A stretch of DNA of 64,000 nt from positions 20,783 through 84,782 of the forward strand of contig DYEF01000023.1 of assembly GCA_020725805.1 (NCBI GenBank), written 5' to 3'. The notes under the pieces were generated by a model, which saw only the letters and a list, made by a program, of their open reading frames with translations, was not told where the DNA came from and searched no databases. Shown here one piece after another: positions 1-64,000 of this stretch; the stretch's first letter is position 1, and each line of letters begins with the position of its first letter. The position numbers were made by a program, and so were the translations under genes. The stretch is from Bdellovibrio sp. Lineage in GTDB: Bacteria > Myxococcota > SpSt-1050.

Positions 1-1202
1 TAGCCAAACTTACCGGCGGCACAAAACTGACGGCAACAGGTATAGCGGTAGGAACGGTCTGGTATATGTCTCCTGAGCAGATCAGAGGTGCAGAACTGGA
101 TGCCAGAAGTGACCTCTACGCACTGGGAATCACCCTTTACGAGGCACTCACCGGACGGGTCCCCTTCAATTCGGAGAGCGATTATGAGGTGAGGAAGAGC
201 CACGTCGAGGTCAACCCGCCATCACCGCTGATGCACGACAGCTCCCTGCCGCAGGCCGCAGAGACGGTCCTCTTAAAAGTCCTCTCAAAAAATCCGGCTG
301 ACAGATATCAGAATGCGCAGGAATTCAAGAAGGCAATCGAATCCATCAGGACATCTCCTCTGGTAATAACACCGGAATATCAGTCTCAGGGGATTCCGAC
401 CGAACAGATACAGAAGAAAAGCAGCAACAAGGGAATTGTTATTGCCCTGATTATCCTGATACTTATCCTCTGTGGCGGAGCGGTCTATTATTTTCTCTTC
501 CACCAGAAGATGCTTGCGCCTCAGGTAAATCCCCTGAGGGCCGAACAGGTTTATATCCCCGCGGGCGAATTTACAATGGGGAGCGAAAAGGGTAAAGACG
601 ACGAAAAGCCCGTGAAGAAAGTCCTTCTATCTGGTTATTACATCGACAAATACGAAGTTACGAATCTTCAGTACCAGAAGTGTGTGGAGGCAAAGATATG
701 CGGTGCACCGCAGGATTTTCTTGTCAACAAATCTCCGTCTGCACCGGTCGTCGGTGTCAGTTACAATGACGCAAAGACATTCTGCGAATGGGCCAAGAAG
801 AGACTCCCGACAGAGGCGGAGTGGGAAAAGGCAGCATCACAGAAGGGAAAAAACACGGAATACCCATGGGGAGACGAAAAACCTGACTGCAAAAGAGCCA
901 ATTTCGTGGAATGTGACCTCAAACTCAAGGAGGTCGGGAGTTTTGTAAGCGGTGCAAGCGGTTACGGCGTAATGGATATGGCCGGCAATGTCGCCGAGTG
1001 GGTTGCCGACTGGTACGACAAGAATGCTTATCTGACCATGAATACCACAAATCCGAAGGGCCCGCTGACCGGTACATACAGGGTTGTGCGCGGCGGTTCG
1101 TTCAAGAGTACATCAATGGATCTGAGAAAGAGTAACCGTATGTATTCATCACCGTCAGAGAGACTTATGACTGTCGGATTCAGATGTGCAAGAAGTGAAT
1201 AG
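1..1202 (+). CDS. Ser/Thr protein kinase, 5'-truncated by the window edge; C-terminal kinase lobe, one TM helix, then an FGE-sulfatase (SUMF1-like) domain
   Basis: ORF 66..1202 runs open back to the window start. Kinase subdomain IX-XI motifs are visible (DLYALGITLYEALTGRVPF), followed by a hydrophobic helix (IVIALIILILILCGGAVYYFLF). The C-terminal region then matches formylglycine-generating-enzyme/sulfatase-modifying-factor motifs (YIPAGEFTMGS, RVVRGGSF, GFRCAR). Confidence 0.8.
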   Translation, partial: AKLTGGTKLTATGIAVGTVWYMSPEQIRGAELDARSDLYALGITLYEALTGRVPFNSESDYEVRKSHVEVNPPSPLMHDSSLPQAAETVLLKVLSKNPADRYQNAQEFKKAIESIRTSPLVITPEYQSQGIPTEQIQKKSSNKGIVIALIILILILCGGAVYYFLFHQKMLAPQVNPLRAEQVYIPAGEFTMGSEKGKDDEKPVKKVLLSGYYIDKYEVTNLQYQKCVEAKICGAPQDFLVNKSPSAPVVGVSYNDAKTFCEWAKKRLPTEAEWEKAASQKGKNTEYPWGDEKPDCKRANFVECDLKLKEVGSFVSGASGYGVMDMAGNVAEWVADWYDKNAYLTMNTTNPKGPLTGTYRVVRGGSFKSTSMDLRKSNRMYSSPSERLMTVGFRCARSE

Positions 1203-1458
1203 TATAACCCTTCTTCTCGACGGACACTGCATAGAGACTACAGCCAGAAAAAGGCTTACAGAGCTGATAAGAAAATCCCTCACAGACGAATCGTCAGATG
1301 AATATTCGGGAGAGATAGAATTTCTCAGGGAATTCATAGAAAGAACAGATTTCAGAAGAATAAGGGCGGATAATCCTTTTCTCGACGGAAGAACAAGGAT
1401 AAAGGTAATTGTTGAACTCAACAGCAGCAGGGAATATCTCTTCAGGATAATCAAGTAG
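1186..1458 (+). CDS. hypothetical small protein (90 aa), uncertain
   Basis: ORF overlaps the kinase stop by 17 nt and fills an otherwise 300 nt gap. It has no recognisable motif and a weak RBS. Confidence 0.25.
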   Translation: MQEVNSITLLLDGHCIETTARKRLTELIRKSLTDESSDEYSGEIEFLREFIERTDFRRIRADNPFLDGRTRIKVIVELNSSREYLFRIIK

Positions 1459-1506
1459 CTTACCAGTACCCGTCATCCTGATTTTTCAATACAATCAAAT
1501 ATTTTG

Positions 1507-1534
1507 TTGATATTGAGTAAAATGTTTGTATTAT
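1507..1534 (+). promoter_or_regulatory. putative sigma70 promoter for tnaA (TTGATA-16-TATTAT)
   Basis: -35 TTGATA at 1507-1512, a 16 nt spacer, -10 TATTAT at 1529-1534. This lies about 30 nt upstream of the preferred ATG at 1567. Confidence 0.35.
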
Positions 1535-1566
1535 CTCCTCACCTGTATTTTCCAAGGAGTCGTAAA

Positions 1567-2931
1567 ATGTTATTCGAACCCTTCAGAATCAAAATGACCG
1601 AGCCGATAAGAATATTATCAAGGGAAGAACGGGTAAAGAAGATCAAAGAGGCATGTTATAACCTCTTTCTTCTCAGGGCAGAGGACGTAATGATAGACCT
1701 TCTGACAGATTCCGGAACCGGTTCTATGAGTGCAAATCAGTGGTCTGCAATAATGGTGGGTGATGAATCCTATGCCGGAGCAACGAGCTTTTTCAAATTT
1801 GAAGAGACAGTCAGAAAGATTACAGGACTGAAATACATACTGCCGACTCATCAGGGCCGGGCCGCAGAGAGAATACTCTTCGGACTGGTTGCCAGAAAGG
1901 GTATGGTTATCCCGTCCAACACACACTTCGATACCACGAGGGCACTTATAGAATTCAATGAGGCTCTGGCCGTCGACCTTGTTATTGACGAAGGGAAGAA
2001 ACCGTCTGTAAAACACCCGTTCAAGGGGAATATGGACCTGAACAAGCTCGAGGAGACAATAAAAAAATTCGGTCCCGAGAATATTCCGCTCTGTATGATT
2101 ACTATAACAAACAATTCCGGAGGCGGTCAGCCCGTCTCTCTGGAGAATATCAGAGAGACAAAAAGGCTTTTATCGAGATACAAAATCCCTCTGTTTATCG
2201 ACGCCTGCAGGTTCGCCGAAAACGCCTATTTCATCAAGAAGAGGGAGAAGGGTTACGAGAATAAATCGATACTCGAGATAGCCCGTGAGATATTCAGTTA
2301 TGCCGACGGCTGTACAATGAGCGCAAAGAAGGACGGTCTGGTCAACATCGGCGGTTTTCTGGCCCTCAACAACGAGGAACTGGCAATCCGGGCAAAAAAT
2401 ATGCTCATCCTTACCGAAGGATTCCCGACCTACGGGGGTCTTGCGGGGAGAGACCTTGAGGCACTCGCAGTCGGACTGAACGAGGTCTTAGATGAGCAGT
2501 ATCTCTCATACAGAATCGGTCAGGTGGAATACCTCGGGAACAGATTGCTCGAAAAGGGGATACCGATTATCGAGCCGACAGGGGGACACGCAGTATATAT
2601 CGATGCGGGTTCACTCCTTGGTCACATCAAACCCGAGAACTTTCCCGCACAGGCCCTTTCGGTCGAACTCTACATAGAAGGCGGCATAAGGACTGTCGAG
2701 ATAGGTTCTGTAATGTTCGGGAAGAAAGAGGAGTCCGGCAGATTCAAACCCGCTCCCCTAGAGCTTGTCAGGCTCGCAATTCCGAGAAGAGTCTATACGA
2801 TGAGCCATATGGACTACATTGCAGACGTGGCAGGGAGTCTGAAAGAGAGGGCAGAAGAGATCAGGGGATACAGAATTACCTACGAGGCACCGCACCTTAG
2901 GCACTTCACGGCACACTTCGAGCCGGTATGA
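1567..2931 (+). CDS. tnaA: tryptophanase-type beta-eliminating lyase (PLP)
   Basis: Start is moved from the ORF-track 1504 to ATG 1567, which has AAGGAG 8 nt upstream and the N-terminus MLFEPFRIKMTEP typical of TnaA/Tpl. Motifs: IDLLTDSGTG, PTHQGRAAE, GFPTYGGLAGRD (TnaA-like), PLP lysine in TMSAKKDGLVNIGGFLA, and RLAIPRRVYT. Confidence 0.85.
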   Translation: MLFEPFRIKMTEPIRILSREERVKKIKEACYNLFLLRAEDVMIDLLTDSGTGSMSANQWSAIMVGDESYAGATSFFKFEETVRKITGLKYILPTHQGRAAERILFGLVARKGMVIPSNTHFDTTRALIEFNEALAVDLVIDEGKKPSVKHPFKGNMDLNKLEETIKKFGPENIPLCMITITNNSGGGQPVSLENIRETKRLLSRYKIPLFIDACRFAENAYFIKKREKGYENKSILEIAREIFSYADGCTMSAKKDGLVNIGGFLALNNEELAIRAKNMLILTEGFPTYGGLAGRDLEALAVGLNEVLDEQYLSYRIGQVEYLGNRLLEKGIPIIEPTGGHAVYIDAGSLLGHIKPENFPAQALSVELYIEGGIRTVEIGSVMFGKKEESGRFKPAPLELVRLAIPRRVYTMSHMDYIADVAGSLKERAEEIRGYRITYEAPHLRHFTAHFEPV

Positions 2932-3032
2932 GTCTCTTGCAGAAGACCGCATCCCGGACAAGCAACCGGGGCAAATTAAATTTGACAACATACAATATCA
3001 TATTATAATTACTTCTGAAGTTTGGAGTTATT

Positions 3033-3299
3033 ATGCCCCTTATCGACAACGTAGAACAGGCAATCAGACTTGCCAAGGCAATTGCCTCGGACATAGCAAT
3101 CTATCACGAAAACAAGATTGTCGAAGGAATAATCAAGGATAATCTCTTCGAATCGATGGCCGCAATATTCGAAGAAGGCAGAAAACTATACAAGCAGAGA
3201 ATCAAACCCGAAATAGACCCCAATGCCAATCTGTTCGACAGGGCACTTGTGGATGTAATCCTAAAGTCCAAGGCCCACGTGAGATCCAAGATCTGGTAA
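3033..3299 (+). CDS. hypothetical protein (88 aa), translationally coupled to rluD
   Basis: GGAG RBS. Its stop TAA overlaps the rluD ATG as taaATG at 3297-3302. Confidence 0.45.
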   Translation: MPLIDNVEQAIRLAKAIASDIAIYHENKIVEGIIKDNLFESMAAIFEEGRKLYKQRIKPEIDPNANLFDRALVDVILKSKAHVRSKIW

Positions 3300-4262
3300 A
3301 TGCCAGAGAAACTAATAATACAATCCGACAAAGACGAAGAAAGAATAGACAAGTTCATATCATCAAAGACAGACAGACTTTCACGCCAGAAAATAATCGA
3401 ACTCATCAGAAGCGGACATATACTCCTAAACGGCAATATAACAGAGCCCTCTAAAAGAATCAGGACCGGCGACACAATTACAATCAATATCCCGGACCCG
3501 GTGCAGACAGAACTGACTCCACAGGACATCCCGTTCGAAATTATCTACGAGGATGAAGATATACTTATCATCAACAAACCGTCTGACCTCGTCGTACACC
3601 CCGCGTGCGGGCACAAGGACAATACTCTCGTAAACGCCCTCCTCTTCAGGGTCAGCTCCCTGTCAAGGCTCGGAGGAGATATAAAACCCGGCATCGTTCA
3701 CAGACTCGACAAGGGGACGAGCGGGCTGATGCTGGTAGCAAAGAACGATTACATTCACTCAAAACTTGCAAAGATGTTCGAGCGGCACACAATAAAAAAG
3801 TTCTACAGACTCATTACACATTCGGTCCCGCGCCAGCTCTCGGGGACAATCGAGACACTCTACGGCAGAGACAAAAATAACAGGAAAAAGTTTACAACTA
3901 AAGTCAGAGAAGGTAAAAAGGCAATAACGGTCTACAGAACACTAAAGAGATTCGGCAGGATTGCCTCCTACATAGAGGCACAGCTTATAACAGGCCGTAC
4001 ACACCAGATAAGAGTTCATTTTTCGGAGATGGGATGCCCGATTATCGGAGATGATTTCTATTCAAGAAGGAGAACCGGGAGTTTCGAAAATGAGGTACTG
4101 AAGGAAAAGATAAAATCGCTGAATCACCCTCTGCTGCACTCTTACAGGGTCGAATTTACACATCCAAGACAACAGAAATGGATGGTATTCTCTGCCGAGC
4201 CGCCGCAGGATTTCAGAGAGATTTTAGGATTATTCGAGGAGATATATGCAGAAAACGAATAG
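3300..4262 (+). CDS. rluD: 23S rRNA pseudouridine synthase, RluA family with N-terminal S4 domain (RluD-like)
   Basis: S4-like N-terminus, catalytic HRLDKGTSGLMLVAKN motif, and the conserved RTHQIRVH block. Confidence 0.85.
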   Translation: MPEKLIIQSDKDEERIDKFISSKTDRLSRQKIIELIRSGHILLNGNITEPSKRIRTGDTITINIPDPVQTELTPQDIPFEIIYEDEDILIINKPSDLVVHPACGHKDNTLVNALLFRVSSLSRLGGDIKPGIVHRLDKGTSGLMLVAKNDYIHSKLAKMFERHTIKKFYRLITHSVPRQLSGTIETLYGRDKNNRKKFTTKVREGKKAITVYRTLKRFGRIASYIEAQLITGRTHQIRVHFSEMGCPIIGDDFYSRRRTGSFENEVLKEKIKSLNHPLLHSYRVEFTHPRQQKWMVFSAEPPQDFREILGLFEEIYAENE

Positions 4263-5412
4263 GATAATTGTTTCAGACAAAGGTAGGGAGAGAATCATCT
4301 CCGGACACAAATGGGTATTCCGCTCTGACATCGCAGAAGACAAATCGGACAATTCGGATATCGTACTTATATTCGACAAAAAGAGGCATCTTCTCGGAAC
4401 CGCCCTTTACTCAAGAGATTCACAGATTGCATTGAGGTTGATGAGTACAGACGAGATAACAGATGTAGCAAAACATATCGAAAACTCGCTTGATTCTGCG
4501 ATAAGATACCGTAAATCACTGAATCTCACGGGCGACTGTATGAGAATAATCCATTCTGAGGCAGACAACCTGCCGGGTCTGATAATCGACAAATACTCTG
4601 ACACCATTGTATTTCAGATACTCACCCGCCCGATGGAGAATCTGAAGGATATCGTTATACAAAAGATCGTAAACACACTGAATCCCGTGCAGGTATTCGA
4701 AAAGAACGACTCCGGCACGAGGGATATCGAGAAACTTCCGAAGATTCTTCAGACCGTCTACGGTACCAAAAGGGATAATCTCTTCTGCACCGAAAATCAT
4801 CTTGTCTTCTATGCAGACCTCATAAACTCACAGAAGACATCCGAATTTTTAGACCAGAAAATCAACAGATTCATCCTCGGACAGAGAGGAAGCGGAAGAG
4901 TACTTGATCTGTTCTGCTATCACGGCTGGTTTGGATGCAATATCAGGAATTACAGTGAACTCATTATCGCAGACTCATCAAGAGAGGCACTCAGAATAGC
5001 CGAAATAAATCTCAAGCTCAACCAGAAGAAGAATTTCTCTGTAAAAGAAATAAATGTCTTTGATTTTCTGAGGACACTGGACAAACAGAATGAATCTTTC
5101 GACACAATAATCCTCGACCCTCCCGGATTCATCAAGAGCAAGAAGGACCTTAGAAGCGGATATTCGGGATATAAGGAAATAAATCTGAGGGCGATGAAGA
5201 TACTGAAGAGAGACGGGATACTGGCAACATTCTCCTGCTCTTATTATATGAGCAACGAAGAATTTCTGAATATGCTGCGGGATGCCGCAAAAGATGCAAA
5301 AGCCGAATTTATTATAGAGACGAGTCTTAGCCAGTCCCCCGACCACAGAGAGCTTCTCGGCTTCCCTGAATCCCATTACCTCAAAGGATACCTTCTAAGA
5401 AAGGTAAACTGA
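4246..5412 (+). CDS. rlmI: class I SAM-dependent rRNA (m5C) methyltransferase, RlmI/YccW-like (PUA + MTase)
   Basis: Overlaps the rluD end. Carries VLDLFCYHGWFG (SAM motif I), ILDPPGF (motif IV) and a PUA-like N-terminal region. Confidence 0.75.
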   Translation: MQKTNRIIVSDKGRERIISGHKWVFRSDIAEDKSDNSDIVLIFDKKRHLLGTALYSRDSQIALRLMSTDEITDVAKHIENSLDSAIRYRKSLNLTGDCMRIIHSEADNLPGLIIDKYSDTIVFQILTRPMENLKDIVIQKIVNTLNPVQVFEKNDSGTRDIEKLPKILQTVYGTKRDNLFCTENHLVFYADLINSQKTSEFLDQKINRFILGQRGSGRVLDLFCYHGWFGCNIRNYSELIIADSSREALRIAEINLKLNQKKNFSVKEINVFDFLRTLDKQNESFDTIILDPPGFIKSKKDLRSGYSGYKEINLRAMKILKRDGILATFSCSYYMSNEEFLNMLRDAAKDAKAEFIIETSLSQSPDHRELLGFPESHYLKGYLLRKVN

Positions 5413-5530
5413 ATGCCGACTGACTATTGGCTGTAAACCCATATTGAACTTCAGCTCTCTCGCCTTCAGCCCTTCAGCACTATCCTGTCTGTGGACTGTA
5501 GACCTTGGACTTCTTCTGTGGACTATACCA

Positions 5531-7069
5531 TCACTTCCACCGGTAATCTATCCCTATCGAGACGATTGGACCACCGAAGCCCTCTTCATCCCATTCTTTT
5601 TCATACTCCATCTTATTTGTCTCGGGATTGCAGACAAGTGAGTGACTCTTTCTCTTTTTGTAATCAAAGACCGCCGCACCACCTATAGAGACAGGAATAA
5701 TCAATGTCCCGTCTCCTCCGTTACCCCTCACGAAATTCTTTATCCCTATCTCACCCATAAACCATCCGGCCTGTGAATATGCCCAGTGCGAAAAAAGGTT
5801 CACGCTTTTGGAGACGGGAGCGGATATTTCTATATCAAGACTGTTCCATGCAAATTCATATTCCGCCTCTTTTCCTGAATCACAGGGGTCACCCTCCTTA
5901 TTAACTCCTCCTGCTGCCACATCTGCACCGACAAAACTCCAGCTGCTGTGCTTCTCCTGATAGATGAATGAGTTTCGCATAGTAAAACTCAGTCCGTCTA
6001 TCGCACCAAGTCTGACCTTCTGCATAAAGAGAAAGTTTCTCTGCAGATCGTGTCCCGAATAACTGTATCCCGTGCCGAGTCCGACCTCGAAGAGGTCTGT
6101 ATTATAAGAGGGGATTATGTCAATCTGGAAAGGGCTCGTATTATCCGTTGAAAATAAAATTCCCGCATTACTTATTCCGGCCTCGAGCTTGAGCGGAAAA
6201 GAGAATGTATAGTCATACATAAGACTAATCAGAGTACCGACGGTCAGGGTCTCGACACCGATAAACGGAGCAACTCTTCCGTAAATCCTCTGCAAATCCT
6301 TTTCGTATGACGGGGCATACAGACTTTCGGAGAGAGGCTTTTCGGTTAGCAGGGCGACATCTCCCACATAAGCCCTGTTCCCTCTTCCTATTCTTATCAT
6401 ACATCTGTCCTCGGATACCTGAACAACCGGTGAGACTGCGGTCTGCTCTAAAGACGGCATCATCTCATAACTCTTTGTCCTGAGATTATATGTCTTTTTG
6501 AGTTCAGATGAGAGTATCTCGAACTTCATATTCTTTTCTATCCCGTCCTTTGAGCCGAGATTGATTATTGCATATCCCGGTGTCACTTCGATTACCTTCC
6601 CTTCCGGCCTTTTCTGCTCCTTCAAATCCGGCTTCTGCTGAGTAACTCCAGCGACAGAGCCTGCAGTCTTCTTGTTCAGAAGTTCATTTGAGAATGAGGT
6701 GACCGAGACCTTGCCGTCCGGTTTAAGGACCAGAGGAATCTGGGAATATGTGGCCAGTACGGCATATATCTGCTGACCATCCGTTTTGAACCTGACCACC
6801 TCACCATAGGTCTGTATGTTCTGCAGTTTTTCGGGCTTCTTCTCTTTATTCAATCTGTATACCTCAATGCCCTCCGACCCCCTTGCTACCATCAGGTACT
6901 GGTCTGCGATGATACAATCAAACACTTCGGACGATTCTATCCTGAAAAGTTCGCTCTCCTTTTCGTTAACTATCACCTGACCATTCTCAACCTTGCAGTT
7001 CATCTGGTCGGCATAAATCTCACTTACAAAAAGAGATACCGCAATAAAAATACCTAATACATACTTCAT
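5531..7069 (-). CDS. hypothetical secreted protein, possible outer-membrane beta-barrel C-terminal half
   Basis: Start set at MKYVLGIFIAVSLFVSEIYA (ATG 7069, GGGAGG RBS) rather than the track's 7087. Signal peptide present. The C-terminal half has alternating aromatic/Gly-rich strands. Confidence 0.65.
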   Translation of the reverse strand: MKYVLGIFIAVSLFVSEIYADQMNCKVENGQVIVNEKESELFRIESSEVFDCIIADQYLMVARGSEGIEVYRLNKEKKPEKLQNIQTYGEVVRFKTDGQQIYAVLATYSQIPLVLKPDGKVSVTSFSNELLNKKTAGSVAGVTQQKPDLKEQKRPEGKVIEVTPGYAIINLGSKDGIEKNMKFEILSSELKKTYNLRTKSYEMMPSLEQTAVSPVVQVSEDRCMIRIGRGNRAYVGDVALLTEKPLSESLYAPSYEKDLQRIYGRVAPFIGVETLTVGTLISLMYDYTFSFPLKLEAGISNAGILFSTDNTSPFQIDIIPSYNTDLFEVGLGTGYSYSGHDLQRNFLFMQKVRLGAIDGLSFTMRNSFIYQEKHSSWSFVGADVAAGGVNKEGDPCDSGKEAEYEFAWNSLDIEISAPVSKSVNLFSHWAYSQAGWFMGEIGIKNFVRGNGGDGTLIIPVSIGGAAVFDYKKRKSHSLVCNPETNKMEYEKEWDEEGFGGPIVSIGIDYRWK

Positions 7070-7274
7070 AAATCCTCCCTGAAACAATCTGCATCTGAAC
7101 TCCTTTTATCACAGGCAAACTGTCAAGTCCAGATTTATGTCCTTGCCGGGAGAGCTTATGACACAGAAGTCTATATAGCCGCAACCGGAGTCTTTTCAGT
7201 TGAAAAAAGAGGGATATCAGATAGAATCGGCGTCTATGAAAGAGATGAACAATCAATCCAGAAGGTAGATCTCG

Positions 7275-10200
7275 ATGGAAAGGGAGATACTTTTTTGCAT
7301 AACAGCTCTTCAGATGGGGCTCGCGACTCCCGAATTGCTGAAAAATATCGGTAAAGAGCTTTCGGAGAAGAAGATAGGCTCAATCCGTGCAGAGCTTATC
7401 AGAAGGGCATCGATTCCGCCCGAAAAAATCAAGACAATAGAGCAGGCTGTGGACCTCTCCGCCTCTGTACACAACGGCAATTATAAAAAAATACTTTCGC
7501 AGAAGATATACCGCAAACTTGTCAGAGAAGCCTTCGGTGATTCCATCAGCATAAGCCATACCGGAGAGCTCAGACCTTCATACCCCAGAATAGTAGACGA
7601 CGAGACAATGACCGATATCCATACGGTGACGGAGGAATCACCGGAGAGATATTCACAGATAAAGGAGATAGGAGCCGGAGGAATCGGAAAGGTATTACTC
7701 GTATATGACCGGCATACAGGAAGAAATATTGCAGTAAAGGAGCTTCTTCCGGATATCAATCATCAGGTCTCCTCAGATTCGGTAATCAGTCCCGACGAGG
7801 CAAGATTCTTAAGAGAGGCGAGACTGACCGCCCAGCTGGAACATCCGTCCGTTGTCCCCGTCTATGAGATAGGGAGAAAACCGGACAACTCCATCTACTA
7901 CACAATGAAATACGTAAAGGGCAGGACGCTCTCGGATATAATCAGGAGCTCAAGCAGTCTCAATGAAAGACTCAAATTCCTGAGTCACTTCCTCAATCTC
8001 TGCAATGCCATCGCATACGCACACTCAAAAGGAGTCATTCACAGGGATATCAAACCACACAACGTTATGATCGGGGAGTTCGGAGAGACAGTCGTACTTG
8101 ACTGGGGGCTGGCGAAGATAAAAGGGACTACCGACACAGAGAACGAAAAATTTGCCAACCAGATGAGATTGCTGATGGATGCTGCGGCAGGAAAGACGGT
8201 AGCCGGAGAGGTAATGGGAACGCCGCAGTATATGCCGCCCGAACAGGCGTGGGGAGATGTAAACAATATCGACGAAAAGAGCGACATATACTCCCTCGGT
8301 GCCGTCCTCTATGAAATTCTGACAGGATTCCCTCCTTTCGACGGAGATTCTCCTTTGGAAATAGTCAAGGCAGTCAGGGCATATTCGCGCGGAGAAAAAA
8401 AACTCGTACCGGTAAAGGAGGAAGAGCCGGAATCTCCCGACGAACTCGCCGCAATAGCCGAAAAGGCACTGTCGGCTGACAAGAACAGGAGATATCAGTC
8501 TGTCGTTGACCTCATCGACGACGTCGAGGCATATATAGCGGGTCGAAAGGTGAGCGGACACAGATATTCGGTCTTCGCCTACCTGCGCTATATATTTAGA
8601 AGGGGAAAAAGGTCGCTGTTATTCGTTCTTACGGTCCTCACAATTCTGGCTCTCGCAACCTTTCTGCTCTATCGGACAAACAACATCAGATATGAGAATA
8701 TTTTCAGACTATATACAGAAAAGGCGCTGAATAATATTGAAAAAAATGACTTTCTCTCCGCCGCATACTATGCAGCACTCGCATCGGATATCAAGATGGG
8801 ACCGAATCCGCTGACCAGTATTCAGAATAATCAGATAGCATCGTCGCTTATTGGTGCCACCACCATAAAAGAGAAGAGTATAACATCAATCTCGGTATCG
8901 GATGATTCGAGATTCCTTGCCACCGGCACCGATGACGGGACAGTCTTTTTATATGAACTGGCGACATTAAAGACAACCGGAAAGGCGTCATTTCCGTCAG
9001 CTGTCTCGAAAATAATCTTTTCCTCAGAGGGAGATAAACTTGCAGCAGGTTTTTCGGACGGAAATATCAGGATATTCAATCTTCACCCCTTCTCGCTCGT
9101 CAAGGTAATCAAGGATTTTTCAACTCCGGTAAAGTCGCTTGTTTTTTCAGAAGGAGGGAAATATCTCTTCGCCGCTGCCGGAAACATATCTTCAGAACAG
9201 AGACAAGTGGCCGATTGCTCAATCAGGATATACTCTACCGGGGCATACAAATTTATCGATAATCTAACAGGACATACGAAATCCGTAAGTAATCTTTCAA
9301 TACTTGATTCCGGAAAGTATCTAATATCATCCTCTTACGACGGCAACATTATAGTCTGGGACATATTCAGCAAAAAGGAGATTAAGAGATTTACACTCGG
9401 GACTCCGGTCTTAAACCTTTCTGTAGCGAAAGACTTTCCTGTTTTTGCCCTCACTGAGGAGGGTAAGTTATTCTCACTCAGTATCTCTTCCGAACCGGCA
9501 ATTATCTCTATCAAATCATACAACCACAATATTATTACGGCAGGTGCCGGCAGCATAATCACCGGAGGAGGGGCATACGACGGCGAAAAATGCAGATTCT
9601 GCGACCTGAAGATATATGACCTGCAGAAGAACATTAATATTGTTCAGGGTTTCAGGTTCAGGATAACCGACATTGTACTGACTTCTGACACAAAACACAT
9701 AATTGTATCTGACGACAGAGGGAATATCTTTATCTTCAAACCGGCAAGCCTGCTTTCAAAACCATTTAAGGTTCAGTACAAATATACTTTGGCAGATCAG
9801 TTAGCTGGTATGAGATGTCTGAAACACATACAGAGCTGCTTTGCAACAGACAGGTCGATGAACTTTTATACCCTGCTGCCTGACAGGGTTGAATCAGAGA
9901 CCGCTTACAAATTGCCAAAGGCTATCGAGCACGGTAACTTCTATATAGTCGACAGAGATACAATTATCATCAACACCCCTGACAGGGAAGTCTATTATGC
10001 AAATCCGGCCAAAACGGTATATAAGAAGATATTTGCCGAAGCTTTAAAGATTCAATCCCTCAGAATAAGCAACAACAACGAATACATAGGTATCACGGAT
10101 ACAGAAGATACTTTCTATCTTCTGAAAAAATCGGGAGGTGAAATATCCGATACCCTCATCAGGGAAAGAAACGTACTCGGTTTTAACTTCCTGCCGGATT

Positions 10201-10745
10201 CCCTGTCTGCGTACTTCTTACGTGCCGAGTTCAATGCAGCAGGTGAAAGGTTATATATTCTTGCCCAGAAAGAACTGATGACAGAGAATCCCGAAAAGAT
10301 ACTGATAAAGACGAAGAATCAGATGAGAGAGCTGATAACATCCGAGAACCCCCTTGTCCTTGATGCACAAAACACGATATATACAATAAGCAGAAACGGA
10401 CTGGTTTCGAATTACAGAATACAGGTTCCCTACAAGATTGAGAGGGTCATCCATTTACCCAAAAGCGTCTATGCCGTCCTTCAGTTCGAAGAGAAGAATT
10501 TCTTTGCTGTCTATAATATCCTGACGAAAAAAATAGTCTCCTATCTGGCCGGACATACTGAACCGATAGTCAATATTGATGTGCTTGAAAACAGGATTTT
10601 TACAATTGGTCTCGACGGAACAGTAATAGTATACAATACGGATTTCGAAACATCTTCACAGCGCTTTTCAGGACCCGAAATCAAATCAGAGATTCAGAGG
10701 CTGAAAGAGATTCTGAAGGGGCTCAACAGATTCTTCGAAGACTGA
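7275..10745 (+). CDS. Ser/Thr protein kinase with TM segment and C-terminal WD40/beta-propeller repeats (1156 aa)
   Basis: Gly loop GAGGIGKV, IAVKEL lysine, HRDIKPHN catalytic loop, DWG, GTPQYMPPE. A TM helix near residue 440 (LLFVLTVLTILALATFLLY) is followed by repeated propeller-like blocks (GTDDGTVFLYEL, SYDGNIIVWDI, GLDGTVIVYNT). Confidence 0.85.
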   Translation: MEREILFCITALQMGLATPELLKNIGKELSEKKIGSIRAELIRRASIPPEKIKTIEQAVDLSASVHNGNYKKILSQKIYRKLVREAFGDSISISHTGELRPSYPRIVDDETMTDIHTVTEESPERYSQIKEIGAGGIGKVLLVYDRHTGRNIAVKELLPDINHQVSSDSVISPDEARFLREARLTAQLEHPSVVPVYEIGRKPDNSIYYTMKYVKGRTLSDIIRSSSSLNERLKFLSHFLNLCNAIAYAHSKGVIHRDIKPHNVMIGEFGETVVLDWGLAKIKGTTDTENEKFANQMRLLMDAAAGKTVAGEVMGTPQYMPPEQAWGDVNNIDEKSDIYSLGAVLYEILTGFPPFDGDSPLEIVKAVRAYSRGEKKLVPVKEEEPESPDELAAIAEKALSADKNRRYQSVVDLIDDVEAYIAGRKVSGHRYSVFAYLRYIFRRGKRSLLFVLTVLTILALATFLLYRTNNIRYENIFRLYTEKALNNIEKNDFLSAAYYAALASDIKMGPNPLTSIQNNQIASSLIGATTIKEKSITSISVSDDSRFLATGTDDGTVFLYELATLKTTGKASFPSAVSKIIFSSEGDKLAAGFSDGNIRIFNLHPFSLVKVIKDFSTPVKSLVFSEGGKYLFAAAGNISSEQRQVADCSIRIYSTGAYKFIDNLTGHTKSVSNLSILDSGKYLISSSYDGNIIVWDIFSKKEIKRFTLGTPVLNLSVAKDFPVFALTEEGKLFSLSISSEPAIISIKSYNHNIITAGAGSIITGGGAYDGEKCRFCDLKIYDLQKNINIVQGFRFRITDIVLTSDTKHIIVSDDRGNIFIFKPASLLSKPFKVQYKYTLADQLAGMRCLKHIQSCFATDRSMNFYTLLPDRVESETAYKLPKAIEHGNFYIVDRDTIIINTPDREVYYANPAKTVYKKIFAEALKIQSLRISNNNEYIGITDTEDTFYLLKKSGGEISDTLIRERNVLGFNFLPDSLSAYFLRAEFNAAGERLYILAQKELMTENPEKILIKTKNQMRELITSENPLVLDAQNTIYTISRNGLVSNYRIQVPYKIERVIHLPKSVYAVLQFEEKNFFAVYNILTKKIVSYLAGHTEPIVNIDVLENRIFTIGLDGTVIVYNTDFETSSQRFSGPEIKSEIQRLKEILKGLNRFFED

Positions 10746-13700
10746 TCAGTGAACCGAAATCTCCTCATTCGGAATCTCTCCGTAGATATCAGGCATATAC
10801 ATCAGTTCTACCCGCGTGGGAGGGAGTCTGAATTTACCCTTTGTATTCAGCCTTACTGAATATTCAAATACAATCTTATCCGAATAGACATACTCATAAT
10901 AGGTTCTAATATAGCCGTCTCTCACATCCGAGTAGGTATATTCCCAGAAATAATCCGCTGAATCAGCGGCATCCTTCTTTATCCTTCCCATAACCTGAGA
11001 GCCTGTAATAAGCGGGTCAATGAGCACTATATTACTATAATGTGAATCCGGTTCATAAGTAATTCTTACTTTTACAAGGTCTGATTGCCTGAACTCCTTT
11101 TTTATAAGGCCCTTTTCATCCAGATACTCCTTTTTTATCTTAAATCCCTTGAAGACAGGCTGAGTCAGTGGTGATTTCTCAATAAACAGAGTCTTTACCC
11201 AGTAACTATTCTTATTATCCTCACAGACAAGTTTTTCCGGTTTCCCCTCTTTGCAGCCTGCAGCCGTCTCTCCACCTATGATTTTCCCGTCTTTCGTTAT
11301 ATCAAAGAGAAATGACTTTGTCTTAAAAGTATCGTCAACGTTCTCCGTAAAGTAATTACATCCCAAACTTACCATAAGGGAGCTTTTCTCAAAATTCGTT
11401 TTGAATCTCTTTGCAAAGAGCCTTAATGCCACAGCGGCATATGCATTCGCCGTCGTATTGTAGAGATAACCGCCCTTCTCGAACCGGTTTATGAGTCCGT
11501 TTGCCATCTTGCCGAGCTTAGTCTCATCTGCATCTGTTCTCAGCAGATAAATCAGGGTTCTGGCAAATGCCTCGTCCTCGGAGCGCATAAGCCACCAGTA
11601 TCTGTTTCTATCGTCTGATTTCAAAAAGTATGCCCCGCTCTTCTCCGTAAAGAACGAAAATATTGCATTCTCCAGTTCCTTGTTTTTTCCGGCAACACCG
11701 GCAACATCGATAATCGAAGAAAGTGAGAGCAGAGATACCTCCGGTTTAATAGCATTTAATAATTCTGATGACCTTGTCTTATCATATTTACTCAACACAA
11801 AGAGCGCATAGAGTCTTTCGAGATTCTGGGTAGTCTGAATATATACATTTTTCCTGTAGATCTTACCAATCACAAAATTCATCAGGGCATCTGTCGTCCT
11901 CTGAATTATATGATATGGGAGTTCGAATCCGTTCAGATTCGTTATATCCAGCACGTAGGCTGTAAGCATAGGTGAACCTTCCTGTGATGACGGAAAATAT
12001 TTGAGAAATCCGTTATCATCCAGATAGAGGTTTATCTCATTTAAGAGCTTGCCGAAAAACTCCTTGTCGTCTGCGACCACGGCATAAGATATCTTCTGCT
12101 CCAGACATGCGAGGGCAAAACCACTGTAGTTCACAAGTTGTCTCCCCGTCTCACTCAGGTCCCTGAGAAAAGAAATATTTATCCTCTTCTGAATATCCTT
12201 TTCAACAAATCCCCTGTAACTCTCGGATGAACTCCCGGATAATCTTTTGAATATGGACTGTACAACCCTCGACAAGTCAGCCTCCACTATCTTCTGACCG
12301 ACACTGATACTGTCAATTATTTTACCGTCCGAGAGTATATCTATTCTGTATTTACCTTCATCTGCAATATCCGGAATCTTGACGGGGAACGATACCCTGC
12401 GGTTGTCGCCGGCCTTAATCATTACATTCTCTGGTCCAAGCAGATCCTTTCTGACCAGTCTGTTCCCGCTGAAGAAGCTGACCTCTCCCGTAACCTGCAG
12501 GCCAAAACTCTTCTGGGAGACGTTCTTGATTACAAATTCCGCATCATAGCTGTCACCCTCTCTTGCAAAATACGGTAAAGATGAATTTATAAAGAGCTCC
12601 TTCGTGCTCTCTATGCCGGCATATCCGGTACCGAATCTCTTCTGAGTCGAGGCAACGGCGATGATTCTGAACGAAGTAATCGAATCATTTAAAAAAAACT
12701 CAAAATCCGCCCTGTTGTTCTTTACCTTAAGGGATTCATCAAAGTAAATCAACGTATCAAACAACTCCCTTGTAACAATCCTGCCTCCGCCTCCCCCTGA
12801 CGGAAGTGCCTTTCTGCCGAAATGCCTCTTACCGATTACCTGAATCAGCCCCGTGGAAGTATTGACCCCGAGCCCGCCCTTCTTTATCATATTATCCAGC
12901 AGGTTGTATGTCGGATTTTCAAGAAGTGTCAGCAACCCCTCATCAATCACTACAAGAGTTACATCTGCATCATCACCATCAGCACCTTTTATCTCGACGC
13001 TCCCCTTTACCTTCTCCCTGATCTTATACCTCTTCTTCTCTGTCTTTATATCCACACCAAGCCTGTATTTATCCTTATCAACACTTATTTCCGTCATTCC
13101 CATCTTCAGAGAAGGCTTCGCAAGGTCAACAAGGAAAGTGGGAGGAGGAGAGGCGACTCTGCCTCTTATCAGGACAACAGATATATAGGCATTCGGAGAG
13201 TATTCGGGCTTTACCCTCAGTTCTATAACCGGCTTTTTGCCTGAAAGTTCTGTTACAAAGTAATCCAGTACTGATTCCCGCTCGACCGTTACAAGTGCGG
13301 TTGCATTTTCAAACGGCGTTACAACCCTGAGTTTAAGTGTCTCGCCTGTTTTATACTCAGTCTTATCGGGGAAGACGTCAATCCTGTCCGAATCCGAGGC
13401 ATAATCAAACCAGTAATCGCTCTCATAGTCATACGAATAGACCGAGGAATAAGAGACCGCCAGATTCCTCCTGCTGTCACCCGCAATCACCTCGGCTGAA
13501 TACTGACCGCCTTTTTCAATCTTTTTGCTGCATATCACTCTGCCCTCCTCGTCCGTCGTGGCAGTGCAGAGTTCACCGAGCGGTTTTACCTCGTTTATAT
13601 GTTCATACGAGTAATACCCTCCTAAAATCTTCTTTCTGTGGACATAACTGATGGTCTGATACAGATTTATTGTAACCTTCTCTCCCTTAACCGGTCTCTT

Positions 13701-16544
13701 TTCGGTATCCAGGACTACAGCATTCGCAATGAATAATCTGTTTTTGCTGTCAACTGATGCCTTTATACCGGCAAGTAAGGAAGAGGTATAGATGGTGCTG
13801 CGTTTCTCTATTGTATTGAAATAACCGTTTGGGTCAGTATATCCCGCCTCTAACTGAAGGATTACTGGCCTTCCGTCCTTTGATTTCTTTACTTTGAGTT
13901 CGGTTTTGAATCTTCCGTATTCATCTGTTTTGAGACAGACCTGCTCCGAGAGTCCGGCCGTCTTTTCCTTATACTCCTCGCCCTCAATCATCTCGCCGTC
14001 ACCCTCACTGCCCTCCTCGTCATAATCCCTTCCGTATTTACTGATTCCCGCTCTCACCCTTCCTCCCAGAAAATGATAACCGCTGTACTTCGAATCAGAG
14101 AAGAAGAAGTCGTCCGAGAATCTGTATCGCAGAGTTACCGCAAGGTCGTTTGCCGGTGCACCCATAAGGTAGCTGAATATCCCTTCAACGATTATTTTCT
14201 CCGGATTCCTGCTATCGACCAGCAAATCCCCTTTGATAAGCGGAACCTTGAACTCTTCGACCAGAAAGCTCCCTGTCTGATAATTGCATTTGGAAGATGT
14301 ATTATCCAGCGGACAGTCGAAGTATGAAACCCTGTAATGCCCCGTATGTGCATCTTTCGGGATTTCCCACTTAAAGAGTGAATTTCCGTTTTCACCCCAT
14401 GTGATATCATACTCCCAGACCTTATCGGTACCTGTATGTTCAATGCGGATCTTTCGTGGCATTTCCTCCTTATGGGCAAAACGGATATCCTTTAATGCCT
14501 TCTTTCTGAAATACCCCTTTATATGAACCGTCTCACCTGACCTCAGAAGATTACGGCTAAAGACAGAATGGACAAGAGTATCTGACTGATAAAATTCCGA
14601 ATAGATATTGTATCTGTATGGCTCAATTCCTTTGTCCCATTTCGAATTCACGAGTGAAAAGTCATTCTTGTATCTGGCTATTACTGTCAGACCTTCTCCC
14701 AAGAACCTGTAATACGACTCATAAAAACCGTCAGACCCGTAGTCAGAAGCACAGCGGGGTAGAATATAATCATCCGGAAGGTATTTTTCCACATACAGAA
14801 TCCCGTTTGTATCGGTCGTTCCCGAGAAGTATTCGTTCCCCTTGCAGTCATAGGCATTTATGTAGGCACCTCCTACGGGAGAGGCATCAGACAGTCTCGT
14901 CACAAAGACAAGCGAACTGACAGGTCCTTTCTTAAATGTTACTGCCATATCCGTAACGAGCGCAACCGAACGGATATATGCCTTTCTCTGACCTTTCTTC
15001 TTCTCCTCGTCTGAGACGATATAATCACCCAGAACACTGCTCTCGAGTTCAAAGAAATACAATCCGTAATTCTTCATTGGGATACCAACGACTGTTGCCT
15101 CCCCGGAATCCGCCATATCCGGCAGTCTGCTCACCTCGTAAGGATACTTCTCATCATCGAATACGCCTTTCGAAAGATTCTGATACCTTATGCTGTTTAT
15201 AAACCCGAATATCTTATCGGCCGAAAAATCGGAGAGCCTGAGATTCCTGATCTTTATATCCGTTGCAAGATATTTTTTATCCCCGCCGACTGTCCCGTCC
15301 GGCTTCTTTGTTCTTGTAAAAAGGGATCTGATAAACTCCCATATTCTTGCAAAAAATCCTTTCTTCTGCACTTGCCGTCTTTCGGGCATTCCGCCTTCGA
15401 GTGCAAAACTCCTTATTCTGTGCTCTTTCCCGAGCCCCCTGACAGTAACCGGAAGTACGCCTTCGCCGTCTATCATCTCCACAATGCCGAAATCGGCTGC
15501 AAACTTTGCAAGCGGAGGCATCCTGTCGGTCCTGAAAACCAGAGGGAATTTGCCGCTGTTTACCGGCGTCCTGTCATAGATATCCTTTATGTCCTGAGGA
15601 ATATGCAGGGTATACGAATGCTCCGGCCTGAACGGGCCCAGAAATCTCACGGAGTTTACGATCTCCTGATGCTCATCTGTCTTTTCAGGCAATATCCTGT
15701 TGCCACTCTCGTCCGACAAATATATCCGTGTTGCATATTCCCTGTTTACAGGTTCGGAGAAGTTTACCTCGATATTCGAAAGAGGGATACACCCCCGCTC
15801 GGCCTTCTCCCTTTCGCAACCGAGTTCTATCCTGAATCCGTCCATTACAGTATAGGCGTATTTCTCCTCAAAACCCGATACGACCTTCCCCTCCGATTCG
15901 ATATTCTTGAAGACGAGTATTATCCGCTCCTTATCGGCAAACCTCACTTTCGGCTTAATCCCGAATATTTTCTCCTTCTTCAGGTAAGGATAGAGATTAC
16001 TGACTACACGCTCCGTATCTGCCTGATCTATCAGAACTGCTTCCGTGATCTCCGATGTATGGCTTCTTTTGAAAAATATCTTATTAATGTTCTTTCTGAT
16101 ATCCACATCGCCGTTGAATGAGAAGAGGAATATCTGTTCATTGCTGATCTGCTGATATGTACCGGGAATTATCCTGTTTACCGTTACTGCGTCCGAATCG
16201 AATTCGAACTCTCTCTCCCCGCTATATATTCCGCCGTCTATGGATTTGATATCATCTCTTAACTTTACCTTACACATAATTCCCGCCTTAAGCGGTTTTT
16301 CGAACTTTATCACATAAAGATACGGGTCCTCCCAGACTCCCTTCGGTTCTTCCTTTATACAACTTACCGACAGGACTGGATTGTATCTGAATGAAGGGTC
16401 TCCGACCGGGGCAACCTGTTTTGAAAACTTTATTCTTATCTCGGAGGCACTTCTCGCCCTCTTCTTCGGGAAGAAATCCGCATTGAAGGCAAAGAGTCCT
16501 GATGAAAACGAAAAGAAGACCAGAAGGAAAAAAAACCTCTTCAT
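10746..16544 (-). CDS. bacterial alpha-2-macroglobulin family protein with thioester motif (1932 aa)
   Basis: Signal peptide MKRFFFLLVFFSFSSGLFA, a very large multi-domain protein, and the thioester CLEQ motif in GFALACLEQK. It sits immediately downstream of pbpC as in the known yfhM-pbpC pairing. RBS TAGGAG. Confidence 0.8.
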   Translation of the reverse strand: MKRFFFLLVFFSFSSGLFAFNADFFPKKRARSASEIRIKFSKQVAPVGDPSFRYNPVLSVSCIKEEPKGVWEDPYLYVIKFEKPLKAGIMCKVKLRDDIKSIDGGIYSGEREFEFDSDAVTVNRIIPGTYQQISNEQIFLFSFNGDVDIRKNINKIFFKRSHTSEITEAVLIDQADTERVVSNLYPYLKKEKIFGIKPKVRFADKERIILVFKNIESEGKVVSGFEEKYAYTVMDGFRIELGCEREKAERGCIPLSNIEVNFSEPVNREYATRIYLSDESGNRILPEKTDEHQEIVNSVRFLGPFRPEHSYTLHIPQDIKDIYDRTPVNSGKFPLVFRTDRMPPLAKFAADFGIVEMIDGEGVLPVTVRGLGKEHRIRSFALEGGMPERRQVQKKGFFARIWEFIRSLFTRTKKPDGTVGGDKKYLATDIKIRNLRLSDFSADKIFGFINSIRYQNLSKGVFDDEKYPYEVSRLPDMADSGEATVVGIPMKNYGLYFFELESSVLGDYIVSDEEKKKGQRKAYIRSVALVTDMAVTFKKGPVSSLVFVTRLSDASPVGGAYINAYDCKGNEYFSGTTDTNGILYVEKYLPDDYILPRCASDYGSDGFYESYYRFLGEGLTVIARYKNDFSLVNSKWDKGIEPYRYNIYSEFYQSDTLVHSVFSRNLLRSGETVHIKGYFRKKALKDIRFAHKEEMPRKIRIEHTGTDKVWEYDITWGENGNSLFKWEIPKDAHTGHYRVSYFDCPLDNTSSKCNYQTGSFLVEEFKVPLIKGDLLVDSRNPEKIIVEGIFSYLMGAPANDLAVTLRYRFSDDFFFSDSKYSGYHFLGGRVRAGISKYGRDYDEEGSEGDGEMIEGEEYKEKTAGLSEQVCLKTDEYGRFKTELKVKKSKDGRPVILQLEAGYTDPNGYFNTIEKRSTIYTSSLLAGIKASVDSKNRLFIANAVVLDTEKRPVKGEKVTINLYQTISYVHRKKILGGYYSYEHINEVKPLGELCTATTDEEGRVICSKKIEKGGQYSAEVIAGDSRRNLAVSYSSVYSYDYESDYWFDYASDSDRIDVFPDKTEYKTGETLKLRVVTPFENATALVTVERESVLDYFVTELSGKKPVIELRVKPEYSPNAYISVVLIRGRVASPPPTFLVDLAKPSLKMGMTEISVDKDKYRLGVDIKTEKKRYKIREKVKGSVEIKGADGDDADVTLVVIDEGLLTLLENPTYNLLDNMIKKGGLGVNTSTGLIQVIGKRHFGRKALPSGGGGGRIVTRELFDTLIYFDESLKVKNNRADFEFFLNDSITSFRIIAVASTQKRFGTGYAGIESTKELFINSSLPYFAREGDSYDAEFVIKNVSQKSFGLQVTGEVSFFSGNRLVRKDLLGPENVMIKAGDNRRVSFPVKIPDIADEGKYRIDILSDGKIIDSISVGQKIVEADLSRVVQSIFKRLSGSSSESYRGFVEKDIQKRINISFLRDLSETGRQLVNYSGFALACLEQKISYAVVADDKEFFGKLLNEINLYLDDNGFLKYFPSSQEGSPMLTAYVLDITNLNGFELPYHIIQRTTDALMNFVIGKIYRKNVYIQTTQNLERLYALFVLSKYDKTRSSELLNAIKPEVSLLSLSSIIDVAGVAGKNKELENAIFSFFTEKSGAYFLKSDDRNRYWWLMRSEDEAFARTLIYLLRTDADETKLGKMANGLINRFEKGGYLYNTTANAYAAVALRLFAKRFKTNFEKSSLMVSLGCNYFTENVDDTFKTKSFLFDITKDGKIIGGETAAGCKEGKPEKLVCEDNKNSYWVKTLFIEKSPLTQPVFKGFKIKKEYLDEKGLIKKEFRQSDLVKVRITYEPDSHYSNIVLIDPLITGSQVMGRIKKDAADSADYFWEYTYSDVRDGYIRTYYEYVYSDKIVFEYSVRLNTKGKFRLPPTRVELMYMPDIYGEIPNEEISVH

Positions 16545-16553
16545 AAAATACTC

Positions 16554-18689
16554 CTATCTTACTTCATAATTCGAACTGTCAAGTATATGCCCTGACGCAT
16601 CGATCAGTTCGAGTGTATGCCGGCCCTTCTCGATACCGAGCATATAGACGGTGTCGTGACTTTCGACCTTTCTGCTGTTACTCAGCAAAATACAGTCTCT
16701 GCAATTCGTATAGACATAAAGCAGTTGCTGTGAAACCGGTATAGCCGGATCCAGCGCAATAACTGTGCCGTCGGGAGGATAGATAATCCTCGGGATATTC
16801 CCGGTATCTACAGGTATTTCATCTCCTGACGGCTCTGTCCCTTCTATAAAATATTCATCTCTTACAGGTTCATACGCCGGTTTGAAAACTATCCGTTTTT
16901 TAATCACTCCGTAAGGAGTCAGAGGCGGCTTTGAGCCGGTCTTTTTGTGTAATTCCTTCATCAGTGCGAACCAGATCTGCGAAGCCCCGTGCGAACCCGA
17001 GACATTATGCATAGGCTCCCCCGAAAAATTTCCTGTCCAGACCCCGACGGTATATTCAGACGAGAATCCTACACACCAGTTATCCCTCATATCCTTGCTC
17101 GTCCCTGTCTTTACTGCCGAATAAAAAGGGGTAGAGAGCGTGTTCTCAAGATCGAAGGTGAGTGAACGTGCATCCCTGTCAGAGAGAATGCTCTGGATAA
17201 TATAAACGGCCTTTTCATCCAAGACCCTCTTTTCCTCCGCCATTTCCTTCTTTGAAATTCTCAGATTCTTATATAATCCTCCGTTTGCAAGAATCATATA
17301 CGCCCTCACGAGTTCGAAGAGTGAGACATCCAGACTGCCAAGGGCAAGCGATTCTCCGTAATAGTCTTCTATCTCATCGGACTTTTCAGGCTGAAAACCG
17401 AGACCCTTCAGATGTCCGGTATAATTTTCGACACCCGCAATCATAATGCTCTTTACTGCGGGGATGTTAAGTGATGAGGCAAGTGCGGTCCTGACAGATA
17501 CATATCCCTTGTACGTCCTGTCATAATTCTGAGGGGAATAGACAACCCCCTTCTTTCCGATAAAGAGCGGAAAATCCTCGATAATGCTCGCCGCAGTCAG
17601 AAGTCTCTGTTCAAGGAGATACTCATATAAAAACGGCTTTAAGGTAGAACCCGCCTGTCTTTTTGCCTTTACACCGTCTACATACTTTCCGGACGAGAGT
17701 TCGAAGGAATTCGGGATATATGCCAGTATCTCTCCAGTCCTGTTTTCGGCAACGAGCAGCGCCGCATCATTCAGATTCTTTCCCTTGAGTACAGATACGA
17801 ATGACCTCGTAATCTCAAGTGCTGTTTTCTGAATCTCTTTATCGATCGTCGTTACAACCGGAGATTTGTGGTTTCTGAGCAGCCTTTCTGAAAGGACAGG
17901 GAGATAATCTGCCGGTTTCGGGATATAATATCTTTCGGGGAGTTTCGATATTATTTTTTCAATCTCGTTTTCAGAGATGTTCAATCCTAAATTGCCGTTG
18001 TTTCTAAGGGCTGCCTTTACCAGCTCTTCCCGGCTCACCGAAGGTCTCTTAATGAGTGAGAGTAAAATCAGTGACTCGGTCTCGGTCAGATATTCAGGTG
18101 ATTTACCGAAAAGTCCCCATGCAGCTGTGTATATACCCGAAATCTCCCCTTTTACAGGAACGGTATTGATATAAGCCTCGAGGATTTCACTCTTACTCCA
18201 TCTCAAATCAATTATAACAGCGTAATAAATCTCCTTTATCTTTCTCAGTACGACATTCTCCTGACCAAGTCCGTAATAATTTCTCACAAACTGCATATTG
18301 ATAGTGCTTGCCCCGCGCATCCTTCCCCTCAGAACAAAATCCCTTAATGAGGAAATGACGGATACAACATCAATACCGCCGTGAGAATAAAATCTCTTAT
18401 CCTCGGACCTAATCAGAAGATTCAGAAAACGGCTGTTTACTTCCCGCAGTCTTACATAACCTGCTCTTCTGAGATTAAAATCTGTCCTTACAAATGAGAG
18501 GGGATAGAGATTTCTGTCCAGAACGACCCCGTCCGAAAGCCTGAAATATCCGTACCTGAATTTATTATAATCCGGGAAAGTCAGTAAAGAACGAACGAAT
18601 AAGAGCAGCAAAAATAATAAGGCAACACAGAAAACCCATATCAGTTTACCTCTTTTCAGTCTCCCTGCTCTCCTTTCCATATCAATCAA
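16554..18689 (-). CDS. pbpC: penicillin-binding protein 1C (glycosyltransferase GT51 + transpeptidase)
   Basis: N-terminal TM; GT51 motifs EDKRFYSHGGID and RKIKE; transpeptidase motifs STLKP (SxxK) and KTGTS (KTG). Confidence 0.85.
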   Translation of the reverse strand: MIDMERRAGRLKRGKLIWVFCVALLFLLLLFVRSLLTFPDYNKFRYGYFRLSDGVVLDRNLYPLSFVRTDFNLRRAGYVRLREVNSRFLNLLIRSEDKRFYSHGGIDVVSVISSLRDFVLRGRMRGASTINMQFVRNYYGLGQENVVLRKIKEIYYAVIIDLRWSKSEILEAYINTVPVKGEISGIYTAAWGLFGKSPEYLTETESLILLSLIKRPSVSREELVKAALRNNGNLGLNISENEIEKIISKLPERYYIPKPADYLPVLSERLLRNHKSPVVTTIDKEIQKTALEITRSFVSVLKGKNLNDAALLVAENRTGEILAYIPNSFELSSGKYVDGVKAKRQAGSTLKPFLYEYLLEQRLLTAASIIEDFPLFIGKKGVVYSPQNYDRTYKGYVSVRTALASSLNIPAVKSIMIAGVENYTGHLKGLGFQPEKSDEIEDYYGESLALGSLDVSLFELVRAYMILANGGLYKNLRISKKEMAEEKRVLDEKAVYIIQSILSDRDARSLTFDLENTLSTPFYSAVKTGTSKDMRDNWCVGFSSEYTVGVWTGNFSGEPMHNVSGSHGASQIWFALMKELHKKTGSKPPLTPYGVIKKRIVFKPAYEPVRDEYFIEGTEPSGDEIPVDTGNIPRIIYPPDGTVIALDPAIPVSQQLLYVYTNCRDCILLSNSRKVESHDTVYMLGIEKGRHTLELIDASGHILDSSNYEVR

Positions 18690-18884
18690 GTTATATTTTA
18701 TAGAGCAATAGTCAAGAATAAATTAGATTACGCATTTTTTCATCCGTCAAAAGACTTCCTTAAAATTTTGCAAAATTATCCTTTAGTTTATGCAACCGGC
18801 AACATATTGTATATAAACCGGCAATATTAAATTTTTGACAAAACTGATTTTTCCTGTAGAAATATTTCGCAGACGGAGAGCATT

Positions 18885-19850
18885 ATGAAGAAGGCTGTTT
18901 TTCCTTTCTGCTTTTTCTGTGTTTTTTGCATGTTTTTTTCATTCTCATTACAGGCGCAGGAAAACAAACTGAATGACGGTAAAAAGGCAGAAAATAAAAT
19001 CACAGACAAAGAAAACAAAGCGTCTGAAACAGCAGAAAAAGGTCCGGGATTAGAGTTACCCACACTCATAGTCTTCGATATAAAGGCGGAAAAGGGGGTT
19101 GAGAGCGGGAGCGCCAGTCTGCTTACAGAGATCGTTCTGGATGAGGTGGCGGGAATTTTCAAGGGAAAGTATAAAGTAATAGGCCAGAAAGATATCGACA
19201 AGATGCTCTTCTGGGAGACAAACAAGAGCCTCAAGAACTGTACAGAAAGCAGTTGTCTGATGCAGATAGCTGGGGCAATGGGGGCAGAATATTATATAGA
19301 GGGCTCTGTCGGAATAATGGGAGAGAAGTATGTCCTCGCCCTGAAATATATAGATGCAATGAAGGTCGAAATACTCTCGAGAAAGACCGTAGTCATAGAA
19401 AAAGATGAAAACAGGCTGATAGAGAACGTCAAGGCTGTAATCAATGAAATACTTTTGGGGAAGGTTACAAAGGAGGACGGGAATAAATCCGCTCCGGTTT
19501 CCAAACAGAATGAATCGCTTAAGGACGAAAGCAGGATGCTGACCAAAGAGACTGTCAGGCCCGGGGAGAAGAAGGCAGAAGAGTCAAAAACCATTAAGAA
19601 GATGATAGCGTATTCCCTCATCGGGGCCGGACTTCTGAGCGGCGGATTCGGCGTGAAGTTTCATCTGGATGCCAACGACATCAAAAATAACTACAATATG
19701 ACTCCCGAGGAGGCAGCGAGGGCGAATCAGGATTACAAGGATTTGACTACCGGTGCCGCGGTCGCCTATTCTCTGGGAGGAGCCTGTATTATCGGCGGAA
19801 TAGTCCTTTTACTCCTATCTCACGAAAAAGAGAATAAAAGCGAAAAATAG
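18885..19850 (+). CDS. hypothetical secreted/membrane protein
   Basis: Signal peptide MKKAVFPFCFFCVFCMFFSFSLQA, a charged middle region, and two C-terminal Gly-rich hydrophobic segments. GGAG RBS. Confidence 0.55.
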   Translation: MKKAVFPFCFFCVFCMFFSFSLQAQENKLNDGKKAENKITDKENKASETAEKGPGLELPTLIVFDIKAEKGVESGSASLLTEIVLDEVAGIFKGKYKVIGQKDIDKMLFWETNKSLKNCTESSCLMQIAGAMGAEYYIEGSVGIMGEKYVLALKYIDAMKVEILSRKTVVIEKDENRLIENVKAVINEILLGKVTKEDGNKSAPVSKQNESLKDESRMLTKETVRPGEKKAEESKTIKKMIAYSLIGAGLLSGGFGVKFHLDANDIKNNYNMTPEEAARANQDYKDLTTGAAVAYSLGGACIIGGIVLLLLSHEKENKSEK

Positions 19851-19892
19851 ATTCTGAAAGTTATACAACAATCACAACCGGGGATTTGGGTA

Positions 19893-22295
19893 TTATTCTA
19901 AAACTCCTGCGTATCTCAGCATCCAGTAAGCAATGGAATAGAACATAGGACCACCATATCCCTGAGGGCTTCCGCCCGATACCTTCGAGTAAGGATTTCC
20001 GTTCCACCACATAGTTCGTATTTCATCATACGGAAATACCCTGTCCCACTGTGGCTTCTTGAATCTGTCGATCCCGTTATCCTTTGCATCCTGCCGGTTG
20101 CTGTTGTCGAACAGTACCTTTCTGAGGTCACGCGGAATCTCCCGCATTGTTCTGACTGCATCCTCGACCCTCGCCCCGTCTTCACTGTAGAGTGCGACCA
20201 CGGCTGCCCACATCGGTTGTCTCTCGGGAATCTCCCATTCGTAGAATTTCAGCAGGTTTGCAAGCCATTTCGCCCTTCTCTCGGGATTGTGCTCGTATCT
20301 CAGAAGTGTTGTATATGCCAGCATAGCCAGTTCGTGGTCGGAGTGATTTGCTATAGCGGGATTCGTAACTGTCCAGATCTCATCTGTAAATTCGACGAGT
20401 CTGTCGTACTTATACCTGTTTATCAGCTCCTCATAGGCATTGTAAAATTTGAGCTCTCCAGTAATTCTGTATGCGGAGAGCATAAATCCGAGAATCTGTG
20501 TACCGTTGAGCCAGCCTCCGCCGTGTGCCGATTCCATACAGAGGTCGAGCGGGTATTTCTTGAGACACCTGTCCATTCCGTCAACGGAGACACCAATATA
20601 ATCCGGTTGCCAGTGCCCCCACGTAGTCTTCTGACCGTCCAGATCCAGAAGCTGATAACCGTTTCTCAGAATATAATCAGCAATCCCGCCGAGCCGTTTT
20701 GCAACCTCTTCACGCTCCTTGTCATCCTTCGCACAGTGGTCGTAGTAAAAAGAATATCCGAAGAAATGACCATCTATCTCGTCTGATGATGTATCATCCT
20801 TCCAGTAATACTTCTTCCCGTTGTATTCAACAGGATGCCAGTTCGGACGACTCTTCTTATCCTCATATACAGCCCCCTCGTCTTCCCTTACAAGAGAACG
20901 GGTTACAAATCCGTATCCGAGTCCGGCCTTCTCAAAATCCACGGCCGGTATATCCACTTCCAGAAACATTACCTCGATAGCCTTCCGGGCCTTCTGATAA
21001 TAATATTCGTCCTTCGTAACCGCATAGGCCATACACCATGCTGCTACCTGCATCTGTGTCCAGAGCCCGTCATTGTCGGAATCCCAGACCTTCGGGTCCT
21101 TTATCTCGAACTCATCGCCCGAAGAGAGGTCGGGGGCAACGAAGCCGTCCATACGCCAGAAATATTTATCCTGCAGTTCCTCAAAATATTTGATCTTATC
21201 CGCAAGTTTTGTCTCGACGAGATAAATTCTCGAGATACCGCTTTTTGTGGCAATAAATCTGTTGCCGTTATCGTCCAATGCTACATCATTTACCTTTTCA
21301 TCGAGTATCCATCTTCTCGAGAGATAGTAGTCGACATGACCGTCCTGCTGATTAATAAACGTTGCGCCGATCTCGTGTCCGAGGGCTATCATATTCCCTC
21401 TGCATACTGCGGAGTTCGTCCTGTTCATAGGCAGTCCGTCAGGCTTTGCATAGAATTTTTCGAACTTACCTTCTTTGTAAAGAGTATAGCCGGAGAATGT
21501 TGATATAACCAGAGTCCTGTTGTCATCGCAGAAGGCAAGAGATGAGACCAGATTATCTCCCAGGTCGCCGTTTTCGGAGTTGTAATTCTTCATTGCCATA
21601 CCATCATTTTCATACACACCCTTATCCGTCCCAATGAATATATGCAGCTGATCACTTACAGCGATATTCTTGATTCCTGATACATCCGTAATTTTATAAT
21701 ACTCCGAAAAATTGCTCCCGATCTCATAGACGGAACTATTTGTTGCAAAATAGTAGTGATTATTAACCCCGTATAAAGAAATAACGTCCTCACCCAGAGC
21801 GCTTATATCAATATCTTTTCTTTCTGTTTTATTGAAAAGGACAATACTACCGGCCGTTCTCCCGATCAGAAAATCAGAGTTCTTTACCTTCCCTATATCA
21901 AGAAGTCCGTCAATCAGGGGGACGGCATTCTCAAAAATATCCAGATTCTGATTATATGCAAACAAACCGTTCTTTGTCATAACATAGAGGGTATCCAGAT
22001 ATGCGAATTTCAGGGCATTGACATCCGGCAACTGATCTGTTTTGTAATAGAATTTTACCAACTCCTCGGAAAAAGGCGTATCTTTGACGACAGTCGAATG
22101 CTTCTCGACCTTATAGTAGGCCCGTGGCGGAATATAGCCTGTATCACCTCCGGCATCAGTCTGTACATCAGAACCCGAGACATCGGCAATGTCAGTATAA
22201 ACATCTTCCGCAATTATATCCTTTGAATCAGAAGATTCATCGGAGCAGGAAAAGAGAAGAGCAAATAAAGCAATAAGGATAATATAATTTTTCAT
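19893..22295 (-). CDS. hypothetical lipoprotein (about 800 aa): N-terminal propeller-like repeats, C-terminal unknown domain
   Basis: Start set at MKNYIILIALFALLFSCSD (ATG 22295, AGGAGG RBS) instead of 22343. Lipobox LFSC is present. Confidence 0.6.
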   Translation of the reverse strand: MKNYIILIALFALLFSCSDESSDSKDIIAEDVYTDIADVSGSDVQTDAGGDTGYIPPRAYYKVEKHSTVVKDTPFSEELVKFYYKTDQLPDVNALKFAYLDTLYVMTKNGLFAYNQNLDIFENAVPLIDGLLDIGKVKNSDFLIGRTAGSIVLFNKTERKDIDISALGEDVISLYGVNNHYYFATNSSVYEIGSNFSEYYKITDVSGIKNIAVSDQLHIFIGTDKGVYENDGMAMKNYNSENGDLGDNLVSSLAFCDDNRTLVISTFSGYTLYKEGKFEKFYAKPDGLPMNRTNSAVCRGNMIALGHEIGATFINQQDGHVDYYLSRRWILDEKVNDVALDDNGNRFIATKSGISRIYLVETKLADKIKYFEELQDKYFWRMDGFVAPDLSSGDEFEIKDPKVWDSDNDGLWTQMQVAAWCMAYAVTKDEYYYQKARKAIEVMFLEVDIPAVDFEKAGLGYGFVTRSLVREDEGAVYEDKKSRPNWHPVEYNGKKYYWKDDTSSDEIDGHFFGYSFYYDHCAKDDKEREEVAKRLGGIADYILRNGYQLLDLDGQKTTWGHWQPDYIGVSVDGMDRCLKKYPLDLCMESAHGGGWLNGTQILGFMLSAYRITGELKFYNAYEELINRYKYDRLVEFTDEIWTVTNPAIANHSDHELAMLAYTTLLRYEHNPERRAKWLANLLKFYEWEIPERQPMWAAVVALYSEDGARVEDAVRTMREIPRDLRKVLFDNSNRQDAKDNGIDRFKKPQWDRVFPYDEIRTMWWNGNPYSKVSGGSPQGYGGPMFYSIAYWMLRYAGVLE

Positions 22296-22637
22296 AACCT
22301 GTATCCTCCTGTGCAAAAAAGTATATATCAGATAAAGTGGCAATTCAATACAGAAAATAAATCTTTAAGCATCTGTGTCCGACCTCTTTTTATAGTGAGT
22401 TATGAACAAGATTTAACAAAAGTCTAACCGGCACCGGACTGATAACTCCTGCTACGCCCGAAATTCTATGCACTCAAGAAGTAAATCCGGAATTAAAACC
22501 ATTCACACACATTTTGCAAAAGCTATAAATATCTTAAACCAGCATTAAAAGTAATCAAAATGCAGTTATATAAAACGCCCCGGAAATAAATATGGATACT
22601 CTTTATAGCAAACCTGAGGCAAGATTAGCCGCGAGTT

Positions 22638-23375
22638 TTATTCTTTATCGGTCTGGTCTGGCTTCTTTCCGGCAGATAGACCGCCACCGCCGATTGCCAG
22701 TCTGATAAAAACCCCCCTGATATCCGCAGATGGTCCGTTGGTGATCTCCTGTTCATTATACACCCAGCTGCCTCCCTTATAGAGCGGAAGGATAAAACCA
22801 CCTCTTAATCCTATCAGAAGTCCGCCGGTGCCTTCACCGTCCCTGCCAAGCGGCAAAAGAAAATCTGCACCCAGTGAGAAGGATGTAATAAAACCACCGT
22901 TTGAGAGTTCTATTCCCCTCTTTGGATTTTTAAGGGCTTCATTGAAATCATAACTTGCTTTTTCCGAGATCGAGACATTAATTCCGGCTCCTCCTATACC
23001 GAGCATCGGATAGAGAATCAGTCCGCCTCTTCTGAACAGAATATACCCTACGTCAAAGAGTCCGTACCCGCCTGAGACAGAGACTTTATACAAATTGGTC
23101 GATTTACTCTCTGTATTCAGCCCGTGACCTTCCCCGCCGAGAATGAAACTCCCCATTATCCCGTGTCCTCCTCCGCCAAAGGAATACTGACTTTCAGAAA
23201 ATTCGGGCAGATCATTTGAACCGAGTGTTTTATTCAATCCCGAAAGATTAATATTCTGCCAGCCTGCCATAAAATAGCCCATTCCACCTCCCTCTCTGCT
23301 ATCCTTCTCCCCGGCATTCAGTATCGAAGAAGCAAAAAGTAAGAACAAAGAAATCAAAACAACTTTTCTGAGCAT
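22638..23375 (-). CDS. hypothetical secreted Gly-rich protein (possible small OM beta-barrel)
   Basis: Start set at MLRKVVLISLFLLFASSILNA (ATG 23375, GGAGG RBS). Gly-rich segments such as GGGGHGIMGSFILGGEGHGL. Confidence 0.55.
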   Translation of the reverse strand: MLRKVVLISLFLLFASSILNAGEKDSREGGGMGYFMAGWQNINLSGLNKTLGSNDLPEFSESQYSFGGGGHGIMGSFILGGEGHGLNTESKSTNLYKVSVSGGYGLFDVGYILFRRGGLILYPMLGIGGAGINVSISEKASYDFNEALKNPKRGIELSNGGFITSFSLGADFLLPLGRDGEGTGGLLIGLRGGFILPLYKGGSWVYNEQEITNGPSADIRGVFIRLAIGGGGLSAGKKPDQTDKE

Positions 23376-23783
23376 AAAAAACCTCCCTGATTTGGCGGAT
23401 AATAAATATTTTTTCGAACCGGTTGTCAATACAATTATGTTTATTGCAATATATATCTATTCATTGCCTCGTCACAAATACCCCAAAGCTTAATATATCA
23501 GACAAGAAAATTCTCTCACTGAATCTCGTTAAGAGCGGAATAGTCCATTCACTCTGGTTTTTAGTCCTGTTTTCTAAACATATTTATAACTAGTTGCATT
23601 TATAATTCTTTTCAATGTGCATTTTTATTCTTTGATTACAGAGCCGGTATTGAAATTATGATAGTCAACTCCATTTTCATAATGCCGATATCAGATCAGA
23701 AAACCCGTATGGTGAATGGACGAAATTCAGGACAATATTCAACAAGGCCTCTTTGGTAAAAATATAAAAAGTTGGAACCCGCT

Positions 23784-24143
23784 CTATCTGATGTATTTTT
23801 CGGGCTCTTTATCAAAATGAGGTTTGCAGCCCTCGCAGCAGAAATAATAGTATTTCCCTTTATACTCGGAGTAAGTGGTATCTTTTGTTATTTTAAATTT
23901 TTCCTTTGTCACAGGGCAAACAGCCTCTGTACTTTCTGCCTGCTTCTTGTTGAATCCAATAGATGGTTCTTCCGATTTTTTCTTCTCTTCCTGTTTTGTG
24001 AGCTGATGATGTTTTTCCGATTTCTTCTCGCTTTTTACTGCAGTATTATTTTGATGTTCTGATTCTTTACAATCATCAGCAAATAGTATGGCAGAGAATC
24101 CAAAAAGAAAAAACATCAAAGAAAAAGCAAATAAATTTCTCAT
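23784..24143 (-). CDS. secreted YHS-domain-like metal-binding protein
   Basis: Signal peptide; C-terminal CPVTKEKF...YYYFCCEGCKPHF matches the YHS/TRASH-type signature. GGAGG RBS. The gene is AT-rich relative to its flanks. Confidence 0.55.
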   Translation of the reverse strand: MRNLFAFSLMFFLFGFSAILFADDCKESEHQNNTAVKSEKKSEKHHQLTKQEEKKKSEEPSIGFNKKQAESTEAVCPVTKEKFKITKDTTYSEYKGKYYYFCCEGCKPHFDKEPEKYIR

Positions 24144-24188
24144 AAATACCTCCGGATGTTATTATGATGACAATCTATTACATTGGAT

Positions 24189-25061
24189 TCATCTTCTCAT
24201 CTCTAAAATACCTATTTTATATACATTATTTACTCCCGTAAAGGAAATCTTAATGTCATTGATTTTGAAACCCGAACCACATAAGATGCTGCTCCAGTCA
24301 GAAAGGGCGATATACTTCTCTCCAAGTCCCAGTCTGCTTGATTTTAAAATACTCACATATTCATCATAGTAAAAGTTGTTTAGAATCTGTTCTCTATGTC
24401 TGGTGTCAGTCATAGATCTTACTGTGTCGAAGACATCTTTATATAGAAGGGTTGCCGAGATATTTCTGAGTCTTGCATCTCTTATCATTTCAAGATTATG
24501 GTCAACCTCAATAATTATAAACAGCTTTGGGTTGAGATGATATATTTTACTAATTATTTTTAATTTATCACGCATTCTTAAATGATGAAGAGAAAGAGAT
24601 GACAAAACGATATCTGGTCTTTCCGGTAATGTTTTGACATCTAATTTACTTAGATTTGCTTTAATCGGGGTTACACCGCAATAGCTAAAACGAGAAAGAT
24701 TTATTTTAAGTTGTTTCAGGGCTGTATCTGAATAATCTATCCCGGTGATTTTAAGAGTGATATCCGGTTGTTTATGAATATTTTCAAGTACTCTTTTCCA
24801 CATAAGTCCTTCACCAATTCCAAGGTCAAGTATATTTAATCTGTGATGCTGGTTGATCAGTGTATTAATTTTTTGATAGACGAAGTAATGAGTCTCTTTA
24901 AGAATCACGGAATTGGCAAAGAGGAGATAGGCATTTCTTGTCCGGGGATTTATATATTTTTGTCTTAAATTAAACTCTTTTTTTCCCAATATTCTCTGAT
25001 AGACGCGGTCTATGTCTTCCTTAGAAAGTATGGACAGGCATTCTGTAAAATTATATCTCAT
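24189..25061 (-). CDS. class I SAM-dependent methyltransferase (YrrT-like position in a methionine-to-cysteine operon)
   Basis: SAM motif I ILDLGIGEG. Its start overlaps the upstream lyase stop by 11 nt. About 34 percent GC. Confidence 0.7.
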   Translation of the reverse strand: MRYNFTECLSILSKEDIDRVYQRILGKKEFNLRQKYINPRTRNAYLLFANSVILKETHYFVYQKINTLINQHHRLNILDLGIGEGLMWKRVLENIHKQPDITLKITGIDYSDTALKQLKINLSRFSYCGVTPIKANLSKLDVKTLPERPDIVLSSLSLHHLRMRDKLKIISKIYHLNPKLFIIIEVDHNLEMIRDARLRNISATLLYKDVFDTVRSMTDTRHREQILNNFYYDEYVSILKSSRLGLGEKYIALSDWSSILCGSGFKINDIKISFTGVNNVYKIGILEMRR

Positions 25062-26208
25062 AGTTTAATCTGTTCCTCATAGATAGGCTGATTGCCTTTG
25101 ATAAATCATCGATTATATCTTCGGCATTTTCAATACCAGTTGATAGTCTCAAAAGATTGTCCGTTATTCCCCTTTTTTCTCTTTCTTCATAGGATAGAGA
25201 TGCGTGAGTCATTTTAGATGGTATACAAATTAGTGATTCGATACCTCCTAGACTCTCTGCATTTTTTATAATTTTGAGTGATTTCAGAAACATCTCTGTT
25301 TGAGCATAGTCGTTGCCAAACTCAAAACTAATCATTCCGCAAAAACCTGCCATCTGCCTCTTGTAGATTTCGTCGTTTTCTATGTCAGGAAAGTAAACTT
25401 TCTTTATGAACCTGTTGTTTTTTAAATAATTGTACACTTTTCTAGCATTTTCGAAGTGTCTCTCCATTCTGATAGAAAGCGTTTTTATTCCTCTGAGTGT
25501 AAGGAAACAGTCAAAAGGAGAGGGGATAGCTCCTGCGGCGTTCTGATAAAACTTGATTCTTTGATATATGTCTTCATTATTAGTTATTACTGCACCTCCT
25601 ACAACATCACTGTGACCATTGAGATATTTTGTACTGCTATGAACGACTATATCGGCACCGTGGTTTAATGGCCTCTGAAAATATGGGGTTGCAAAAGTGT
25701 TATCAACCACAAGAATAGTGTTACTTCTTTTTATAGAAGCTATATCATTGATGCTGTATAATTTTAGCAGAGGGTTAGATGGTGTCTCTATCCATATTAT
25801 CTTTGTCCTTTCATTTAAAAGATCTTTTATTTCATAAGGGTCATTAGAAAACACATAGTTTGTTGTTATACCGTATTGTCGCAGTATCTTTTCAAATATT
25901 CTGTAGGTACCTCCATAAATATCCGATGAGGAAATAATCTCGTCTCCCGTTTTCAGGATACTAAGAACAGCCATAGTTGCGGCACATCCGGAGGAGAAGG
26001 CAAGAGCGAAATTGCCATCTTCAAGAGATGCCAGGACCTCCTCAAGTGTCCTCCTCGTTGGATTCTGTGTCCTTGAATATTCAAAACCTTTATGCCTTCC
26101 CGGAATCTCCTGATAAAATGTAGTAGAAAGATGGACAGGCGGTATTATTGCACCAGTTGAAAGGTCAGGCTCCTGCGAAATATGAATTGATCTTGTTTCA
26201 AATTTCAT
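25051..26208 (-). CDS. cystathionine gamma-lyase/gamma-synthase family PLP enzyme (MccB/MetC-like)
   Basis: PLP lysine motif HSSTKYLNGHSDVVGG; N-terminus MKFETRSIHISQE typical of the CGS/CGL family; AAGGAG RBS. Its start overlaps the upstream CBS-like stop. Confidence 0.85.
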   Translation of the reverse strand: MKFETRSIHISQEPDLSTGAIIPPVHLSTTFYQEIPGRHKGFEYSRTQNPTRRTLEEVLASLEDGNFALAFSSGCAATMAVLSILKTGDEIISSSDIYGGTYRIFEKILRQYGITTNYVFSNDPYEIKDLLNERTKIIWIETPSNPLLKLYSINDIASIKRSNTILVVDNTFATPYFQRPLNHGADIVVHSSTKYLNGHSDVVGGAVITNNEDIYQRIKFYQNAAGAIPSPFDCFLTLRGIKTLSIRMERHFENARKVYNYLKNNRFIKKVYFPDIENDEIYKRQMAGFCGMISFEFGNDYAQTEMFLKSLKIIKNAESLGGIESLICIPSKMTHASLSYEEREKRGITDNLLRLSTGIENAEDIIDDLSKAISLSMRNRLNYEI

Positions 26209-27559
26209 TTTTTATGCTCCTTCTGAGTAAAAAATTAATCAGATCAGATTTTGTAATGATATTGGAAGGTATTCCGTTCTTAAGAATAATGACGGCATTA
26301 GAGGATTTTGACAATACATTTCTGATGTCGTCGATCGAGGCAGATTCATCAAAGAGAGGTAGTGGAGGCCCCATAACTTCACTGACTCTGGCAATAGAGA
26401 CAATATTTTTGTTTTTGAAAGAGTGTAGTAACCCCTCTTCTGTCAGATTCCCGATGATTTTCTTTTTTTCTGTTACGGGTAGTTGAGAGATACCGTATTT
26501 ATTCATTAGATTAATGGCATCGGTGATATTCTGTTCTGCTTCAACTGTTATTAGGTTTGGACCAATCATATTTAGTTCGTTTAATATAGAGGCCGCATTG
26601 ATTGGTTCTCTGCTGGTTAAAAATCCATTTTCTGTCATCCATTCATCGGAATAGAACCTGGATATATAGTTCCTTCCGGTGTCAGGTAGAATAACAACGA
26701 TATTTTCCTCTTTGTTTTCCCTTTTAACGTATTTAAGAGCCGCGGCAAGGGCTGTGCCGGAAGAACCTCCTGCCAGTATTCCCTCCTCTTTTGCAAGCCT
26801 TCTCGCGGTTATAAATGATTCTTCGTCAGTGACTCTGATAAATTCGTTTATTATCTGTGCATTTAGTGTAGTTGGCACAAAATCCTCTCCTATTCCCTCG
26901 ACCTTATATGATTTTGGGTTATCTCCAGAGAGGACAGAGCCGGATGGGTCAGCAGCAATAATGTAGAGATGAGGTATTTTCTCTTTGAGATATAAGCCTG
27001 TCCCAGAAATTGTCCCACCGGTTCCAATGCCGGCGACAAAGACATCAATTTTCCCCTCCATATCGGAATATATTTCCCTGCCGGTCGTTTTGTAATGGGC
27101 GTTTGGGTTGTCAAGGTTTTTAAATTGTGAAGGGCGAAAGGAATGTGGAATATTATTCGCAAGCCTGTCGGCGTAGTTATTATAATTGTCCGGTGAATCC
27201 GGTGATTCGTTTGGTACAACAACGACTTCTGCTCCATACGCCCTGAGAATGTTTATTTTTTCTGTGCTCATCTTTTCGGGGACGATAAATATACATCTGT
27301 AACCCTTTATTGCACATACAAGTGCAAGACCAATTCCTGTATTTCCGGCGGTTGCTTCAATAATTGTGCTTTTGGGTTGCAGGATCCCTTTTCTTTCAGC
27401 TGACTCTAACATTTCGAGAGCGATTCTGTCTTTTACACTTCCGCCCGGATTGAACATCTCACACTTAACGAATATTCGGGATTTTATCCCGGCTGAGATC
27501 TTCTTTAGCTCTATTAAGGGGGTATTACCAATTGATTCAAGAATAGATTTATAAACCAC
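26198..27559 (-). CDS. cystathionine beta-synthase-like protein: cysteine-synthase fold plus C-terminal tandem CBS domains (MccA-like)
   Basis: GTG start with AAGGAG RBS. N-terminus MVYKSILESIGNTPLIELKKI, PLP lysine in SVKDR, ATAGNTGIGLA, and a C-terminal 130 aa with two CBS-domain-like repeats. Confidence 0.85.
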   Translation of the reverse strand: MVYKSILESIGNTPLIELKKISAGIKSRIFVKCEMFNPGGSVKDRIALEMLESAERKGILQPKSTIIEATAGNTGIGLALVCAIKGYRCIFIVPEKMSTEKINILRAYGAEVVVVPNESPDSPDNYNNYADRLANNIPHSFRPSQFKNLDNPNAHYKTTGREIYSDMEGKIDVFVAGIGTGGTISGTGLYLKEKIPHLYIIAADPSGSVLSGDNPKSYKVEGIGEDFVPTTLNAQIINEFIRVTDEESFITARRLAKEEGILAGGSSGTALAAALKYVKRENKEENIVVILPDTGRNYISRFYSDEWMTENGFLTSREPINAASILNELNMIGPNLITVEAEQNITDAINLMNKYGISQLPVTEKKKIIGNLTEEGLLHSFKNKNIVSIARVSEVMGPPLPLFDESASIDDIRNVLSKSSNAVIILKNGIPSNIITKSDLINFLLRRSIKNEI

Positions 27560-27654
27560 AGTCTCTATCTCCTTGAGAAAAAATTACAAATTAGCACCCA
27601 CTCCAAACATAAATTACATATCATTTCTCTTCGCAGGTATTAATAATCTAAACA

Positions 27655-28584
27655 TTATTCGATACCATCCATCAGCGCCGTCGAGAGATATCTTTCACCG
27701 GTGTCGGGAAGGAGAACAACGATTACCTTACCTTCGGATTCCTTTCTCTGTGCAACCTGAAGTGCGGCCCACATAGCGGCCCCCGAAGAGATTCCCGCCA
27801 TTATCCCTTCCTTTCTGGCTATCTCCCGTGCTGTATTGATTGCATCTTCATTGGTGACCTGAATTATCTCGTCGATTATTCCCTTATTCAAGACCTCCGG
27901 AACAAATCCCGCCCCAATTCCCTGTATTTTGTGCGGACCGGGCTTCCCGCCCGAAAGGACCGGAGAGGCGGCCGGCTCCACGGCAACCGAATAAATCTGT
28001 TTCCGTCTCTTTATTGCCTCTGATACACCCGTAATTGTCCCGCCTGTACCGACACCACCCACGAAAATATCAATTTTCCCCTCTGTATCATTCCAGATTT
28101 CCAAAGCTGTGGTCTTACGGTGAACTTCAGGATTGGAAGGATTTTTGAACTGCTGCAGCATAAAACCACCGGGTGTACTTCTGAGAATCTCTTCGGCCTT
28201 TCTGACCGCCCCGCTCATACCTTCGGGTCCCGGAGTAAGCAGAATCTCTGCCCCGAGAAGTCTTAAGAGCTTTCTTCTCTCGACGCTCATTGTCTCGGGC
28301 ATTGTAAGTATGAGTCTGTACCCTTTTGCAGCGGAGACGAAGGCAAGGGCAATCCCGGTATTTCCGCTCGTAGGTTCAATAAGTGTTGTGAATCCGGGCT
28401 TAATCAGTCCCTTCTCCTCTGCGTCCTCAATCATTGCAAGACCTATCCTGTCCTTAACACTGTGGGCAGGATTGAAGGACTCGATTTTGGCAAACAGGGA
28501 GACATTAAGACCTTCTGTGAGCCTGTTAATTTTCACAAGCGGCGTATTTCCGACTGTTTCGACGATACTGTTATAAACTTTCAT
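27655..28584 (-). CDS. cysK: cysteine synthase A (O-acetylserine sulfhydrylase)
   Basis: [40 protein letters not shown], and GTGGTITG near residue 180. GC is typical of the host, unlike the downstream island. Confidence 0.9.
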
Positions 28585-28600
28585 ATATCCTCCTTTTGTT

Positions 28601-29032
28601 TCAAATATAAAACATCGGTGTCATAGGTGATATTGAATTTTCAAACCTCGTATAAAGTGTTTCGAAGTCTGTTTTCGCAAGTAACTGTTCATACTCACTT
28701 ACCAGTTCAGAGGCAATCTTTTTTGAAAAATTCTGAAAGAGGTTATCAGGGTTTTTCTCCTGCCTGAACGTTTTACGGGCTGTAGCATTAATAATATCCC
28801 TGACGGTTATCTCTCTCATAGCCTTTGCCAAAATATAACCACCCTTAAATCCCCTTATGGATTTTAATATACCGGATCTCTGCAGGTCGGAGAGAATTAC
28901 CGATAAATATTTTGCAGGGATACCGGTTGCATCATATATTTGACCGGACGTTACCGACCCGCCTGATCTGGTCGAATAACGAATATAGATTATTATGCTG
29001 ATTGCATATTCCGCTTTCTTACTTAAAACCAT
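28601..29032 (-). CDS. Rrf2-family transcriptional regulator (CymR/IscR-like)
   Basis: Start set at [16 protein letters not shown] (ATG 29032, TGGAGG RBS), which matches the canonical Rrf2 N-terminus. The track's 29143 start would read through the repeats. HTH region [28 protein letters not shown]. Confidence 0.8.
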
Positions 29033-29100
29033 ATCGCCTCCAAAATACTCTACCAATATAATCATATTAGTAGAGTTTGTCAAGAAAAATTTCTCCATTT

Positions 29101-29152
29101 CTGTTTCTACCTGGCACCGAAAAATCCTGTTTCTACCTGGCACCGAAAAATC
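29101..29152. repeat. two perfect tandem copies of a 26 bp direct repeat ctgtttctacctggcaccgaaaaatc; a third partial copy (tacctggcaccg) lies at 29194-29205
   Basis: Read directly: 29101-29126 is identical to 29127-29152. They sit 70-120 nt upstream of the Rrf2 regulator start, in the divergent region shared with the flhA-like gene. Confidence 0.85.
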
Positions 29153-29345
29153 GATGACCCAAATAAAACCAATAAAAACAGTTAGTTACAAACATACCTG
29201 GCACCGGTTCGGATTCAGTTCGGATTGCAATGATACTGAATTTATTGTTCACTGAACTTATTATTCAACAATATACATAATACCTAAAATTGGCACACAA
29301 CTTGAGGCAATAAAACAAAATCTCGTATTATTAAGGAGGTTTACT

Positions 29346-31361
29346 ATGAGATTCAGAATCGGTCCGGATGTAACGTTTATCTCACTTTTTATCCTTCTGC
29401 TGATTTGCATAATCATCCCGATGCCGGGGTGGCTTCTGGATTTCTTCATATCAATGAACATCTGTGCGACCATACTGATTCTGGTGATTTCTCTGAATAT
29501 CTCTTCGGCAGTCGAACTTCCGTCATTCCCTTCTATCCTCCTTGTCACGACACTCTTCAGACTCTCTCTAAATGTTGCATCCACACGCGCAATTCTCACC
29601 ACAGGTGAAGCCGGAAGGGTAATCGCTGCCTTTGGAAACTTTGTCATAGCAGGGAATTACTTTGCAGGGGCAGTCGTTTTTCTCATAATTACCATTATTC
29701 AGCTCATTGTTGTTACCAAAGGTGCCGAAAGAGTTGCCGAGGTATCGGCCCGGTTTACTCTCGATGCTATGCCGGGCAAACAGATGTCAATCGACGCCGA
29801 ACTGAGATCCGGACACATCACACAGGAGGAAGCGATCAGACGAAGGACAAACCTCTCCATAGAATCCCAGTTCTTCGGTTCAATGGACGGTGCGATGAAA
29901 TTCGTCAAGGGAGATGCTATTGCCGGAATTCTTATATCACTGATCAATGTTGCCGGAGGGATACTTACCGGAACAGTAATGAAAAATCTGAGCGTTGCAG
30001 ATGCGGTATCAAAATATACGATACTCAGTATAGGAGACGGTCTTGTATCGCAGATTCCTTCTCTTGTCATCTCAGTCTCCGCCGGAATAATCATTACCAG
30101 AATCTCCACCATAAAGAAGGCCGGACTCGGCAAAGAGATATTCATCAATCTTACACGCAAACCGCTGATGATTCTTATTGCATCTGTCATCGCCGTGCTT
30201 TTCTCTCTCCTTCCGCATATCCCGTTTCTCCCCTTCTTTTTGATCGGAGCCTCTCTGGCAGTTGCATACAGAAGACTCAACTCGGCATCACCCGACGAAA
30301 AGGCAAATCAGGAACCTGAGAATACCAGAAAAGCACAGGAAAGAGGAAATCCGGTTCCTGAGAATAACGAGACAAACAGCCTCTTTGCAGAACCGGTAAC
30401 ACTTGTAGTCTCAGAGGGTTTATGCTCCGACAGTTCTATCGGCTCCCCCGATTTCATCATCAGGAATATTCTTGCATCGGTCAGAAAGAGATTTCTTGAA
30501 AGACTCGGCTACAGAATGCCCGGAGTCCGTGTCGTAATTTCAGATTCATCAGAACCATCTTTCTCTCTTAACATTTACGGTACAGAGGTTGCAAACCTCA
30601 CATTCAGAAAAGATGCCGTATATACTATCCGGAAGAGATATTCAAAGGACGCAATAGCCGAGCTCGCAAGCGGGGAATATGTAAAGTATTACACAGAAGG
30701 CGATGGTCAGGGCAGCACAGAGAATCCGGGTCTTGCTCAGGTAATGCAGGAGATACTCTATTCGTACATTCTGAAAAATATCAGGGAGCTTTTCGGTATT
30801 CAGGAGACCTCCGAAATAATCGAAGAGTTCTCACAGAGATATCCGGCGCTGATAAGGGAGACGATTCCCAGGGCAGCAGGCATCAACACACTCTCGGAGA
30901 TACTGAAAAATCTCCTGTCAGAGGGAGTGTCAATCAAAAACATGAAAAACATCCTCGAGACCATTGAAAGATATGCCCCCTTCGAAAAGAATCCGATTCT
31001 CCTGACAGAATTCGTAAGGGTCTCGCTTGCCAGACAGATATGTCAGAATCTCTCCGCCGGTCAGCGGCTTCCGGTCTATGTCCTGTCTCAGGAAATCAAC
31101 AGGCTCATTCTGGATTCCATATCAGATATCGGCGGAGAACACGTACTCTCGATCAGTCCCGAAAACGCCCGCAGAATAATAGAGGCCGTGAAAAACACAA
31201 GGGAGAATTCAGAGGGACATCTGGTCATAATGACTGATTTCGAAGTACGGAGATTCGTAAGAAAGCTCATCGAGTACGAGATGCCCTTTGTTTCGGTTAT
31301 CTCATTTAAGGAGGTATCCTGTAATGTCAGAATCGAACCGGCCGGGGTTATAGGTCTTTGA
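29346..31361 (+). CDS. flhA: FHIPEP-family type III export gate protein (FlhA/SctV homologue)
   Basis: AGGAGG RBS. Near-continuous match to the FlhA N-terminal membrane domain: FRLSLNVASTRAILTTGEAG, VVTKGAERVAEVSARFTLDAMPGKQMSIDAELRSG, FFGSMDGAMKFVKGDAIAGILI, GDGLVSQIPSLVISVSAGIIITR. Length 671 aa. Confidence 0.8.
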   Translation: MRFRIGPDVTFISLFILLLICIIIPMPGWLLDFFISMNICATILILVISLNISSAVELPSFPSILLVTTLFRLSLNVASTRAILTTGEAGRVIAAFGNFVIAGNYFAGAVVFLIITIIQLIVVTKGAERVAEVSARFTLDAMPGKQMSIDAELRSGHITQEEAIRRRTNLSIESQFFGSMDGAMKFVKGDAIAGILISLINVAGGILTGTVMKNLSVADAVSKYTILSIGDGLVSQIPSLVISVSAGIIITRISTIKKAGLGKEIFINLTRKPLMILIASVIAVLFSLLPHIPFLPFFLIGASLAVAYRRLNSASPDEKANQEPENTRKAQERGNPVPENNETNSLFAEPVTLVVSEGLCSDSSIGSPDFIIRNILASVRKRFLERLGYRMPGVRVVISDSSEPSFSLNIYGTEVANLTFRKDAVYTIRKRYSKDAIAELASGEYVKYYTEGDGQGSTENPGLAQVMQEILYSYILKNIRELFGIQETSEIIEEFSQRYPALIRETIPRAAGINTLSEILKNLLSEGVSIKNMKNILETIERYAPFEKNPILLTEFVRVSLARQICQNLSAGQRLPVYVLSQEINRLILDSISDIGGEHVLSISPENARRIIEAVKNTRENSEGHLVIMTDFEVRRFVRKLIEYEMPFVSVISFKEVSCNVRIEPAGVIGL

Positions 31362-31437
31362 AACAGCGGCTAAACTTTTGCTTTACTTTGTCTGCCAAAA
31401 AATGTAAATGGCTTATTACCTGTCTACGGAGGAACAT

Positions 31438-32754
31438 ATGGTAGAACGTTATGACGTCAGGGAAGTAAGTTCGCTGTTTACAGAGACGGCAAGATTCAAC
31501 GAGTTTCTCGAGATTGAATTACTGGTATGCGAGGCATACGAACGTTCGGGGAAAATACCTTCCGGAACGACACTAAAGTTAAGGGAACTCATCGGCAGAC
31601 TGACCGATGAGGATGTAAAGAAGATAAACGAGATAGAAAAGACAACAAAACACGATATCATCGCATTTTTAACACTCATTGAACAGAAGGCGGGCGACCT
31701 CTCCAGATATATACACCTCGGGCTTACGAGCTATGACGTAGTGGATACGGCACTCTCCTCTCTTATGGTAAAGGCGCTCGGGATAATAATATCGGATCTC
31801 AGGAAACTGGCAGACGTTCTGATGCAAAAGGCGGATGAGTTTAAGTATACACCGATGATCGGACGGTCTCACGGGATACACGCCGAACCTATTACCTTCG
31901 GACATAAACTGATAAACTTCTACGATGAAACCATGCGCAATCTTGCCAGACTCGAAAGGGCCAGAGAAAACATTGCTGTAGGTAAAATATCCGGGGCAGT
32001 TGGAATCTACGGCAACGTCGACCCTGATGTGGAGAACTATGTGCTGAACAAACTAAACCTCAGACCTCTCTTTGCAACGACGCAGGTAATTCCGAGGGAT
32101 ATACACGCAGAGCTAATCCTGAGCCTTGCAATTAATGCTGCCTCGCTGGAGAAGTTTGCAACGGAGATAAGGCATCTTCAGAGGACGGAGCTCAGGGAAG
32201 TATTTGAATTCTTTACCAAAGGGCAGAAAGGCTCCTCCGCCATGCCGCACAAAAAGAATCCGATACTTTCGGAAAACGTCTGCGGCCTTGCACGAATTAT
32301 AAAATCATACACAGTTGCCGCTCTGGAAAATATCCCGCTCTGGCACGAAAGGGATATATCGCACTCGTCTGTCGAGAGGATTATGCTCTCGGATGTCTTT
32401 ACTCTCTCATCTTTTACCATACGAAGGACGACCCAGATATTCGAAAAGATGATAGTACTCCCCGAAAATATGCAAAAGAATCTCGACATTACAAAAGGCC
32501 TCTATTTCTCAGAATCACTCCTCCTAAAGATTGTCGAAAAAGGATATCTGAGACAAAAGGCCTATGAACTCGTTCAGAAACTGGCATTACATGCCTTCGA
32601 AAATGACCTCGACTTCAAATCCGTTGTAAAGGAGAGCGATGAGATAAAAGCCATTCTGTCCGAAAAGGAAATAGAGTCTGTCTTCAATTTTGACCATCAC
32701 TTCAGAAACATAAACTTCATTTTCGAAAGTGTAAAAAATAAATACAGGACCTGA
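31438..32754 (+). CDS. purB: adenylosuccinate lyase
   Basis: Start set at MVERYDV (ATG 31438, GGAGG RBS). Fumarate-lyase signature GSSAMPHKKNP; GRSHGIHAEPITFG. Confidence 0.85.
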   Translation: MVERYDVREVSSLFTETARFNEFLEIELLVCEAYERSGKIPSGTTLKLRELIGRLTDEDVKKINEIEKTTKHDIIAFLTLIEQKAGDLSRYIHLGLTSYDVVDTALSSLMVKALGIIISDLRKLADVLMQKADEFKYTPMIGRSHGIHAEPITFGHKLINFYDETMRNLARLERARENIAVGKISGAVGIYGNVDPDVENYVLNKLNLRPLFATTQVIPRDIHAELILSLAINAASLEKFATEIRHLQRTELREVFEFFTKGQKGSSAMPHKKNPILSENVCGLARIIKSYTVAALENIPLWHERDISHSSVERIMLSDVFTLSSFTIRRTTQIFEKMIVLPENMQKNLDITKGLYFSESLLLKIVEKGYLRQKAYELVQKLALHAFENDLDFKSVVKESDEIKAILSEKEIESVFNFDHHFRNINFIFESVKNKYRT

Positions 32755-33246
32755 TTTTTTGCCTTTACATAAAAATTGTATACAAAAGGAATCTGTGCTC
32801 CGGGATATTCCCCCTTACAATGCTTATCAGTACCGGAAGCAGAGTCAGGCGATAAAATTCTAAACCGGTTTATCAGGCAGTCAGGTGCCGGTTACAAACC
32901 GGGTGAAGAGTATCTGCCTTAAAGAGTATCCGGCAGCCTCTATTGCCTTGATTTCACGCCGTTTTTTGCAATATCCGGAAGAGAGGTGCCGGGCAGAATT
33001 TGCCGGATTTACCCGGAAGATATCCGTTTGTAAATGACTAGATTTCCGGTCTGTTTTCTGTTGCCATTAATTTTATTTAATGTTAGTCATTTCGGGTTAC
33101 AGGGTATGGGTTGGTAAGATTATGACACATCTGGCGAAAAGAGTTAGACGTTATATGGTCTTCATAGTCTTATCCGTCATTATCGCATCCTGCGGGATAA
33201 AGGCTCCGCCCAAACCCTCTGGTCAGGCACTTGCGGAGGTCATTAT

Positions 33247-34128
33247 ATGTTCAAAGGCTCGATAGTTGCTATTGTTACCCCGTTCAGAAACGGCAGAATT
33301 GACAAGACAGCCTTAAAGGAACTTGTCAAATGGCATATACGGCATAAAACGGATGCTATTGTGGTAAACGGAACTACCGGTGAAACCCCTACCCTTTCCC
33401 GGGAGGAGCAGAAGGAGAATATTTATACCGTACTCGAGGCCACCGATTCGAGAATTCCGGTCATTGCAGGTATCGGTTCGAACAGTACCGAACATACTAT
33501 CGACAACGCAAAGACGGCTATATCCTGCGGCGTCGACGGTCTGCTCGTTGTAACACCCTACTACAACAAACCCACACAGGAAGGAATGTACCAGCATTTC
33601 AGAAAGATATCCGAACTCTCGCCTGTCCCGATAATCCTCTACAACGTACCGGGCAGAACGGGAGTCTCACTGAAGACTGAGACAGTAATGAGGCTTGCCC
33701 TTCTCAAAAATATCGTCGGGATAAAAGAGGCGGGCGGTGACTTCAAAATGGTTATGGAACTTGCATCGAATCTTAAGAATTTCGATATACTCTGCGGAGA
33801 CGATGCCCTCAATCTGCCTATGGCATCGGTAGGTTCAAACGGGGCAATAAGTGTAACCGCAAATGTCGTACCGAATCTTATGTCGAGGATGTACAAACTC
33901 ATAGAAAAAGGAGATTTCAGAGAGGCAAAGAAGATTCATCTCGGGCTGAGGCACCTGAATTCGGTTCTCTTCATCGAGTCAAATCCGATTCCGGTCAAGG
34001 CTGTTTTATCGCTTATGAAGAAGATAAAAAACGAACTAAGACTTCCGCTCACTCCAATATCTGCGGAAAACATGAAGAAGATAAAGGCTGTCATCGACAG
34101 ATACTACCCCGAAATCTATAAATTATAA
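33247..34128 (+). CDS. dapA: 4-hydroxy-tetrahydrodipicolinate synthase
   Basis: MFKGSIVAIVTPF, GTTGE, active-site lysine region NIVGIKEAGG. Confidence 0.9.
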   Translation: MFKGSIVAIVTPFRNGRIDKTALKELVKWHIRHKTDAIVVNGTTGETPTLSREEQKENIYTVLEATDSRIPVIAGIGSNSTEHTIDNAKTAISCGVDGLLVVTPYYNKPTQEGMYQHFRKISELSPVPIILYNVPGRTGVSLKTETVMRLALLKNIVGIKEAGGDFKMVMELASNLKNFDILCGDDALNLPMASVGSNGAISVTANVVPNLMSRMYKLIEKGDFREAKKIHLGLRHLNSVLFIESNPIPVKAVLSLMKKIKNELRLPLTPISAENMKKIKAVIDRYYPEIYKL

Positions 34129-34143
34129 CTAAAGGAGCGTATT

Positions 34144-34953
34144 ATGATAAAAATCGTCGTAATCGGTGCAATGGGAAGAATGGGAAGACTTATTATTCAG
34201 ACAATTACAGAAGACCCTGACACAGAACTCTGCGGTGCGGTAGAGGTCTTCGGGCACAAGGATATCGGAAAGGATATCGGGAATCTCTGCGGTCTTGGTA
34301 CCCTCGGAATGCCCCTCTCCGATGACCTCGAGAAGGTAATTACCGGGTCTGACTGCATCATCGACTTCTCCACACCAAAATCTACTCTCGAAAACCTGCC
34401 GGTTGCGGCAGAAAACGGCACCCCGGTAGTAATAGGCACGACCGGACTGACGGGCCGCAAAGAGATGAAACAGATAAGGCTCTACAGCAAGAAAATTCCT
34501 GTCCTCTTCTCTCCCAATATGAGTATCGGTATGAATATACTTTTTAAGGTCGTCAGGGATGTTGCAAAATTTACAAAGGGCAGATTTGACATCGACATCC
34601 TCGATATTCACCACCGCACAAAGAAGGACGTCCCGAGCGGCACTGCCCTGAAACTTGCAGAGAACGTAGCTGTTGCAAGAGGACTCGATGCAAAGAAGAA
34701 TATTCACTTTATGAGACACGAAACCAACTTTACAAGAGACCCGAACGAGATAAAGATAATGGCCTCCAGAATCGGAGACATTGTAGGGGAGCATACTGTC
34801 TTCTTTGGCGGGAAAGGCGAGAGTATCGAGATAACACACAGGGCATCGAACAGACAGAACTTTGCCGAGGGCGCTATTCTGGCAGCAAAATGGCTTGTCA
34901 ACCAGAAGAAGGGCCTTTACAGCATGTCAGACGTTCTGGGACTGAATGATTGA
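34144..34953 (+). CDS. dapB: 4-hydroxy-tetrahydrodipicolinate reductase
   Basis: MIKIVVIGAMGRMGR NAD(P)-binding N-terminus, and the conserved EITHRASNRQNFAEGAILAAKW C-terminal block. Confidence 0.9.
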   Translation: MIKIVVIGAMGRMGRLIIQTITEDPDTELCGAVEVFGHKDIGKDIGNLCGLGTLGMPLSDDLEKVITGSDCIIDFSTPKSTLENLPVAAENGTPVVIGTTGLTGRKEMKQIRLYSKKIPVLFSPNMSIGMNILFKVVRDVAKFTKGRFDIDILDIHHRTKKDVPSGTALKLAENVAVARGLDAKKNIHFMRHETNFTRDPNEIKIMASRIGDIVGEHTVFFGGKGESIEITHRASNRQNFAEGAILAAKWLVNQKKGLYSMSDVLGLND

Positions 34954-35804
34954 CTGAGCAAAGAACATTTCTTCCGCTTGTAATAATAACCGGTATCGTC
35001 TCTATTTCATTCGCCGGGCCTGTTACGAGTATGGTAGCAATGCCCGCCGTTGCAATTGCGCTCTTCAGACTCTCTATATCCTTTATAATCCTTCTCCCCT
35101 TCTTTATCAGAGAAATTACGAATAGTCAGTTTCCGGAGATAAAACTGATAAAACTCTCACTATTGGCCTCCGTATTTCTGGCACTACATTTTATATTCTG
35201 GATCAGTTCGCTAAAATACACAAGTGTTACGAGTTCGGTCGTGCTCGTAACGACCAACCCCCTCTTTGTCGGAATCCTTTCTGCCCTTTTATTAAGGGAA
35301 AGACCCGGGAAAAAACTGATAATAGCCATTTCAATAGTTCTTCTCGGAGGTATAATCATATCGTCGGGTGAAGAGATCGACAGCATTAAAATAAAAGGAA
35401 ATCTGCTCGCACTGGCAGGTGCCGTAATGGCCTCACTTTATATAATAACAACAAGGAAAGCGAGGCAGAACTACTCACTCGTTACATATACCACAGTGCT
35501 CTATCTCTTTACCTCGGGCATACTTCTCATAGCAGCACTGATATCGGATACGAAACTCTTTTACTACCCTGCAAAGAACTACCTGCTCATATTATTTCTC
35601 GCGATAGTCCCGCAGCTTCTGGGGCACAACTCCTTTAACTGGGCGCTAAAATATCTCTCCCCTACAGTCGTAGCAATTCTGATACTTTTCGAACCTATAG
35701 GCGCAACAATAATATCCCATTTTATCTTCGGATATATCCCGTCTACGGGAGAAATAATAGGTTCAGCACTGATTCTGACAGGAATACTCGTATCACTAAT
35801 TTAA
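34950..35804 (+). CDS. EamA/DMT-family transporter (10 TM)
   Basis: Two EamA-like halves of hydrophobic helices. Overlaps the dapB stop by 4 nt. Confidence 0.75.
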   Translation: MTEQRTFLPLVIITGIVSISFAGPVTSMVAMPAVAIALFRLSISFIILLPFFIREITNSQFPEIKLIKLSLLASVFLALHFIFWISSLKYTSVTSSVVLVTTNPLFVGILSALLLRERPGKKLIIAISIVLLGGIIISSGEEIDSIKIKGNLLALAGAVMASLYIITTRKARQNYSLVTYTTVLYLFTSGILLIAALISDTKLFYYPAKNYLLILFLAIVPQLLGHNSFNWALKYLSPTVVAILILFEPIGATIISHFIFGYIPSTGEIIGSALILTGILVSLI

Positions 35805-36003
35805 TCTGAAAAACTATTACCAGTCAGGAAAGATATGGCTAAAGGCCGGTACTAAAGGCCGGTGCCAGATACCTTTTTAATCCATTGAAACGATTGAAAA
35901 ACATCTGCTCCCGGTATTTTGTCCAAACATTGAACACAGATGCATAACCGGTCGGAATCCGGCGAATCATTAATAGTTTTTGCGATATTAGTTTAAAATA
36001 AAA

Positions 36004-36027
36004 AAGGCGAGGAATTTTCCTCGCCTT
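36004..36027 (-). terminator. rho-independent terminator for the Cys-rich lipoprotein gene
   Basis: On the minus strand a perfect 8 bp stem GGCGAGGA/TCCTCGCC with a 5 nt loop is followed by a U-run. It is placed 24 nt after the stop of the gene ending at 36051. Confidence 0.6.
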
Positions 36028-36050
36028 ATGTCGGAATTTAGATTCCGTTA

Positions 36051-38375
36051 TTATTCTGTTGCACAGCTGTTGCTGTCGGGTACACAGAGATTTACCCCGT
36101 TTACATCCTTACAGGTGAATTTTTCGGGGCAGGCTCCCGGGACTTTCGGGTCACAGGAAGCGAGGCAGAACATATCTGCTCCGCTGTCAGGTACCTTTAC
36201 ACATCTGTTGGGCGGATTCGGATTGTTATAATCCGGATTGCCGCTGTTGCAATATGCATCCTCAAAGCAGGGTACGCACAAAAGTTCGGTCATAGGAATG
36301 CATATACCCTGATACAGGGCACCAAGTCCGAGCCAGGATTCATAGCAGGCATAACCTGCCGGACAATCGGCGTTGGTCTTGCAGATGCTGGAGCATTTCC
36401 CGTTGTTGAGACAGAGGTCATTGGCGCAGGGCTTATCAATGCAGGCCTCGTGACAGACCTCGTCTGTCGAACAGGCAACGCAATCACCATTGAAGCCCGC
36501 TCCTCCCTCTGTCGGGGCAGAACAGAATGAATAGACCTTATTTGCCTTCGTATCAAATCCGTACATCTTGCAGACTTCGCCGTTGGAGCAGTCCTTGTCT
36601 CCGTTGCACTCCTTGCCGGAACCGGAGAAAGGAATACAGAGGTTTGTCTGATTTACAGTGTCATAACCCTCTGAAAGCGGCTGAGGCATACATTTCCAGG
36701 TATAATTACCGGCCTTACCATAATCGCAGTCTGCACCGATATTGTCACAGGCGCCGGAGCAGTATCCTACTCTCAGACAGAGATTTGTCGAACAGGAGAA
36801 AGATGCCTGGCACTGCTGCCCGGGTTTGCTGGCCCCTGAATATTCCTTTGCACAGATCGAAACGGTATTGTCATCATATGTTTCGGGTCTGGAATAGTCG
36901 TCATTGTCCTCGTTGCCAAAGATAAGTTTGCAGATTTCTCCCGAGACCTTGCAGTCTGACGGCTTTTCACACTTGGTCGGCTTATCTCCCTGATAAACGG
37001 TCGGCATACAGATGCCCATATAAACCACCGTACAGCCCGCCTGGTCGAGGCTCATTCCCACATCACGGCATACTCCCTTAAAGCCGTCGCCGTAATTGCA
37101 GGTGCAGTCCTGGTCAGTGCAGTTGACATTTGCCACACACTTGTTGTTGAGACACTTGAGACTGCAGCACTCACCGTCCACGGTACAGGTCTGGTCGACC
37201 TTCTTGCAGTTGGGATGACAGAATGAGGCACACTTTCCTTCGAGGCAGAAGAGAGAGCAGCAATCGTCGTCTTCGGTACAGTCCTCGCCTGCCTTCTTCC
37301 CGCCTTTTGAGAGCTCACAGGTCTCGCCGCACTTGGTATTCAGTCCAAGGATGGACTGACCGGTTTTGTCAAGAGTAAAGCCCATCTGGCATTTCTGATT
37401 ATCTGAGCAGGTATTATCACCGTAGCAGTCGGGTCTGAAACGGTTCGGGAAGCAGGATGAACAATACTTCTTCTCGACAACCACTTTGGTTTTGGTATCA
37501 TAGGTCTTGAAGAGATTACAACTCATATCTCCCACACAGTCATCATCTTTTTCACACTCCTTATCGTCCTTTACATAACAGCTCTGGCAGATATTACCTC
37601 CGTGGGCGTTCGAGGAGGCACAGTATTTTTCCTGTGAGTATATACAGTCCCTGTTGTCATTGCAATAATTTACGCATCTGTCTGTCTTCACACACATAGC
37701 CGTTCCGTACTGTGCCGAACTCAGACACTCGTAGCAATTCATCCTGTAACCGCCAACAATGTTGAAGAACTCGGCACAATCAGCAGACTTTTCACACTTC
37801 TTCGAACAGACCGAACCTGACTTGTAAACACCGTTATCATCTCTCTCTCCGACACAATAAGTCTCCCCGGCCTTGCAGGCTACGTTCCCAAGTTTGTCAC
37901 AGGGCTCTCCCGCGCCTCTGTTGAGTGGAGTACAGGCTCCTTCCGTATACATACAAACCTTCTTGGTAGAATCGAGTGAATCATATGTACAGCAGTAATT
38001 CTTCTCTCCGGCAAAGCCTGCACAGTCCGCATCTGTTTCACAGCTCTTTGAACAATAACTGTTCTTTATCTTAGCCGTAATACCGTAGCATAATCCCGAC
38101 GCACAGTTGTCATCGGATGAGCAGAGTTCACCGTTATTTTTAAGCGGCTTCTTACAGGTCTTGCTTGTAGGGTTACATTCCAGCCCCTCACAGCAGTCCT
38201 CTGTCTTTTCACACTTCTGGTTGAGGGCTGAACATTGCGGTCCGGTATCGCCGGTACCGGTAGTGTCCGTTGGTGCAGCATCCTTACTCCCGCCGTTCCC
38301 ATCATCCGAGGAACATGCATTCAGCAATGCTACCGAAAGAATAATTCCTAAAATCACCAAAAACTTCTTCATCAA
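36051..38375 (-). CDS. cysteine-rich secreted lipoprotein (774 aa) built from knottin-like Cys repeats
   Basis: Lipobox MMKKFLVILGIILSVALLNACSSDD. Cys pattern units such as C-x6-C-x5-CC-x4-C-x6-C (CSALNQKCEKTEDCCEGLECNPTSKTC, CTEDDDCCSLFCLEGKC, CTVDGECCSLKCLNNKC) recur throughout. Confidence 0.7.
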   Translation of the reverse strand: MMKKFLVILGIILSVALLNACSSDDGNGGSKDAAPTDTTGTGDTGPQCSALNQKCEKTEDCCEGLECNPTSKTCKKPLKNNGELCSSDDNCASGLCYGITAKIKNSYCSKSCETDADCAGFAGEKNYCCTYDSLDSTKKVCMYTEGACTPLNRGAGEPCDKLGNVACKAGETYCVGERDDNGVYKSGSVCSKKCEKSADCAEFFNIVGGYRMNCYECLSSAQYGTAMCVKTDRCVNYCNDNRDCIYSQEKYCASSNAHGGNICQSCYVKDDKECEKDDDCVGDMSCNLFKTYDTKTKVVVEKKYCSSCFPNRFRPDCYGDNTCSDNQKCQMGFTLDKTGQSILGLNTKCGETCELSKGGKKAGEDCTEDDDCCSLFCLEGKCASFCHPNCKKVDQTCTVDGECCSLKCLNNKCVANVNCTDQDCTCNYGDGFKGVCRDVGMSLDQAGCTVVYMGICMPTVYQGDKPTKCEKPSDCKVSGEICKLIFGNEDNDDYSRPETYDDNTVSICAKEYSGASKPGQQCQASFSCSTNLCLRVGYCSGACDNIGADCDYGKAGNYTWKCMPQPLSEGYDTVNQTNLCIPFSGSGKECNGDKDCSNGEVCKMYGFDTKANKVYSFCSAPTEGGAGFNGDCVACSTDEVCHEACIDKPCANDLCLNNGKCSSICKTNADCPAGYACYESWLGLGALYQGICIPMTELLCVPCFEDAYCNSGNPDYNNPNPPNRCVKVPDSGADMFCLASCDPKVPGACPEKFTCKDVNGVNLCVPDSNSCATE

Positions 38376-38645
38376 AAACCTCCTAAAAATGGTTTATTTA
38401 CGCCAAAAACAGCCCGCCTAATACAATATATAATAACCGTATTGTCAAATATAAAAGCAGCAAAATCCTGATTTTTCTGAAATTCTTGTCATATCATAAT
38501 TCATCCGGAATCCACCTGTAGCAAAGTCAACACTATCTATAATAATGTTACATCATAATCTTTATCTTTATTCAAACACCTGTCCGACTCAGATAACATA
38601 CATCTGTACAGATTATCAGGGTAAATATTTTGACCACTATACTTG

Positions 38646-38674
38646 TTGACTTAAATTTACATTTTTACTAATAT
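38646..38674 (+). promoter_or_regulatory. putative sigma70 promoter TTGACT-17-TAATAT for the tandem TPL-like gene
   Basis: -35 TTGACT at 38646-38651, a 17 nt spacer, -10 TAATAT at 38669-38674, about 46 nt upstream of the ATG at 38721. Confidence 0.45.
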
Positions 38675-38720
38675 CCTCCCGTTTTGAAAGATTAACCTTT
38701 TTTCAGGAAAGGAACAGAAT

Positions 38721-41378
38721 ATGCTTATTCACGAACCTTACAAGATCAAATCAGTCAGAAATATTCCATTCACCACCTATAATGAGAGAAAGAGAATCCT
38801 GAGAGAGCATTTTTACAATACAACGTTAATTCCCGCCGATAAAGTAACATTCGATATGGCCACACAGGGAACATCTGCAATGTCTCAGGAACAGGTAGCC
38901 GCACTCTTTGTTGGAGATGAGGCCTATGCAGGGGCTGTAAATTTCTATCATCTGGAGAATGCAGTAAGAGATGTCTTCGGACTTAAAAACATATGCCCCA
39001 CACACAACAGATTCGGTAACATTAAGCTGCTGACCTCGATCATGGTCAAAAGCGGAAAATCGGCCTTCTCGAACATAAGACAGCCAAAGGAAATAGTCGA
39101 ATACTACAAGGGCCGCTTCGTCCAGATATCCTCAAGGGAGGAGAACGGTTTCTCTATACTGGATGTGTCAGAGGTCAAAAAAGCAAAGAAAGACGAGACC
39201 GCCTACATATTCATAGACCTGAGAAGCGATGAGGGGAGACCGGTCTGCCCGTCCTGCCTTAATGAGATTGCACATTTTTCGAAAGACTCGGGTATCCCGC
39301 TGATTATCGACTGTTCGAACATCGTCCTCTGGGCAAACAGGGTAAAGAATGTCGCAAAAGACTATTCATCGAAGAGAATCTCCGAAATTATTAAGGAGGT
39401 CTCCGCTCTCGCAACAACTGTGGCATTCGACGCCGGACAGGATGCGATGAGTAATGTCGGAGGATTTCTTGCAACAAACGACCCGAAGCATCACGAGGCC
39501 CATCAGAACGAAGTCGTAATATATGAGGGGCTGCACACCTACGGAGGTATGGCCGGAAGGACAATGGAAGTAGTCGCTGTCGGGCTGAGGGATATGACCG
39601 ATGAAAACAATGCAGTTTGGTACCAGCAGCAGATCGACCTCTTATCGGAAATTCTCTCCAAAGAGAGAGTACCTCACTATAAGGGACTGGACGGCGTATA
39701 CCTCTGTGCGGACAAGTTCCTCAGCCACCTCAGGGAGAACAGGACCCACACACTGGCAACTGCAATCTATCTGAAATCCGGGGTAAGGGCATATCTTGGA
39801 GGCAGATATATACCGTCCGAGATTCTGCCCGTTCAGATTCCGAGAAGGGCACTTTTAAACAGACAGGTCGTTCAGATCGCAGAGGCAATATGCGAACTCT
39901 TCAGAGAGGCCGCTCAGATACCGGCGCTCGTTCTGACCAACAGACCCGAATATCACAACGAGGCTGTATTCGACTGGCTCATACCGGTTATCAGGCCTTA
40001 CGAATTCGAATGCGAACCTTATACGGTCCACGCAATCGAGAAGATTGCAATGAAGAGCGTGGAGGAGAGACGAAAGGCGGCAGAAGAGGCAGGTTACAAT
40101 ACATTTCTCCTTAAAATGGAGGATGTGACAATCGACCTGCTCACAGACTCCGGAACGGCAGCTATGAGTGTAGAGCAGTGGAAGGCTTACCTCGGCGCCA
40201 TAGAGACACCAAACACATCTGATGCCTATATCGACCTTGTCAGAACCGCACAGAAGGTATACGGTTACAAACATATTATCCTTACCCATCAGGGCAGAGC
40301 AGCAGAACACATAATGTCCCAGATGTTTATCAGACCGGGTGACTACGTGCCCGGCAATATGTACTTCACGACCACCAAGCAGCATCAGGAGATGGCAGGC
40401 GGAATTTTCGTGGACGTAATCGTCGATGAGGCAAACGATACAGACTCAGACTTCGAATGGAAGGGAAATGTGGACCTGAAAAAACTCTCGGACCTCTACG
40501 ATAAGGCAAAATCCGAAGGCAAAAAGCTTGCATACATCTCATTCGAATTCAATGTAAATCTTGCAGGCGGACAACCGGTCTCGATGGACAATATGAAGGA
40601 GGTCTATGAATTCTGCAAACCGAGAGGAATCCCGGTATTCTTCGATGCGACGAGATGCTCTGAAAATGCGATATTCATCAAGCAGAGGGACCCGAGATAC
40701 AGGGATGCAAGCATCGGGGATATACTTCTCGAGATGTTCAGTTACGGCGACGGTGCCACCATTTCAGCCAAAAAGGATATGCTCACAAACCTCTCGGGAG
40801 CACTCCTCTTCAGGGATAACGAAGAGTGGTACAGAGAGGCTCTCAGGATGCTGCAGATATTCGAAGGAGGTCATTCAAGCGGCGGTACATCTGCAGGAGA
40901 TATGGCAACACACGCACAGGGATTGAGAGAGATGGTCGATGAAAGATATCTCAAGGCAAGGGTCGAACAGGCGAGATATCTGGGCAAACTCCTGATCGAT
41001 GCGGGTATTCCGATTGTAATGCCTCCGGGAGGCCATGCGGTATTCCTCGATGCGAAGAAATTCCTCCCTCACCTCGACCAGGACCAGTTTCCGGCACAGA
41101 CGCTCGCGGCACACATATTTATCGAGACCGGAGTCCGGGCAATGGAGAGGGGAAACGTAAGCAAGGGAAGGGACCCGAAGACGGGAAAGAATTACAGACC
41201 CAAACTCGAGCTCGTTAGACTTACAATACCCAGAAGGGTATACTCACTCGACCATATGAAGGCTGTTGCAGAGGGAATCATCAGACTATACAGGAAGCGC
41301 GATTCCATAAGGGGACTCGAATTTACATACGAACCGAAGGCACTCAGATTCTTCCAGTCCAGATTCAGACTCATTTGA
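38721..41378 (+). CDS. tandem-fused beta-eliminating lyase (tyrosine phenol-lyase-like), degenerate N-terminal copy plus intact C-terminal copy (885 aa)
   Basis: The C-terminal half carries TPL-like blocks (ILTHQGRAAEH, PGNMYFTTT, NVNLAGGQPVSM, PLP lysine in TISAKKDMLTNLSGALL, IRGLEFTYEPKALRFF). The N-terminal half aligns to the same fold (GDEAYAGAVNFYHLENAVRDVFG), but the lysine position reads FDAGQDAMSNVGGFLA and the PTHQGRAAE motif is PTHNRFGN. Confidence 0.8.
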   Translation: MLIHEPYKIKSVRNIPFTTYNERKRILREHFYNTTLIPADKVTFDMATQGTSAMSQEQVAALFVGDEAYAGAVNFYHLENAVRDVFGLKNICPTHNRFGNIKLLTSIMVKSGKSAFSNIRQPKEIVEYYKGRFVQISSREENGFSILDVSEVKKAKKDETAYIFIDLRSDEGRPVCPSCLNEIAHFSKDSGIPLIIDCSNIVLWANRVKNVAKDYSSKRISEIIKEVSALATTVAFDAGQDAMSNVGGFLATNDPKHHEAHQNEVVIYEGLHTYGGMAGRTMEVVAVGLRDMTDENNAVWYQQQIDLLSEILSKERVPHYKGLDGVYLCADKFLSHLRENRTHTLATAIYLKSGVRAYLGGRYIPSEILPVQIPRRALLNRQVVQIAEAICELFREAAQIPALVLTNRPEYHNEAVFDWLIPVIRPYEFECEPYTVHAIEKIAMKSVEERRKAAEEAGYNTFLLKMEDVTIDLLTDSGTAAMSVEQWKAYLGAIETPNTSDAYIDLVRTAQKVYGYKHIILTHQGRAAEHIMSQMFIRPGDYVPGNMYFTTTKQHQEMAGGIFVDVIVDEANDTDSDFEWKGNVDLKKLSDLYDKAKSEGKKLAYISFEFNVNLAGGQPVSMDNMKEVYEFCKPRGIPVFFDATRCSENAIFIKQRDPRYRDASIGDILLEMFSYGDGATISAKKDMLTNLSGALLFRDNEEWYREALRMLQIFEGGHSSGGTSAGDMATHAQGLREMVDERYLKARVEQARYLGKLLIDAGIPIVMPPGGHAVFLDAKKFLPHLDQDQFPAQTLAAHIFIETGVRAMERGNVSKGRDPKTGKNYRPKLELVRLTIPRRVYSLDHMKAVAEGIIRLYRKRDSIRGLEFTYEPKALRFFQSRFRLI

Positions 41379-41626
41379 GAGTCAGTCTTATTACGGATTT
41401 CTGTATATACATAGAGTTGCTTGCCGGTAAAATGCTCTGCAACAAAGTCCTTACAGGCTATTCAGCCGGTTTTCGCAAACTGTGCATTGTAAAATTCGTA
41501 TACTTAATTTTTTATTGACACCGAAATGAATAATGGTAGTATTAGCCCGTTAACTTTATATTTTTTTGAGTAATGATGAGCATTTTTCTGAATTTAATTA
41601 ATAATTTTATTACGAAGGGAGCAGAG

Positions 41627-43225
41627 ATGAACAAGGCAAGATTTTTTGTGCTTTTTCTGGGAATTTTTATCTTTACAGGACTTCTTGTCAGCTGTGTAAG
41701 TGACAAGGAGGCAAGCAAATTCGTGGAGAAACTCGAGAAGAAACCGGGAGAAGGGAAACCTGCGTCATACTGGGTTAAAAAGCTGACCGATGTTCAGCTC
41801 AAACCGGATGCCGTAAAAGCACTTATGGAACTCAAGGACAAGAGCGTTATTCCGCAGCTCACGGAACTCTTCAAAAAGGACAGGTCGCTCAGAGCCGACA
41901 TTGCCGAGATTCTCGGTATGCTCGGAGAGAAGAGCACAGCCCCTGTACTTCTTGAAGGACTGGTCTTCGAGGTTTCCAACAATATTCAGGAACAGAGAGA
42001 GAATGACAGAATCAACGAGAAGATTCTCGGCGCCCTCGCTGCTATGCAGGAAGAGTCGGCAAAGCCGGCCGTAATCAAGCTTCTCTCATCCACCTCTGCA
42101 CCGGTTCTCGCCGCCGCAGTCAGGGCCGAAAAGGTCTTCAAGGATAAAAACGCCGTCGACGCCCTCATTGCAATTATCAGGAATGACAATCTTTCAAAGG
42201 CTATAAGGGCCGATGCAATTTATGTTCTGGGTGAAATCGGCGACCCGAAGGCCGTTCCTGCACTCGTCAGGGCAATGTACATCGAGAGACAGGGTACCGT
42301 TTACCCTGAGGCAAACGAGGCACTTCAGAAAATCGGCAAAGCCGCCGTTCCTGAACTCGTAAAGACATTTCTGGGTAAGAATGAAGAGGTCAGGCAGCTC
42401 GCCGAAAAATCCAACTTCGTCGTAGGTGCAATCGAGGGGAAGGCCGCAGAGACACTCGGCGACATCTGTGACCTCTCTGCAGAGGACGCACTCTTAAAGA
42501 TGGTTAAATCGGACGAGGACAATCCCATTGCCAAATCCAAGGCCGCCTTTGCGCTCGGAAGGATGCAGTCCAAGAAGGCAGCACCCGTTATGGCAAAACT
42601 TGCAGAAGATGAAGAAGACCCCTCGGTAAGGGCCCATTACCTCCTTGCAATAAATCTCATCGGTGATACTTCCGTTATACCGTCACTCGTGAAGGGTGCA
42701 AAAAAGCCGGACCTCGACAAGTATAAGAAGGAAGGGGCAACACAGCAGGAACTCGACATCCTCAGAAAAGGAAGGGAAGAGGTAGTAAAGACAATAGCAA
42801 GGCTCGCCACCGACAAGGATGCAGCTCATTACGATAAGGTTATGAAGGAAGAGAAGAATCCGGAAATCAGCAAGGTAATAAAGGAATATTCCGTGATGAT
42901 CGATGTCGCAAAGGAATGCAAGGGTGATTTTGCCTGTTACAAAGGAAAGCTCTCCGACACAAACAAGGTTGTAAGAGAGAAGGCCGCATATATGATCGGA
43001 AGAATAGATTCTGAAGAGGCGGTCAATACCCTGATAGACCTGCTCGGGACAGAGAAGGACAACGATGTAAAATTTGCTGTCCTGCAGGGCCTGTTCAATT
43101 TCTCGGGCAAATATTACAAGACAATGCTGCCGAAGATCGAGGCAAAGGTAGCTGAGCTCAAGGATGATATTCTCAAAAACGACCTGAACAGACTTCTGCT
43201 CAGATTAAAAAGCTTGAACAGATAG
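41627..43225 (+). CDS. HEAT-repeat (PBS-lyase-type) lipoprotein
   Basis: Start set at MNKARFFVLFLGIFIFTGLLVSC (ATG 41627, lipobox). Repeated AxxALGxIGDPxAVPAL-type units. Confidence 0.7.
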   Translation: MNKARFFVLFLGIFIFTGLLVSCVSDKEASKFVEKLEKKPGEGKPASYWVKKLTDVQLKPDAVKALMELKDKSVIPQLTELFKKDRSLRADIAEILGMLGEKSTAPVLLEGLVFEVSNNIQEQRENDRINEKILGALAAMQEESAKPAVIKLLSSTSAPVLAAAVRAEKVFKDKNAVDALIAIIRNDNLSKAIRADAIYVLGEIGDPKAVPALVRAMYIERQGTVYPEANEALQKIGKAAVPELVKTFLGKNEEVRQLAEKSNFVVGAIEGKAAETLGDICDLSAEDALLKMVKSDEDNPIAKSKAAFALGRMQSKKAAPVMAKLAEDEEDPSVRAHYLLAINLIGDTSVIPSLVKGAKKPDLDKYKKEGATQQELDILRKGREEVVKTIARLATDKDAAHYDKVMKEEKNPEISKVIKEYSVMIDVAKECKGDFACYKGKLSDTNKVVREKAAYMIGRIDSEEAVNTLIDLLGTEKDNDVKFAVLQGLFNFSGKYYKTMLPKIEAKVAELKDDILKNDLNRLLLRLKSLNR

Positions 43226-43296
43226 AAAAAATATTGTAAATATACATTTTTTTGGTGCCTGCAGCATCCTGCGCGGGACACAGAAAGGAATGTCAA

Positions 43297-43683
43297 ATGT
43301 TTATCAGAATGCTCAAATCGAAGATTCACAGGGCGGTTGTATCGGAGACAAATCTCCATTACGAGGGGAGCGTCACAATCGATACCACTCTTATGAGTGA
43401 GGCCGGAATCCTCCCCTACGAAGAAATTTCTGTCTGGAATATCACGAGCGGCGAGCGTTTCAATACCTATGCCGTCCCCGGCAGAGAGAATACCGGTGAG
43501 ATTATCGTCAACGGTGCAGCGGCACACAAGGCAAGAAAAGGCGATATCATAATCATAGCAACATTTGCATATATGGAGCCTTCTCAGGCCGCCGCACACA
43601 GACCGGTGGTTCTGCTTGTCGACAAAAGCAACCGTATCACGAAAAAGTATTCCGAGGTAGAATACAGATCAGTAGTGATATAA
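43297..43683 (+). CDS. panD: aspartate 1-decarboxylase (pyruvoyl-dependent)
   Basis: Start set at MFIRMLKSKIHRAVV. The EGSVTID Gly-Ser self-cleavage site is present, as is the conserved YAVPG. Confidence 0.85.
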   Translation: MFIRMLKSKIHRAVVSETNLHYEGSVTIDTTLMSEAGILPYEEISVWNITSGERFNTYAVPGRENTGEIIVNGAAAHKARKGDIIIIATFAYMEPSQAAAHRPVVLLVDKSNRITKKYSEVEYRSVVI

Positions 43684-43821
43684 TCTCACAATCAGGTGAT
43701 TACGGGACTCGGTATTCCGTGGTTTTTGCCCGGTATTATTTTTATTATTATTATTTCAAATTGTTGACTCTTTTACTCCTTTATGATAACAGAACCATAA
43801 TTTCCTTATAGGAGTTGAGTG

Positions 43822-45351
43822 ATGAGAAAGAAAAGTGTCCTTTATGCAGCATTGTTCCTGTTATTATTATCATCTGCTGTCTCTGGAGCCCAGTTCAACA
43901 AGGTTCTGATATTTCCATATCAGCCGGTATATCAGTCAGTGACTCCCGAGGTGGCAAATCAGTTTACGGAACTTCTGACAAACGAGATGAAGAATGCAGA
44001 CTCCCTGCAGGCAGTCGAGGGCCCGAAACTGGTTACCAAGAAAAAGGCCGGACTATCCGAACCGAACATAGACAGGGACGCCATAGCAAAGGGTACCGAG
44101 AAGGCAAAGGTCGGAATCGAGGAGATAAAAAACCAGGAATTCGAGAAAGCAATAAAACCTCTCAAGGACGCGATTCAGATTCTCGAAAAGAATCTTCTCT
44201 ACCTTGAAGACACCTCGGTCCTTACAGACGCATATCTGGCACTCTCCGTTGCATACTTCGGGACAGGTATGGAGGACGAGGGAGAGACCTATATAAGAAA
44301 ATCCCTCAGACTGGACCCTTACAAGGAGATCGATACAACACAGTATCCCCCGCTCTATCTCAGAATCTATGACGGAATCCGTAAACAGACCTATCAGTTG
44401 CCAAGGGGAATGATAAGGGTGACATCGAATCCTTCGGGTGCCGTGATTTTTGTAGACGGAAAACAGGTTGGAACTACTCCGGCATTGCTGAAGGAGGCAA
44501 TAAAAGGCGAACATTATATAAGAGTCGAGCGGTCCGGAGAGGTCCCGTATTACAAGAAAGTAAATGTTCTTCCCAATCAGACCGTAGAGATAAATGTGGA
44601 TTTTTCGGGAGAGGAGGAAGGCGGGGCAGGACCGGAATATACAGCTGCAAATCAGCTCAAGAACAACCGTATTGACTCTTCCACCAGAGAGGCACTCGTT
44701 CAGGTAGCCAACAAACAACAGGCGGATTATGTACTCTTTGGCGGCATCATAAAGGTCGAGAACAACTATCAGATCAACTCCTTCTTTATGAAGGTCAAGA
44801 CCACCGAAGTCGTCCAGACTATGACTCTGACGATAGACGTCGATATGCTTGGAGCATCTATCGAGATCTACAAACTCGTAGAGGAACTAACAAAGAAGAT
44901 AGAGAGTTTCCCCGAGAGTATAAAACAGAGCGTAATTCTCCTCTATCCCGGAATTATGAAGAAGACAGAGAAGATTCAGGAGATTGTCATCGGTCCGGTG
45001 GGAGCACCCCAGCCACTCTACACAGGTCCTGCAAAGGAGGAGGAACCTCAGCCTCCGGTCGTAAAGGAAGAGCCCAAGAAGGAAGAGAAAAAGACGGCTC
45101 AAGTCGTTCCTGATGTCAAAAAGACCGGAGACAGCGGCGGCGGAATAGATATAGGCAAGGGGAGAACCCTCAAACAGAAGGGTCAGATAGACTCCTCTGT
45201 CGTCATCGTCGAGAAACCTGTAAAATGGTATGAGAGCCCGTGGTTCTGGACAGCTGTAGGTGTTGCAGTGGTAGGAGCAGGAGTCGGGACATATCTGTAT
45301 ATTTCCAGCATCGAGCCGGACAGAGGCAGAATTTCCGTTACACTCCCATAA
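43822..45351 (+). CDS. secreted PEGA-domain protein with TPR-like region and C-terminal TM anchor
   Basis: Signal peptide; PEGA-like block IRVTSNPSGAVIFVDGKQVGTTP; a Pro/Glu/Lys-rich linker and a C-terminal hydrophobic helix. ATG 43822 has AGGAG 7 nt upstream. Confidence 0.6.
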   Translation: MRKKSVLYAALFLLLLSSAVSGAQFNKVLIFPYQPVYQSVTPEVANQFTELLTNEMKNADSLQAVEGPKLVTKKKAGLSEPNIDRDAIAKGTEKAKVGIEEIKNQEFEKAIKPLKDAIQILEKNLLYLEDTSVLTDAYLALSVAYFGTGMEDEGETYIRKSLRLDPYKEIDTTQYPPLYLRIYDGIRKQTYQLPRGMIRVTSNPSGAVIFVDGKQVGTTPALLKEAIKGEHYIRVERSGEVPYYKKVNVLPNQTVEINVDFSGEEEGGAGPEYTAANQLKNNRIDSSTREALVQVANKQQADYVLFGGIIKVENNYQINSFFMKVKTTEVVQTMTLTIDVDMLGASIEIYKLVEELTKKIESFPESIKQSVILLYPGIMKKTEKIQEIVIGPVGAPQPLYTGPAKEEEPQPPVVKEEPKKEEKKTAQVVPDVKKTGDSGGGIDIGKGRTLKQKGQIDSSVVIVEKPVKWYESPWFWTAVGVAVVGAGVGTYLYISSIEPDRGRISVTLP

Positions 45352-45372
45352 ACAAGACAAGGAGAGAGATAT

Positions 45373-47160
45373 ATGTTTACCAGAGGCAAGATAATAATTT
45401 CGGTTTTAATCCTTTCGGCACTTATCGCAGGCTGCCCTGAGGATAAAATCTCAATAGGCATTACCCTCGTACCACCCTGTGTCTCAGAGAGCAAAAACTT
45501 CAAGAATCCGACGGAGAAAATGTCGGAGATATCGATTGTGGCAACAACAGAAGAGCCGGGGACATCACCCGCTGTAATTACAAGTGCCAGATTTCCTTAC
45601 GAGAGCGGAGGGAAGGGCGTCTTTGATATTCCCCTCTCCAAAAACGTACGCCTTGTCGTAGAAGGGTTCGACGAAAACGGCAATATGGTCCTGAGAGGGG
45701 CCTCCCAGCTCTTCGATGTTACAACGAGTTCACCTACAACCATAAAGATTCCGATATTCATCGCGGGGACGGATGCCTTCTCCCAGACCACTGATTTTGC
45801 AACACAGGAGTGCAGCGTTCTGGATACCGGATTACAGGGAGCAACTGTTACTCCCCTTCCGAACGGAGATGTCCTGATAGCCGGAGGAGTCAGTATAAGC
45901 GGTACCTCCAAATTCTATTCTGCCAGTCTGATTCTTTACAACTCTCAGAAGGGTACATTCGAAGAGATTCAGGTAGACGAACAGATAAGCGAATTCGGCA
46001 AAAGGGCATACCACACCGCTACACTCTACAACAAAGGAACGAAGGAAAAACCCGAGTGGAAGGTACTGATTGCGGGCGGTGAGACTTTTATCAATGGTGT
46101 GGCATCCTCAGTCGCAACCGCCCAGCTCTACGATGTTCAGAGCAAGAAGGTCGAGTTTCTGACGAGCACAATGGAAGAAGGCAGAATGTACCACACGGCC
46201 ACCCTTATGCAAAACGGAAAGATTATTATAATAGGCGGTGAAAACAAGGTAAACGGGAAGGTCGAGGCATATCTGGACACGGTAGAAATCTTCGACACAC
46301 AGGAAGAGACATTCTCAAAACTATCCGGCAAGGATTACCACAAGATGGCAAATGCGAGGTCCAGACATACAGCCACCTATCTTCCTCTTAGATACAATAC
46401 AGTGGAAGGAGAACCGGTATCCGGATTCGACAAGATACTCGTTGCAGGCGGAATCAAGAAGGTAGGAACACAGCTCTACATCAATGACGAGATGGAGATA
46501 TTCGGCTGTGCAAATGCGACCTGCACCGACTACAGATTCGATGTAATAAGGAAGAAAGACAACACCTCTCTCAAGATGAACAAGAAGAGATACGGACATC
46601 AGGCAGTTGCGGTTATGACAGGGGCTGACCCGATTGGCGAAGGTGACGAGGAATTTCACAATTTCTATATCGCCTTTATGGGCGGTTATACCTGCATAGG
46701 CTTTGACAGGTGTGCAGGAAGTACATCACAGGACTGTCAGTGTCCCGATAGTGACGTTTTCAAAAGCATAACGACGAGCATCGAGATACTCGACCCCACC
46801 AATTCGGACGGTCCGCAGTTCAAGAATCTGACGGATATGAATGTTGCAAGGGCTGATTTCGGGGCAGCAGCAATTGACCGCGAAAACGACAACGTTGTGA
46901 TTTTCGGAGGTTACGGGACTGCACAGGGGACGATATCCGATGTGGTCGAGGTTATGACCATAAGCAGCAAAAAAGGCATTGCAAAACCACGTTATGCCAC
47001 AAACAAGATTCTCTTTCCGAGAGCCGATTTCGGATTCGGAGTTATGCCGGCAGGAGAGATATTTATAGCAGGCGGTGAAAACGGAAAAGCCGGAGGCAAT
47101 AAGGCATCACTTCAGACTGTCGAGATATTCGTTCCGTCACTCGCCCCGCTGAGTGAATGA
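45373..47160 (+). CDS. Kelch-repeat (beta-propeller) lipoprotein
   Basis: Lipobox LIAGCPE. Repeated YHTATL...IAGG and similar Kelch-like units. Confidence 0.7.
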   Translation: MFTRGKIIISVLILSALIAGCPEDKISIGITLVPPCVSESKNFKNPTEKMSEISIVATTEEPGTSPAVITSARFPYESGGKGVFDIPLSKNVRLVVEGFDENGNMVLRGASQLFDVTTSSPTTIKIPIFIAGTDAFSQTTDFATQECSVLDTGLQGATVTPLPNGDVLIAGGVSISGTSKFYSASLILYNSQKGTFEEIQVDEQISEFGKRAYHTATLYNKGTKEKPEWKVLIAGGETFINGVASSVATAQLYDVQSKKVEFLTSTMEEGRMYHTATLMQNGKIIIIGGENKVNGKVEAYLDTVEIFDTQEETFSKLSGKDYHKMANARSRHTATYLPLRYNTVEGEPVSGFDKILVAGGIKKVGTQLYINDEMEIFGCANATCTDYRFDVIRKKDNTSLKMNKKRYGHQAVAVMTGADPIGEGDEEFHNFYIAFMGGYTCIGFDRCAGSTSQDCQCPDSDVFKSITTSIEILDPTNSDGPQFKNLTDMNVARADFGAAAIDRENDNVVIFGGYGTAQGTISDVVEVMTISSKKGIAKPRYATNKILFPRADFGFGVMPAGEIFIAGGENGKAGGNKASLQTVEIFVPSLAPLSE

Positions 47161-47184
47161 TAAATACTGCAAGGAGAAAAGTCT

Positions 47185-48081
47185 GTGAAAAGCATATATG
47201 AAATGATAGGGAATACCCCGCTCATTAAATTTCTCTCGGAAAAGCGTAAACACCTTTTTGCAAAGGCCGAATTTCTGAACCCGGGAGGCTCGATTAAGGA
47301 CAGAGTCGCTCTTGCAATGATAGAGGACGCAGAGAAAAAAGGCATACTCAAACCGGACTCAATCATAGCAGAGGCAACCTCCGGCAATACCGGAATCGGG
47401 ATCGCACTCGTCGGAAGGATAAAGGGATACAGGGTGATAATAGTAATGCCGGAGAATATGAGCGAAGAGCGAAAGAAGATAATCAGGGCACTGGGAGCAG
47501 AACTCATTCTTACTCCCGCAGAGAAGAGCATTCAGGGCTCGGTCGATTACCTCAACGGTCTTAAAGGTTCCGATGAACGGATCTGGATAGCCGGACAATT
47601 TACAAATCCGGCAAATCCTCTCTGTCACTACAACCATACGGCAAAGGAGATATGGGCACAGACAGGCGGTAAAGTCGATGCCTTTGTTGCAGGCGTAGGT
47701 TCGGGAGGAACACTGCAGGGGGTCGGCAGATTTCTGAAGGAAAAGAACAAAAAGATAAAACTCATTGCTGTTGAGCCAGCAAATGCATCCGCGCTGCTGG
47801 GTCATGAACCCGGTCTTCATCAGATTCAGGGTATCGGCGACGGATTTATACCTGCCGTGCTGGATACCAAACTTATCGACGAGGTTATCACTGTTACTGA
47901 CGAAGAGGCAATAGAGACAACCCGTATGCTCGCAAGGGAAGAGGGACTGCTGGTCGGCACATCATCAGGGGCGAATATGTTTGCCGCAATCCGCATCTCT
48001 CGTGGTTACGGTGAAGGATTTAATGTGGTCACCGTCCTGCCGGACAGAGCGGAGAGATATTTTTCAACTGCCCTCATCTGA
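47185..48081 (+). CDS. cysK: cysteine synthase paralogue (CysK/CysM family), GTG start
   Basis: VKSIYEMIGNTPLIKF, SIKDRVA, ATSGNTGIGIA, GVGSGGTLQG. Confidence 0.85.
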   Translation: MKSIYEMIGNTPLIKFLSEKRKHLFAKAEFLNPGGSIKDRVALAMIEDAEKKGILKPDSIIAEATSGNTGIGIALVGRIKGYRVIIVMPENMSEERKKIIRALGAELILTPAEKSIQGSVDYLNGLKGSDERIWIAGQFTNPANPLCHYNHTAKEIWAQTGGKVDAFVAGVGSGGTLQGVGRFLKEKNKKIKLIAVEPANASALLGHEPGLHQIQGIGDGFIPAVLDTKLIDEVITVTDEEAIETTRMLAREEGLLVGTSSGANMFAAIRISRGYGEGFNVVTVLPDRAERYFSTALI

Positions 48082-48086
48082 GATAA

Positions 48087-49073
48087 GTGAGTCCCGATAT
48101 ATTCAAAGAAAAGAACGTCATTAAAATTGCAGCCAATTATCCCGAACTGAGGGTCGAGAAACCGAATATATACCTTATCAGAAAATCCTTTGGCTATGTT
48201 ATGATAGACTGCGGCGGTTTTGACACAGAGAAGGACTTCGAAGGACTATGTAATGAATTACACACAAGAAATATCAGAGCTCAGGAGATAAAATATATAT
48301 TCCTTACACATACCCACAAAGACCATTCTTTGCTGTGTGGCAGGCTCCAGAAACTTGCCGGTTCTACGGTATTAGTCGGCAAGGAAGACATTCTCAGGAT
48401 TTCTGATAGCAGCTCGGAATACAGGGAGAGATACCAAAAGGTAACCGATTACCTCTCTTTCTGGGGATTTGACAACGATATGAAAGAGCGATTCTTCAGG
48501 TCGTTTGAAAGGCAGTATCACAATGCTGCTCTCGATCCGAAAAAGACCATACTGGCGGAGAAGGATACAGAGATTGAGTCTTTCAGAGTAATTTTTTCGC
48601 CGGGACACACAGCGGGTTCAGTCTGCATCTTTGATAATGAAACCGGAATACTCTTTACCGGAGATACCCTGTTGAAGAAGATAGTCTCCGTCCCCGTAAT
48701 CGAATACGACATCGATGCACCCAAAGGTCTCTCTCTTCTTACAAGACATACCGATACTCTCAGGAGACTTTCGGAAATAGGCTATGAGTATATTTTTCCC
48801 GGACACGGAGAACCAGTTATTAACACAACCCCTGTTATCAGCACGATTTTTTCATATATTGCGCGCAGAAGCAAACGAATACTTTCTCTCATCCATGAAG
48901 GGAGAAAGACAGTTTACAGTATTGCAGAGGCTCTCTATTCAAAGGATACCTTAAAAGACGTTGTTTACAGGGAGGGACCGCTCGTCTACGTCTCCGACCT
49001 GATGATGCCGCTTGAGAACCTGCTCAAGGAGAACAGAATCACGGTAACAAACGGTATTATATCGGCCGAATGA
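48087..49073 (+). CDS. MBL-fold metallo-hydrolase
   Basis: HxHxDH motif in LTHTHKDHS. Sits immediately downstream of the cysK paralogue. Confidence 0.7.
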   Translation: MSPDIFKEKNVIKIAANYPELRVEKPNIYLIRKSFGYVMIDCGGFDTEKDFEGLCNELHTRNIRAQEIKYIFLTHTHKDHSLLCGRLQKLAGSTVLVGKEDILRISDSSSEYRERYQKVTDYLSFWGFDNDMKERFFRSFERQYHNAALDPKKTILAEKDTEIESFRVIFSPGHTAGSVCIFDNETGILFTGDTLLKKIVSVPVIEYDIDAPKGLSLLTRHTDTLRRLSEIGYEYIFPGHGEPVINTTPVISTIFSYIARRSKRILSLIHEGRKTVYSIAEALYSKDTLKDVVYREGPLVYVSDLMMPLENLLKENRITVTNGIISAE

Positions 49074-49177
49074 TATTGCTTAAAGAAATTTTCAACCATC
49101 AGCGATATTTATAACCGGCACCGTATTTTGCCAATAAAATCAACCAAACACAATGAAACCGACACCATCTGACAGAA

Positions 49178-50080
49178 TCATTTTGAGTGAGGATGGCTTT
49201 TGTCGTAAACCTGCATAAGATGTTCAATGGATGCCCTTGCGTACCGCTGTGTGGTGGAGAGAGATGAATGTCCCAGCAGTTCCTGAATGAATCTTATATC
49301 GGCGCCGGAGCCAAGAAGATGTGTTGCAAATGAGTGTCTGAGTGTATGAGGACTTACGTTCTTGTTTATTGCGCACTTATCCAGATATTTCCTGATTATC
49401 CTTGCAACCGACCTCGTCGTGATTCTTGAGCCGTTCTTATTCAAAAAGAGGGCATCCGTCTCTTCTCTGAGCAATTCCGCCCGTCTGGCAATATATTGGG
49501 TAACCGACTCCGCCGCATAGGAGCCGACCGGAACTATCCGCTCTTTCCGGCCTTTTCCCAGCACTTTTAGTGTATTGTTTCTGAGGTCAATATCCGCAGT
49601 ATTTACAGAAACAAGTTCAGAAACCCTGAGCCCGGAACCGTACATCAGCTCCACCATCGCCCTGTCCCTGAGAGATAATACATCGCCGGCATCGATCGCG
49701 TGTATAATAGCAAAGACCTCATCGACACTTATCGCCTTCGGGAGAGGCTTTTCGGTTTTTGGAGAGGATATAATCTCGGACGGATTCTTACTTATAATTG
49801 CCCTCTTGACCAAAAATTTATAAAATGTCTTAATTGCAGAAAGCCTTCTCTGACTACTTGAGGATTTATTTATCTTAAAGCGGGAAGCCAGAAACCCCCT
49901 TATATCTACCGGTTCCAGTCTCTCGAGGTCCTTCTCGTCTGCTATCTCAATCTTTCTCTCTTTAAGGTATTCGAAAAATATCTCGATATCAGACAAATAG
50001 TTTCTAAGGGTGTGCTCAGAATATCCCTTTTCGACTCTCAGATATTCGGCAAACCTGCCTGTAAGTTCTTCACGGTTCAT
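49178..50080 (-). CDS. xerC: XerC/XerD-family tyrosine site-specific recombinase
   Basis: RDRAMVELMYGSGLRVSEL and HTLRHSFATHLL...LLGHSSLSTTQRY catalytic blocks (R, H-x-x-R, Y). Confidence 0.8.
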   Translation of the reverse strand: MNREELTGRFAEYLRVEKGYSEHTLRNYLSDIEIFFEYLKERKIEIADEKDLERLEPVDIRGFLASRFKINKSSSSQRRLSAIKTFYKFLVKRAIISKNPSEIISSPKTEKPLPKAISVDEVFAIIHAIDAGDVLSLRDRAMVELMYGSGLRVSELVSVNTADIDLRNNTLKVLGKGRKERIVPVGSYAAESVTQYIARRAELLREETDALFLNKNGSRITTRSVARIIRKYLDKCAINKNVSPHTLRHSFATHLLGSGADIRFIQELLGHSSLSTTQRYARASIEHLMQVYDKSHPHSK

Positions 50081-51559
50081 CTACTTGTATTCTGCGTCTA
50101 ATATCTCGATCTTGACCTTGTTTAAGAAATTGAGCGCCGACGTCGAGGCACCTCTGAGTTCTGAGGGTTCACCTATTCCGGTCCAGAGCCTTATATGTGT
50201 GGGATTGACAGACTCTTCATTAAGCGTGGGGTCAACAGAGAACCATCCGTCGGCCCAGTAGTCCAGCCAGGAATGGAAACCGAATTTTCCATCGACATAG
50301 ACAAGCCCCATTACAAGTCTTGTCGGTATCCCGAGGGATTTGAGGAGAGCCGAAGTAAGTACCGAGTATTCCGTGCAGTCTCCGACCTTCTGCTCATAGA
50401 CCTCCAGTGCAGAGAGGTAACCTTTCGAGAGCGATGCCCCTTTTATAAATCCGCCCACCTGATTGGAGACCTTAATTGCCACCTCTACTGTATCTGTCTC
50501 CTCTCCCGCAAACTTCTGGGCAAGCTCCATAATCTGCTCGGAGGTCGACTGCTCATAACGTGTAGGTTCGATGTACTTTTTGAATTTCTCGTCCTTTACG
50601 GGGAAAGGCACCTTTTTATCCATATCCGGCCGAATTCTTCTGATCTCCAGAACCACCGATTTACCCTCTTTCTTCAGTATCTTCTGATACTCATCTTCCA
50701 GAATCGGCGGAACTTCGATTGAGGAGAATGTAAGTTTCAGGGTGAGTTTCTCGAGTCTGTTTATAGACTTAATCGGCTTATCCGGTTTTATGAGGGACTG
50801 TTCGAATATATCAACCGGTGTAAACCCCTCATCCGCCTTCTTTTTGTCAACCCTTATAAAGATAGCATTCATTGTGGGTAAAATTACACATACGGGCCAG
50901 CCGGAGGCATCCCTCAGCTCGATATTCTTTATACCCGCAACCGTCGTTGTAGTCTTGTAGACGGAGTTGGGGCAGAGATCTATCGGTTCGAATTTCTCTG
51001 ACTGTGTAAGACCTTCCACCACATCCGCATCCGCCTCCATAATAAGCGGAAGTTTCTTCACAAAACCCGGATTCAGGTTTCTCCGTATGTAATATTCAAA
51101 GGCATTCGAAAAGATCGTATTCGGCGGGAGTTCCAGCTTCTTTGTGGTCTTCGTCCCTCCGATATCTATATTGATTTCGATGCTCTTCTTATCCTTCGAG
51201 ACCAGACCCATCAGAGTCCTCTTTACTCCTCCCTCGGATGCCTCATACCAGTACCCTATCGGAGAGAGGTCTTTCATATTCGAGAGTGTCCGGGACTTGC
51301 TGTATGTCTTCATCTCCGTTCCGCCTCTTAAAAAAACGGCATTCATCTCCTCCTCTATAACATATACCTCACTCCCCCTGAATTTCGAGATATATGACTC
51401 TAATCTGACCTTTCCGACCTTATTCTTGTCGAACAGAAGGTCATAGTACTCTTCGGAAATAACCTTCTCCTTTTTGAGTGTCTCTTCCGAATGCAGTACC
51501 GGACCCGCAAGTGATACAATAAGGATTAGAAAACCAAAACCGGCAAATATCTTTCTCAT
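50081..51559 (-). CDS. secreted transglutaminase-like (papain-fold) domain protein
   Basis: Signal peptide. GDCTEYSVLTSALLKSLGIPTRLVMG...FHSWLDYW carries the Cys-His-Asp transglutaminase-core signature. It has no spacer to xerC and overlaps dedA by 4 nt. Confidence 0.7.
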   Translation of the reverse strand: MRKIFAGFGFLILIVSLAGPVLHSEETLKKEKVISEEYYDLLFDKNKVGKVRLESYISKFRGSEVYVIEEEMNAVFLRGGTEMKTYSKSRTLSNMKDLSPIGYWYEASEGGVKRTLMGLVSKDKKSIEINIDIGGTKTTKKLELPPNTIFSNAFEYYIRRNLNPGFVKKLPLIMEADADVVEGLTQSEKFEPIDLCPNSVYKTTTTVAGIKNIELRDASGWPVCVILPTMNAIFIRVDKKKADEGFTPVDIFEQSLIKPDKPIKSINRLEKLTLKLTFSSIEVPPILEDEYQKILKKEGKSVVLEIRRIRPDMDKKVPFPVKDEKFKKYIEPTRYEQSTSEQIMELAQKFAGEETDTVEVAIKVSNQVGGFIKGASLSKGYLSALEVYEQKVGDCTEYSVLTSALLKSLGIPTRLVMGLVYVDGKFGFHSWLDYWADGWFSVDPTLNEESVNPTHIRLWTGIGEPSELRGASTSALNFLNKVKIEILDAEYK

Positions 51560-52170
51560 AATTTTCTCCTCTTAAAACCTCTTACGACTTTATAGAACAC
51601 AAATACAATTATTACAAGGATAATGAAAACCTCGAAATACAGGGACAGAAATGATTTTAGTGACTCAAAGTTCCTGCCCGCTGCAAATGCAACTCCGGTA
51701 ATTACAAGATTGAACAGAAATGCCGAACAGACTGCCCCTGAGAGTGCCTTCGGAATACTCACCCCGCTGTATCCCGCTGCAAATACGATCGGTCCGCGCA
51801 GTACCGGTATAAATCTGTTCAGAATAATAATCGGCAGACCATATCTGTTTATGAGGTCTGTGGCCTTTCTTATCTTTTCATCCGAGTCCGCAAAATTTTT
51901 TTTCAGAAAATGACCAAGTTTTTCGCTATTGTATCTTCTGCTTACAAAGAGGCCTGCCAGCAGTGAGACGAGTGCCCCCGCAGTCCCGCCCGCTATCGAT
52001 GTGGTAAAAATCAGAAGAGGAGAATACCCTCCGTAAACAGCCATAAAGACGCCGAAGGCAAGCGCAAGGTCTCCCGGGACAACCGGGAGCAGATATTCGA
52101 GAAAGGAGAAGAGAAAGACGAAGAGATTGAGTTCGCTTTCAGATGTATTTCTTAATATCTCCTCAAACAT
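51556..52170 (-). CDS. DedA/VTT-domain membrane protein
   Basis: YGLPIIILNRFIPVLRGPIVFAAG DedA signature and multiple TM helices. Confidence 0.75.
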   Translation of the reverse strand: MFEEILRNTSESELNLFVFLFSFLEYLLPVVPGDLALAFGVFMAVYGGYSPLLIFTTSIAGGTAGALVSLLAGLFVSRRYNSEKLGHFLKKNFADSDEKIRKATDLINRYGLPIIILNRFIPVLRGPIVFAAGYSGVSIPKALSGAVCSAFLFNLVITGVAFAAGRNFESLKSFLSLYFEVFIILVIIVFVFYKVVRGFKRRKL

Positions 52171-52282
52171 ATCTGTGACTCTGTACCGGAATACTTTATA
52201 TAATCAATCCCCGCAAAACACAAGAAAATGAAAAAGATTTTCCGCGATACAAGATATGCTCAACCGGTCTTCCGGCAAAACT

Positions 52283-52816
52283 TCAGCATCCGTTTATTTT
52301 AAGCAACCGGGATATGCAGCTGCGGATATAATAACCGGCATCTTCTGCACTCTCCTGACAGTTCAATTCATTTATACATTTTTTGAGTTCGCTGATGAGG
52401 TAATCATTTACACATACGAAAAGACCGCCGAAATCACAACCCGAAGCAGAGACACATTCCTTAACTTTCTTATTGTTGCATTCCGAATATTTCTTGCAGG
52501 CCAGCTCAGTAATTTTAGAAAAATCGGGCTTTTTGCAGTCTTTATAAAGTTCTTCAATGCAACTCTCTGTTTTATCACAACCTTCGTCCATACACCGATT
52601 TGAACCTTTTATAAAATCTCTCTGATAATACTCCTCCGGCATCCCTTCCTCACACTGACTGATACATTTTGAAGTATCTTCTCCCCCCTTTCCTCTGCAG
52701 CTGTACTCCTTTTCACACATCTTCTTGCAGTCAAACCGGTCAGAAAGTTCTTCCGTGCTGCATCCTGACAATATAATAATCAAACCAGTCAATAGAATAA
52801 TTTTTCTGTTGCTCAT
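52283..52816 (-). CDS. small cysteine-rich lipoprotein
   Basis: Lipobox LSGCSTEE. About 20 Cys in 177 aa. Confidence 0.5.
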   Translation of the reverse strand: MSNRKIILLTGLIIILSGCSTEELSDRFDCKKMCEKEYSCRGKGGEDTSKCISQCEEGMPEEYYQRDFIKGSNRCMDEGCDKTESCIEELYKDCKKPDFSKITELACKKYSECNNKKVKECVSASGCDFGGLFVCVNDYLISELKKCINELNCQESAEDAGYYIRSCISRLLKINGC

Positions 52817-52844
52817 AACTCACTACAACAAAAAAACGTTTCAT

Positions 52845-53477
52845 TTAAAAAAGTGCCCCCACCCTCAGCACCAGACCGATTCCTCCTCCGTCTCCGCCGT
52901 CTTCAAGGATAATGTTCCCCTGAGGGACAGAGAACCATTCATACATAAGACCAATTCCGATATTTACCTTCTCTTTTATGATAAAGTCACCCCCGAAACC
53001 AAGAGAGGCACCAAAGGAGAGATTCCGCTTGTGATTCGTCCCGAAAAAACCATTTTCGAAGGAGTCGACGATATAAATACCGGGCAAAATATCCGCAAAG
53101 AGACCAAAAACCTCATCCATTCCCAATCTGAGTCTGACCCCGGCATTCAGGGGAACCACATTTTTGGAAATCTCGAAATTCATCGAATTCTGTGTATAGA
53201 AATCCGCAGAACTGCCTACCGAAAAATAACGCTGGCGGGCCATTATGGAAAAATACTCATTGACCTGATACCCTTCATAAAATCCGATAGCCAGTGCACC
53301 TGATGACTCATCCGATATCTTCCCGTTCAGGTTCTTTACAATCTCCCTTGTGTTTTTACCGATATAACTTTTTTCATCAATCCCAAGGGCATTTATCTCT
53401 GCCCCGAAGAAGAATCCTTCTGCAAAAAGACCCGGAGAGAATACGAGAAAAAGAATAATTATCAAAAAACTTCTCAT
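52845..53477 (-). CDS. hypothetical outer-membrane beta-barrel-like protein
   Basis: Signal peptide, alternating amphipathic strands, and a C-terminal aromatic residue (ends RVGALF). Confidence 0.5.
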   Translation of the reverse strand: MRSFLIIILFLVFSPGLFAEGFFFGAEINALGIDEKSYIGKNTREIVKNLNGKISDESSGALAIGFYEGYQVNEYFSIMARQRYFSVGSSADFYTQNSMNFEISKNVVPLNAGVRLRLGMDEVFGLFADILPGIYIVDSFENGFFGTNHKRNLSFGASLGFGGDFIIKEKVNIGIGLMYEWFSVPQGNIILEDGGDGGGIGLVLRVGALF

Positions 53478-53492
53478 AGTATGACCTCTTCT

Positions 53493-54089
53493 TTATTGTT
53501 CGGGTTTTACGGAATAAAAGATACCGCCTCTTAGTATCCTGACTCCGTCTGTCGCCTCAAAACCACCCGCTATATCCAGATAATATGAATCAAGGAGCTG
53601 TATCACTGAGCCCTCTGACTGTTTTATGGTAGTCCCGATCTCTGCCTTGGTTGTCATAATCCTCCCCTCAAGTGATCTGTTCATATAAAGTATTTCTGCA
53701 TCTATCTGTGTCATAAAAGTGGAAGGAACTCTTGCCTTCTTCGGGTCTCTGATTACCAGTTCAAGCCCGTTCTGACTAAGAATGTGATAATTCCCCTTGC
53801 ACATACAGGAATCGGCTGTAAATGATTTGCCGGTCTTCGGGTCGTAAAGACAGTCATTGCCGGAACTGTCGTAAGTCTCGGTACAGGGAGTACAATCATC
53901 ATAAGTCGGTAGTTTGTCACAGGTCATTCTGGCGTTTCTGTCCTCGAACTTCATCGTCCTCCCGCCCTCCTCTACCACAACCTTCAGCATAAAGGGATAA
54001 GGGTTGTCTCTCTCCATGTCTTTGGTACTGTATGTCTCGCAGGACAGGATAAGCACAACAGACAGAAAGAAAAAGATAAGAGTTCTCAT
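53493..54089 (-). CDS. hypothetical lipoprotein
   Basis: MRTLIFFFLSVVLILSCE lipobox; AGGAGG RBS. Confidence 0.55.
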   Translation of the reverse strand: MRTLIFFFLSVVLILSCETYSTKDMERDNPYPFMLKVVVEEGGRTMKFEDRNARMTCDKLPTYDDCTPCTETYDSSGNDCLYDPKTGKSFTADSCMCKGNYHILSQNGLELVIRDPKKARVPSTFMTQIDAEILYMNRSLEGRIMTTKAEIGTTIKQSEGSVIQLLDSYYLDIAGGFEATDGVRILRGGIFYSVKPEQ

Positions 54090-54212
54090 TGTATCCTCCT
54101 TTGCCTGACTTTATAATATAAAATCCGGATTCTAAAATCAAAAAACCCTGCGTGAAAAAATTCACTTATGAATGCTTTGTCATACATTACAGGTCCTGAA
54201 ACCAGATTGTTC

Positions 54213-54246
54213 TTGACAGTATTTTAGTATCTGCTAAAATACTAAA
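54213..54246 (+). promoter_or_regulatory. putative arsR promoter (TTGACA-16-TAAAAT) overlapped by an 8-8 inverted repeat TTTAGTAT-N8-ATACTAAA; implies a leaderless or very short-leader arsR mRNA
   Basis: TTGACA at 54213-54218 and TAAAAT at 54235-54240. The inverted repeat lies at 54223-54230 and 54239-54246. The arsR ATG is at 54248. Confidence 0.35.
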
Positions 54247-54247
54247 C

Positions 54248-54553
54248 ATGTTCGGGGACGACAACATCAGCAAACTCGACGATGCAAAAAGAGTGGCAAA
54301 GATACTCGATGCCCTCTCGTCTCCTGTTAGGTTACTTATTGTCTGCTCCCTTATTGATGGTGAGAAGAACGTAAGCGAACTTATTGAGGAGATTGGGACA
54401 ACTATGGGAAATATCTCCCAGCACCTGCGGATTCTTGAAAATAATTCTATACTGGAGAGCAGAAAAGAGGGGAATAAGGTCTTCTATTCCATCAGGAATA
54501 ATAAGATAGTCAAATTTATTAAGGAGATTAAACAGTTGTGCGAAGAGAGGTAG
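54248..54553 (+). CDS. ArsR/SmtB-family transcriptional regulator
   Basis: Winged-HTH block LSSPVRLLIVCSLIDGEKNVSELIEEIGTTMGNISQHLRILENNSILESRKEGNKVFY. Confidence 0.8.
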   Translation: MFGDDNISKLDDAKRVAKILDALSSPVRLLIVCSLIDGEKNVSELIEEIGTTMGNISQHLRILENNSILESRKEGNKVFYSIRNNKIVKFIKEIKQLCEER

Positions 54554-54587
54554 TGTATACATTCTATAAAATATCGGGAGAAATTTT

Positions 54588-56165
54588 ATGAGAAATATCC
54601 TTATATCGCTTCTCTTTTTTGGTCTTTTTCTGGCAATATCTTATGGAATTCTTAAAAGTAACGAGATTGAAAAACCTGATATTGTAAAGTTAAAAGAGAA
54701 GTATTTAAAGCGGGAGATGAAGAAGAAGGCCGACCATTCAAAATTTGAGGTCTTAAATAAGGATTTCTCTGAACCGCGAGAAATCACACAGGCCTGTGAG
54801 ACATGCCATAACCTGACTGCACAGGAGATTATGAATTCGAATCACTATAACTGGGAACGGGTCGGTTATATGAAAGGCAGAGGGATAGTCTATATCGGCA
54901 AGAAGAATGCAATCAACAATTATTGTATTGCCGCACACGGCAACGAGAAGAGCTGTGCGAAGTGCCACGTAGGACTCGGGCTCGATAAGAGCGGAAATAT
55001 TATTACTGACCCTACAAATATCGATTGTATGGTCTGCCACGACAATACCGAGACATATATGAAGGCATCCGAGAAAGGTGGAGAGCCAGTGAGGACTCTG
55101 GATTTCAAAAATATTGCACAGAATGTCGGAAAGCCAAAGAGAAGCAACTGCGGTGTCTGTCACTTCTTCGGCGGCGGGGGAAATAATGTCAAACACGGAG
55201 ATTTAGAGAGTGCACAGTTTGAACCTTTAAGAGACGTGGATGTTCATATGGCGGTTGACGGAGTAAATATGCAGTGCACCGATTGTCACAAAACAAAGGA
55301 GCACAATATATTTGGCAAACTATATTCAATCTGCTCAATGAACAGGGAGAGGACGCGGTGTGAGGACTGTCATACCGAGACCCCGCACAGGGAGGATATC
55401 ATTAACGAACACGGTCTCAAGGTCTCCTGTCAGGCCTGCCATATCCCTGTTTATGCCAAGGTAAACTCTACAAAACTTTACTGGGACTGGTCAACAGCAG
55501 GAAAACTAAAAAACGGTGAACCCTATGTAGAGGAAGACGAGAATGGAAATCATAAGTATATGTCAATAAAAGGATCTTTTGTCTGGGGAAAAAATCTTAA
55601 GCCCGATTATGTCTGGTTCAACGGGACCGCCTCGCATTATCTTCTGGGAGATAAGATCAAGGACCCCAAATCCCCTCTCATCCTCAACCCTCTCTACGGC
55701 AGCTATGAAGACGAGGAGTCAAAGATTATACCTGTCAAGATTCACACAGCAAAGCAACCATACGACCCCGAAAATAATATTCTTATTATGCCAAAACTTT
55801 ATTCTGAGGAGAAAGGGGCAGGGGCATTCTGGAAGGACTTTGACTGGATAAAGGCCTCTGAAATCGGTATGAAAGAGCAAGGATTGCCATTCAGCGGGAA
55901 GATAGATTTTATCGAGACAAAGATGTACTGGCCTGTCAATCATATGGTATCTACGAAGGACAAATCTGTAAGGTGTGAGGAGTGTCATACACGAAATGGT
56001 TCAAGGATTGCAAACCTGAGGGATTTTTATATACCCGGAAGGGATTATTCGCCTCTTGTTGACGGGATGGGGAAACTCCTGATTATCTTTGCAATCTTTG
56101 GCGTTATTGCACACGGGGGAGGAAGGATTGCCGCCAGTTATATCCGAAGGAGGAAGATGAGATGA
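54588..56165 (+). CDS. octaheme c-type cytochrome (8 CxxCH), N-terminal signal/anchor
   Basis: Eight haem-binding motifs are read directly: CETCH, CAKCH, CMVCH, CGVCH, CTDCH, CEDCH, CQACH, CEECH. GGGAG RBS. Confidence 0.85.
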   Translation: MRNILISLLFFGLFLAISYGILKSNEIEKPDIVKLKEKYLKREMKKKADHSKFEVLNKDFSEPREITQACETCHNLTAQEIMNSNHYNWERVGYMKGRGIVYIGKKNAINNYCIAAHGNEKSCAKCHVGLGLDKSGNIITDPTNIDCMVCHDNTETYMKASEKGGEPVRTLDFKNIAQNVGKPKRSNCGVCHFFGGGGNNVKHGDLESAQFEPLRDVDVHMAVDGVNMQCTDCHKTKEHNIFGKLYSICSMNRERTRCEDCHTETPHREDIINEHGLKVSCQACHIPVYAKVNSTKLYWDWSTAGKLKNGEPYVEEDENGNHKYMSIKGSFVWGKNLKPDYVWFNGTASHYLLGDKIKDPKSPLILNPLYGSYEDEESKIIPVKIHTAKQPYDPENNILIMPKLYSEEKGAGAFWKDFDWIKASEIGMKEQGLPFSGKIDFIETKMYWPVNHMVSTKDKSVRCEECHTRNGSRIANLRDFYIPGRDYSPLVDGMGKLLIIFAIFGVIAHGGGRIAASYIRRRKMR

Positions 56166-56815
56166 GTAAGAAATATGTGTTGATCTATAAAGGATTTGAG
56201 AGATTCTGGCACTGGATGCAGGCACTTCTGATCTTCTTTCTGATGTTTACAGGCTTTGAGATTCACGGCTCATATTCATTTCTTGGATTCAAGGAGGCGG
56301 TTACATATCATAACATTGCGGCATACCTCTTTCTGGCACTGACCGTCTTTGCAATCTTCTGGCATTTTACAACTGGAGAATATAAGCAATATATACCTAC
56401 CTTTAAAAACATCAAAGCACAGCTGGATTATTATCTCCTTGGAATATTCAGAAACGCACCTCACCCTACCAGAAAGACACTGCTCAGCAAGCTCAATCCA
56501 CTGCAGAGGCTTACATATTTTGGGCTTAAGATTATTCTGATTCCCGCAAGCATACTCTCGGGAATTCTCTATATGCTCTACAGATACCCTTCCCGCTACG
56601 GAATAGAGGCGATAAATATTGGTTCGCTCGAAGTTATTGCAATAATACATACGGCTGCGGCTCTTCTTCTTGTGACTTTTGTGATCGTCCATCTATATCT
56701 TATCACTACTGGTACGACAATTACATCAAATCTCAGGGCTATGCTGACAGGTTACGAGGAGCTCGAGGAGGAAGAGCATAAAACGAACGAGACAGAAAGC
56801 AAAAGTGAGGTGTAA
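56162..56815 (+). CDS. di-haem b-type cytochrome membrane subunit (Ni/Fe-hydrogenase/FdnI cytochrome b family)
   Basis: Four TM helices with conserved His (RFWHW, IHG, YHNIA, IIHTAAALL, VHLYL). Start overlaps the cytochrome c stop as ATGA. Confidence 0.75.
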   Translation: MSKKYVLIYKGFERFWHWMQALLIFFLMFTGFEIHGSYSFLGFKEAVTYHNIAAYLFLALTVFAIFWHFTTGEYKQYIPTFKNIKAQLDYYLLGIFRNAPHPTRKTLLSKLNPLQRLTYFGLKIILIPASILSGILYMLYRYPSRYGIEAINIGSLEVIAIIHTAAALLLVTFVIVHLYLITTGTTITSNLRAMLTGYEELEEEEHKTNETESKSEV

Positions 56816-56817
56816 TT

Positions 56818-57336
56818 ATGGAAGAGAACAAGTATATGAATCCGTATCTTGCCGGGTTTTTACTCGGACTCCTGCTTCTGTCAACCATTTACATAACAGG
56901 GAGAGGTCTCGGGGCGAGCGGTGCTATAAAGAGTGCGGTTGTTGCCGGCGTGGAGGTAGTTGCTCCATCTCATACTTCAAACACAAAGTTCTATCAGGAG
57001 TATTCAAAGGAACACGAAGGGACAAGCCCTCTTATGAACTGGCTGGTATTCGAGGTAGTAGGTGTTCTAATCGGCGCATTTCTCTCGGGGCTGATATCCG
57101 GAAGGCTCGACCTGAAATTCGAAAAAGGTCCGAATGCAACCACACGTATGAGATTCTGGGGTGCACTGATTGGCGGAATGCTATGGGGAATCGGTTCACA
57201 GCTCGGAAGGGGTTGTACGAGCGGTGCCGCACTCTCCGGTATGGCGGTGATGTCAACTGGCGGACTCCTTGTAATGATATCCATCTTCGGCGGGGCTTAC
57301 GGCTTTGCATATTTTTTACGAAAATTCTGGATATAG
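56818..57336 (+). CDS. YeeE/YedE-family sulfur-compound transporter, half-size subunit
   Basis: Sulphur-transport family signature GSQLGRGCTSGAALSGMAV and GRGLGASGA. GAGGTG RBS. Confidence 0.75.
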   Translation: MEENKYMNPYLAGFLLGLLLLSTIYITGRGLGASGAIKSAVVAGVEVVAPSHTSNTKFYQEYSKEHEGTSPLMNWLVFEVVGVLIGAFLSGLISGRLDLKFEKGPNATTRMRFWGALIGGMLWGIGSQLGRGCTSGAALSGMAVMSTGGLLVMISIFGGAYGFAYFLRKFWI

Positions 57337-57348
57337 GGAGGGATTACT

Positions 57349-58542
57349 ATGGGACCACTTGTACCTGATATAATATCAACCAACCTCAATTATATAGTAG
57401 CACTCATCATAGGAATCTTCTTCGGAATGATTCTGGAGCAGGCGGGATTCTCGACCTCAAAGAAGCTCGTCGGGCTCTTCTACGGATACGATTTTACAGT
57501 TCTCAGAGTCTTTTTTACTGCCGGTGTCACTGCAATGGTGGGTGTTTTGGGTCTATTGCACTTCGGCCTTCTGGATATTAATCTGATTTATATAAATCCC
57601 ACATACATCTGGTCAGCAATAGTAGGCGGACTTATTATGGGACTCGGATTTGTCCTCGGAGGTTTCTGTCCCGGCACGAGCGTCTGTGCGGCAGCCATCG
57701 GGAAGATCGACGCAATGATATTCATCGGTGGTGCATTTATAGGTGTTTTGATATTTGCCGAGGGATATCCACTCTTCGAGTCGCTCTACAAGGCATCATA
57801 TATCGGAAATCCGCGGATATCAGAGACGCTCGGAATATCTCCGAATCTATTTGCATTTCTGCTGACATTTATTGCACTTGTGGCATTTTACGTCGTAACT
57901 CTTATCGAAAAGAAGGTAAATAAGGAAGAGATAAGATTTCTGAATCTCAACAGGACCAATGCAATTATTGCAGGTGGTGGTATTCTACTGCTTATCTTCT
58001 CCGTTACTTTTGTTGAGAAAAAGTCTACACTTTTAAGAATGATTGAGGATGAGAATCTGGTCAGAAATTATCCCTTAAAAGAGATGACTGTCGATGAACT
58101 TGCATTCAGGCTTCTTGATAAAAACGAGGAGAGGCTTCAGATAATCGATTTCAGAAACGAGAAGTCCTACTCCGAATGGAGTCTTCCGCGTTCGACTCTC
58201 TTTACAAGGGAGAATCTCTTCGAGAAGGAACCTGCACAGTTTCTGAGATACAGGCATACCGACAATCTCTTTGTCGCCGAAGATGAGCTTACGGAGCGCA
58301 AAATGGCTGTCCTTGCAAGCGAGATGGGATTTAAAAACATAAAAATCCTGAAAGGCGGGCTACAGAAATTCAGAAAAGATATTCTCGGATTTGAACCGAT
58401 TGCAGAGCCGAAGAGTCTGGATGAACAGTGGTTAAACCGCTTCAGGACCCGCGCCAAGGCGGAGATACCCGAACTTATCAGGAAGAACAAACCGGCAGGA
58501 CCGGTCAAGAAGAAACAGAAACGTTCACTCGGCGGTTGCTGA
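57349..58542 (+). CDS. YeeE/YedE-family transporter half fused to a C-terminal rhodanese-like domain
   Basis: GGFCPGTSVCAAAIG YeeE-type Cys motif and TM helices, then a soluble C-terminus (LQIIDFRNEKSYSEWSLPRS...) with rhodanese-like topology. GGGAGG RBS. Confidence 0.7.
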   Translation: MGPLVPDIISTNLNYIVALIIGIFFGMILEQAGFSTSKKLVGLFYGYDFTVLRVFFTAGVTAMVGVLGLLHFGLLDINLIYINPTYIWSAIVGGLIMGLGFVLGGFCPGTSVCAAAIGKIDAMIFIGGAFIGVLIFAEGYPLFESLYKASYIGNPRISETLGISPNLFAFLLTFIALVAFYVVTLIEKKVNKEEIRFLNLNRTNAIIAGGGILLLIFSVTFVEKKSTLLRMIEDENLVRNYPLKEMTVDELAFRLLDKNEERLQIIDFRNEKSYSEWSLPRSTLFTRENLFEKEPAQFLRYRHTDNLFVAEDELTERKMAVLASEMGFKNIKILKGGLQKFRKDILGFEPIAEPKSLDEQWLNRFRTRAKAEIPELIRKNKPAGPVKKKQKRSLGGC

Positions 58543-60168
58543 AGATTCTCTCTTTTTTACATTGATAACAATTGTGTGGGCGGCCATATCCCCGAGTCTC
58601 TGCCATTTTTCACTAAGAGCCGCAAGCAGGATTCCGACAAGAAAACTAAAGAATCCGTCAACAAGTTTTAAGAGATTTCTCACAAATGCCCTCTTAAATC
58701 CGCACACAAGAAGGTCTTCGCCAACGACTTTTATCCTGAGTAGCCATTTTCCGGGAGTATATCCGTATTTTCCCTCGGTATAACTGAAGAGAAGAAGGTA
58801 AATAACCGACCATATCGACGAATATAGAAAAACCAGTAAAACATCTTTAAAGAATTCAAGCGAATCCGGAAATTCACCAGAAAAAAATGTTTTAGATATA
58901 TATTCTCCCATTATTGCAAGCAACGGAATCAGATATATAATTATATCAATAATCTGTGACCAGGCCCTCTTCCAGATAGTTGCAAAATGTGCAGACTTAC
59001 TCCCATAATTGTAATTACTTACCCTGTATTTTTTCATCATAATTGTGAGAATCAGAGCAAGGACAATCTGTAATATATATGGTATTAACTGGATAAACAC
59101 AAAAAATCCGGGGAAGAGATATTTGGGGAACATAGACTTAAAAAATGAAAATTTTTTTGAACTCTCCCTACCGATCTCACTTGCTTTCACAATCTTTATT
59201 TCGGCTGGAAAATGTATATAGAAGAATAAAGGCTCTTTAAGCGCATTAGAGCCAATAACTGAGTAATAGAAACCAAAGACATTTTTCGTATCGACGGAAA
59301 AGAATTTTGACCATTTGTCGCCTTCTCTTATTAGTCCTGTAAATACAGATCGAAATCCATTAGTTTCCCAGTAAAAGATCGCTAACTTGCCTGCGATATT
59401 GACAATATGCCAATCATCTTTAACGACAGCTACTTTCTCCCAATTATTCTTAATGTCATCTTCTTCTCCTTTAGGAAATCCCTCACGATAGTAGATTGTA
59501 TCATCAATCTCTGTAAAGAGGTGAAGCTGTTCATTGATATTTAGTACTTTTATAGTCAGACACTTTGGGCAGTAGTCTGGTCTATCAGGATTTATAATTT
59601 CAAATTCATTTATTCTCTCCCATCCGTTATCTCCAAACCTTTTTATAATAAACATCCCTTTGTTATAATTGACTATCGCAGGTCTTCCGTTGAGAATAAA
59701 AGAGTTGTTAATATTCGCTATATTTTTCTCAGATATATATTCCCGGTATTCTCCATCGATTGTTAGGATGGCAGCGGCATCTTTTGAAATTAACCATAAC
59801 CCATTCTCATCAGATACCAGCTCTTCCCATATCCTGTTGAAGCCTTTATACTTCACCGGTTTATCCGGCTCAGATTCAGATATATACCAGAGCTCAGAAA
59901 TAGAACCGTTGTTATTCTTCTTGTCTATGCTCACTTTTATAAACCAGACCTTCTTATTAAAATATACTGGTGGTTTGAAATTAAACAATGGACCCTCTTT
60001 AATGGTTTCTGGGAGTTTTATGGCAGGTATGAAAGCCATAAAGGGTAAAACAAATTGCAGAATGAAGAAAACCCCACCCAGAATACCTGCAGTAAGTGTA
60101 AATTTCCTCTTTGCTTCCTCAGATATATATCCTCCGGCAGAAGGAGTCTTTTCCTGTATGCTGTCCAT
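58525..60168 (-). CDS. membrane protein with C-terminal RDD-family domain and large extracytoplasmic N-terminal region
   Basis: Start set at MDSIQEK (ATG 60168, GGAGG RBS). RDD-like block TPGKWLLRIKVVGEDLL with flanking TM helices. Confidence 0.6.
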   Translation of the reverse strand: MDSIQEKTPSAGGYISEEAKRKFTLTAGILGGVFFILQFVLPFMAFIPAIKLPETIKEGPLFNFKPPVYFNKKVWFIKVSIDKKNNNGSISELWYISESEPDKPVKYKGFNRIWEELVSDENGLWLISKDAAAILTIDGEYREYISEKNIANINNSFILNGRPAIVNYNKGMFIIKRFGDNGWERINEFEIINPDRPDYCPKCLTIKVLNINEQLHLFTEIDDTIYYREGFPKGEEDDIKNNWEKVAVVKDDWHIVNIAGKLAIFYWETNGFRSVFTGLIREGDKWSKFFSVDTKNVFGFYYSVIGSNALKEPLFFYIHFPAEIKIVKASEIGRESSKKFSFFKSMFPKYLFPGFFVFIQLIPYILQIVLALILTIMMKKYRVSNYNYGSKSAHFATIWKRAWSQIIDIIIYLIPLLAIMGEYISKTFFSGEFPDSLEFFKDVLLVFLYSSIWSVIYLLLFSYTEGKYGYTPGKWLLRIKVVGEDLLVCGFKRAFVRNLLKLVDGFFSFLVGILLAALSEKWQRLGDMAAHTIVINVKKRESSATAE

Positions 60169-60285
60169 CTGTAATCCTCCGTCTTTTGGGTAATAAAATA
60201 TCATTCTTTTACCTGCAAGACAAGCCCGAACTTATTGGAATACAGAAGAATAAGCTCGTAAAAAGATTTATTCAGTTATAAAGAT

Positions 60286-60363
<78 letters not shown>

Positions 60364-60524
60364 CAGGAAGATCCCTTATAAATTAAATATTCCCAAAAGT
60401 CAATATGTTGAACAGTCAGAGCAGTTTGAACAGTTTAAACGGCCTGAACGGTTCGGGCGTCTTATTCCTCTTGATTTATATGAGATTTTAGGGAAGATAT
60501 CAGATACTTTCTAAGGAGGAGAGT

Positions 60525-62570
60525 ATGAAAAGATTCCTGATTTTATCGTTTGCCTTCATCTTCATTTCACAGGTTGCCTTTGCAGAGCCGTTTACCATCG
60601 ACGACTTCCAGAACCTGAGAATCATAAAGGATTTCAAGGTCTCTTCAAAAGGCGACATCGTAATCTCAATCAGGGATTTTGAGAAGAAGGATAATTTCAG
60701 ATACGACTTTTATCTGTTGAGAAGCGGCAGGCTCAGCAGACTTACCTATGACGGAAAAGGCAGCGGGAGTTTCGATATCTCATCTGACGGGGAGAGCCTT
60801 TTTTACGTCTATACAAAGGATAACAAGACAGGTCTATATAAGTTACCGCTTGGTGCAGGAGAATCATCCCTTTTCTCTGAATTTCCAATCTCAATTGACA
60901 ACATCAGGATTTATAAAAGTCTGGGCAAGGAATATATGATTTTCTCTGCAAATATTCTTCCCGAGTGTCAGTCAGATGAACTTAAGTGCACAAAGGATAA
61001 ACAAGATGAATATAAAAAGATTACTTCTGCCTATGTCTATGACACACTCTATTTCAGACCGTGGAATTTTTACAGAGAGAAGACGCGTTCGGCCCTTTTC
61101 AGATTCGACTTCGAGAAGAAGATATATCAGAGACTGATAAGCGGTGATTTCGATGTCCCCACACTCCCGTTCGGAGGCTCCGAAGATTTCGATATCTCCC
61201 CTGACGGAAGATATATAGTCTATACGGCAAAAAAGGTAAAAAATACTGCTGAATCAACAAATAATGACATTTTTGAGTATGATACAACTCTCAAAACAGA
61301 GACAAAGATATCCTCATCAAACGGTTCGGACACACACCCAAAGTATTCTCCTGATATGAAATATATCGCCTTTCTTACTCAAAAGACCGACGGCTTTGAG
61401 TCAGATAAGATTGAGCTTGCTCTCTACGACAGAAAGACAAGGCAGATAAATATCATCACATCACATATCGACAACTGGGTAGAGTCCTTCGAGTGGATGC
61501 CGGATTCAAAGAGTATTCTTGCGATTATTGAAGAGGGAGGATACAGGGTACTTCATTACATTCCGCTTGCAAATCCAAAAGATTCTTTCAGGCTTACATA
61601 CAAAGAAAATATCAGAAAGATAGAGATTCATAATGACGAAATTTTTCTGAGCAGAGACTCGATGCTCTATCCTGCAGATATATATCTGGGAAGGCTCTCT
61701 TCAGCAATCAAGTCAAAAGGTCTTATGCAGGAAATCAGAATGACATATCTGAATGAAGACATCTACAAGAATAAAGACCTGCCCGAACTGCTCGATGTAA
61801 CCTATGACGGTGCAAAGAGAAAGGACGGGAGTTTCAATAAGGTTCAGGCATTTATACTCAGACCCAAAGGCTTAAAACAGGGAGAAAGAATCCCTGCAAT
61901 CGTCGCAATACACGGCGGGCCGCAGGGGAGCTGGCTGAATTCTTTTCATCCGAGGTGGAATGCCCTGATGTTTGCCACAAGCGGATATGCGGTCGTAATG
62001 CCGAATATCACCGGCTCGACAGGATTCGGTCAGCAGTTTGTAAATGAGGTCTCGAAAGACTGGGGCGGGGCTCCGTATGAAGATGTGATGGGACTCTTTC
62101 CCTACTTCGAGAAGAGCGGATTTGTGGATTCCTCCAGAGTCTGTGCAATAGGCGGTTCATACGGCGGATATATGACAAACTGGATCTTAGGACAGACTGA
62201 CAAGTTCAGATGTCTTGTCTCACACGCCGCACCATTTAATCTGCTCAGCAAATACGGCTCTACCGATGAACTCTGGTTTCCCGAGTGGGAATTCGGCGGA
62301 ACCCCGTGGGAGAACAGAGAGATGTACGAGAAATTCTCACCACACAATTACGTAAAAAACTTTAAGACACCCACTCTCGTCATTCACGGCGCAAATGATT
62401 TCAGGGTCCCGCTCGAACAGGCACTTCAGGCATATACATACCTTAAGAAGATGAAGGTACCATCAAAGCTCATCATCTTCCCCGACGAGGACCATTTCAT
62501 CAAGAAGGCAAACAATCAGAAGTTCTGGTACAATGAGGTGCTGGGCTGGGTAAATCAGTATCTCAGATAA
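60525..62570 (+). CDS. secreted S9-family serine peptidase (prolyl oligopeptidase/acylaminoacyl-peptidase type)
   Basis: Signal peptide, an N-terminal beta-propeller-like region, and a C-terminal alpha/beta hydrolase fold with nucleophile elbow GGSYGGYM. AGGAGG RBS. Confidence 0.85.
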   Translation: MKRFLILSFAFIFISQVAFAEPFTIDDFQNLRIIKDFKVSSKGDIVISIRDFEKKDNFRYDFYLLRSGRLSRLTYDGKGSGSFDISSDGESLFYVYTKDNKTGLYKLPLGAGESSLFSEFPISIDNIRIYKSLGKEYMIFSANILPECQSDELKCTKDKQDEYKKITSAYVYDTLYFRPWNFYREKTRSALFRFDFEKKIYQRLISGDFDVPTLPFGGSEDFDISPDGRYIVYTAKKVKNTAESTNNDIFEYDTTLKTETKISSSNGSDTHPKYSPDMKYIAFLTQKTDGFESDKIELALYDRKTRQINIITSHIDNWVESFEWMPDSKSILAIIEEGGYRVLHYIPLANPKDSFRLTYKENIRKIEIHNDEIFLSRDSMLYPADIYLGRLSSAIKSKGLMQEIRMTYLNEDIYKNKDLPELLDVTYDGAKRKDGSFNKVQAFILRPKGLKQGERIPAIVAIHGGPQGSWLNSFHPRWNALMFATSGYAVVMPNITGSTGFGQQFVNEVSKDWGGAPYEDVMGLFPYFEKSGFVDSSRVCAIGGSYGGYMTNWILGQTDKFRCLVSHAAPFNLLSKYGSTDELWFPEWEFGGTPWENREMYEKFSPHNYVKNFKTPTLVIHGANDFRVPLEQALQAYTYLKKMKVPSKLIIFPDEDHFIKKANNQKFWYNEVLGWVNQYLR

Positions 62571-63333
62571 TATTGTCGAGCGGAACCTGTTCGTCTCCAC
62601 CTGTGAGCTGTAAAAAGAGTTCCTCCAGATTTGCATCGGCATTTCCTAAGAGTCTCTTCATCCCGTTAATATCTCCCGAATAGATTATTCTGCCGTGATG
62701 AATTATTGCAAGCTCGTCACAGAGTTCCTCAACGACCTGAAGTGTATGCGTGGACATAAAGACCGTAGTATCTGACTTTCTTGCAAGCTCAAGAAATACC
62801 CTTTTCAATAATCTCGCACCTTTCGGGTCAAGACCCACCAGCGGTTCATCGATTACGAATAATCTTGGTCTGTGAATGAGTGCACCGCATATAACGAGTC
62901 TCTGCTTCATTCCGTGCGAATAGTTTTCTATAAGTTCATCCTTAAAACCGTAGATTTCGAAAAGGCTCAAAAGCTCTTCGGAACGTCTTGTTATCTCCGT
63001 CTCGGACAGATTGTAGATTCCTCCGATAAATCTGAGATATTCGATACCGGTAAGTTTTTCATAGAGATACGGCCTGTCCGGAACGAATCCGAGATCCGAT
63101 TTTGCCAGAACAGGCTCTTTTGTAATGCTATGTCCGCAGATACTGATATCACCCGATGAGGGCTTTAAGAGTCCGCCTGTCATCTTGATTGTCGTGGTCT
63201 TGCCGGCGCCGTTCGGTCCCAGAAAGCCGAATATTATCCCGCTCCTGATTTTCAGGCTTACATTGTCAACGGCAAGAAAATCCCTGTAACGTTTTGTCAC
63301 CGATTCTATTGAGAGAGAATATTTCACTTCCAC
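62563..63333 (-). CDS. ABC transporter ATP-binding protein
   Basis: Walker A GPNGAGKTT, the ABC signature region, and Walker B LFVIDEP. Confidence 0.85.
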   Translation of the reverse strand: MEVKYSLSIESVTKRYRDFLAVDNVSLKIRSGIIFGFLGPNGAGKTTTIKMTGGLLKPSSGDISICGHSITKEPVLAKSDLGFVPDRPYLYEKLTGIEYLRFIGGIYNLSETEITRRSEELLSLFEIYGFKDELIENYSHGMKQRLVICGALIHRPRLFVIDEPLVGLDPKGARLLKRVFLELARKSDTTVFMSTHTLQVVEELCDELAIIHHGRIIYSGDINGMKRLLGNADANLEELFLQLTGGDEQVPLDNII

Positions 63334-64000
63334 TCTGTCACCTCTATCTTCAGTTTGTTAATATATTTTGCGATATCGAGAATTTTATCCATCCCGCCGG
63401 CGACGAGTCTTATATGTCCCACATCGGCGGGAGACTGTCCCCATGTAGGGTCGTATGTCCTCCATCCGTCCGTATATGCCTCGGCCCACGCATGAAAATA
63501 GAATCTGCCGTTCAGATATGCAACCCCGGCAGCCGGTCTGGCAGGAATTCCGAGCGAACGTGCAAGCGCCACAAAGAGCATCGCATGTTCGTTGCAATCA
63601 CCTTCCATATTTTTGAGTGTGCCAGATGCATCCGGAATACCTATTACATTCTTCTTTCTGATGTTAGTAAAGAGATAGTCGTTTATCCTCTCGAGGACCT
63701 CCGATTCGTTTCTGGCACCTTCTGAAATCTTCTTCGCAAGTGATACAACTTCTGCACTGCTGCTCTGAATAAAAGGTTCCGGTCCGGTATATCTCTTTAC
63801 CTCCTCGTCACTGATTTTATCCTGTCCTTTCTGAATCCGCTCACTCGTGATGGTGAGCACTCCTTCTGCTAGACTCTGTCTTCCGCCCTCAAGACCCTTA
63901 TCCGTATCCACACCCGAAATCCTTATTTTCAGTTCACTCAGACCAAAGATATCAGGGATAGCCCTGTCAGGCAGTATAGAAAACCGTGAAACGATATCGA
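63324..64000 (-). CDS. transglutaminase-like domain protein, paralogue of the 50081..51559 gene; 5' end probably beyond the window
   Basis: EGDCNEHAMLFVALARSLGIPARPAAGVAYLNGRFYFHAWAEAY aligns with the other transglutaminase-like core. The reading frame stays open from 63911 to the window edge. It overlaps the ABC ATPase start by 10 nt. Confidence 0.55.
   Translation of the reverse strand, partial: DIVSRFSILPDRAIPDIFGLSELKIRISGVDTDKGLEGGRQSLAEGVLTITSERIQKGQDKISDEEVKRYTGPEPFIQSSSAEVVSLAKKISEGARNESEVLERINDYLFTNIRKKNVIGIPDASGTLKNMEGDCNEHAMLFVALARSLGIPARPAAGVAYLNGRFYFHAWAEAYTDGWRTYDPTWGQSPADVGHIRLVAGGMDKILDIAKYINKLKIEVTEWK

Follow-up and report, generated by a model that had tools for sequence, protein, structure and literature searches.

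A candidate sulfur-salvage module with a GRAS-fold methyltransferase beside a CymR-like regulator and cysK in an uncultured myxobacterium-like genome

Downstream of an rrf2-cysK pair, in the window analysed here (a 64-kb stretch of DNA), an AT-rich segment at positions 23450-27650 carries genes for a cystathionine beta-synthase (CBS), a cystathionine gamma-lyase-type enzyme (CGL), a methyltransferase and a small YHS protein. What these genes do together, how they are controlled and whether they came from elsewhere are the questions that this locus raises. The genes form a variant of known methionine-to-cysteine salvage operons. On balance, we favour the reading that the four genes form a rare sulfur-salvage module, which passes methionine sulfur to cysteine under CymR-like/CysK control and probably came here by relocation or acquisition inside its own lineage.

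The rrf2-cysK pair and predicted control of the module

The Rrf2 open reading frame spans 28601-29143 on the minus strand, with the true start most likely at M38 (position 29032); the resulting protein (28601..29032, PF02082) is 143 aa in length and ends in SPMTPMFYI. Its family is tiny: six homologues were found, all from Myxococcota or 'Deltaproteobacteria' MAGs or metagenomes, and all have the same length and the same C-terminus. The first-pass annotation had suggested a CymR/CysK pair, and this idea is backed by three properties of the protein: it has zero cysteines and no iron-sulfur ligands, the CymR model NF047409 aligns with it end to end, and the last four residues of its ...PMFYI tail are the same as those of the Staphylococcus aureus CymR tail (EDLDGYMFYI). 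In S. aureus CymR, the C-terminal YMFYI occupies the CysK active site, and the KD for CysK is 25 nM. Assignment as a CymR equivalog was rejected, as the model gives only 49.6 bits where 195 would be needed. The adjacent cysK gene (27655..28584, minus strand) encodes O-acetylserine sulfhydrylase A (TIGR01139, 468 bits vs. a cut-off of 351) and keeps the peptide-contact motifs EPTSGNT and QQF. Synteny of the block 776aa-dapB-dapA-purB-FHIPEP<>rrf2-cysK extends to contigs L031-33 and partly to L035, and cysK is 85-86% identical to the cysK of these syntenic relatives. Based on this synteny, the rrf2-cysK pair is native, and rrf2 is not foreign despite its AT-richness.

A sigma-70-type promoter of rrf2 is predicted at 29055..29083 on the minus strand (TTGACA-17-TATATT, 11 of 12 positions matching) and is kept in L031 and L035. 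Overlapping its -10 box is a dyad, CTAC-N16-GTAG (29050..29073), that we regard as a candidate operator. This is the sole exact match in the 64 kb (0.30 expected), and a search of the window with one mismatch allowed showed no enrichment. The same dyad is present at the rrf2 promoters of L031-L036. In L003 and L010, an exact copy immediately precedes the CBS start; L007 has it with one mismatch and L001 with two. Further upstream lies a perfect 26-nt tandem duplication (29101..29152) with GGTGCCAG in each copy. A third copy of GGTGCCAG is found at 29198, and the corresponding spacer of the relative L035 also contains three.

The spacer between cysK and CBS (27560..27654, minus strand) is 95 nt in length. 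It has no promoter-like or terminator-like site, matches no Rfam family even at E<=1 and, of the leader that the module usually has, retains only the stretch nearest the ribosome-binding site (AAGGAGATAGAGACT, ahead of the GTG start). The first pass had suggested looking for a CymR-type box in this spacer; no Bacillus CymR box is present. Elsewhere the module is preceded by its own promoter; judged by sequence, that promoter is lost in this genome. Since it is missing and the module lies 95 nt behind rrf2-cysK, the module is probably read from the rrf2 promoter, which would then drive the entire rrf2-cysK-CBS-CGL-methyltransferase-YHS string. By analogy with Firmicutes, the Rrf2 MFYI tail should dock in the CysK active site, and the complex would bind CTAC-N16-GTAG at high cysteine and dissociate as O-acetylserine accumulates.

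Composition, context and origin of the module

The GC content of 23450-27650 is 36.8%, compared with 44.9% in the remainder of the window (window mean 44.4%), and this is the lowest value among all 4.2-kb windows of the stretch. The AT-rich segment described at first pass is thus real, but the contrast given there (33-36% vs. 47-50%) is exaggerated, because 500-nt windows within the segment range from 32% to 45%. The left flank (21500-22750) has a GC content of only 38-42%, and the rrf2 region (28500-29500) one of 36-39%. The distal edge of the segment is an AT-rich non-coding stretch (23430..23783) in which no terminator-like hairpin was found. Third-position GC (GC3) in the four module genes is 0.34, 0.31, 0.33 and 0.38, compared with 0.50 +/- 0.047 in 39 other open reading frames. 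With amino-acid content fixed and the host codon table used, their z-scores are -4.3, -7.1, -6.9 and -5.1; the profile therefore stays non-uniform after this correction, whereas a uniform one would have counted against the first-pass observation. Low-GC codon tables suit all four genes better than the host table does, and elsewhere in the window they are favoured only by rrf2 and the gene at 58525-60204. Of the two neighbours described as having host composition, cysK does, but rrf2 does not (GC3 0.38, z -3.0).

DNA homology and collinearity with two related species end exactly at the cysK stop codon, and the 262 bp that follow cysK in L031 contain no CBS start; an empty site is seen in none of the relatives, whose contigs end there. 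CBS-CGL-methyltransferase genes occur in the same order in L001/2, L003, L004/5, L007-9, L010 and L011, and flanks differ each time, giving at least six different contexts. All other contigs with a gene for a relative of the methyltransferase show this order too. The relatives' GC3 (0.26-0.42) is similar to that of the module. We conclude that the module probably reached this site by relocation or acquisition inside its own lineage. Its source was probably an organism of lower GC from this uncultured Myxococcota-like lineage rather than a remote phylum.

An unlikely but serious alternative is that the module is native and has been inherited vertically where it now lies, without transfer or relocation, and that low GC is a property of the genes (e.g. 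weak expression or selected codon choice). Native rrf2 is itself AT-rich in all three genomes examined. In L007, the module has a GC3 of 0.33-0.36 and its flanks, with a Cus context common to L010, one of 0.44-0.51, so part of the low GC could be intrinsic to the genes. The common dyad points to long-standing regulon membership, and no integrase, tRNA or flanking repeats were found at the module. Against inheritance at this site stand the break in collinearity at the cysK stop, the number of contexts in which the module is found, the absence here of the promoter present elsewhere, and z-scores (about -4 to -7) beyond that of rrf2. In addition, neither of the nearest relative's two MAG assemblies is represented in the module-linked CBS clade among the matches. 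The horizontal acquisition first proposed is plausible but unproven: the collinearity break and the aberrant composition speak for it, while the missing mobility marks and the AT-richness of native rrf2 do not. The first pass saw the module as placed under an existing cysteine regulon; because the exact rrf2-promoter dyad is also carried by the free-standing modules of L003 and L010, however, the module was probably already in the regulon in this lineage, and a new capture is unlikely.

The module proteins and their predicted pathway

The CBS gene (26198..27559, minus strand, GTG start) encodes a PLP core (PALP domain) and a Bateman module of two CBS domains, and its product passes TIGR01137 (525 bits, cut-off 510). 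The cysteine-synthase fold and tandem CBS domains noted at first pass are confirmed, but the MccA type was rejected: the protein is of the canonical Bateman-domain type, and its nearest solved relatives, aligned over the full length, are Rv1077 of Mycobacterium tuberculosis, at 362 bits, and the human CBS, at 339 bits. The CGL-type PLP enzyme (25051..26208, minus strand) belongs to the Cys_Met_Meta_PP family (PF01053, 461 bits), and its nearest solved relatives are the cystathionine gamma-lyases 7ba4 and 2nmp. As it reaches no NCBIfam equivalog cut-off, it is possibly a gamma-synthase, beta-lyase or desulfhydrase. The CBS gene runs on into the start of the CGL gene (26198/26208, AAT GAA ATT TGA over ATG AAA TTT GA), and the CGL gene likewise into the start of the methyltransferase gene (25051/25061, TAT GAG ATA TAA over ATG AGA TAT AA). 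Both 11-nt start-stop overlaps, already reported at first pass, were verified base by base and recur at both junctions in most CBS-CGL-methyltransferase loci; through them, the three enzyme genes are translationally coupled.

The methyltransferase (24189..25061, minus strand) matches the GRAS family (PF03514, 49 bits vs. a cut-off of 27). Its AlphaFold2 model has a pLDDT of 95.4, and the top 12 PDB fold matches of this model are all plant GRAS domains (TM 0.62-0.77, with 11 of the 12 at 0.71-0.77). A profile search of the PDB likewise matches GRAS over the full length at an E-value of 4e-34. Motif I (DLGIGEG) is kept and is invariant in the protein's family, and the same holds for the acidic residue that follows strand 2 and for SLSLHH, a motif shared with the active methyltransferases CysG/BelI; alignments against the profile show that the glycine motif is lost in plant GRAS proteins. 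Given motif I and the class I methyltransferase/GRAS fold, we infer that the protein uses S-adenosylmethionine (SAM). The class first assigned, SAM-dependent methyltransferase, is thereby retained, and the family is GRAS rather than a demonstrated relative of YrrT. This family is very rare, with only 3 matches among 5.8e9 proteins searched and only 4 representatives at E<1e-30 among 1.84e9.

In the proposed pathway, the methyltransferase would consume SAM and release S-adenosylhomocysteine (SAH), which housekeeping enzymes encoded outside the window would convert to homocysteine; no SAH-to-homocysteine enzyme, mtnN or metK is found within the 64 kb. CBS, going by its family assignment, would join homocysteine and serine to form cystathionine, and the CGL-type enzyme, if it has the specificity of its nearest relatives, would cleave cystathionine to cysteine, 2-oxobutyrate and ammonia. 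The gene logic of the Bacillus yrrT-mtnN-mccA-mccB operon, invoked at first pass, therefore applies in part: the reverse-transsulfuration pair and a SAM methyltransferase are present, but mtnN is absent and the CBS is not of the MccA type.

A secreted YHS/TRASH-type small protein (23784..24143, minus strand; PF04945, E-value 4.9e-11) travels with the three enzymes. It has a hydrophobic N-terminus/signal peptide, then a linker rich in Lys and Glu, and a C-terminal domain with four cysteines. CBS and CGL enzymes can produce H2S, and this well-established activity allows a different, rather improbable main role: sulfide or thiol chemistry tied to metal stress, rather than cysteine supply. In this reading CBS and CGL would use cysteine and homocysteine to make H2S, the substrate of the methyltransferase would be sulfide, a thiol or a metalloid, and a thiophilic metal would be dealt with by the YHS protein in the periplasm. 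The YHS protein, putatively metal-binding, accompanies the module in four of six lineages, the C-terminal 45 aa being almost invariant across four loci. In L007 and L010, the module adjoins RND efflux genes that are CusCBA-like and include an HMBD domain. However, the YHS gene is missing from the L004 and L007 modules and the Cus genes from the window, L001 and L004; beyond the shared fold, no similarity between the methyltransferase and known thiol or arsenite methyltransferases was found; and both the predicted CymR-like/CysK control and the neighbouring cysK gene argue for cysteine supply. It is very improbable that the GRAS-type protein is a non-enzymatic binding or scaffold subunit regulating CBS or CGL, like plant GRAS proteins: its closest solved structures are non-catalytic plant domains and strict translational coupling to CGL would fit a stoichiometric partner, but its family keeps all three motifs invariant, including the glycine motif that the plant proteins have lost.

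Comparison with known systems

The module resembles the canonical pair (Rv1077 CBS; human CBS and CGL) in that its CBS aligns over the full length, including the Bateman module, and its lyase is closest to solved cystathionine gamma-lyases; it differs in having no haem domain, in its 11-nt gene overlaps and in the dedicated methyltransferase attached. Operons joining a methyltransferase to mccAB are known in Bacillus and Clostridium, and the Bacillus operon is repressed by CymR with CysK (PMC2566862). The Clostridium acetobutylicum ubiG-mccB-mccA operon likewise combines methyltransferase, gamma-lyase and beta-synthase genes for methionine-to-cysteine conversion (PMC2566862), but its gene order and methyltransferase family are different, and its control relies on T-box and S-box riboswitches together with an antisense RNA, in contrast to the lack of any Rfam match here.

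What the module would share with the Bacillus subtilis yrrT-mtnN-mccA-mccB-yrhC operon is a putative SAM methyltransferase co-expressed with a beta-synthase and a gamma-lyase for methionine-to-cysteine conversion, and control by an Rrf2 repressor acting with CysK (PMC2566862). In contrast to that operon, the module has no SAH nucleosidase gene and no Bacillus CymR box, it encodes a canonical Bateman-domain CBS in place of the CysK-like MccA, its methyltransferase is assigned to the GRAS family, the regulator and cysK belong to one gene string with it, there is an additional YHS protein, and the host is Myxococcota-like and not a Firmicute. The regulator shares with the Firmicutes CymR-CysK complex the lack of Fe-S ligands, the ...MFYI tail and an adjacent cysK, but differs in its low score against the CymR model, its low identity outside the tail and its different candidate operator.

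Plant GRAS proteins (SCL3, DELLA/RGA, SHR and SCR) resemble the methyltransferase over its full length in both fold and profile, but it is the protein described here that keeps the SAM-binding glycine motif. In a 2012 paper cited in PMC4279901, Zhang, Iyer and Aravind reportedly predicted bacterial GRAS-like methyltransferases and proposed a role as small-molecule methylases for the bacterial members. No report of a GRAS-type methyltransferase linked to CBS-CGL was found in the literature searched. Compared with other GRAS members, the methyltransferase belongs to a subfamily that is small and divergent and whose genes are always found together with CBS-CGL, and this linkage provides the first clear metabolic context for a bacterial relative of plant GRAS proteins.

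Gene content and surroundings of the module

Taken together, the family assignments, conservation, gene overlaps, tail identity, synteny and its break, codon deviation, promoter loss and dyad distribution reported here are best explained by a methionine-to-cysteine salvage module that is presumably controlled by a CymR-like/CysK pair and was probably relocated, or acquired, 3' of cysK from a lower-GC relative. Four ORFs on a single strand occupy 23450-27650. Upstream of them lie the rrf2 gene (28601-29143, minus strand) and cysK (27655-28584, minus), followed by genes for a protein with a PALP domain and two CBS domains (cystathionine beta-synthase, CBS; 26198-27559, minus; 453 aa), a Cys_Met_Meta_PP enzyme of the cystathionine gamma-lyase (CGL) type (25051-26208, minus; 385 aa), a methyltransferase (24189-25061, minus; 290 aa) and a YHS-domain protein (23784-24143, minus; 119 aa). 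The 11-nt overlaps that the first-pass annotation had placed at 26198/26208 and 25051/25061 are both exact, and at each of them a Shine-Dalgarno-like sequence is present within the upstream gene.

The CBS protein scores 525.4 bits against TIGR01137 (equivalog cut-off 510.25), with PF00291 at residues 7-293 followed by two PF00571 stretches (a Bateman module), and can be aligned end to end, through the Bateman module, with M. tuberculosis Rv1077 and human CBS. Its predicted reaction is the conversion of serine and homocysteine to cystathionine; O-acetylserine or cysteine may be an alternative co-substrate. The CGL-type enzyme belongs to PF01053 (461 bits, residues 4-373) and its closest solved structures are cystathionine gamma-lyases. 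Because it falls below every NCBIfam equivalog cut-off (top match PRK07811, 446 vs 513; PRK07671, MccB-type, 436 vs 594), its exact reaction, probably that of a gamma-lyase, is predicted rather than assigned. The YHS protein has a signal-peptide-like N-terminus, then a charged linker, then the YHS domain, and its four cysteines and the approximately 45 residues around them are almost invariant between loci. No terminator hairpin was found after the YHS gene. The pathway first proposed for these genes passes from SAH to homocysteine; neither an enzyme for this step nor metK was found in the 64-kb window. CBS and CGL both end in -YEI. A reading of these ends as CysK-type docking tails was rejected: the residues are a mechanical by-product of gene overlap when the next protein starts with M-(K/R)-(F/Y), and are missing where the genes do not overlap (CGL of contig L004, CBS of contig L010).

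Sulfur-handling genes are numerous in the wider neighbourhood: 54588-58542 (plus) encodes two YeeE/YedE-type sulfur-transport proteins (one a rhodanese fusion), along with a multihaem cytochrome c and a cytochrome b561. A second cysK paralogue lies at 47185-48081 (plus; TIGR01139, 384 bits vs a cut-off of 351), and the gene after it (48087-49073, plus) encodes an MBL-fold hydrolase. An 885-aa protein (38721-41378, plus) combines an N-terminal extension of approximately 430 aa with a C-terminal half that satisfies the tyrosine phenol-lyase model at 836 bits; a separate tryptophanase-family gene is located at 1504-2931 (plus). There is also a 1932-aa ORF at 10746-16544 (minus). The lone FHIPEP protein encoded at 29346-31361 (plus) scores higher with SctV of type III secretion (641 bits) than with FlhA (572 bits), under both cut-offs; no other secretion or flagellar genes surround it, and its gene neighbours purB in relatives too.

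Composition and origin

The GC content of 23450-27650 is 36.8%, compared with 44.9% for the remaining window, and is the minimum of all 4.2-kb windows. The contrast behind the low-GC island described in the first-pass annotation is therefore real, but its size was stated too large: local GC runs from 32% to 45%. GC3 is 0.31-0.38 in the four module genes vs 0.50 ± 0.05 in other ORFs. Uniformity after amino-acid correction had been named as the outcome that would speak against the island; when the amino-acid sequence of each gene was fixed and codons were drawn from the host table, the deviation persisted, with GC3 below expectation in all four module genes (z = -4.3, -7.1, -6.9 and -5.1). Low GC3 extends along the entire CBS gene. 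For the module genes, low-GC codon tables give a better fit than the host table, which is the best fit for 37 of 43 ORFs, the exceptions beyond the module being rrf2 (z = -3.0) and a gene at 58525-60204. The latter, an RDD-family gene on the minus strand, is the other strong outlier (GC3 0.364, z = -7.5 vs the host codon table) and adjoins tRNA-Pro(GGG) at 60286-60362 (minus); it could represent another gene of foreign or relocated origin, here at a tRNA site.

The likeliest of three rival explanations is vertical inheritance of a module that is intrinsically AT-rich, and part of the low-GC signal may indeed be intrinsic to these genes. In contig L007 the module is more AT-rich than its flanks, though the Cus context is common to L007 and L010, and rrf2 is the most AT-rich gene of its block in three of three genomes, so a native gene can look deviant. 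In L004 and L010, from genomes of about 34% GC, module composition equals that of the flanks. GC3 in the syntenic relatives of the window is 0.26-0.42 vs 0.50-0.56 for the same genes in the window, making the relatives more AT-rich, and the module composition is in keeping with low-GC members of possibly the same lineage.

Two related species (L031-L033, GCA_049969675.1 and GCA_964543015.1; and L035-L036, with L035 extending only as far as purB) match the order of window 27655-38375: a 776-aa gene, dapB, dapA, purB, the FHIPEP gene and the divergent rrf2-cysK pair. Identities to the window proteins are 85-86% for CysK, 83% for DapB, 77-80% for PurB and 57-58% for Rrf2. DNA homology stops at window 27656, in the cysK stop codon, and L031 continues for 262 bp past cysK without a CBS start. 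Judged by this gene order, the rrf2-cysK pair is native and the module behind it is not collinear. All five relative contigs, from five assemblies of the two species, end 39-262 bp beyond the cysK stop codon, and therefore no empty site is demonstrable; the common break point suggests a variable or repeated region where the window has the module.

The only NCBI members among the nearest CBS hits are the window's own protein and one other (P0006). Since P0006 traces to other assemblies, the hits include no module-linked CBS-clade member from the two MAGs of the relative, which may be incomplete. A dapB at least 90% identical to that of the window occurs in a 'Deltaproteobacteria bacterium' MAG; contigs with such a dapB begin just ahead of dapA and do not extend as far as the module. 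No integrase, tRNA target or flanking direct repeats were found in 23300-29400 and its flanks. A metagenome scan with a lineage-specific 816-aa neighbour returned 15 loci (36-83% identity), none of which shares another window gene, and no empty site. We infer the direction and source of the probable transfer, from a lower-GC relative to the site 3' of cysK.

Conserved linkage to a GRAS-type methyltransferase

The methyltransferase family is tiny: a word-seeded search found three proteins among 5.8 billion, and when 1.84 billion representatives were searched exhaustively with a profile, four matched at E<1e-30, the remoter matches being bacterial GRAS-like proteins. Across 185,579 species-representative genomes, the methyltransferase profile had no matches and the CBS-clade profile only two unrelated loci, so that the module is absent from both scans; an exact look-up of the window CBS and methyltransferase recorded no contigs. 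The order CBS, CGL, methyltransferase is found in every contig encoding a family member (L001/L002, L003, L004/L005, L007-L009, L010 and the divergent L011), and the YHS gene comes after the methyltransferase in the window, L001, L003 and L010. Both junctions have 11-nt overlaps in five of the six lineages (for L001, with the internal start assumed). The nearest relatives of the window CBS are the CBS proteins of module contigs (59-72% identity), beyond which identity reaches a plateau of 53-57% spanning many phyla. Module flanks vary by lineage, with flagellar motor genes and tyrS in L004 and phosphoribosyltransferase genes in L001.

The case for joint action of the methyltransferase and both PLP enzymes rests mainly on this conserved, translationally coupled linkage, and the coupling itself looks like the selected feature. 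A second, less likely rival places sulfide or metal chemistry at the centre of the module's role; the near-invariant cysteines of the YHS protein would suit such a role, and the linkage to cysK and a CymR-like regulator points to cysteine supply instead. Also in keeping with this rival, L007 (2743-8836) and L010 (2639-8703) have genes for CusCBA-like RND efflux, the periplasmic adaptor bearing an HMBD metal-binding domain, immediately upstream of the module. Downstream of the module L010 has YHS, DUF4395 and another Rrf2 gene, then norB, hemerythrin and NifU genes; this Rrf2 was rejected as an orthologue of the window Rrf2 (33% identity, HTH region only).

The methyltransferase scores 49.2 bits against GRAS (PF03514; gathering cut-off 27), which is also matched by 34 of 40 relatives, and lies above the cut-offs of the generic methyltransferase models PF13649, PF13847 and PF08241; its best NCBIfam match is an unrelated hypothetical-protein model (36 bits vs a cut-off of 243). 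A first AF2 model from three sequences was poor (pLDDT 62) and was discarded; the AlphaFold model from a 40-sequence alignment has a pLDDT of 95.4. Plant GRAS domains (SCL3, RGA, SHR, SCR and SCL7) make up all of its best 12 PDB fold matches, with TM scores of 0.62-0.77 (0.71-0.77 for 11 of them), followed by ordinary methyltransferases at about 0.5, and the family profile matches plant GRAS proteins at E 4e-34. As expected of a class I SAM-dependent methyltransferase, it has a Rossmann-like core, in which the glycine-rich SAM motif I (ILDLGIGEG) is invariant in the family. Unlike plant GRAS proteins, the window methyltransferase retains the SAM motif DLGIGEG, and it is predicted to turn over SAM; a non-catalytic GRAS protein, the weakest rival, would share the fold of the plant proteins and sits poorly with that invariant motif. 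Plant GRAS regulators presumably derive from the bacterial GRAS family, whose members were reportedly proposed to be small-molecule methylases (Zhang, Iyer and Aravind 2012, cited in PMC4279901). In our literature search, no paper was found that connects GRAS proteins of bacteria with cystathionine enzymes.

The methyl acceptor could conceivably be the module's own product, either 2-oxobutyrate from the gamma-lyase or sulfide or a thiol, an idea that we consider improbable. The pathway would then generate a methyl acceptor with every turn, so that methionine-to-cysteine conversion would be stoichiometrically self-contained, and the recurrent 11-nt overlap of the methyltransferase gene with the lyase gene would be explained. 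The only hints are the conserved coupling and the SLSLHH motif common to CysG/BelI: SLSLHHL aligns with SALSIHHLE of these metal-dependent carboxylate methyltransferases, in which both histidines belong to a His-His-Asp calcium site for carboxylate O-methylation. If true, this would be the first biochemical function for any bacterial GRAS protein. The locus offers a compact system for finding the acceptor.

Predicted control by Rrf2 and CysK, and comparison with known operons

The most likely start of Rrf2 is M38 (29032), because family models begin there and a TTGACA-17-TATATT promoter is correctly placed. The resulting protein has 143 aa and no cysteines, and therefore cannot hold an iron-sulfur cluster. 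It scores 49.6 bits against the CymR model NF047409, under the equivalog cut-off of 195, with the alignment covering model positions 1-139 of 139; likeness to solved CymR structures is limited to the HTH region. We regard it as a putative CymR-like repressor by mechanism and not as a CymR equivalog by sequence. The Bacillus CymR box has the consensus TAAWNCN2ANTWNAN3ATMGGAATTW; allowing up to three mismatches, none occurs in the whole 64 kb, including 27560-27654, where the first-pass annotation had suggested looking for one.

The C-terminus of Rrf2 is SPMTPMFYI, with PMFYI as its last five residues. Its homologues in the protein collection number only six, all of 143 aa and all with the SPMTPMFYI tail; two of these bear names of Deltaproteobacteria or Myxococcota MAGs. 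In S. aureus CymR, the C-terminal decapeptide is EDLDGYMFYI, and the last five residues (YMFYI) occupy the active site of CysK, to which they bind with nanomolar affinity, as reported in bioRxiv 10.1101/2024.09.19.614015. The window CysK (468 bits against the cysK model) carries EPTSGNT and QQF, motifs with the peptide-contact residues named in that study (bioRxiv 10.1101/2024.09.19.614015), which are probably equivalent in the two proteins. The Rrf2 tail is thus a candidate for docking into CysK, and an MFYI-tailed Rrf2 encoded beside cysK suggests CymR-style control via CysK docking outside Firmicutes.

In L001, L003, L007 and L010, a conserved TTGACA-17-(-10) promoter precedes CBS, and the short leader ahead of the CBS ATG ends in GAGGTAGAG. 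The 95-nt cysK-CBS spacer of the window retains only the last approximately 15 nt of this leader, AAGGAGATAGAGACT, followed by GTG; no promoter-like or terminator-like site was found in this spacer, and no remnant of the module's usual promoter elsewhere in the window. Searches for a riboswitch or T-box were negative at gathering thresholds and also at E<=1.

The window, L031 and L035 have a block TTGACA-N4-CTAC-N16-GTAGAG in common at the rrf2 promoter, where the dyad spans the -10 box. A single CTAC-N16-GTAG is present in the 64-kb window, at 29050-29073 (0.30 expected); one-mismatch variants show no enrichment there and identify no additional regulon members. The 36 fetched loci contain nine. 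Six of these nine dyads are at rrf2 promoters, two lie just upstream of the CBS start (L003 and L010) and one, in L018, is intragenic and taken as chance; near-dyads have one mismatch in L007 and two in L001. From this distribution, the free-standing module appears to share its candidate operator with the autoregulated rrf2. The module-bearing contigs probably come from one lineage with the rrf2 relatives, because the Rrf2 family is so narrow; L010 and L036 are from one and the same sample. The window module, by sequence, is without its own promoter and operator and now forms a 3' extension of rrf2-cysK, with predicted repression at the dyad and co-transcription of the module with cysK.

A perfect 26-nt tandem duplication with the octamer GGTGCCAG is present in the rrf2-FHIPEP spacer (29101-29152), with a third copy at 29198; the same spacer of L035 (4311-4402) has three copies of the octamer, and one copy lies upstream of CBS in L010. 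These repeats were rejected as sigma-54 sites, as their spacing does not fit.

To our knowledge, methionine-to-cysteine operons with a 'sacrificial' methyltransferase have been described only in a handful of Firmicutes, and what this enzyme does there was never settled. The present locus gives a concrete metabolic setting to bacterial GRAS proteins, from which a major family of plant regulators presumably descends. It resembles yrrT-mtnN-mccA-mccB of Bacillus and ubiG-mccB-mccA of Clostridium, its known counterparts (PMC2566862). Operons of methyltransferase, CBS and CGL genes are thus already known, as is CymR-CysK control; new here are a GRAS-fold methyltransferase as the coupled partner, a canonical Bateman-type CBS within such an operon, a YHS protein attached to it and what appears to be a CymR-like regulator with an MFYI tail outside Firmicutes.

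Follow-up and report, generated by a model that had tools for sequence, protein, structure and literature searches.

The window, which is the whole stretch of 64,000 nucleotides analyzed from Bdellovibrio sp. contig DYEF01000023.1, contains a gene for an 885-aa protein related to tyrosine phenol-lyase (TPL) (Table 1). The sequence-only reading of this DNA had proposed that one ORF holds two beta-eliminating-lyase folds, and this was confirmed. Pfam family PF01212 (Beta_elim_lyase) matches two stretches of the protein with 293 bits against a cutoff of 27. The N- and C-terminal halves, here called N-copy and C-copy, align with each other over their full length with 27% identity (E=3e-40). Both match solved TPL structures, the N-half at E=2e-52 and the C-half at E=4e-158. 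The identical 885-aa protein is present in NCBI, where it has no name. The single-domain gene at 1567..2931 in the same window had been called tnaA, and it is indeed of the TnaA type by its specificity residues, with Asp, Ile, and His where TPL has Thr124, Arg381, and Phe448.

A near-consensus promoter had been claimed upstream of the tandem ORF. The site TTGACT-17-TAATAT is there, but it matches the consensus only partly, and the promoter-like sites around the gene (7 observed) are not above chance (5.6 ± 2.0 in shuffled sequence). That this site serves as the promoter of the tandem gene is plausible but unproven; its presence carries no evidential weight. In the gene neighborhoods of 81 loci, no neighbor family was common to more than 6/81, and no conserved operon backs a physiological role.

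Table 1 Features of the tandem gene and its upstream region (positions in the window; residue equivalents in TPL numbering)
Feature	Position	Strand	Remarks
Promoter-like TTGACT-17-TAATAT, upstream of the tandem ORF	38646..38674	+	Consensus match 9/12
Shine-Dalgarno-like AGGAAAGGA	38705..38713	+	7 nt 5' of ATG, read from sequence
Tandem TPL-type gene	38721..41378	+	ATG start, 885 aa, TGA stop, no internal stop
N-copy, TPL fold without PLP site, predicted donor of trans-acting loops	38721..39944	+	aa 1-408
N-copy trans loop 1 GDEAYAG	38913..38933	+	aa 65-71; Glu67 = TPL Glu69, Tyr69 = TPL Tyr71
N-copy degenerate phosphate-binding motif PTHNRFGN	38997..39020	+	Canonical PTHQGRG; Gln98 to Asn in 81/81; Gly99 and Arg100 replaced
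N-copy former PLP-lysine block FDAGQDAMSNVGG	39426..39464	+	Asp237 = Ser254, Gly239 = Lys256, Gln240 = Lys257
N-copy trans loop 2 EGLHTYGGMAGRTME	39525..39569	+	Tyr274 = TPL Tyr291 = E. coli TnaA Tyr307; Arg280 = Arg297
Remodelled N-copy C-terminal tail and inter-copy linker PEYHNEAVFDWLIPVIRPYEFEC	39945..40013	+	aa 409-431, no stop or RBS
C-copy, TPL fold, full PLP and substrate site, without trans loops	40014..41375	+	aa 432-885
C-copy degenerate trans loop 1 GAIETPNT	40194..40217	+	Pro497 at Tyr71 position
C-copy PLP-phosphate motif LTHQGRAAE	40281..40307	+	Gln524-Gly525-Arg526 = Gln98-Gly99-Arg100, 66/66
C-copy PLP-lysine block ISAKKDMLTNLSG	40761..40799	+	Ser682 = Ser254, Lys685 = Lys257; 66/66
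C-copy degenerate trans loop 2 FEGGHSSGGTSAGDM	40860..40904	+	Ser720 at Tyr291, Gly726 at Arg297
C-copy TPL specificity block GVRAMERG	41130..41153	+	Met808 = Met379 (65/66), Arg810 = Arg381 (66/66)
C-copy C-terminal LRFFQSRF	41343..41366	+	Phe877/Phe878 = Phe448/Phe449, 65/66

In an ordinary enzyme of this family, the active site belongs mostly to one subunit (cis) and is completed by two loops from the partner (trans). Two such residues of E. coli TnaA are Tyr74 and Tyr307, which form bonds with the phosphate of the PLP bound by the adjacent subunit; activity of the Y74F variant is negligible (PMC2770544). The proton donor of P. vulgaris TIL, Tyr72*, is contributed by the second chain of the catalytic dimer (PMC11301627). 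We mapped these residues to Tyr71 and Tyr291 of TPL by pairwise alignment. Cis and trans residues were then tabulated for 81 N-copies and 66 C-copies, which stem from 80 species genomes plus the 885-aa protein itself.

The N-copy of the 885-aa protein retains 2/18 cis residues and 5/6 trans residues. The loss of its PLP lysine, which had been noticed before (Gln/Ala), is borne out by Gln240 at the Lys257 position, with Gly239 at Lys256. Gln is found there in 77/81 N-copies and Lys in 0/81, which disposes of an active lysine shifted by an indel. A catalytic Lys displaced to +3 (QDPK in many N-copies) was also considered and rejected, as this position varies between K, R, M, and I and is Met in the 885-aa protein. 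The degradation of the phosphate motif from PTHQGRAAE to PTHNRFGN can be read directly, and Asn stands at the Gln98 position in 81/81 N-copies. Other cis sites are likewise lost: Ser254 is replaced by Asp in 80/81 N-copies and Arg404 by Pro in 74/81, and Phe448/449 are deleted. Position 216 is Ser in 81/81 and position 185 is Asp in 69/81, and the substrate-side positions 123, 124, 379, and 381 are variable. Asp214, kept in 69/81, is the only ligand of the PLP phosphate or pyridine still present.

The two loops which a subunit donates to its partner show the opposite pattern. The GDEAYAG loop is invariant in 81/81 N-copies. In the EGLHTYGGMAGRTME block, 13/15 positions are invariant among 20 N-copies, and the tabulated positions are so in 81/81. 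Altogether, Glu69, Tyr71, Val283, Glu286, Gly287, Leu288, His289, Thr290, Tyr291, Gly296, and Arg297 are each found in 81/81. The sequence-only reading was thus right that the N-copy keeps conserved blocks, but these are not merely fold-level blocks, as they include the two interface loops of the catalytic dimer. The second loop carries Leu-His-Thr at positions 288-290, where the enterobacterial enzymes have Met-Pro-Ser; single-domain TPL-like relatives also have Leu-His-Thr.

Both halves, including the "dead" N-half, are under purifying selection. In the N-half, pN is 0.14-0.23 against a pS of 0.53-0.92. A finite dN/dS was obtained only for the pair L034/L049 (0.16 in the N-half and 0.07 in the C-half), as synonymous sites were saturated in 5/6 close pairs.

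The C-copy had been said to keep the PLP lysine and the TPL-like blocks, and it does so, with the lysine motif ISAKKD (Lys685) and with LTHQGRAAE. In the 885-aa protein it retains 18/18 cis residues but only 2/6 trans residues. Lys257, Gln98, Gly99, Arg100, Phe123, Thr124, Asp214, Arg217, Ser254, Arg381, and Arg404 are each conserved in 66/66 C-copies. The trans positions are different. Tyr71 is replaced by Pro (32), Ala (17), Thr (5), Gln (4), and others, with Tyr in 0/66; Tyr291 is replaced by Asp (48), Asn (10), or Ser (8), again with Tyr in 0/66; and Arg297 is mostly Ala, Gly, or Ser. Hence, the proposed pair of a dead and a live copy holds for the dead N-copy and for the full cis site of the C-copy, but the degeneration is reciprocal and not one-sided. 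The "live" copy is itself incomplete, having Pro497 for Tyr71, Ser720 for Tyr291, and Gly726 for Arg297. The reciprocity is imperfect at Glu69, which survives in the C-copy of the 885-aa protein and in 14/66 C-copies.

As judged from its equivalog score and specificity residues, the C-copy is of the TPL type. The equivalog TIGR02618 (tyr_phenol_ly) scores 836.1 bits against a cutoff of 720.7, and its best stretch, aa 432-882, is the C-copy. The tryptophanase equivalogs TIGR02617 and NF053783 remain below their cutoffs (575 vs 825.8 and 610 vs 750). At the positions of TnaA Asp137, Ile396, and His463 (E. coli numbering), the C-copy has Thr, Arg, and Phe. The TPL-specific residues Thr124, Met379, Arg381, and Phe448/449, which are Asp, Val, Ile, and His in TnaA, correspond to Thr550, Met808, Arg810, and Phe877/878.

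The fusion is a property of the family. The C-copy directly follows the N-copy in 80/80 species genomes retrieved, which belong to about nine phyla, and a split gene pair was found in none of them. Complete, uninterrupted tandem ORFs number 62 and come from independent assemblies that include closed MAG chromosomes; the remaining loci run into a contig end or are interrupted by assembly frameshifts. Full-length tandem representatives exist for about 11 clusters at 50% identity. An apparent split-gene homolog (P0019/L082) is actually a 1-nt frameshift within the conserved WRDQM motif. The distance from IPRR of the N-copy to EP[YF] of the C-copy is 56 residues in 50/52 family members, and therefore the junction is length-constrained. 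The tandem proteins have a single origin and their halves co-diverge: the N-halves form one clade and the C-halves another, and the pairwise identities of the two halves correlate with a Spearman coefficient of 0.87. The C-copy clade is separate from the characterized TPLs, to which it is about 53% identical. An unbiased scan agrees with the tabulated pattern: conservation among single-domain TPLs reached 95% or more at 202 positions, and 30 of these are kept solely in the N-copies, where they cluster at 6-11, 67-80, and 280-300. Family members are labeled "tryptophanase," "tyrosine phenol-lyase," or "beta-eliminating lyase-related, partial," and we found no earlier account of TPLs or other beta-eliminating lyases in tandem in the open-access literature.

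The AF2 model of the fused chain is compact (pLDDT 80.9, pTM 0.72). The pTM is well above the query-normalized TM-score of about 0.44 for a match to a single half; it indicates a confidently modelled arrangement of the halves and does not give which interface pairs them. The Foldseek comparison with the PDB covers single-chain matches only.

We consider a single-chain pseudo-heterodimer likely, in which one composite active site would split L-tyrosine into phenol, pyruvate, and ammonia. The asymmetric pseudo-dimer with one functional site, as had been suggested, gains support from the residue statistics, the universal fusion, and the co-divergence of the halves. The two paralogous TPL folds, joined by the short linker of fixed length, would pack like the subunits of the TPL/TnaA catalytic dimer, with cis and trans parts split between the copies. 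We infer this intramolecular packing, the one PLP per chain, and the oligomeric state from the residue pattern, and the TPL activity is predicted from homology and the specificity residues. A domain swap, in which the N-copy of one chain pairs with the C-copy of another, would give identical residue statistics.

Within the composite site, Lys685 of the C-copy would form the Schiff base with PLP. Gln524-Gly525-Arg526 and Ser682 are predicted to bind the PLP phosphate, and Asp642 likely pairs with the pyridine N1. The substrate carboxylate would be held by Asn613, Arg645, and Arg833. Thr550, Met808, Arg810, and Phe877/878 likely line the phenol pocket, which points to TPL and not tryptophanase. 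From the N-copy, Tyr69 would be the general acid and supply a proton to the leaving ring, and Tyr274 and Arg280 would be further trans parts. Glu67 of the N-copy is presumably a K+ ligand. The mirror-image site, made of N-copy cis and C-copy trans residues, appears to be destroyed from both sides; because it is lost on both copies, each 98-kDa chain is expected to hold one PLP, and its one composite site to form phenol, pyruvate, and NH4+ from L-tyrosine. As the C-copy lacks exactly the donated loops, it is predicted that it cannot be active alone or as a C:C dimer. Two chains probably pair to a pseudo-tetramer.

The N-copy might instead be an inert pseudo-enzyme, serving as a scaffold or solubility domain, while catalysis takes place in conventional C:C dimers between chains. 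It would fit that no cis residue is missing from the C-copy, that this copy exceeds the TPL equivalog threshold unaided, and that the N-copy lacks the PLP lysine. A C:C dimer, however, would be without Tyr71, Tyr291, and Arg297 in both sites, and the equivalent Y74F variant of TnaA is practically inactive. Moreover, a scaffold would not hold exactly the two trans loops invariant in 81/81 copies across about nine phyla, and we regard this explanation as very unlikely. More weight, although still at the level of an unlikely addition, can be given to a pocket of the N-copy that was repurposed besides donating the trans loops, as a regulatory or ligand site or a phosphate-mimicking plug, which would make the N-copy a built-in regulatory subunit. 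Its conserved replacements (Asn98, Ser216, Asp254, Gln257, Asp185, and Pro404, at the frequencies given above), the retained Asp214, and the dN/dS of the N-half speak for such a role. The packing needs of a PLP-free pocket explain this conservation equally well, no ligand is suggested by any of the data, and the variability at positions 123, 124, 379, and 381 argues against a defined ligand pocket.

The composite site may be real and yet act on another aromatic or S-substituted amino acid, not on L-tyrosine. This is suggested by the separate clade of the C-copies, the trans loop that departs from the enterobacterial enzymes at 288-290, a more distant tandem clade with clearly non-TPL specificity residues, and the TnaA-type enzyme already encoded in the same genome region. 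On the other hand, Thr124, Met379, Arg381, and Phe448/449 are kept in 65-66/66 C-copies, the curated TPL equivalog cutoff is exceeded, and single-domain relatives annotated as TPL also have the Leu-His-Thr-Tyr loop, so that we rate a different substrate as improbable. An origin of the fused ORF from a sequencing or assembly error, or from a recent pseudogenizing read-through of two adjacent genes, is effectively refuted. It could have been suspected since 41/41 tandem matches in the first protein search were fragments and six loci are frameshifted (L013, L016, L060, L070, L077, and L082). In these loci, the usual junction sequence continues in another reading frame. The junction has neither a stop nor an RBS, it recurs in frame in the 80 species genomes and with nearly invariant length, the complete ORFs listed above come from independent assemblies of about nine phyla, and full-length cluster representatives exist as well. 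The reciprocal loss of residues could not come from an artifact.

Going beyond the composite site, the tandem lyases may record the steps from a symmetric homo-oligomer to an obligate asymmetric single chain, with a new conserved role for the N-copy pocket; we put this forward as a speculation that is more doubtful than not by a wide measure. In the distant tandem members P0130, P0131, and P0133, the PLP site of the N-copy still looks intact, and Tyr291 has already gone from the C-copy; these proteins could represent such a stage. In the clade of the 885-aa protein, the fully degenerate N-copy pocket with its conserved Asn98, Asp254, and Gln257 might bind an effector or act allosterically and so gate the only active site. 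Besides donating two loops, the N-copy would in that case serve as a regulatory subunit within the chain.

The textbook fold-type I PLP enzyme is a symmetric dimer or tetramer in which neighboring subunits share the sites at their interface. The tandem proteins appear to offer a natural, apparently ancient, and widespread single-chain version, found in at least 80 bacterial species of about nine phyla, in which ownership of a site and completion of the partner's site are cleanly parted onto two paralogous halves. They lend themselves well to the study of how complementary degeneration after duplication and fusion turns a homo-oligomer into an obligate asymmetric enzyme, with intermediates apparently preserved. 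Half-of-the-sites questions in TPL and TnaA become directly testable, as a single polypeptide allows cis residues to be mutated independently of trans residues. TPL is used for the synthesis of L-DOPA and tyrosine analogs, and biocatalysis of this kind could profit from a single-chain scaffold whose cis and trans halves can be engineered independently. For annotation, the architecture has gone unrecognized, and domain counts would put the number of active sites too high. For ecology, the family points to possible formation of tyrosine-derived phenol in Myxococcota, Gemmatimonadota, Acidobacteriota, Bacteroidota, and other environmental lineages.

Canonical TPL (EC 4.1.99.2; Citrobacter freundii and Erwinia herbicola; PDB 2TPL, 1C7G, 2EZ1) has the same fold and is 53-54% identical to the C-copy. 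All 18 cis residues are common to both, and the predicted chemistry is the same, whereas the trans residues are here on the other copy. Canonical TPL is a homotetramer of identical subunits of about 456 aa (about 51 kDa) with four PLP, and every subunit has a site of its own and lends Tyr71 and Tyr291 to its partner. The tandem protein, in contrast, is one 885-aa chain of two diverged copies with one role each and half of the sites gone; Tyr71 and Tyr291 are present in the whole chain but not in each fold unit. Tryptophanase TnaA (PDB 2OQX, 1AX4) belongs to the same family, and its catalytic dimer works on the same principle, in that Tyr74 and Tyr307 reach across the interface, but the fused protein stays under the TnaA equivalog cutoff and has Thr, Arg, and Phe in place of Asp137, Ile396, and His463.

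The eukaryotic serine palmitoyltransferase (SPT) heterodimer LCB1/LCB2 is a fold-type I PLP enzyme in which a lysine-less paralog is needed for the single interface site. In a passage of PMC5371807 that cites Han et al. 2006, the SPT subunits of most E. huxleyi viruses are described as fused in one gene, giving the single-chain coccolithovirus SPT. In dead-paralog activation systems such as the trypanosomatid AdoMetDC-prozyme heterodimer, the live copy needs its dead paralog in order to be active (PMC5201418). These are separate polypeptides with pyruvoyl and not PLP, and autoinhibition is relieved without donation of catalytic residues. SPT itself belongs to the aminotransferase class I/II family, performs a Claisen condensation, and is membrane-associated and eukaryotic or viral. 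For the tandem protein, Pfam gives PF01212 only and no membership of the alpha-oxoamine synthases or class I-II aminotransferases, and the resemblance to SPT is functional and not family-level homology. The tandem TPL is a bacterial, soluble beta-eliminating lyase and differs from SPT by the family-wide, reciprocal loss of trans residues in its "live" copy.

The sequence-only reading had proposed one ORF with two beta-eliminating-lyase folds, and this was borne out. Pfam places two Beta_elim_lyase (PF01212) stretches in the window protein, and each half alone matches solved structures of tyrosine phenol-lyase (TPL), the C-half with E = 4e-158 and 53–54% identity and the N-half with E = 2e-52. 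The halves (aa 1–430 and 431–885) align end to end with 27% identity (BLASTP, E = 3e-40). Through its C-half, the protein passes the curated NCBIfam equivalog cutoff for TPL (836 bits vs. 720.7), and it fails both tryptophanase equivalogs. The motifs quoted earlier, SAKKD and THQGRAAE in the C-copy and FDAGQDAMSNVGG, PTHNRFGN, and GDEAYAG in the N-copy, were all found in place. The promoter-like element TTGACT-17-TAATAT is present but matches at only 9 of 12 positions; the region contains 7 such sites against 5.6 ± 2.0 expected, which is no excess. The exact protein is already in NCBI, unnamed, on a 92-kb contig. Its relatives are annotated as “tryptophanase,” “tyrosine phenol-lyase,” or “beta-eliminating lyase-related protein, partial.”

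Features of the window around the tandem gene and the single-domain lyase gene
Feature	Position	Strand	Remarks
Kinase/FGE-sulfatase ORF	66..1202	+	378 aa from first ATG at 66; Ser/Thr protein kinase (C-terminal part) joined by a transmembrane segment to an FGE-sulfatase (formylglycine-generating-enzyme-like) domain
Single-domain beta-eliminating lyase	1504..2931	+	ATG at 1567; tryptophanase-type residues
Cys-rich predicted lipoprotein	36051..38375	-	774 aa; signal peptide + Cys, many CxxC-like repeats
TTGACT-17-TAATAT	38646..38674		promoter-like site
Shine-Dalgarno-like AGGAAAGGA	7 nt 5' of ATG of fused gene		read from sequence
Fused ORF	38721..41378	+	ATG start, 885 aa, TGA stop, uninterrupted
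HEAT/PBS-lyase-repeat protein	41573..43225	+	550 aa; N-terminal lipoprotein-like signal; directly downstream of fused gene

Both halves were numbered on Erwinia/Citrobacter TPL. In the N-copy of the window protein, nearly all residues that build its own site are gone: Lys257 is replaced by Gln (Gln240), Lys256 by Gly, Ser254 by Asp, Gln98-Gly99-Arg100 by Asn-Arg-Phe, Arg217 by Asn, and Arg404 by Pro. Phe123-Thr124 and Asn185 are also replaced, Arg381 is replaced or deleted, and Phe448/449 are deleted. The C-copy keeps 18/18 of the cis positions, i.e., those for PLP, substrate, and specificity. To this extent, the earlier picture of a dead N-copy and a live C-copy stands, but the C-copy is itself incomplete, with Pro497 at the general-acid Tyr71, Ser720 at Tyr291, and Gly726 at Arg297. 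The N-copy, in turn, retains the loops donated in trans to a partner subunit, namely, GDEAYAG with Tyr69 (Tyr71) and EGLHTYGGMAGRTME with Tyr274 (Tyr291) and Arg280 (Arg297). In E. coli tryptophanase (TnaA), Tyr74 and Tyr307 of one subunit form hydrogen bonds to the PLP phosphate in its neighbour, and replacing Tyr74 by Phe (Y74F) leaves negligible activity (PMC2770544). Pairwise alignment maps Tyr74, Tyr307, and Lys270 of the E. coli enzyme onto Tyr71, Tyr291, and Lys257 of TPL. Hence, the N-copy keeps the residues donated across the interface, and the C-copy keeps those used in cis.

Searching a 90%-clustered protein database with the N-half gave 41 tandem matches from several phyla; all 41 were fragments, contig-truncated pieces with the same N-copy-to-C-copy architecture. 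We then scanned the GTDB species genomes with an N-copy alignment, which gave at least 593 related stretches, and kept the best 80 loci. These span Myxococcota/“Deltaproteobacteria,” Bacteroidota, Gemmatimonadota, Acidobacteriota, Planctomycetota, Eisenbacteria, KSB1, Elusimicrobiota, and Gammaproteobacteria. The question raised earlier, whether homologues are fused or split genes, was answered as follows: the C-copy directly follows the N-copy in 80/80 of these best loci, and none has a two-gene version. Complete uninterrupted tandem ORFs are present at 62 of the 80, the others being cut by contig ends or obviously frameshifted. Single-base frameshifts lie inside the tandem gene in the assemblies of loci L013, L016, L060, L070, L077, and L082. 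The last had appeared as a split gene pair, which we rejected because it is a 1-nt frameshift within the conserved WRDQM motif. Owing to such assemblies and the fragmentary database entries, members of the family are systematically given a wrong annotation, either “partial” or two genes.

Residues at TPL positions in the tandem family (MAFFT alignment with a TPL reference)
TPL position	N-copies (n = 81)	C-copies (n = 66)
Glu69	81/81	14/66
Tyr71	81/81	0/66 (Pro, Ala, Thr, Gln, and others)
Tyr291	81/81	0/66 (Asp, Asn, Ser)
Arg297	81/81	mostly Ala/Gly/Ser
Val283, Glu286, Gly287, Leu288, His289, Thr290, Gly296	81/81 each	
Lys257	0/81 (Gln 77, His 3, Glu 1)	66/66
Gln98	Asn in 81/81	66/66
Ser254	Asp in 80/81	66/66
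Arg404	Pro in 74/81	66/66
Gly99, Arg100, Phe123, Thr124, Arg381	mostly replaced	66/66 each
Asp214	69/81	66/66
Arg217	63/81	66/66
Asn185, Met379, Phe448, Phe449	replaced or deleted	65/66 each

The absence of Lys257 from the N-copy, noted for the window protein, thus extends to all 81 N-copies of the alignment. An unbiased scan of the 202 positions that are at least 95% conserved among single-domain TPLs points to the same answer as the residue table. The C-copies keep 132 of these positions and the N-copies 59. The 30 positions that the N-copies alone keep fall into clusters at 67–80, 280–300, and the N-terminal arm 6–11.

AF2 prediction of the 885-residue chain from a 35-sequence alignment gave a mean pLDDT of 80.9 and a pTM of 0.72. 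Foldseek aligns a single TPL chain with one half (query-normalised TM-score about 0.44), and none of the listed PDB matches has the tandem architecture. Set against this single-half value, the pTM implies a confidently predicted mutual arrangement of the two halves; which interface they use is not given by pTM. We propose that the chain would fold as an intramolecular pseudo-heterodimer with a single composite active site, corresponding to the catalytic dimer of TPL. To this site, the C-copy would contribute the PLP, substrate, and specificity residues and the N-copy Tyr69 as general acid, Tyr274, Arg280, and Glu67, the latter probably the trans ligand of the K+ site of TPL/TnaA structures. 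Such a site is predicted to catalyse L-tyrosine -> phenol + pyruvate + NH4+. Judging from the conserved N-terminal arm, two chains probably associate to a pseudo-tetramer with two sites, not four. Domain-swapped N:C pairing between chains is a conceivable alternative to the intramolecular arrangement.

An artefactual fusion, against which the sequence-only reading had cautioned, is excluded, since 62 ORFs are intact, the junction is invariant, and the residue pattern is reciprocal. Catalytic C:C dimers carrying an inert N-copy are contradicted by Tyr71 and Tyr291, which are wholly absent from the C-copies and perfectly retained in the N-copies. As a minority hypothesis that would add to the composite site, the N-copy pocket may have been repurposed; its replacements Asn98, Asp254, Gln257, and Ser216 are conserved, but positions on the substrate side vary. 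That the enzyme acts on something other than tyrosine is possible but disfavoured, given the conserved Thr124, Met379, Arg381, and Phe448/449 and the equivalog score.

In a neighbour-joining tree, all N-copies (81/81) form one clade and all C-copies (66/66) another, and pairwise identities of the N-copies track those of the matching C-copies (Spearman correlation 0.87). Both observations fit one ancient fusion passed on as a unit. The spacing from IPRR in the N-copy to EP[YF] in the C-copy is 56 residues in 50/52 members, which points to a geometric constraint on the junction. Of the two halves, the N-half changes faster (mean identity 0.53 vs. 0.68 for the C-half) and is under purifying selection, with pN of 0.14–0.23 vs. 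pS of 0.53–0.92; dN/dS was 0.16 for the N-half and 0.07 for the C-half in the one pair whose synonymous sites were not saturated.

When 1.84 billion cluster representatives were searched exhaustively with phmmer, about 11 full-length tandem representatives (847–928 aa) came up. Together with the window protein, these 12 tandem proteins suggest a degeneration series. The N-copy trans residues are retained, and Tyr291 of the C-copy is gone, in 12/12, and the cis residues left in the N-copy range from 2/18 in the window clade up to 11–13/18 in P0130, P0131, and P0133. We infer that the asymmetry started with loss of the trans tyrosines from the C-copy; this would have put the N-site out of action, and its PLP residues would have decayed afterwards. 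The N-copies of P0130, P0131, and P0133 still have Gln-Gly-Arg, Ser254, Lys256, Lys257, and Arg404, of which P0139, from the same distant clade (864–909 aa, 33–38% identical to the window protein), keeps little. The C-copies of all four have lost Tyr291 and carry non-TPL specificity residues (Thr124 to Phe/Ile/Val; Phe448/449 to Ala-Thr, Ser-Thr, or Phe-Ile). This clade may represent an intermediate stage of the evolution or else a distinct enzyme. P0127 (847 aa), outside the window clade, breaks the “no lysine” rule: its N-copy has Lys at position 257 (DATKD), yet Ser254 is Asp and Gln98 is Asn. In P0236 (1036 aa), P0159 (1552 aa), and P0172 (3002 aa), beta-eliminating-lyase domains lie within much larger multidomain proteins, which are presumably assembly-line or fusion enzymes with no relation to the tandem architecture; by reading its sequence, P0236 appears to run on into an acyl-/AMP-ligase-like region.

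The single-domain tnaA reported earlier is real and tryptophanase-type by its residues. At the counterparts of TPL Thr124, Arg381, and Phe448, it carries Asp, Ile, and His, equivalent to Asp137, Ile396, and His463 of E. coli TnaA; its score suffices only for the broad PRK13238 subfamily model and falls short of both the TnaA and the TPL equivalog cutoff. The organism probably makes both indole and phenol. The kinase/FGE-sulfatase gene probably begins upstream of the window because the kinase match of its ORF is limited to the C-terminal end of the domain (positions 164–256 of 263 in the model).

No gene neighbourhood is conserved, as no neighbour family is common to more than 6 of 81 loci, and the genes flanking the tandem gene in the window gave no functional link. 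The Cys-rich lipoprotein is uncharacterised, with no Pfam match; a homologue occupies the same upstream position at three loci, including the window and L001. In other genomes, the HEAT-repeat protein is not conserved next to the tandem gene. At L007, L008, L019, and related Bacteroidales loci, the tandem gene adjoins ORFs that by sequence reading resemble an aminotransferase, an ADP-forming acetyl-CoA-synthetase-like protein, a 2-oxoacid:ferredoxin oxidoreductase subunit, and an Lrp/AsnC-type regulator. This set, each member common to at most 6 loci, would fit amino-acid catabolism.

Our searches of open-access full texts turned up no account of a tandem TPL or beta-eliminating lyase. By sequence, the window protein belongs to the TPL clade, yet it appears to lack the self-sufficient, symmetric subunits of canonical TPL. 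The case is clean, widespread, and open to experiment, though probably of ordinary chemistry. In function, its nearest analogue is serine palmitoyltransferase, an enzyme of a different family and with different chemistry, in which LCB1, without the PLP lysine, pairs with LCB2. In most coccolithoviruses, LCB1 and LCB2 are fused (PMC5371807).

Follow-up and report, generated by a model that had tools for sequence, protein, structure and literature searches.

A conserved cluster of an Otr-family octaheme cytochrome c, a cytochrome b and a split YeeE channel with a candidate cysteine-tipped arm

An Otr-family octaheme cytochrome c, a membrane cytochrome b and two half-size YeeE proteins, the second of which is fused to a rhodanese-like domain, are encoded by a four-gene core that is a real, widely conserved cluster, beyond chance. 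In the stretch of Bdellovibrio sp. DNA analysed here (64,000 nt, referred to as the window) the core is preceded by an arsR gene. We propose, and on balance lean towards, a periplasmic reductase that draws on quinol, acts on sulfur of the tetrathionate or polysulfide type and would be joined to a cysteine relay leading from a periplasmic arm to the YeeE channel.

Layout, conservation and regulation

All five open reading frames announced by the sequence-only reading were found on the plus strand: an ArsR/SmtB-family repressor of the BigR/SqrR type (54248..54553, 101 aa), the Otr-family octaheme cytochrome c (54588..56165, 525 aa), a PF01292-family cytochrome b with four helices (56162..56815, 217 aa), a PmpA-like YeeE/YedE half, here half A (56818..57336, 172 aa), and YeeE half B with its rhodanese-like domain (57349..58542, 397 aa). 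The genes for Otr and cytochrome b do share an ATGA start/stop overlap at 56162-56165. The other intergenic gaps, given earlier as 3 to 34 nt, measure 34, 2 and 12 nt, the smallest being 2 rather than 3 nt.

The genome sample was defined by Otr proteins that share 55% identity or more with that of the window. In this sample, all of the 71 loci that extend far enough downstream have Otr, cytochrome b, YeeE half A and YeeE half B-rhodanese in this order on one strand; the 10 incomplete loci every time end at a contig end. The YeeE halves accompany the cytochromes in every long-enough locus and are not merely adjacent in this genome. Loci carrying the core are labelled Ignavibacteria/Bacteroidota, Acidobacteriota, Chloroflexota, Kryptoniota, Chthonomonadia and Deltaproteobacteria. 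No other conserved neighbour genes were found around the core in these related loci, the flanks of which differ; searches for nitrogen-cycle genes and for selenium-specific genes such as selD and yedF conserved nearby were likewise negative. Farther out in the Otr family, beyond the sample of at least 55% identity, there may be Otr-cytochrome b pairs without the YeeE/rhodanese cassette.

The description of the operon as ArsR-controlled applies to the small lineage of the window only; other lineages have a MarR or MerR regulator upstream instead. The regulator is no conserved member of the unit, and the core consists of the other four genes. The MarR and MerR regulators of most lineages carry no specific sulfur indication. 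The window ArsR matches PF01022 and NF033788 (76.4 bits, cut-off 55), and its score against the BigR model, 67.8 bits, is under the equivalog cut-off of 155. The closest PDB matches are BigR (3PQJ, E 2.2e-14) and SqrR (6O8K, E 1.7e-11). Only two cysteines are present, both retained in four ArsR orthologues: in the alignment Cys33 pairs with the cysteine of BigR and SqrR in helix alpha-2, and Cys98 with the C-terminal cysteine of SqrR. BigR and SqrR are persulfide sensors, and the window protein has both sensing cysteines.

A sequence resembling a strong promoter occupies 54213..54240 of the plus strand, with the -35 hexamer at position 54213 of the window: TTGACA and TAAAAT are separated by a 16-nt spacer, and the -10 element is extended by a TG. 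It fits 11 of 12 consensus positions, was the top site of the promoter scan across a 5-kb region and lies 8 nt upstream of the arsR start codon. Its spacer and -10 hexamer are overlapped by an inverted repeat, AGTATTTTAG-N6-CTAAAATACT (54218..54243), with 10-nt arms that are 100% complementary. We consider this palindrome a candidate ArsR operator; its overlap with the arsR promoter would imply autoregulation. Near-identical palindromes lie upstream of the ArsR genes in two other loci, L002 and L057, although the ArsR of L057 is merely 48% identical to that of the window.

The Otr cytochrome and its membrane partner

The octaheme scores 551.8 bits against TIGR04315 (cut-off 375) and gives an E value of 1.5e-119 with Shewanella Otr (1SP3); profile and alignment both place it clearly among the octaheme tetrathionate reductases (Otr). 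On the same matches the identities MccA and epsilon-Hao were rejected. The motif count agrees with the earlier claim of eight canonical CxxCH (residues 70, 123, 147, 188, 230, 258, 281 and 463), with neither CxxCK nor Cx15CH in the window Otr sequence, and all eight are invariant in 24 homologues. The segment GKKNAINNYC (residues 104-113; 54897..54926, plus strand) conserves the lysine and the cysteine of the Shewanella Otr active site: K105 aligns with Lys56 and C113 with Cys64, as counted along the 1SP3 chain, and the 24 homologues show no variation at G104, K105, N107, N110, N111 or C113. We take Lys56 to be the haem-2 ligand of the Shewanella enzyme, the roles of Lys56 and Cys64 reportedly going back to work of Mowat and colleagues from 2004.

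The predicted architecture comprises an N-terminal signal sequence, the periplasmic eight-haem domain and a C-terminal transmembrane anchor at residues about 496-518 (56073..56141, plus strand), followed by a basic cytoplasmic tail. The hydrophobic core of the anchor covers residues 496-508, residues 509-525 contain on average 5.2 Lys plus Arg, and at least 98% of the 79 sequences compared have the same residue as the window protein at H509 and at R513, both in the anchor helix. In contrast, Shewanella Otr (443 aa in the 1SP3 chain) is without this C-terminal helix.

The cytochrome b scores 98.5 bits against PF01292, the family of the gamma subunits of hydrogenase, formate dehydrogenase and PhsC; its top NCBIfam match is PhsC (105 bits, under the cut-off of 204). 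Charge counts predict an N-in topology. Histidines are conserved at positions 17, 35, 50, 68, 101, 163 and 177, and His17, 50/68, 163 and 177 are arranged as one would expect if two b haems were bound. The protein is probably a di-haem, quinol-oxidising subunit. Its gene lies beside that of Otr in 81 of 81 loci (median gap -4 nt), and one natural Otr-cytochrome b fusion of 731 aa (P0031) has a coherent topology. This pairing, the start/stop overlap and the fusion favour the suggestion of the sequence-only reading that cytochrome b could couple Otr to quinol directly. A complex of Otr with cytochrome b, which the conserved C-terminal helix of Otr with H509 and R513 also favours, has likewise been deduced in genome papers.

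The split YeeE channel and the rhodanese-like arm

Both YeeE halves match PF04143, half A at profile positions 175-309 and half B at 4-161. Half A, predicted from charge counts to be N-in and C-in, is the counterpart of the C-terminal half of complete YeeE/TsuA; it aligns to residues 236-326 of S. thermophila YeeE (6LEO), which places its only cysteine, the conserved Cys133, on the essential Cys293. The PmpB-like membrane part of half B (residues 1-222; 57349..58014, plus strand) combines the counterpart of the YeeE N-terminal half with two further helices, a fifth that resembles H7 and an additional sixth. It holds Cys107 and Cys113, of which C107 is shared by at least 98% of sequences; PmpB likewise matches the YeeE N-half and carries a cysteine at the Cys91 position. 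All four cysteines of the two halves are conserved and, judged by alignment, the pair keeps both of those known to be essential from the solved thiosulfate channel. Halves A and B probably form a heterodimer, an arrangement already proposed in print for PmpAB.

Half B is predicted to be N-out, with no net positive charge at its N-terminus and in loops 74-91 and 134-166, and a charge of +2.3 in loop 181-206. The N-terminus of S. thermophila YeeE is outside as well, and its helix H7 reverses the topology; with the one extra helix seen here, such a topology would lead to a periplasmic rhodanese arm. Family-averaged positive-inside charge counts also place the arm in the periplasm, the stand-alone Rhd-GGC homologues start with a basic n-region and a hydrophobic signal anchor, and the unfused YeeE_B stops after the fifth helix. 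From three independent lines, namely charge counts, homology to the YeeE topology and the stand-alone homologues, the domain is predicted to face the periplasm; for this, helix 6 (residues about 205-222) must truly span the bilayer. With a pLDDT below 50 in its membrane part, the AlphaFold model gives the topology no support.

The C-terminal rhodanese-like domain read from the sequence is indeed present (residues about 240-346; 58066..58386, plus strand), with 29.7 bits against PF00581 (cut-off 22.2), a pLDDT of 82-92 in the AlphaFold model and similarity to single-domain rhodaneses in Foldseek (probability 1.00). It is, however, a pseudo-rhodanese without the catalytic cysteine: Ala310 occupies this position in the conserved loop F-x-A-x-D-E-x-x-E-R, and in the family alignment, where the region is weakly conserved overall, no conserved cysteine was found within the domain. 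The protein ends with a Lys/Arg-rich tail (residues 380-397; 58486..58539, plus strand) that is predicted to be disordered (pLDDT 29 at the last residues) and terminates in GGC-COOH. This terminus is present in 71 of 72 half B orthologues and is kept in tandem paralogues, in fused relatives with 26-37% identity in the region and in stand-alone 200-aa forms. Cys397, one of three cysteines in half B, is a candidate swinging-arm thiol; instead of carrying sulfur it might be structural, redox-regulatory or metal-binding.

The cassette is also found behind a second type of reductase. In 80 metagenome loci, unfused genes for YeeE_A, YeeE_B and Rhd-GGC sit after a PhsA/PsrA-like molybdoenzyme, an FeS subunit and an NrfD subunit. 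All 33 complete loci show one and the same gene order, a PsrA-like gene is found in 25 of the 27 cassette loci with room for one, and Otr or cytochrome b in none of the 80. Since one cassette occurs with either Otr or PhsABC/PsrABC-like enzymes, it serves two unrelated periplasmic reductases, which strengthens the earlier interpretation of the operon as a sulfur module. Known relatives of both reductase types cleave S-S bonds. Some of the Phs-type cassettes have a selenoprotein-subtype SQR close by.

Proposed mechanism, alternatives and known systems

The steps proposed here all build on sequence, synteny and predicted topology. Menaquinol would deliver electrons through cytochrome b to the Otr octaheme, held beside cytochrome b by its own C-terminal membrane helix, and the Lys-ligated active-site haem would cleave the S-S bond of an oxidised sulfur compound, most likely tetrathionate or another polythionate, possibly polysulfide-type sulfane sulfur. 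The extra membrane helix of half B would put the Cys-less rhodanese-fold domain and the flexible Lys-rich GGC tail in the periplasm. The terminal thiol could then act as a swinging arm that binds sulfur covalently, as Cys-S-S-SO3(-) or Cys-S-Sn(-), and either hands sulfur species to the reductase or collects them from it; a cysteine relay into the cell might run from C397 via C133 of half A to C107 of half B. In the lineage of the window, the BigR/SqrR-type ArsR would bind the palindrome over the promoter and probably let go of it upon a rise in cytoplasmic sulfane sulfur.

No carrier arm would be needed if Otr-cytochrome b made thiosulfate, the split YeeE imported it and a cytoplasmic rhodanese processed it. 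YeeE/TsuA is a proven thiosulfate importer, of which both essential cysteines are present; Otr converts tetrathionate to thiosulfate in vitro, where the Shewanella enzyme also reduces nitrite and hydroxylamine, and the four-gene synteny is strict. A cytoplasmic sulfurtransferase acting on imported thiosulfate was nevertheless rejected, since the active-site cysteine is absent and three lines of evidence put the domain in the periplasm. Moreover, the scores against curated TsuA models are far under their cut-offs (42.9 against 400 and 25.3 against 645), the universally conserved Lys-rich GGC tail would be left unexplained, and the Phs/Psr-like enzymes followed by the same cassette yield sulfide with or without sulfite, not thiosulfate. 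We regard this arm-free reading as unlikely.

It seems improbable that Otr is a quinol-fed, alternative ammonifying reductase or a detoxifier for nitrite or hydroxylamine, with YeeE and rhodanese in an unrelated or supporting role. This would suit the in vitro activities of the Shewanella enzyme, and several genome papers assign Otr to nitrite reduction, but the strictly co-inherited partner genes belong to sulfur-handling families, the other partner of the cassette is a Phs/Psr-type sulfur reductase, the window ArsR is of the persulfide-sensor type and conserved nitrogen-cycle neighbours are absent.

Still less probable is an oxidative direction, in which Otr would oxidise thiosulfate or carrier-bound sulfur and pass electrons via cytochrome b to quinone, with a SoxY-like arm as in SoxXA-type coupling. 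Otr interconverts tetrathionate and thiosulfate, the GGC end of half B resembles the SoxY carrier motif, and otr is found beside soxY/soxZ variants in sulfur-oxidising symbionts. However, thiosulfate electrons would have to move uphill, as oxidation to tetrathionate (about +0.2 V) is unable to reduce menaquinone (about -0.07 V) without energy input; the hosts are mostly anaerobic or fermentative Ignavibacteria-type organisms, in which Otr is read as a terminal reductase, and the alternative Phs/Psr-like partner is a known reductase family. Least probable of all is a selenium or tellurium oxyanion handled by a YedE-like channel and thiol arm: half B weakly matches YedE selenium-transporter models (30 and 28 bits), Otr faintly matches the selenite/tellurite cytochromes ExtN and ExtO, the SQR mentioned above is a selenoprotein subtype and Srr, a selenite reductase resembling PsrA, is accompanied by rhodanese-like accessory proteins, but the YedE, ExtN and ExtO models have curated cut-offs of 200-350 bits, far above these scores, the sensors with which ArsR aligns are those of sulfane sulfur, and selD, yedF or other selenium genes are not conserved nearby.

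The sulfur-reducing module with its cysteine relay, which we prefer, is undescribed in part. Otr paired with cytochrome b (PMC4911364, PMC7509429) and Phs with PmpAB and a sulfurtransferase (PMC9324843) had been noted before, whereas the combination of Otr-cytochrome b with the YeeE pair, and the GGC arm, have not previously been noted in the literature. Classically, YeeE is partnered by the cytoplasmic, TusA-like YeeD; the window operon is without such a gene. By analogy, the proposed Cys397 swinging arm would be comparable to SoxY and Sud. For SoxYZ and SoxT1A there is a published proposal that a periplasmic carrier passes sulfur on to an importer resembling YeeE, and it is in lucinid symbionts that otr adjoins the soxY/soxZ variants. 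The cysteine-tipped arm that the channel appears to extend into the periplasm gives a testable idea of the cellular role of Otr, a poorly understood enzyme.

Gene order and conservation of the octaheme unit

All five genes claimed by the sequence-only reading, which had proposed an ArsR-controlled operon with an octaheme cytochrome c, a cytochrome b and a split YeeE as a sulfur-oxyanion module, were found in the ORF listing as co-directional genes on the plus strand: arsR (54248-54553), the cytochrome c (54588-56165; 525 aa), the cytochrome b (56162-56815; 217 aa), YeeE half A (56818-57336; 172 aa) and YeeE half B with its rhodanese-like C-terminus (57349-58542; 397 aa). The ATGA overlap of the two cytochrome genes is as described, and the remaining gaps amount to 34, 2 and 12 nt, the minimum of 3 nt given before being too high. 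On the whole, that reading was right in what it observed and in part in how it interpreted it.

The octaheme cytochrome is, judged by its sequence, unambiguously a member of the octaheme tetrathionate reductase (Otr) family. It covers the full TIGR04315 profile (positions 1-440) with 551.8 bits against a cut-off of 375, a family assignment that had been left to profile HMMs. The sole solved relative is Shewanella Otr (PDB 1SP3; E 1.5e-119), with about half of the aligned residues identical by eye; an Otr structure has reportedly been available since 2004. Exactly eight CxxCH motifs were counted, in agreement with the earlier claim, with no CX15CH and no CxxCK or other variant, and all eight are invariant in 24 homologues. 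An identity as MccA or epsilon-Hao was ruled out because CX15CH and CxxCK are absent and the TIGR04315 match is decisive. By counting along the alignment, Lys56 and Cys64 of 1SP3 have their counterparts in K105 and C113, and the latter two are likewise invariant in the 24 homologues. We take Lys56 to be the ligand of the active-site haem, with Cys64 nearby; in the window protein, K105 is a putative haem ligand and tetrathionate reductase a putative activity. A C-terminal membrane helix is predicted at residues ~496-518, followed by a basic cytoplasmic tail. The nearest labelled relatives stem from MAGs of Myxococcota and Deltaproteobacteria.

The cytochrome b matches PF01292 with 98.5 bits (gathering score 30.1) and has four hydrophobic cores in an N-in topology. 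PhsC (NF011582) is its closest named relative, at 105.3 bits against an equivalog cut-off of 204; by this measure it is not a PhsC. Searching the PDB sequences with it gave no significant match, FdnI (1KQF) reaching only E ~1. The ligands expected in PF01292 are four His residues, one each in helices 1 and 2 and a pair spaced by ~14 residues in helix 4, and the conserved His17, His50/68, His163 and His177 are arranged as expected for two b haems, an arrangement read along the sequence rather than from a structure-level alignment. Altogether seven His residues are conserved, three of them beyond the need of two haems (His35, one of His50/His68, and His101). In the membrane anchor of Otr (window 56073-56141), His509 and Arg513 are matched in at least 98% of the sequences. 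Taken together, these residues hint at an extra haem or a contribution of the anchor helix to a quinol site. In one database protein of 731 aa (P0031), encoded on a 3.6-kb metagenome contig, Otr and cytochrome b form a single polypeptide. At its junction, a basic linker connects the membrane anchor with the N-terminus of the cytochrome b in a topologically coherent way; since the protein is known from one short contig, the fusion could also be a sequencing error or a frameshift artefact at the ATGA overlap.

In another MAG carrying a close relative (Otr 79% identical), the same five genes are embedded in entirely different flanks. A survey of one genome per GTDB species yielded 80 loci with an Otr of 55-78% identity, assigned by their record titles to Ignavibacteria/Bacteroidota, Acidobacteriota, Chloroflexota, Kryptoniota, Chthonomonadia and Deltaproteobacteria. 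The cytochrome b adjoins Otr in 81/81 loci. Otr, cytochrome b, half A and half B with its rhodanese-like domain follow each other completely, in the same order and on the same strand, in 71 of the 81, and the remaining ten all end at contig ends less than 2 kb past Otr. The YeeE halves are not chance neighbours of the cytochromes, as they accompany them in every one of the 71 sufficiently long loci. Median gaps within this core are -4, -4 and 15 nt, and no other conserved neighbour emerged from clustering all flanking ORFs. Among Ignavibacteria and further uncultured anaerobes the module occurs commonly; matches to the Otr search patterns came from at least 589 species-level genomes.

The slot directly upstream of otr, on the same strand, is occupied by a transcription factor of varying family: MarR in 22 loci, MerR with a Cys-rich C-terminus in 23, and ArsR in only three plus the window. 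The conserved unit is for this reason one of four genes with a swappable regulator. ArsR was rejected as a member of it, most lineages having MarR or MerR instead, and control by ArsR does not hold as a general trait. An example of the Cys-rich MerR C-terminus reads ...PCWSIINCSELDRENC...PCWSFEHKNNVCSGKDCSRCDVY... (loci L003-L081 of the survey, immediately upstream of otr), and this MerR seems itself to be a sensor, of redox state or of metal/sulfur.

For the ArsR of the window, PDB sequence comparison returned BigR (3PQJ) and SqrR (6O8K) as best structural relatives. Its only cysteines, Cys33 and Cys98, align with the BigR/SqrR sensing pair, of which one Cys belongs to helix alpha-2 and the other to the C-terminal helix; four ArsR orthologues retain both. 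With this Cys pair it is a putative sulfane-sulfur sensor of the BigR/SqrR type that stays below the BigR equivalog cut-off (67.8 against 155 bits). Literature on "TsoR", the NCBIfam name of a related ArsR model, contained nothing relevant in our search. The start of the operon as delimited before, position 54213, coincides with the -35 hexamer of a promoter-like site, TTGACA-16-TAAAAT with an extended -10 TG on the plus strand (11/12 positions match), which is the best one of the region. Its spacer and -10 hexamer are covered by a perfect 10-nt inverted repeat, AGTATTTTAG-N6-CTAAAATACT (54218-54243). This palindrome is conserved where ArsR is present, including one locus (L057) despite an ArsR of only 48% identity. 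The stretch between arsR and otr contains a further, imperfect inverted repeat, ATAAAATATC / GAAATTTTAT (90% complementary; window 54566-54589), which overlaps the ribosome-binding region of otr. With AT-rich arms similar to the promoter palindrome, it may act as another operator or at the level of translation.

The split channel and its GGC-tailed extension

Both YeeE halves match the Sulf_transp profile PF04143, half A with 76.1 bits at positions 175-309 and half B with 60.1 bits at positions 4-161. Half A corresponds to residues 236-326 of S. thermophila YeeE, its only cysteine, Cys133, falling on the essential Cys293, and Cys107 of half B sits in a GG-x-C-P-G motif after helix 3. According to Li et al., PmpA represents the C-half and PmpB the N-half of YeeE, with the PmpB-type Cys placed at the position of Cys91. 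Equivalents of the essential Cys91 and Cys293 are present in the window proteins, and that of Cys22 is absent. The two halves together contain four cysteines, all conserved, among them a second channel Cys, C113, in half B. They are of the PmpA/PmpB type, being adjacent half-size genes with a conserved Cys each, of which A is the C-half and B the N-half. The curated cut-offs for TsuA were not reached (NF052577, 42.9 against 400; NF041049, 25.3 against 645), and the window YeeE consists of two genes compared with the single nine-helix TsuA polypeptide of ~330-350 aa. No gene for a TusA-like YeeD/TsuB was found in the operon or among the conserved neighbours. At ~4.5 kb downstream of its Otr module, one surveyed locus of the Melioribacteraceae (L055) has a second half A/half B pair (16395-17488; 52% and 39% identical).

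The C-terminal domain of half B is rhodanese-like by profile (PF00581; 29.7 bits against 22.2) and by AlphaFold model (pLDDT 82-92), for which Foldseek returned single-domain rhodaneses. A catalytic Cys of the C-x4-R-[ST] type is absent from this domain, Ala310 standing in its place, and no Cys is conserved in half B residues 225-390 across 71 orthologues. The acidic loop F-x-A-x-D-E-x-x-E-R around Ala310 is conserved. Across the same orthologues, the membrane part is highly conserved and the rhodanese region is not, whereas the Lys/Arg-rich C-terminus ends in x-GGC-COOH in 71 of 72. This GGC end persists even in fused relatives that are only 26-37% identical in the rhodanese/tail region. The tail is predicted to be disordered (AlphaFold). 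A distant fused relative of 404 aa (P0297) combines a canonical loop, YCRTQRR, with a GGC-type end; because it has both, the catalytic Cys appears to have been lost after the tail was acquired. Pfam and NCBIfam scans returned no SoxY model for this protein, and the fold of the domain is that of a rhodanese.

Several lines of evidence bear on the side of the membrane on which this extension resides; the AlphaFold model of the half B membrane part is not among them, its pLDDT being below 50. Family-averaged charge counts gave no net positive charge for the half B N-terminus and the loops 74-91 and 134-166, and +2.3 for loop 181-206, which yields six helices with N-out and C-out ends for half B, and N-in and C-in ends for half A. 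In solved YeeE, the chain starts outside, and its second half is inverted by helix H7; half B comprises the N-half, an H7-like helix and one extra helix that returns the chain to the outside. Finally, an exhaustive HMMER search of representative sequences retrieved stand-alone relatives of ~200 aa with a basic n-region, a hydrophobic signal anchor, the same domain, a poly-Lys stretch and GGC. At their loci, the unfused half B stops after the fifth helix, and the fusion therefore joins a C-in end to an N-in start. With charge counts, solved YeeE topology and stand-alone relatives in agreement, the rhodanese domain and its tail are predicted to be periplasmic.

Half B is followed by a convergent minus-strand gene of 559 aa with a C-terminal RDD domain (PF06271; window 58525-60204) that overlaps its last 18 nt, so that the codons of the GGC tail are shared with the 3' end of another gene. 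Just downstream of this RDD-family gene lies the only tRNA gene in the window, a tRNA-Pro with anticodon GGG (60286-60362, minus strand). Elsewhere, GC content drops to 0.344 at window 24001-26000, compared with 0.40-0.49 over most of the rest and 0.385 at 58-60 kb. Three minus-strand ORFs occupy this low-GC stretch (24189-27559), which may be horizontally acquired or a region of the surface-polysaccharide type.

The same cassette beside Phs/Psr-like molybdoenzymes

Searching metagenome contigs for the stand-alone tail protein with a four-sequence alignment retrieved 80 further loci (L082-L161). Directly before the tail protein comes a half A/half B pair that shares 48-62% identity with the pair of the window; half B was found in 62 of the 63 loci with room for it upstream, and half A in 51 of 53. 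Further upstream on the same strand are genes for a Tat-signal molybdopterin enzyme, an FeS subunit and an NrfD/PsrC membrane subunit. The molybdopterin enzyme has PhsA as its best match (460 bits against an equivalog cut-off of 694), and a PhsA/PsrA-like gene occurs in 25 of the 27 loci long enough to include it. All 33 complete loci share the order A-B-C, half A, half B, Rhd-GGC, and neither Otr nor the cytochrome b was detected in any of the 80. The YeeE pair with its GGC arm is a cassette that serves two unrelated kinds of periplasmic quinol-linked reductase.

Some of these loci hold additional genes. In 51, signal-anchored pseudo-rhodanese paralogues form a tandem pair, both ending in poly-Lys-x-GGC. 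A type III sulfide:quinone reductase belonging to the selenoprotein subtype (NF049943, 652 bits) is encoded in nine of the loci, a lipoprotein-like rhodanese whose Cys loop is genuine in ten, and a DUF1641 protein in eight.

Characterised relatives of both kinds of reductase split S-S bonds, Otr that of tetrathionate and Phs/Psr those of thiosulfate or polysulfide. A cassette common to two kinds of enzyme with such S-S-cleaving relatives is our strongest argument that Otr acts here on sulfur rather than nitrogen; the strict partnership with a sulfur channel and the use of the cassette by Phs/Psr-type reductases both argue for such a role. Genome papers give Otr a tetrathionate or a nitrite role more or less interchangeably.

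Proposed mechanism, alternatives and known systems

On balance, we lean towards a mechanism in which a quinol-driven Otr-cytochrome b S-S reductase cooperates with a periplasmic arm thiol and the YeeE channel. We infer the following electron path: the cytochrome b would oxidise menaquinol and pass electrons through its two b haems to the haem chain of Otr, which would be kept alongside by its own membrane helix. At the Lys-ligated haem, the S-S bond of tetrathionate, a polythionate or sulfane sulfur would be reduced. The arm thiol, presumably reactive and anion-attracting through its flanking lysines, would bear sulfur covalently, as a mixed persulfide or thiosulfonate, and move it between the reductase and the channel's outer vestibule. 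This vestibule would contain Cys133, the counterpart of Cys293 on the periplasmic side, with Cys107 further in. Transport would probably be inward, and in the lineage of the window the imported sulfane sulfur would inactivate the repressor of the BigR/SqrR type. Precedents by analogy may be seen in the SoxY arm, the pairing of Sud with Psr, the hand-over proposed from SoxYZ to SoxT1A, and otr beside soxY/soxZ.

Simple import of the product with a cytoplasmic rhodanese, as the sequence-only reading had modelled it, is an unlikely account of the module. A cytoplasmic sulfurtransferase fits neither a domain whose catalytic Cys is missing nor its predicted periplasmic location; the tail would be left unexplained, and the partnership with Phs/Psr speaks against it as well. 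Less probable again is that Otr turns over nitrite or hydroxylamine here, for which in vitro data on the Shewanella enzyme are the sole basis, the shared cassette pointing to sulfur. Operation of the module in the oxidative direction has a slightly smaller chance still, being thermodynamically unfavourable with menaquinone. We regard a role in selenium or tellurium metabolism, suggested solely by sub-threshold model matches, as the least probable of these.

The S-S reductase reading also allows a bolder, distinctly tentative version, in which the substrate of Otr and of the Phs/Psr-like enzymes would not be a free ion but a sulfur adduct on the membrane-tethered polybasic GGC arm. If this were true, the module would represent a carrier-based counterpart to the Sox system that works reductively. 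Its arm would also feed a trans-membrane cysteine relay C397 -> C133 -> C107, and a single complex would unite respiration with sulfur import and cytoplasmic sulfane-sulfur signalling. The "swinging-arm thiol" principle of SoxY/DsrC would then extend to a membrane-tethered periplasmic carrier. The Cys-less rhodanese with its Lys-rich GGC tail also suggests what the cargo of PmpAB-type half-transporters may be. As the module is so common, it could be an under-counted route by which sediments, aquifers and bioreactors turn over tetrathionate, polythionate or polysulfide.

In the literature searched, which covered few subscription-journal papers, we found neither a link of Otr with a YeeE/rhodanese cassette nor a description of a rhodanese domain that lacks its Cys and bears a Lys-rich GGC tail. 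All components fall into known families, and for this reason nothing here appears categorically new; what seems new is the fixed four-gene architecture, the use of one cassette by two reductases and the predicted periplasmic thiol arm.

Among known systems, Otr of Shewanella oneidensis (SO_4144) belongs to the same family and has eight CxxCH motifs, and the equivalents of its Lys56 and Cys64 are kept in the window protein. It is, however, soluble and periplasmic and lacks the C-terminal membrane helix of the window Otr; it also has neither a cytochrome b nor a YeeE/rhodanese cassette, its annotated neighbour SO_4142 being a monohaem cytochrome c. Pairs of Otr and cytochrome b(561) occur in Thermosulfurimonas dismutans (TDIS_1882/1883) and an Ignavibacteriae MAG, where an adjacent multi-helix cytochrome b was proposed to anchor Otr and link it to the quinone pool; these papers make no mention of YeeE halves, a rhodanese-like domain or a GGC tail (PMC4911364, PMC7509429). 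For the second kind of reductase, phsABC followed by pmpA/pmpB and a sulfurtransferase gene is on record for Ca. Electryonea clarkiae and Caldithrix abyssi (PMC9324843). This is the same accessory cassette, two half-size YeeE genes and then a rhodanese-like protein, downstream of a periplasmic quinol-linked sulfur reductase. There, on the other hand, the reductase is a molybdopterin enzyme with FeS and NrfD subunits, whereas the window has a haem enzyme with a cytochrome b; the rhodanese is a separate, often duplicated gene, whereas that of the window is fused to the PmpB-like half; and a GGC tail is not described (PMC9324843).

Known PmpAB halves are quoted with ~130 aa, shorter than those of the window (172 aa, and ~190 aa plus the extension). 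The YeeE(TsuA)-YeeD(TsuB) system (6LEO/8J4C) shares the Sulf_transp fold family and requires a partner cysteine protein; this partner is cytoplasmic and TusA-like, while the partner thiol in the window is predicted on the periplasmic side. ArsR-type sulfane-sulfur repressors of operons with PmpAB-type genes comprise BigR (Xylella/Agrobacterium), SqrR (Rhodobacter) and PigS (Serratia), the regulon of the latter being what we take to be a case of such control. These operons encode persulfide dioxygenase or rhodanese detoxification enzymes, that of the window a respiratory cytochrome. An ArsR-type repressor beside split YeeE genes is a pairing already known from the PmpAB reference.

The putative arm itself resembles that of SoxYZ, which works with SoxXA and carries sulfur adducts on a periplasmic, flexible Gly-Gly-Cys C-terminus to a c-type haem enzyme. 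Hand-over of sulfur from SoxYZ to the YeeE-like importer SoxT1A has been proposed, and otr is linked to soxY/soxZ variants in lucinid symbionts. The motif of the SoxY arm is GGCGG. The two are not homologous: SoxY has an Ig-like fold, the window domain a rhodanese fold with a polybasic tail ending exactly at the Cys, and the SoxYZ system is oxidative, whereas that of the window is probably reductive and quinol-linked. A rhodanese fold is found in Sud of Wolinella succinogenes, a periplasmic protein whose single thiol passes sulfane sulfur to the quinol-linked reductase PsrABC. Sud, though, is soluble and uses a canonical active-site Cys; the window protein has no such Cys, carries its thiol on the C-terminal tail and is membrane-tethered to the channel.
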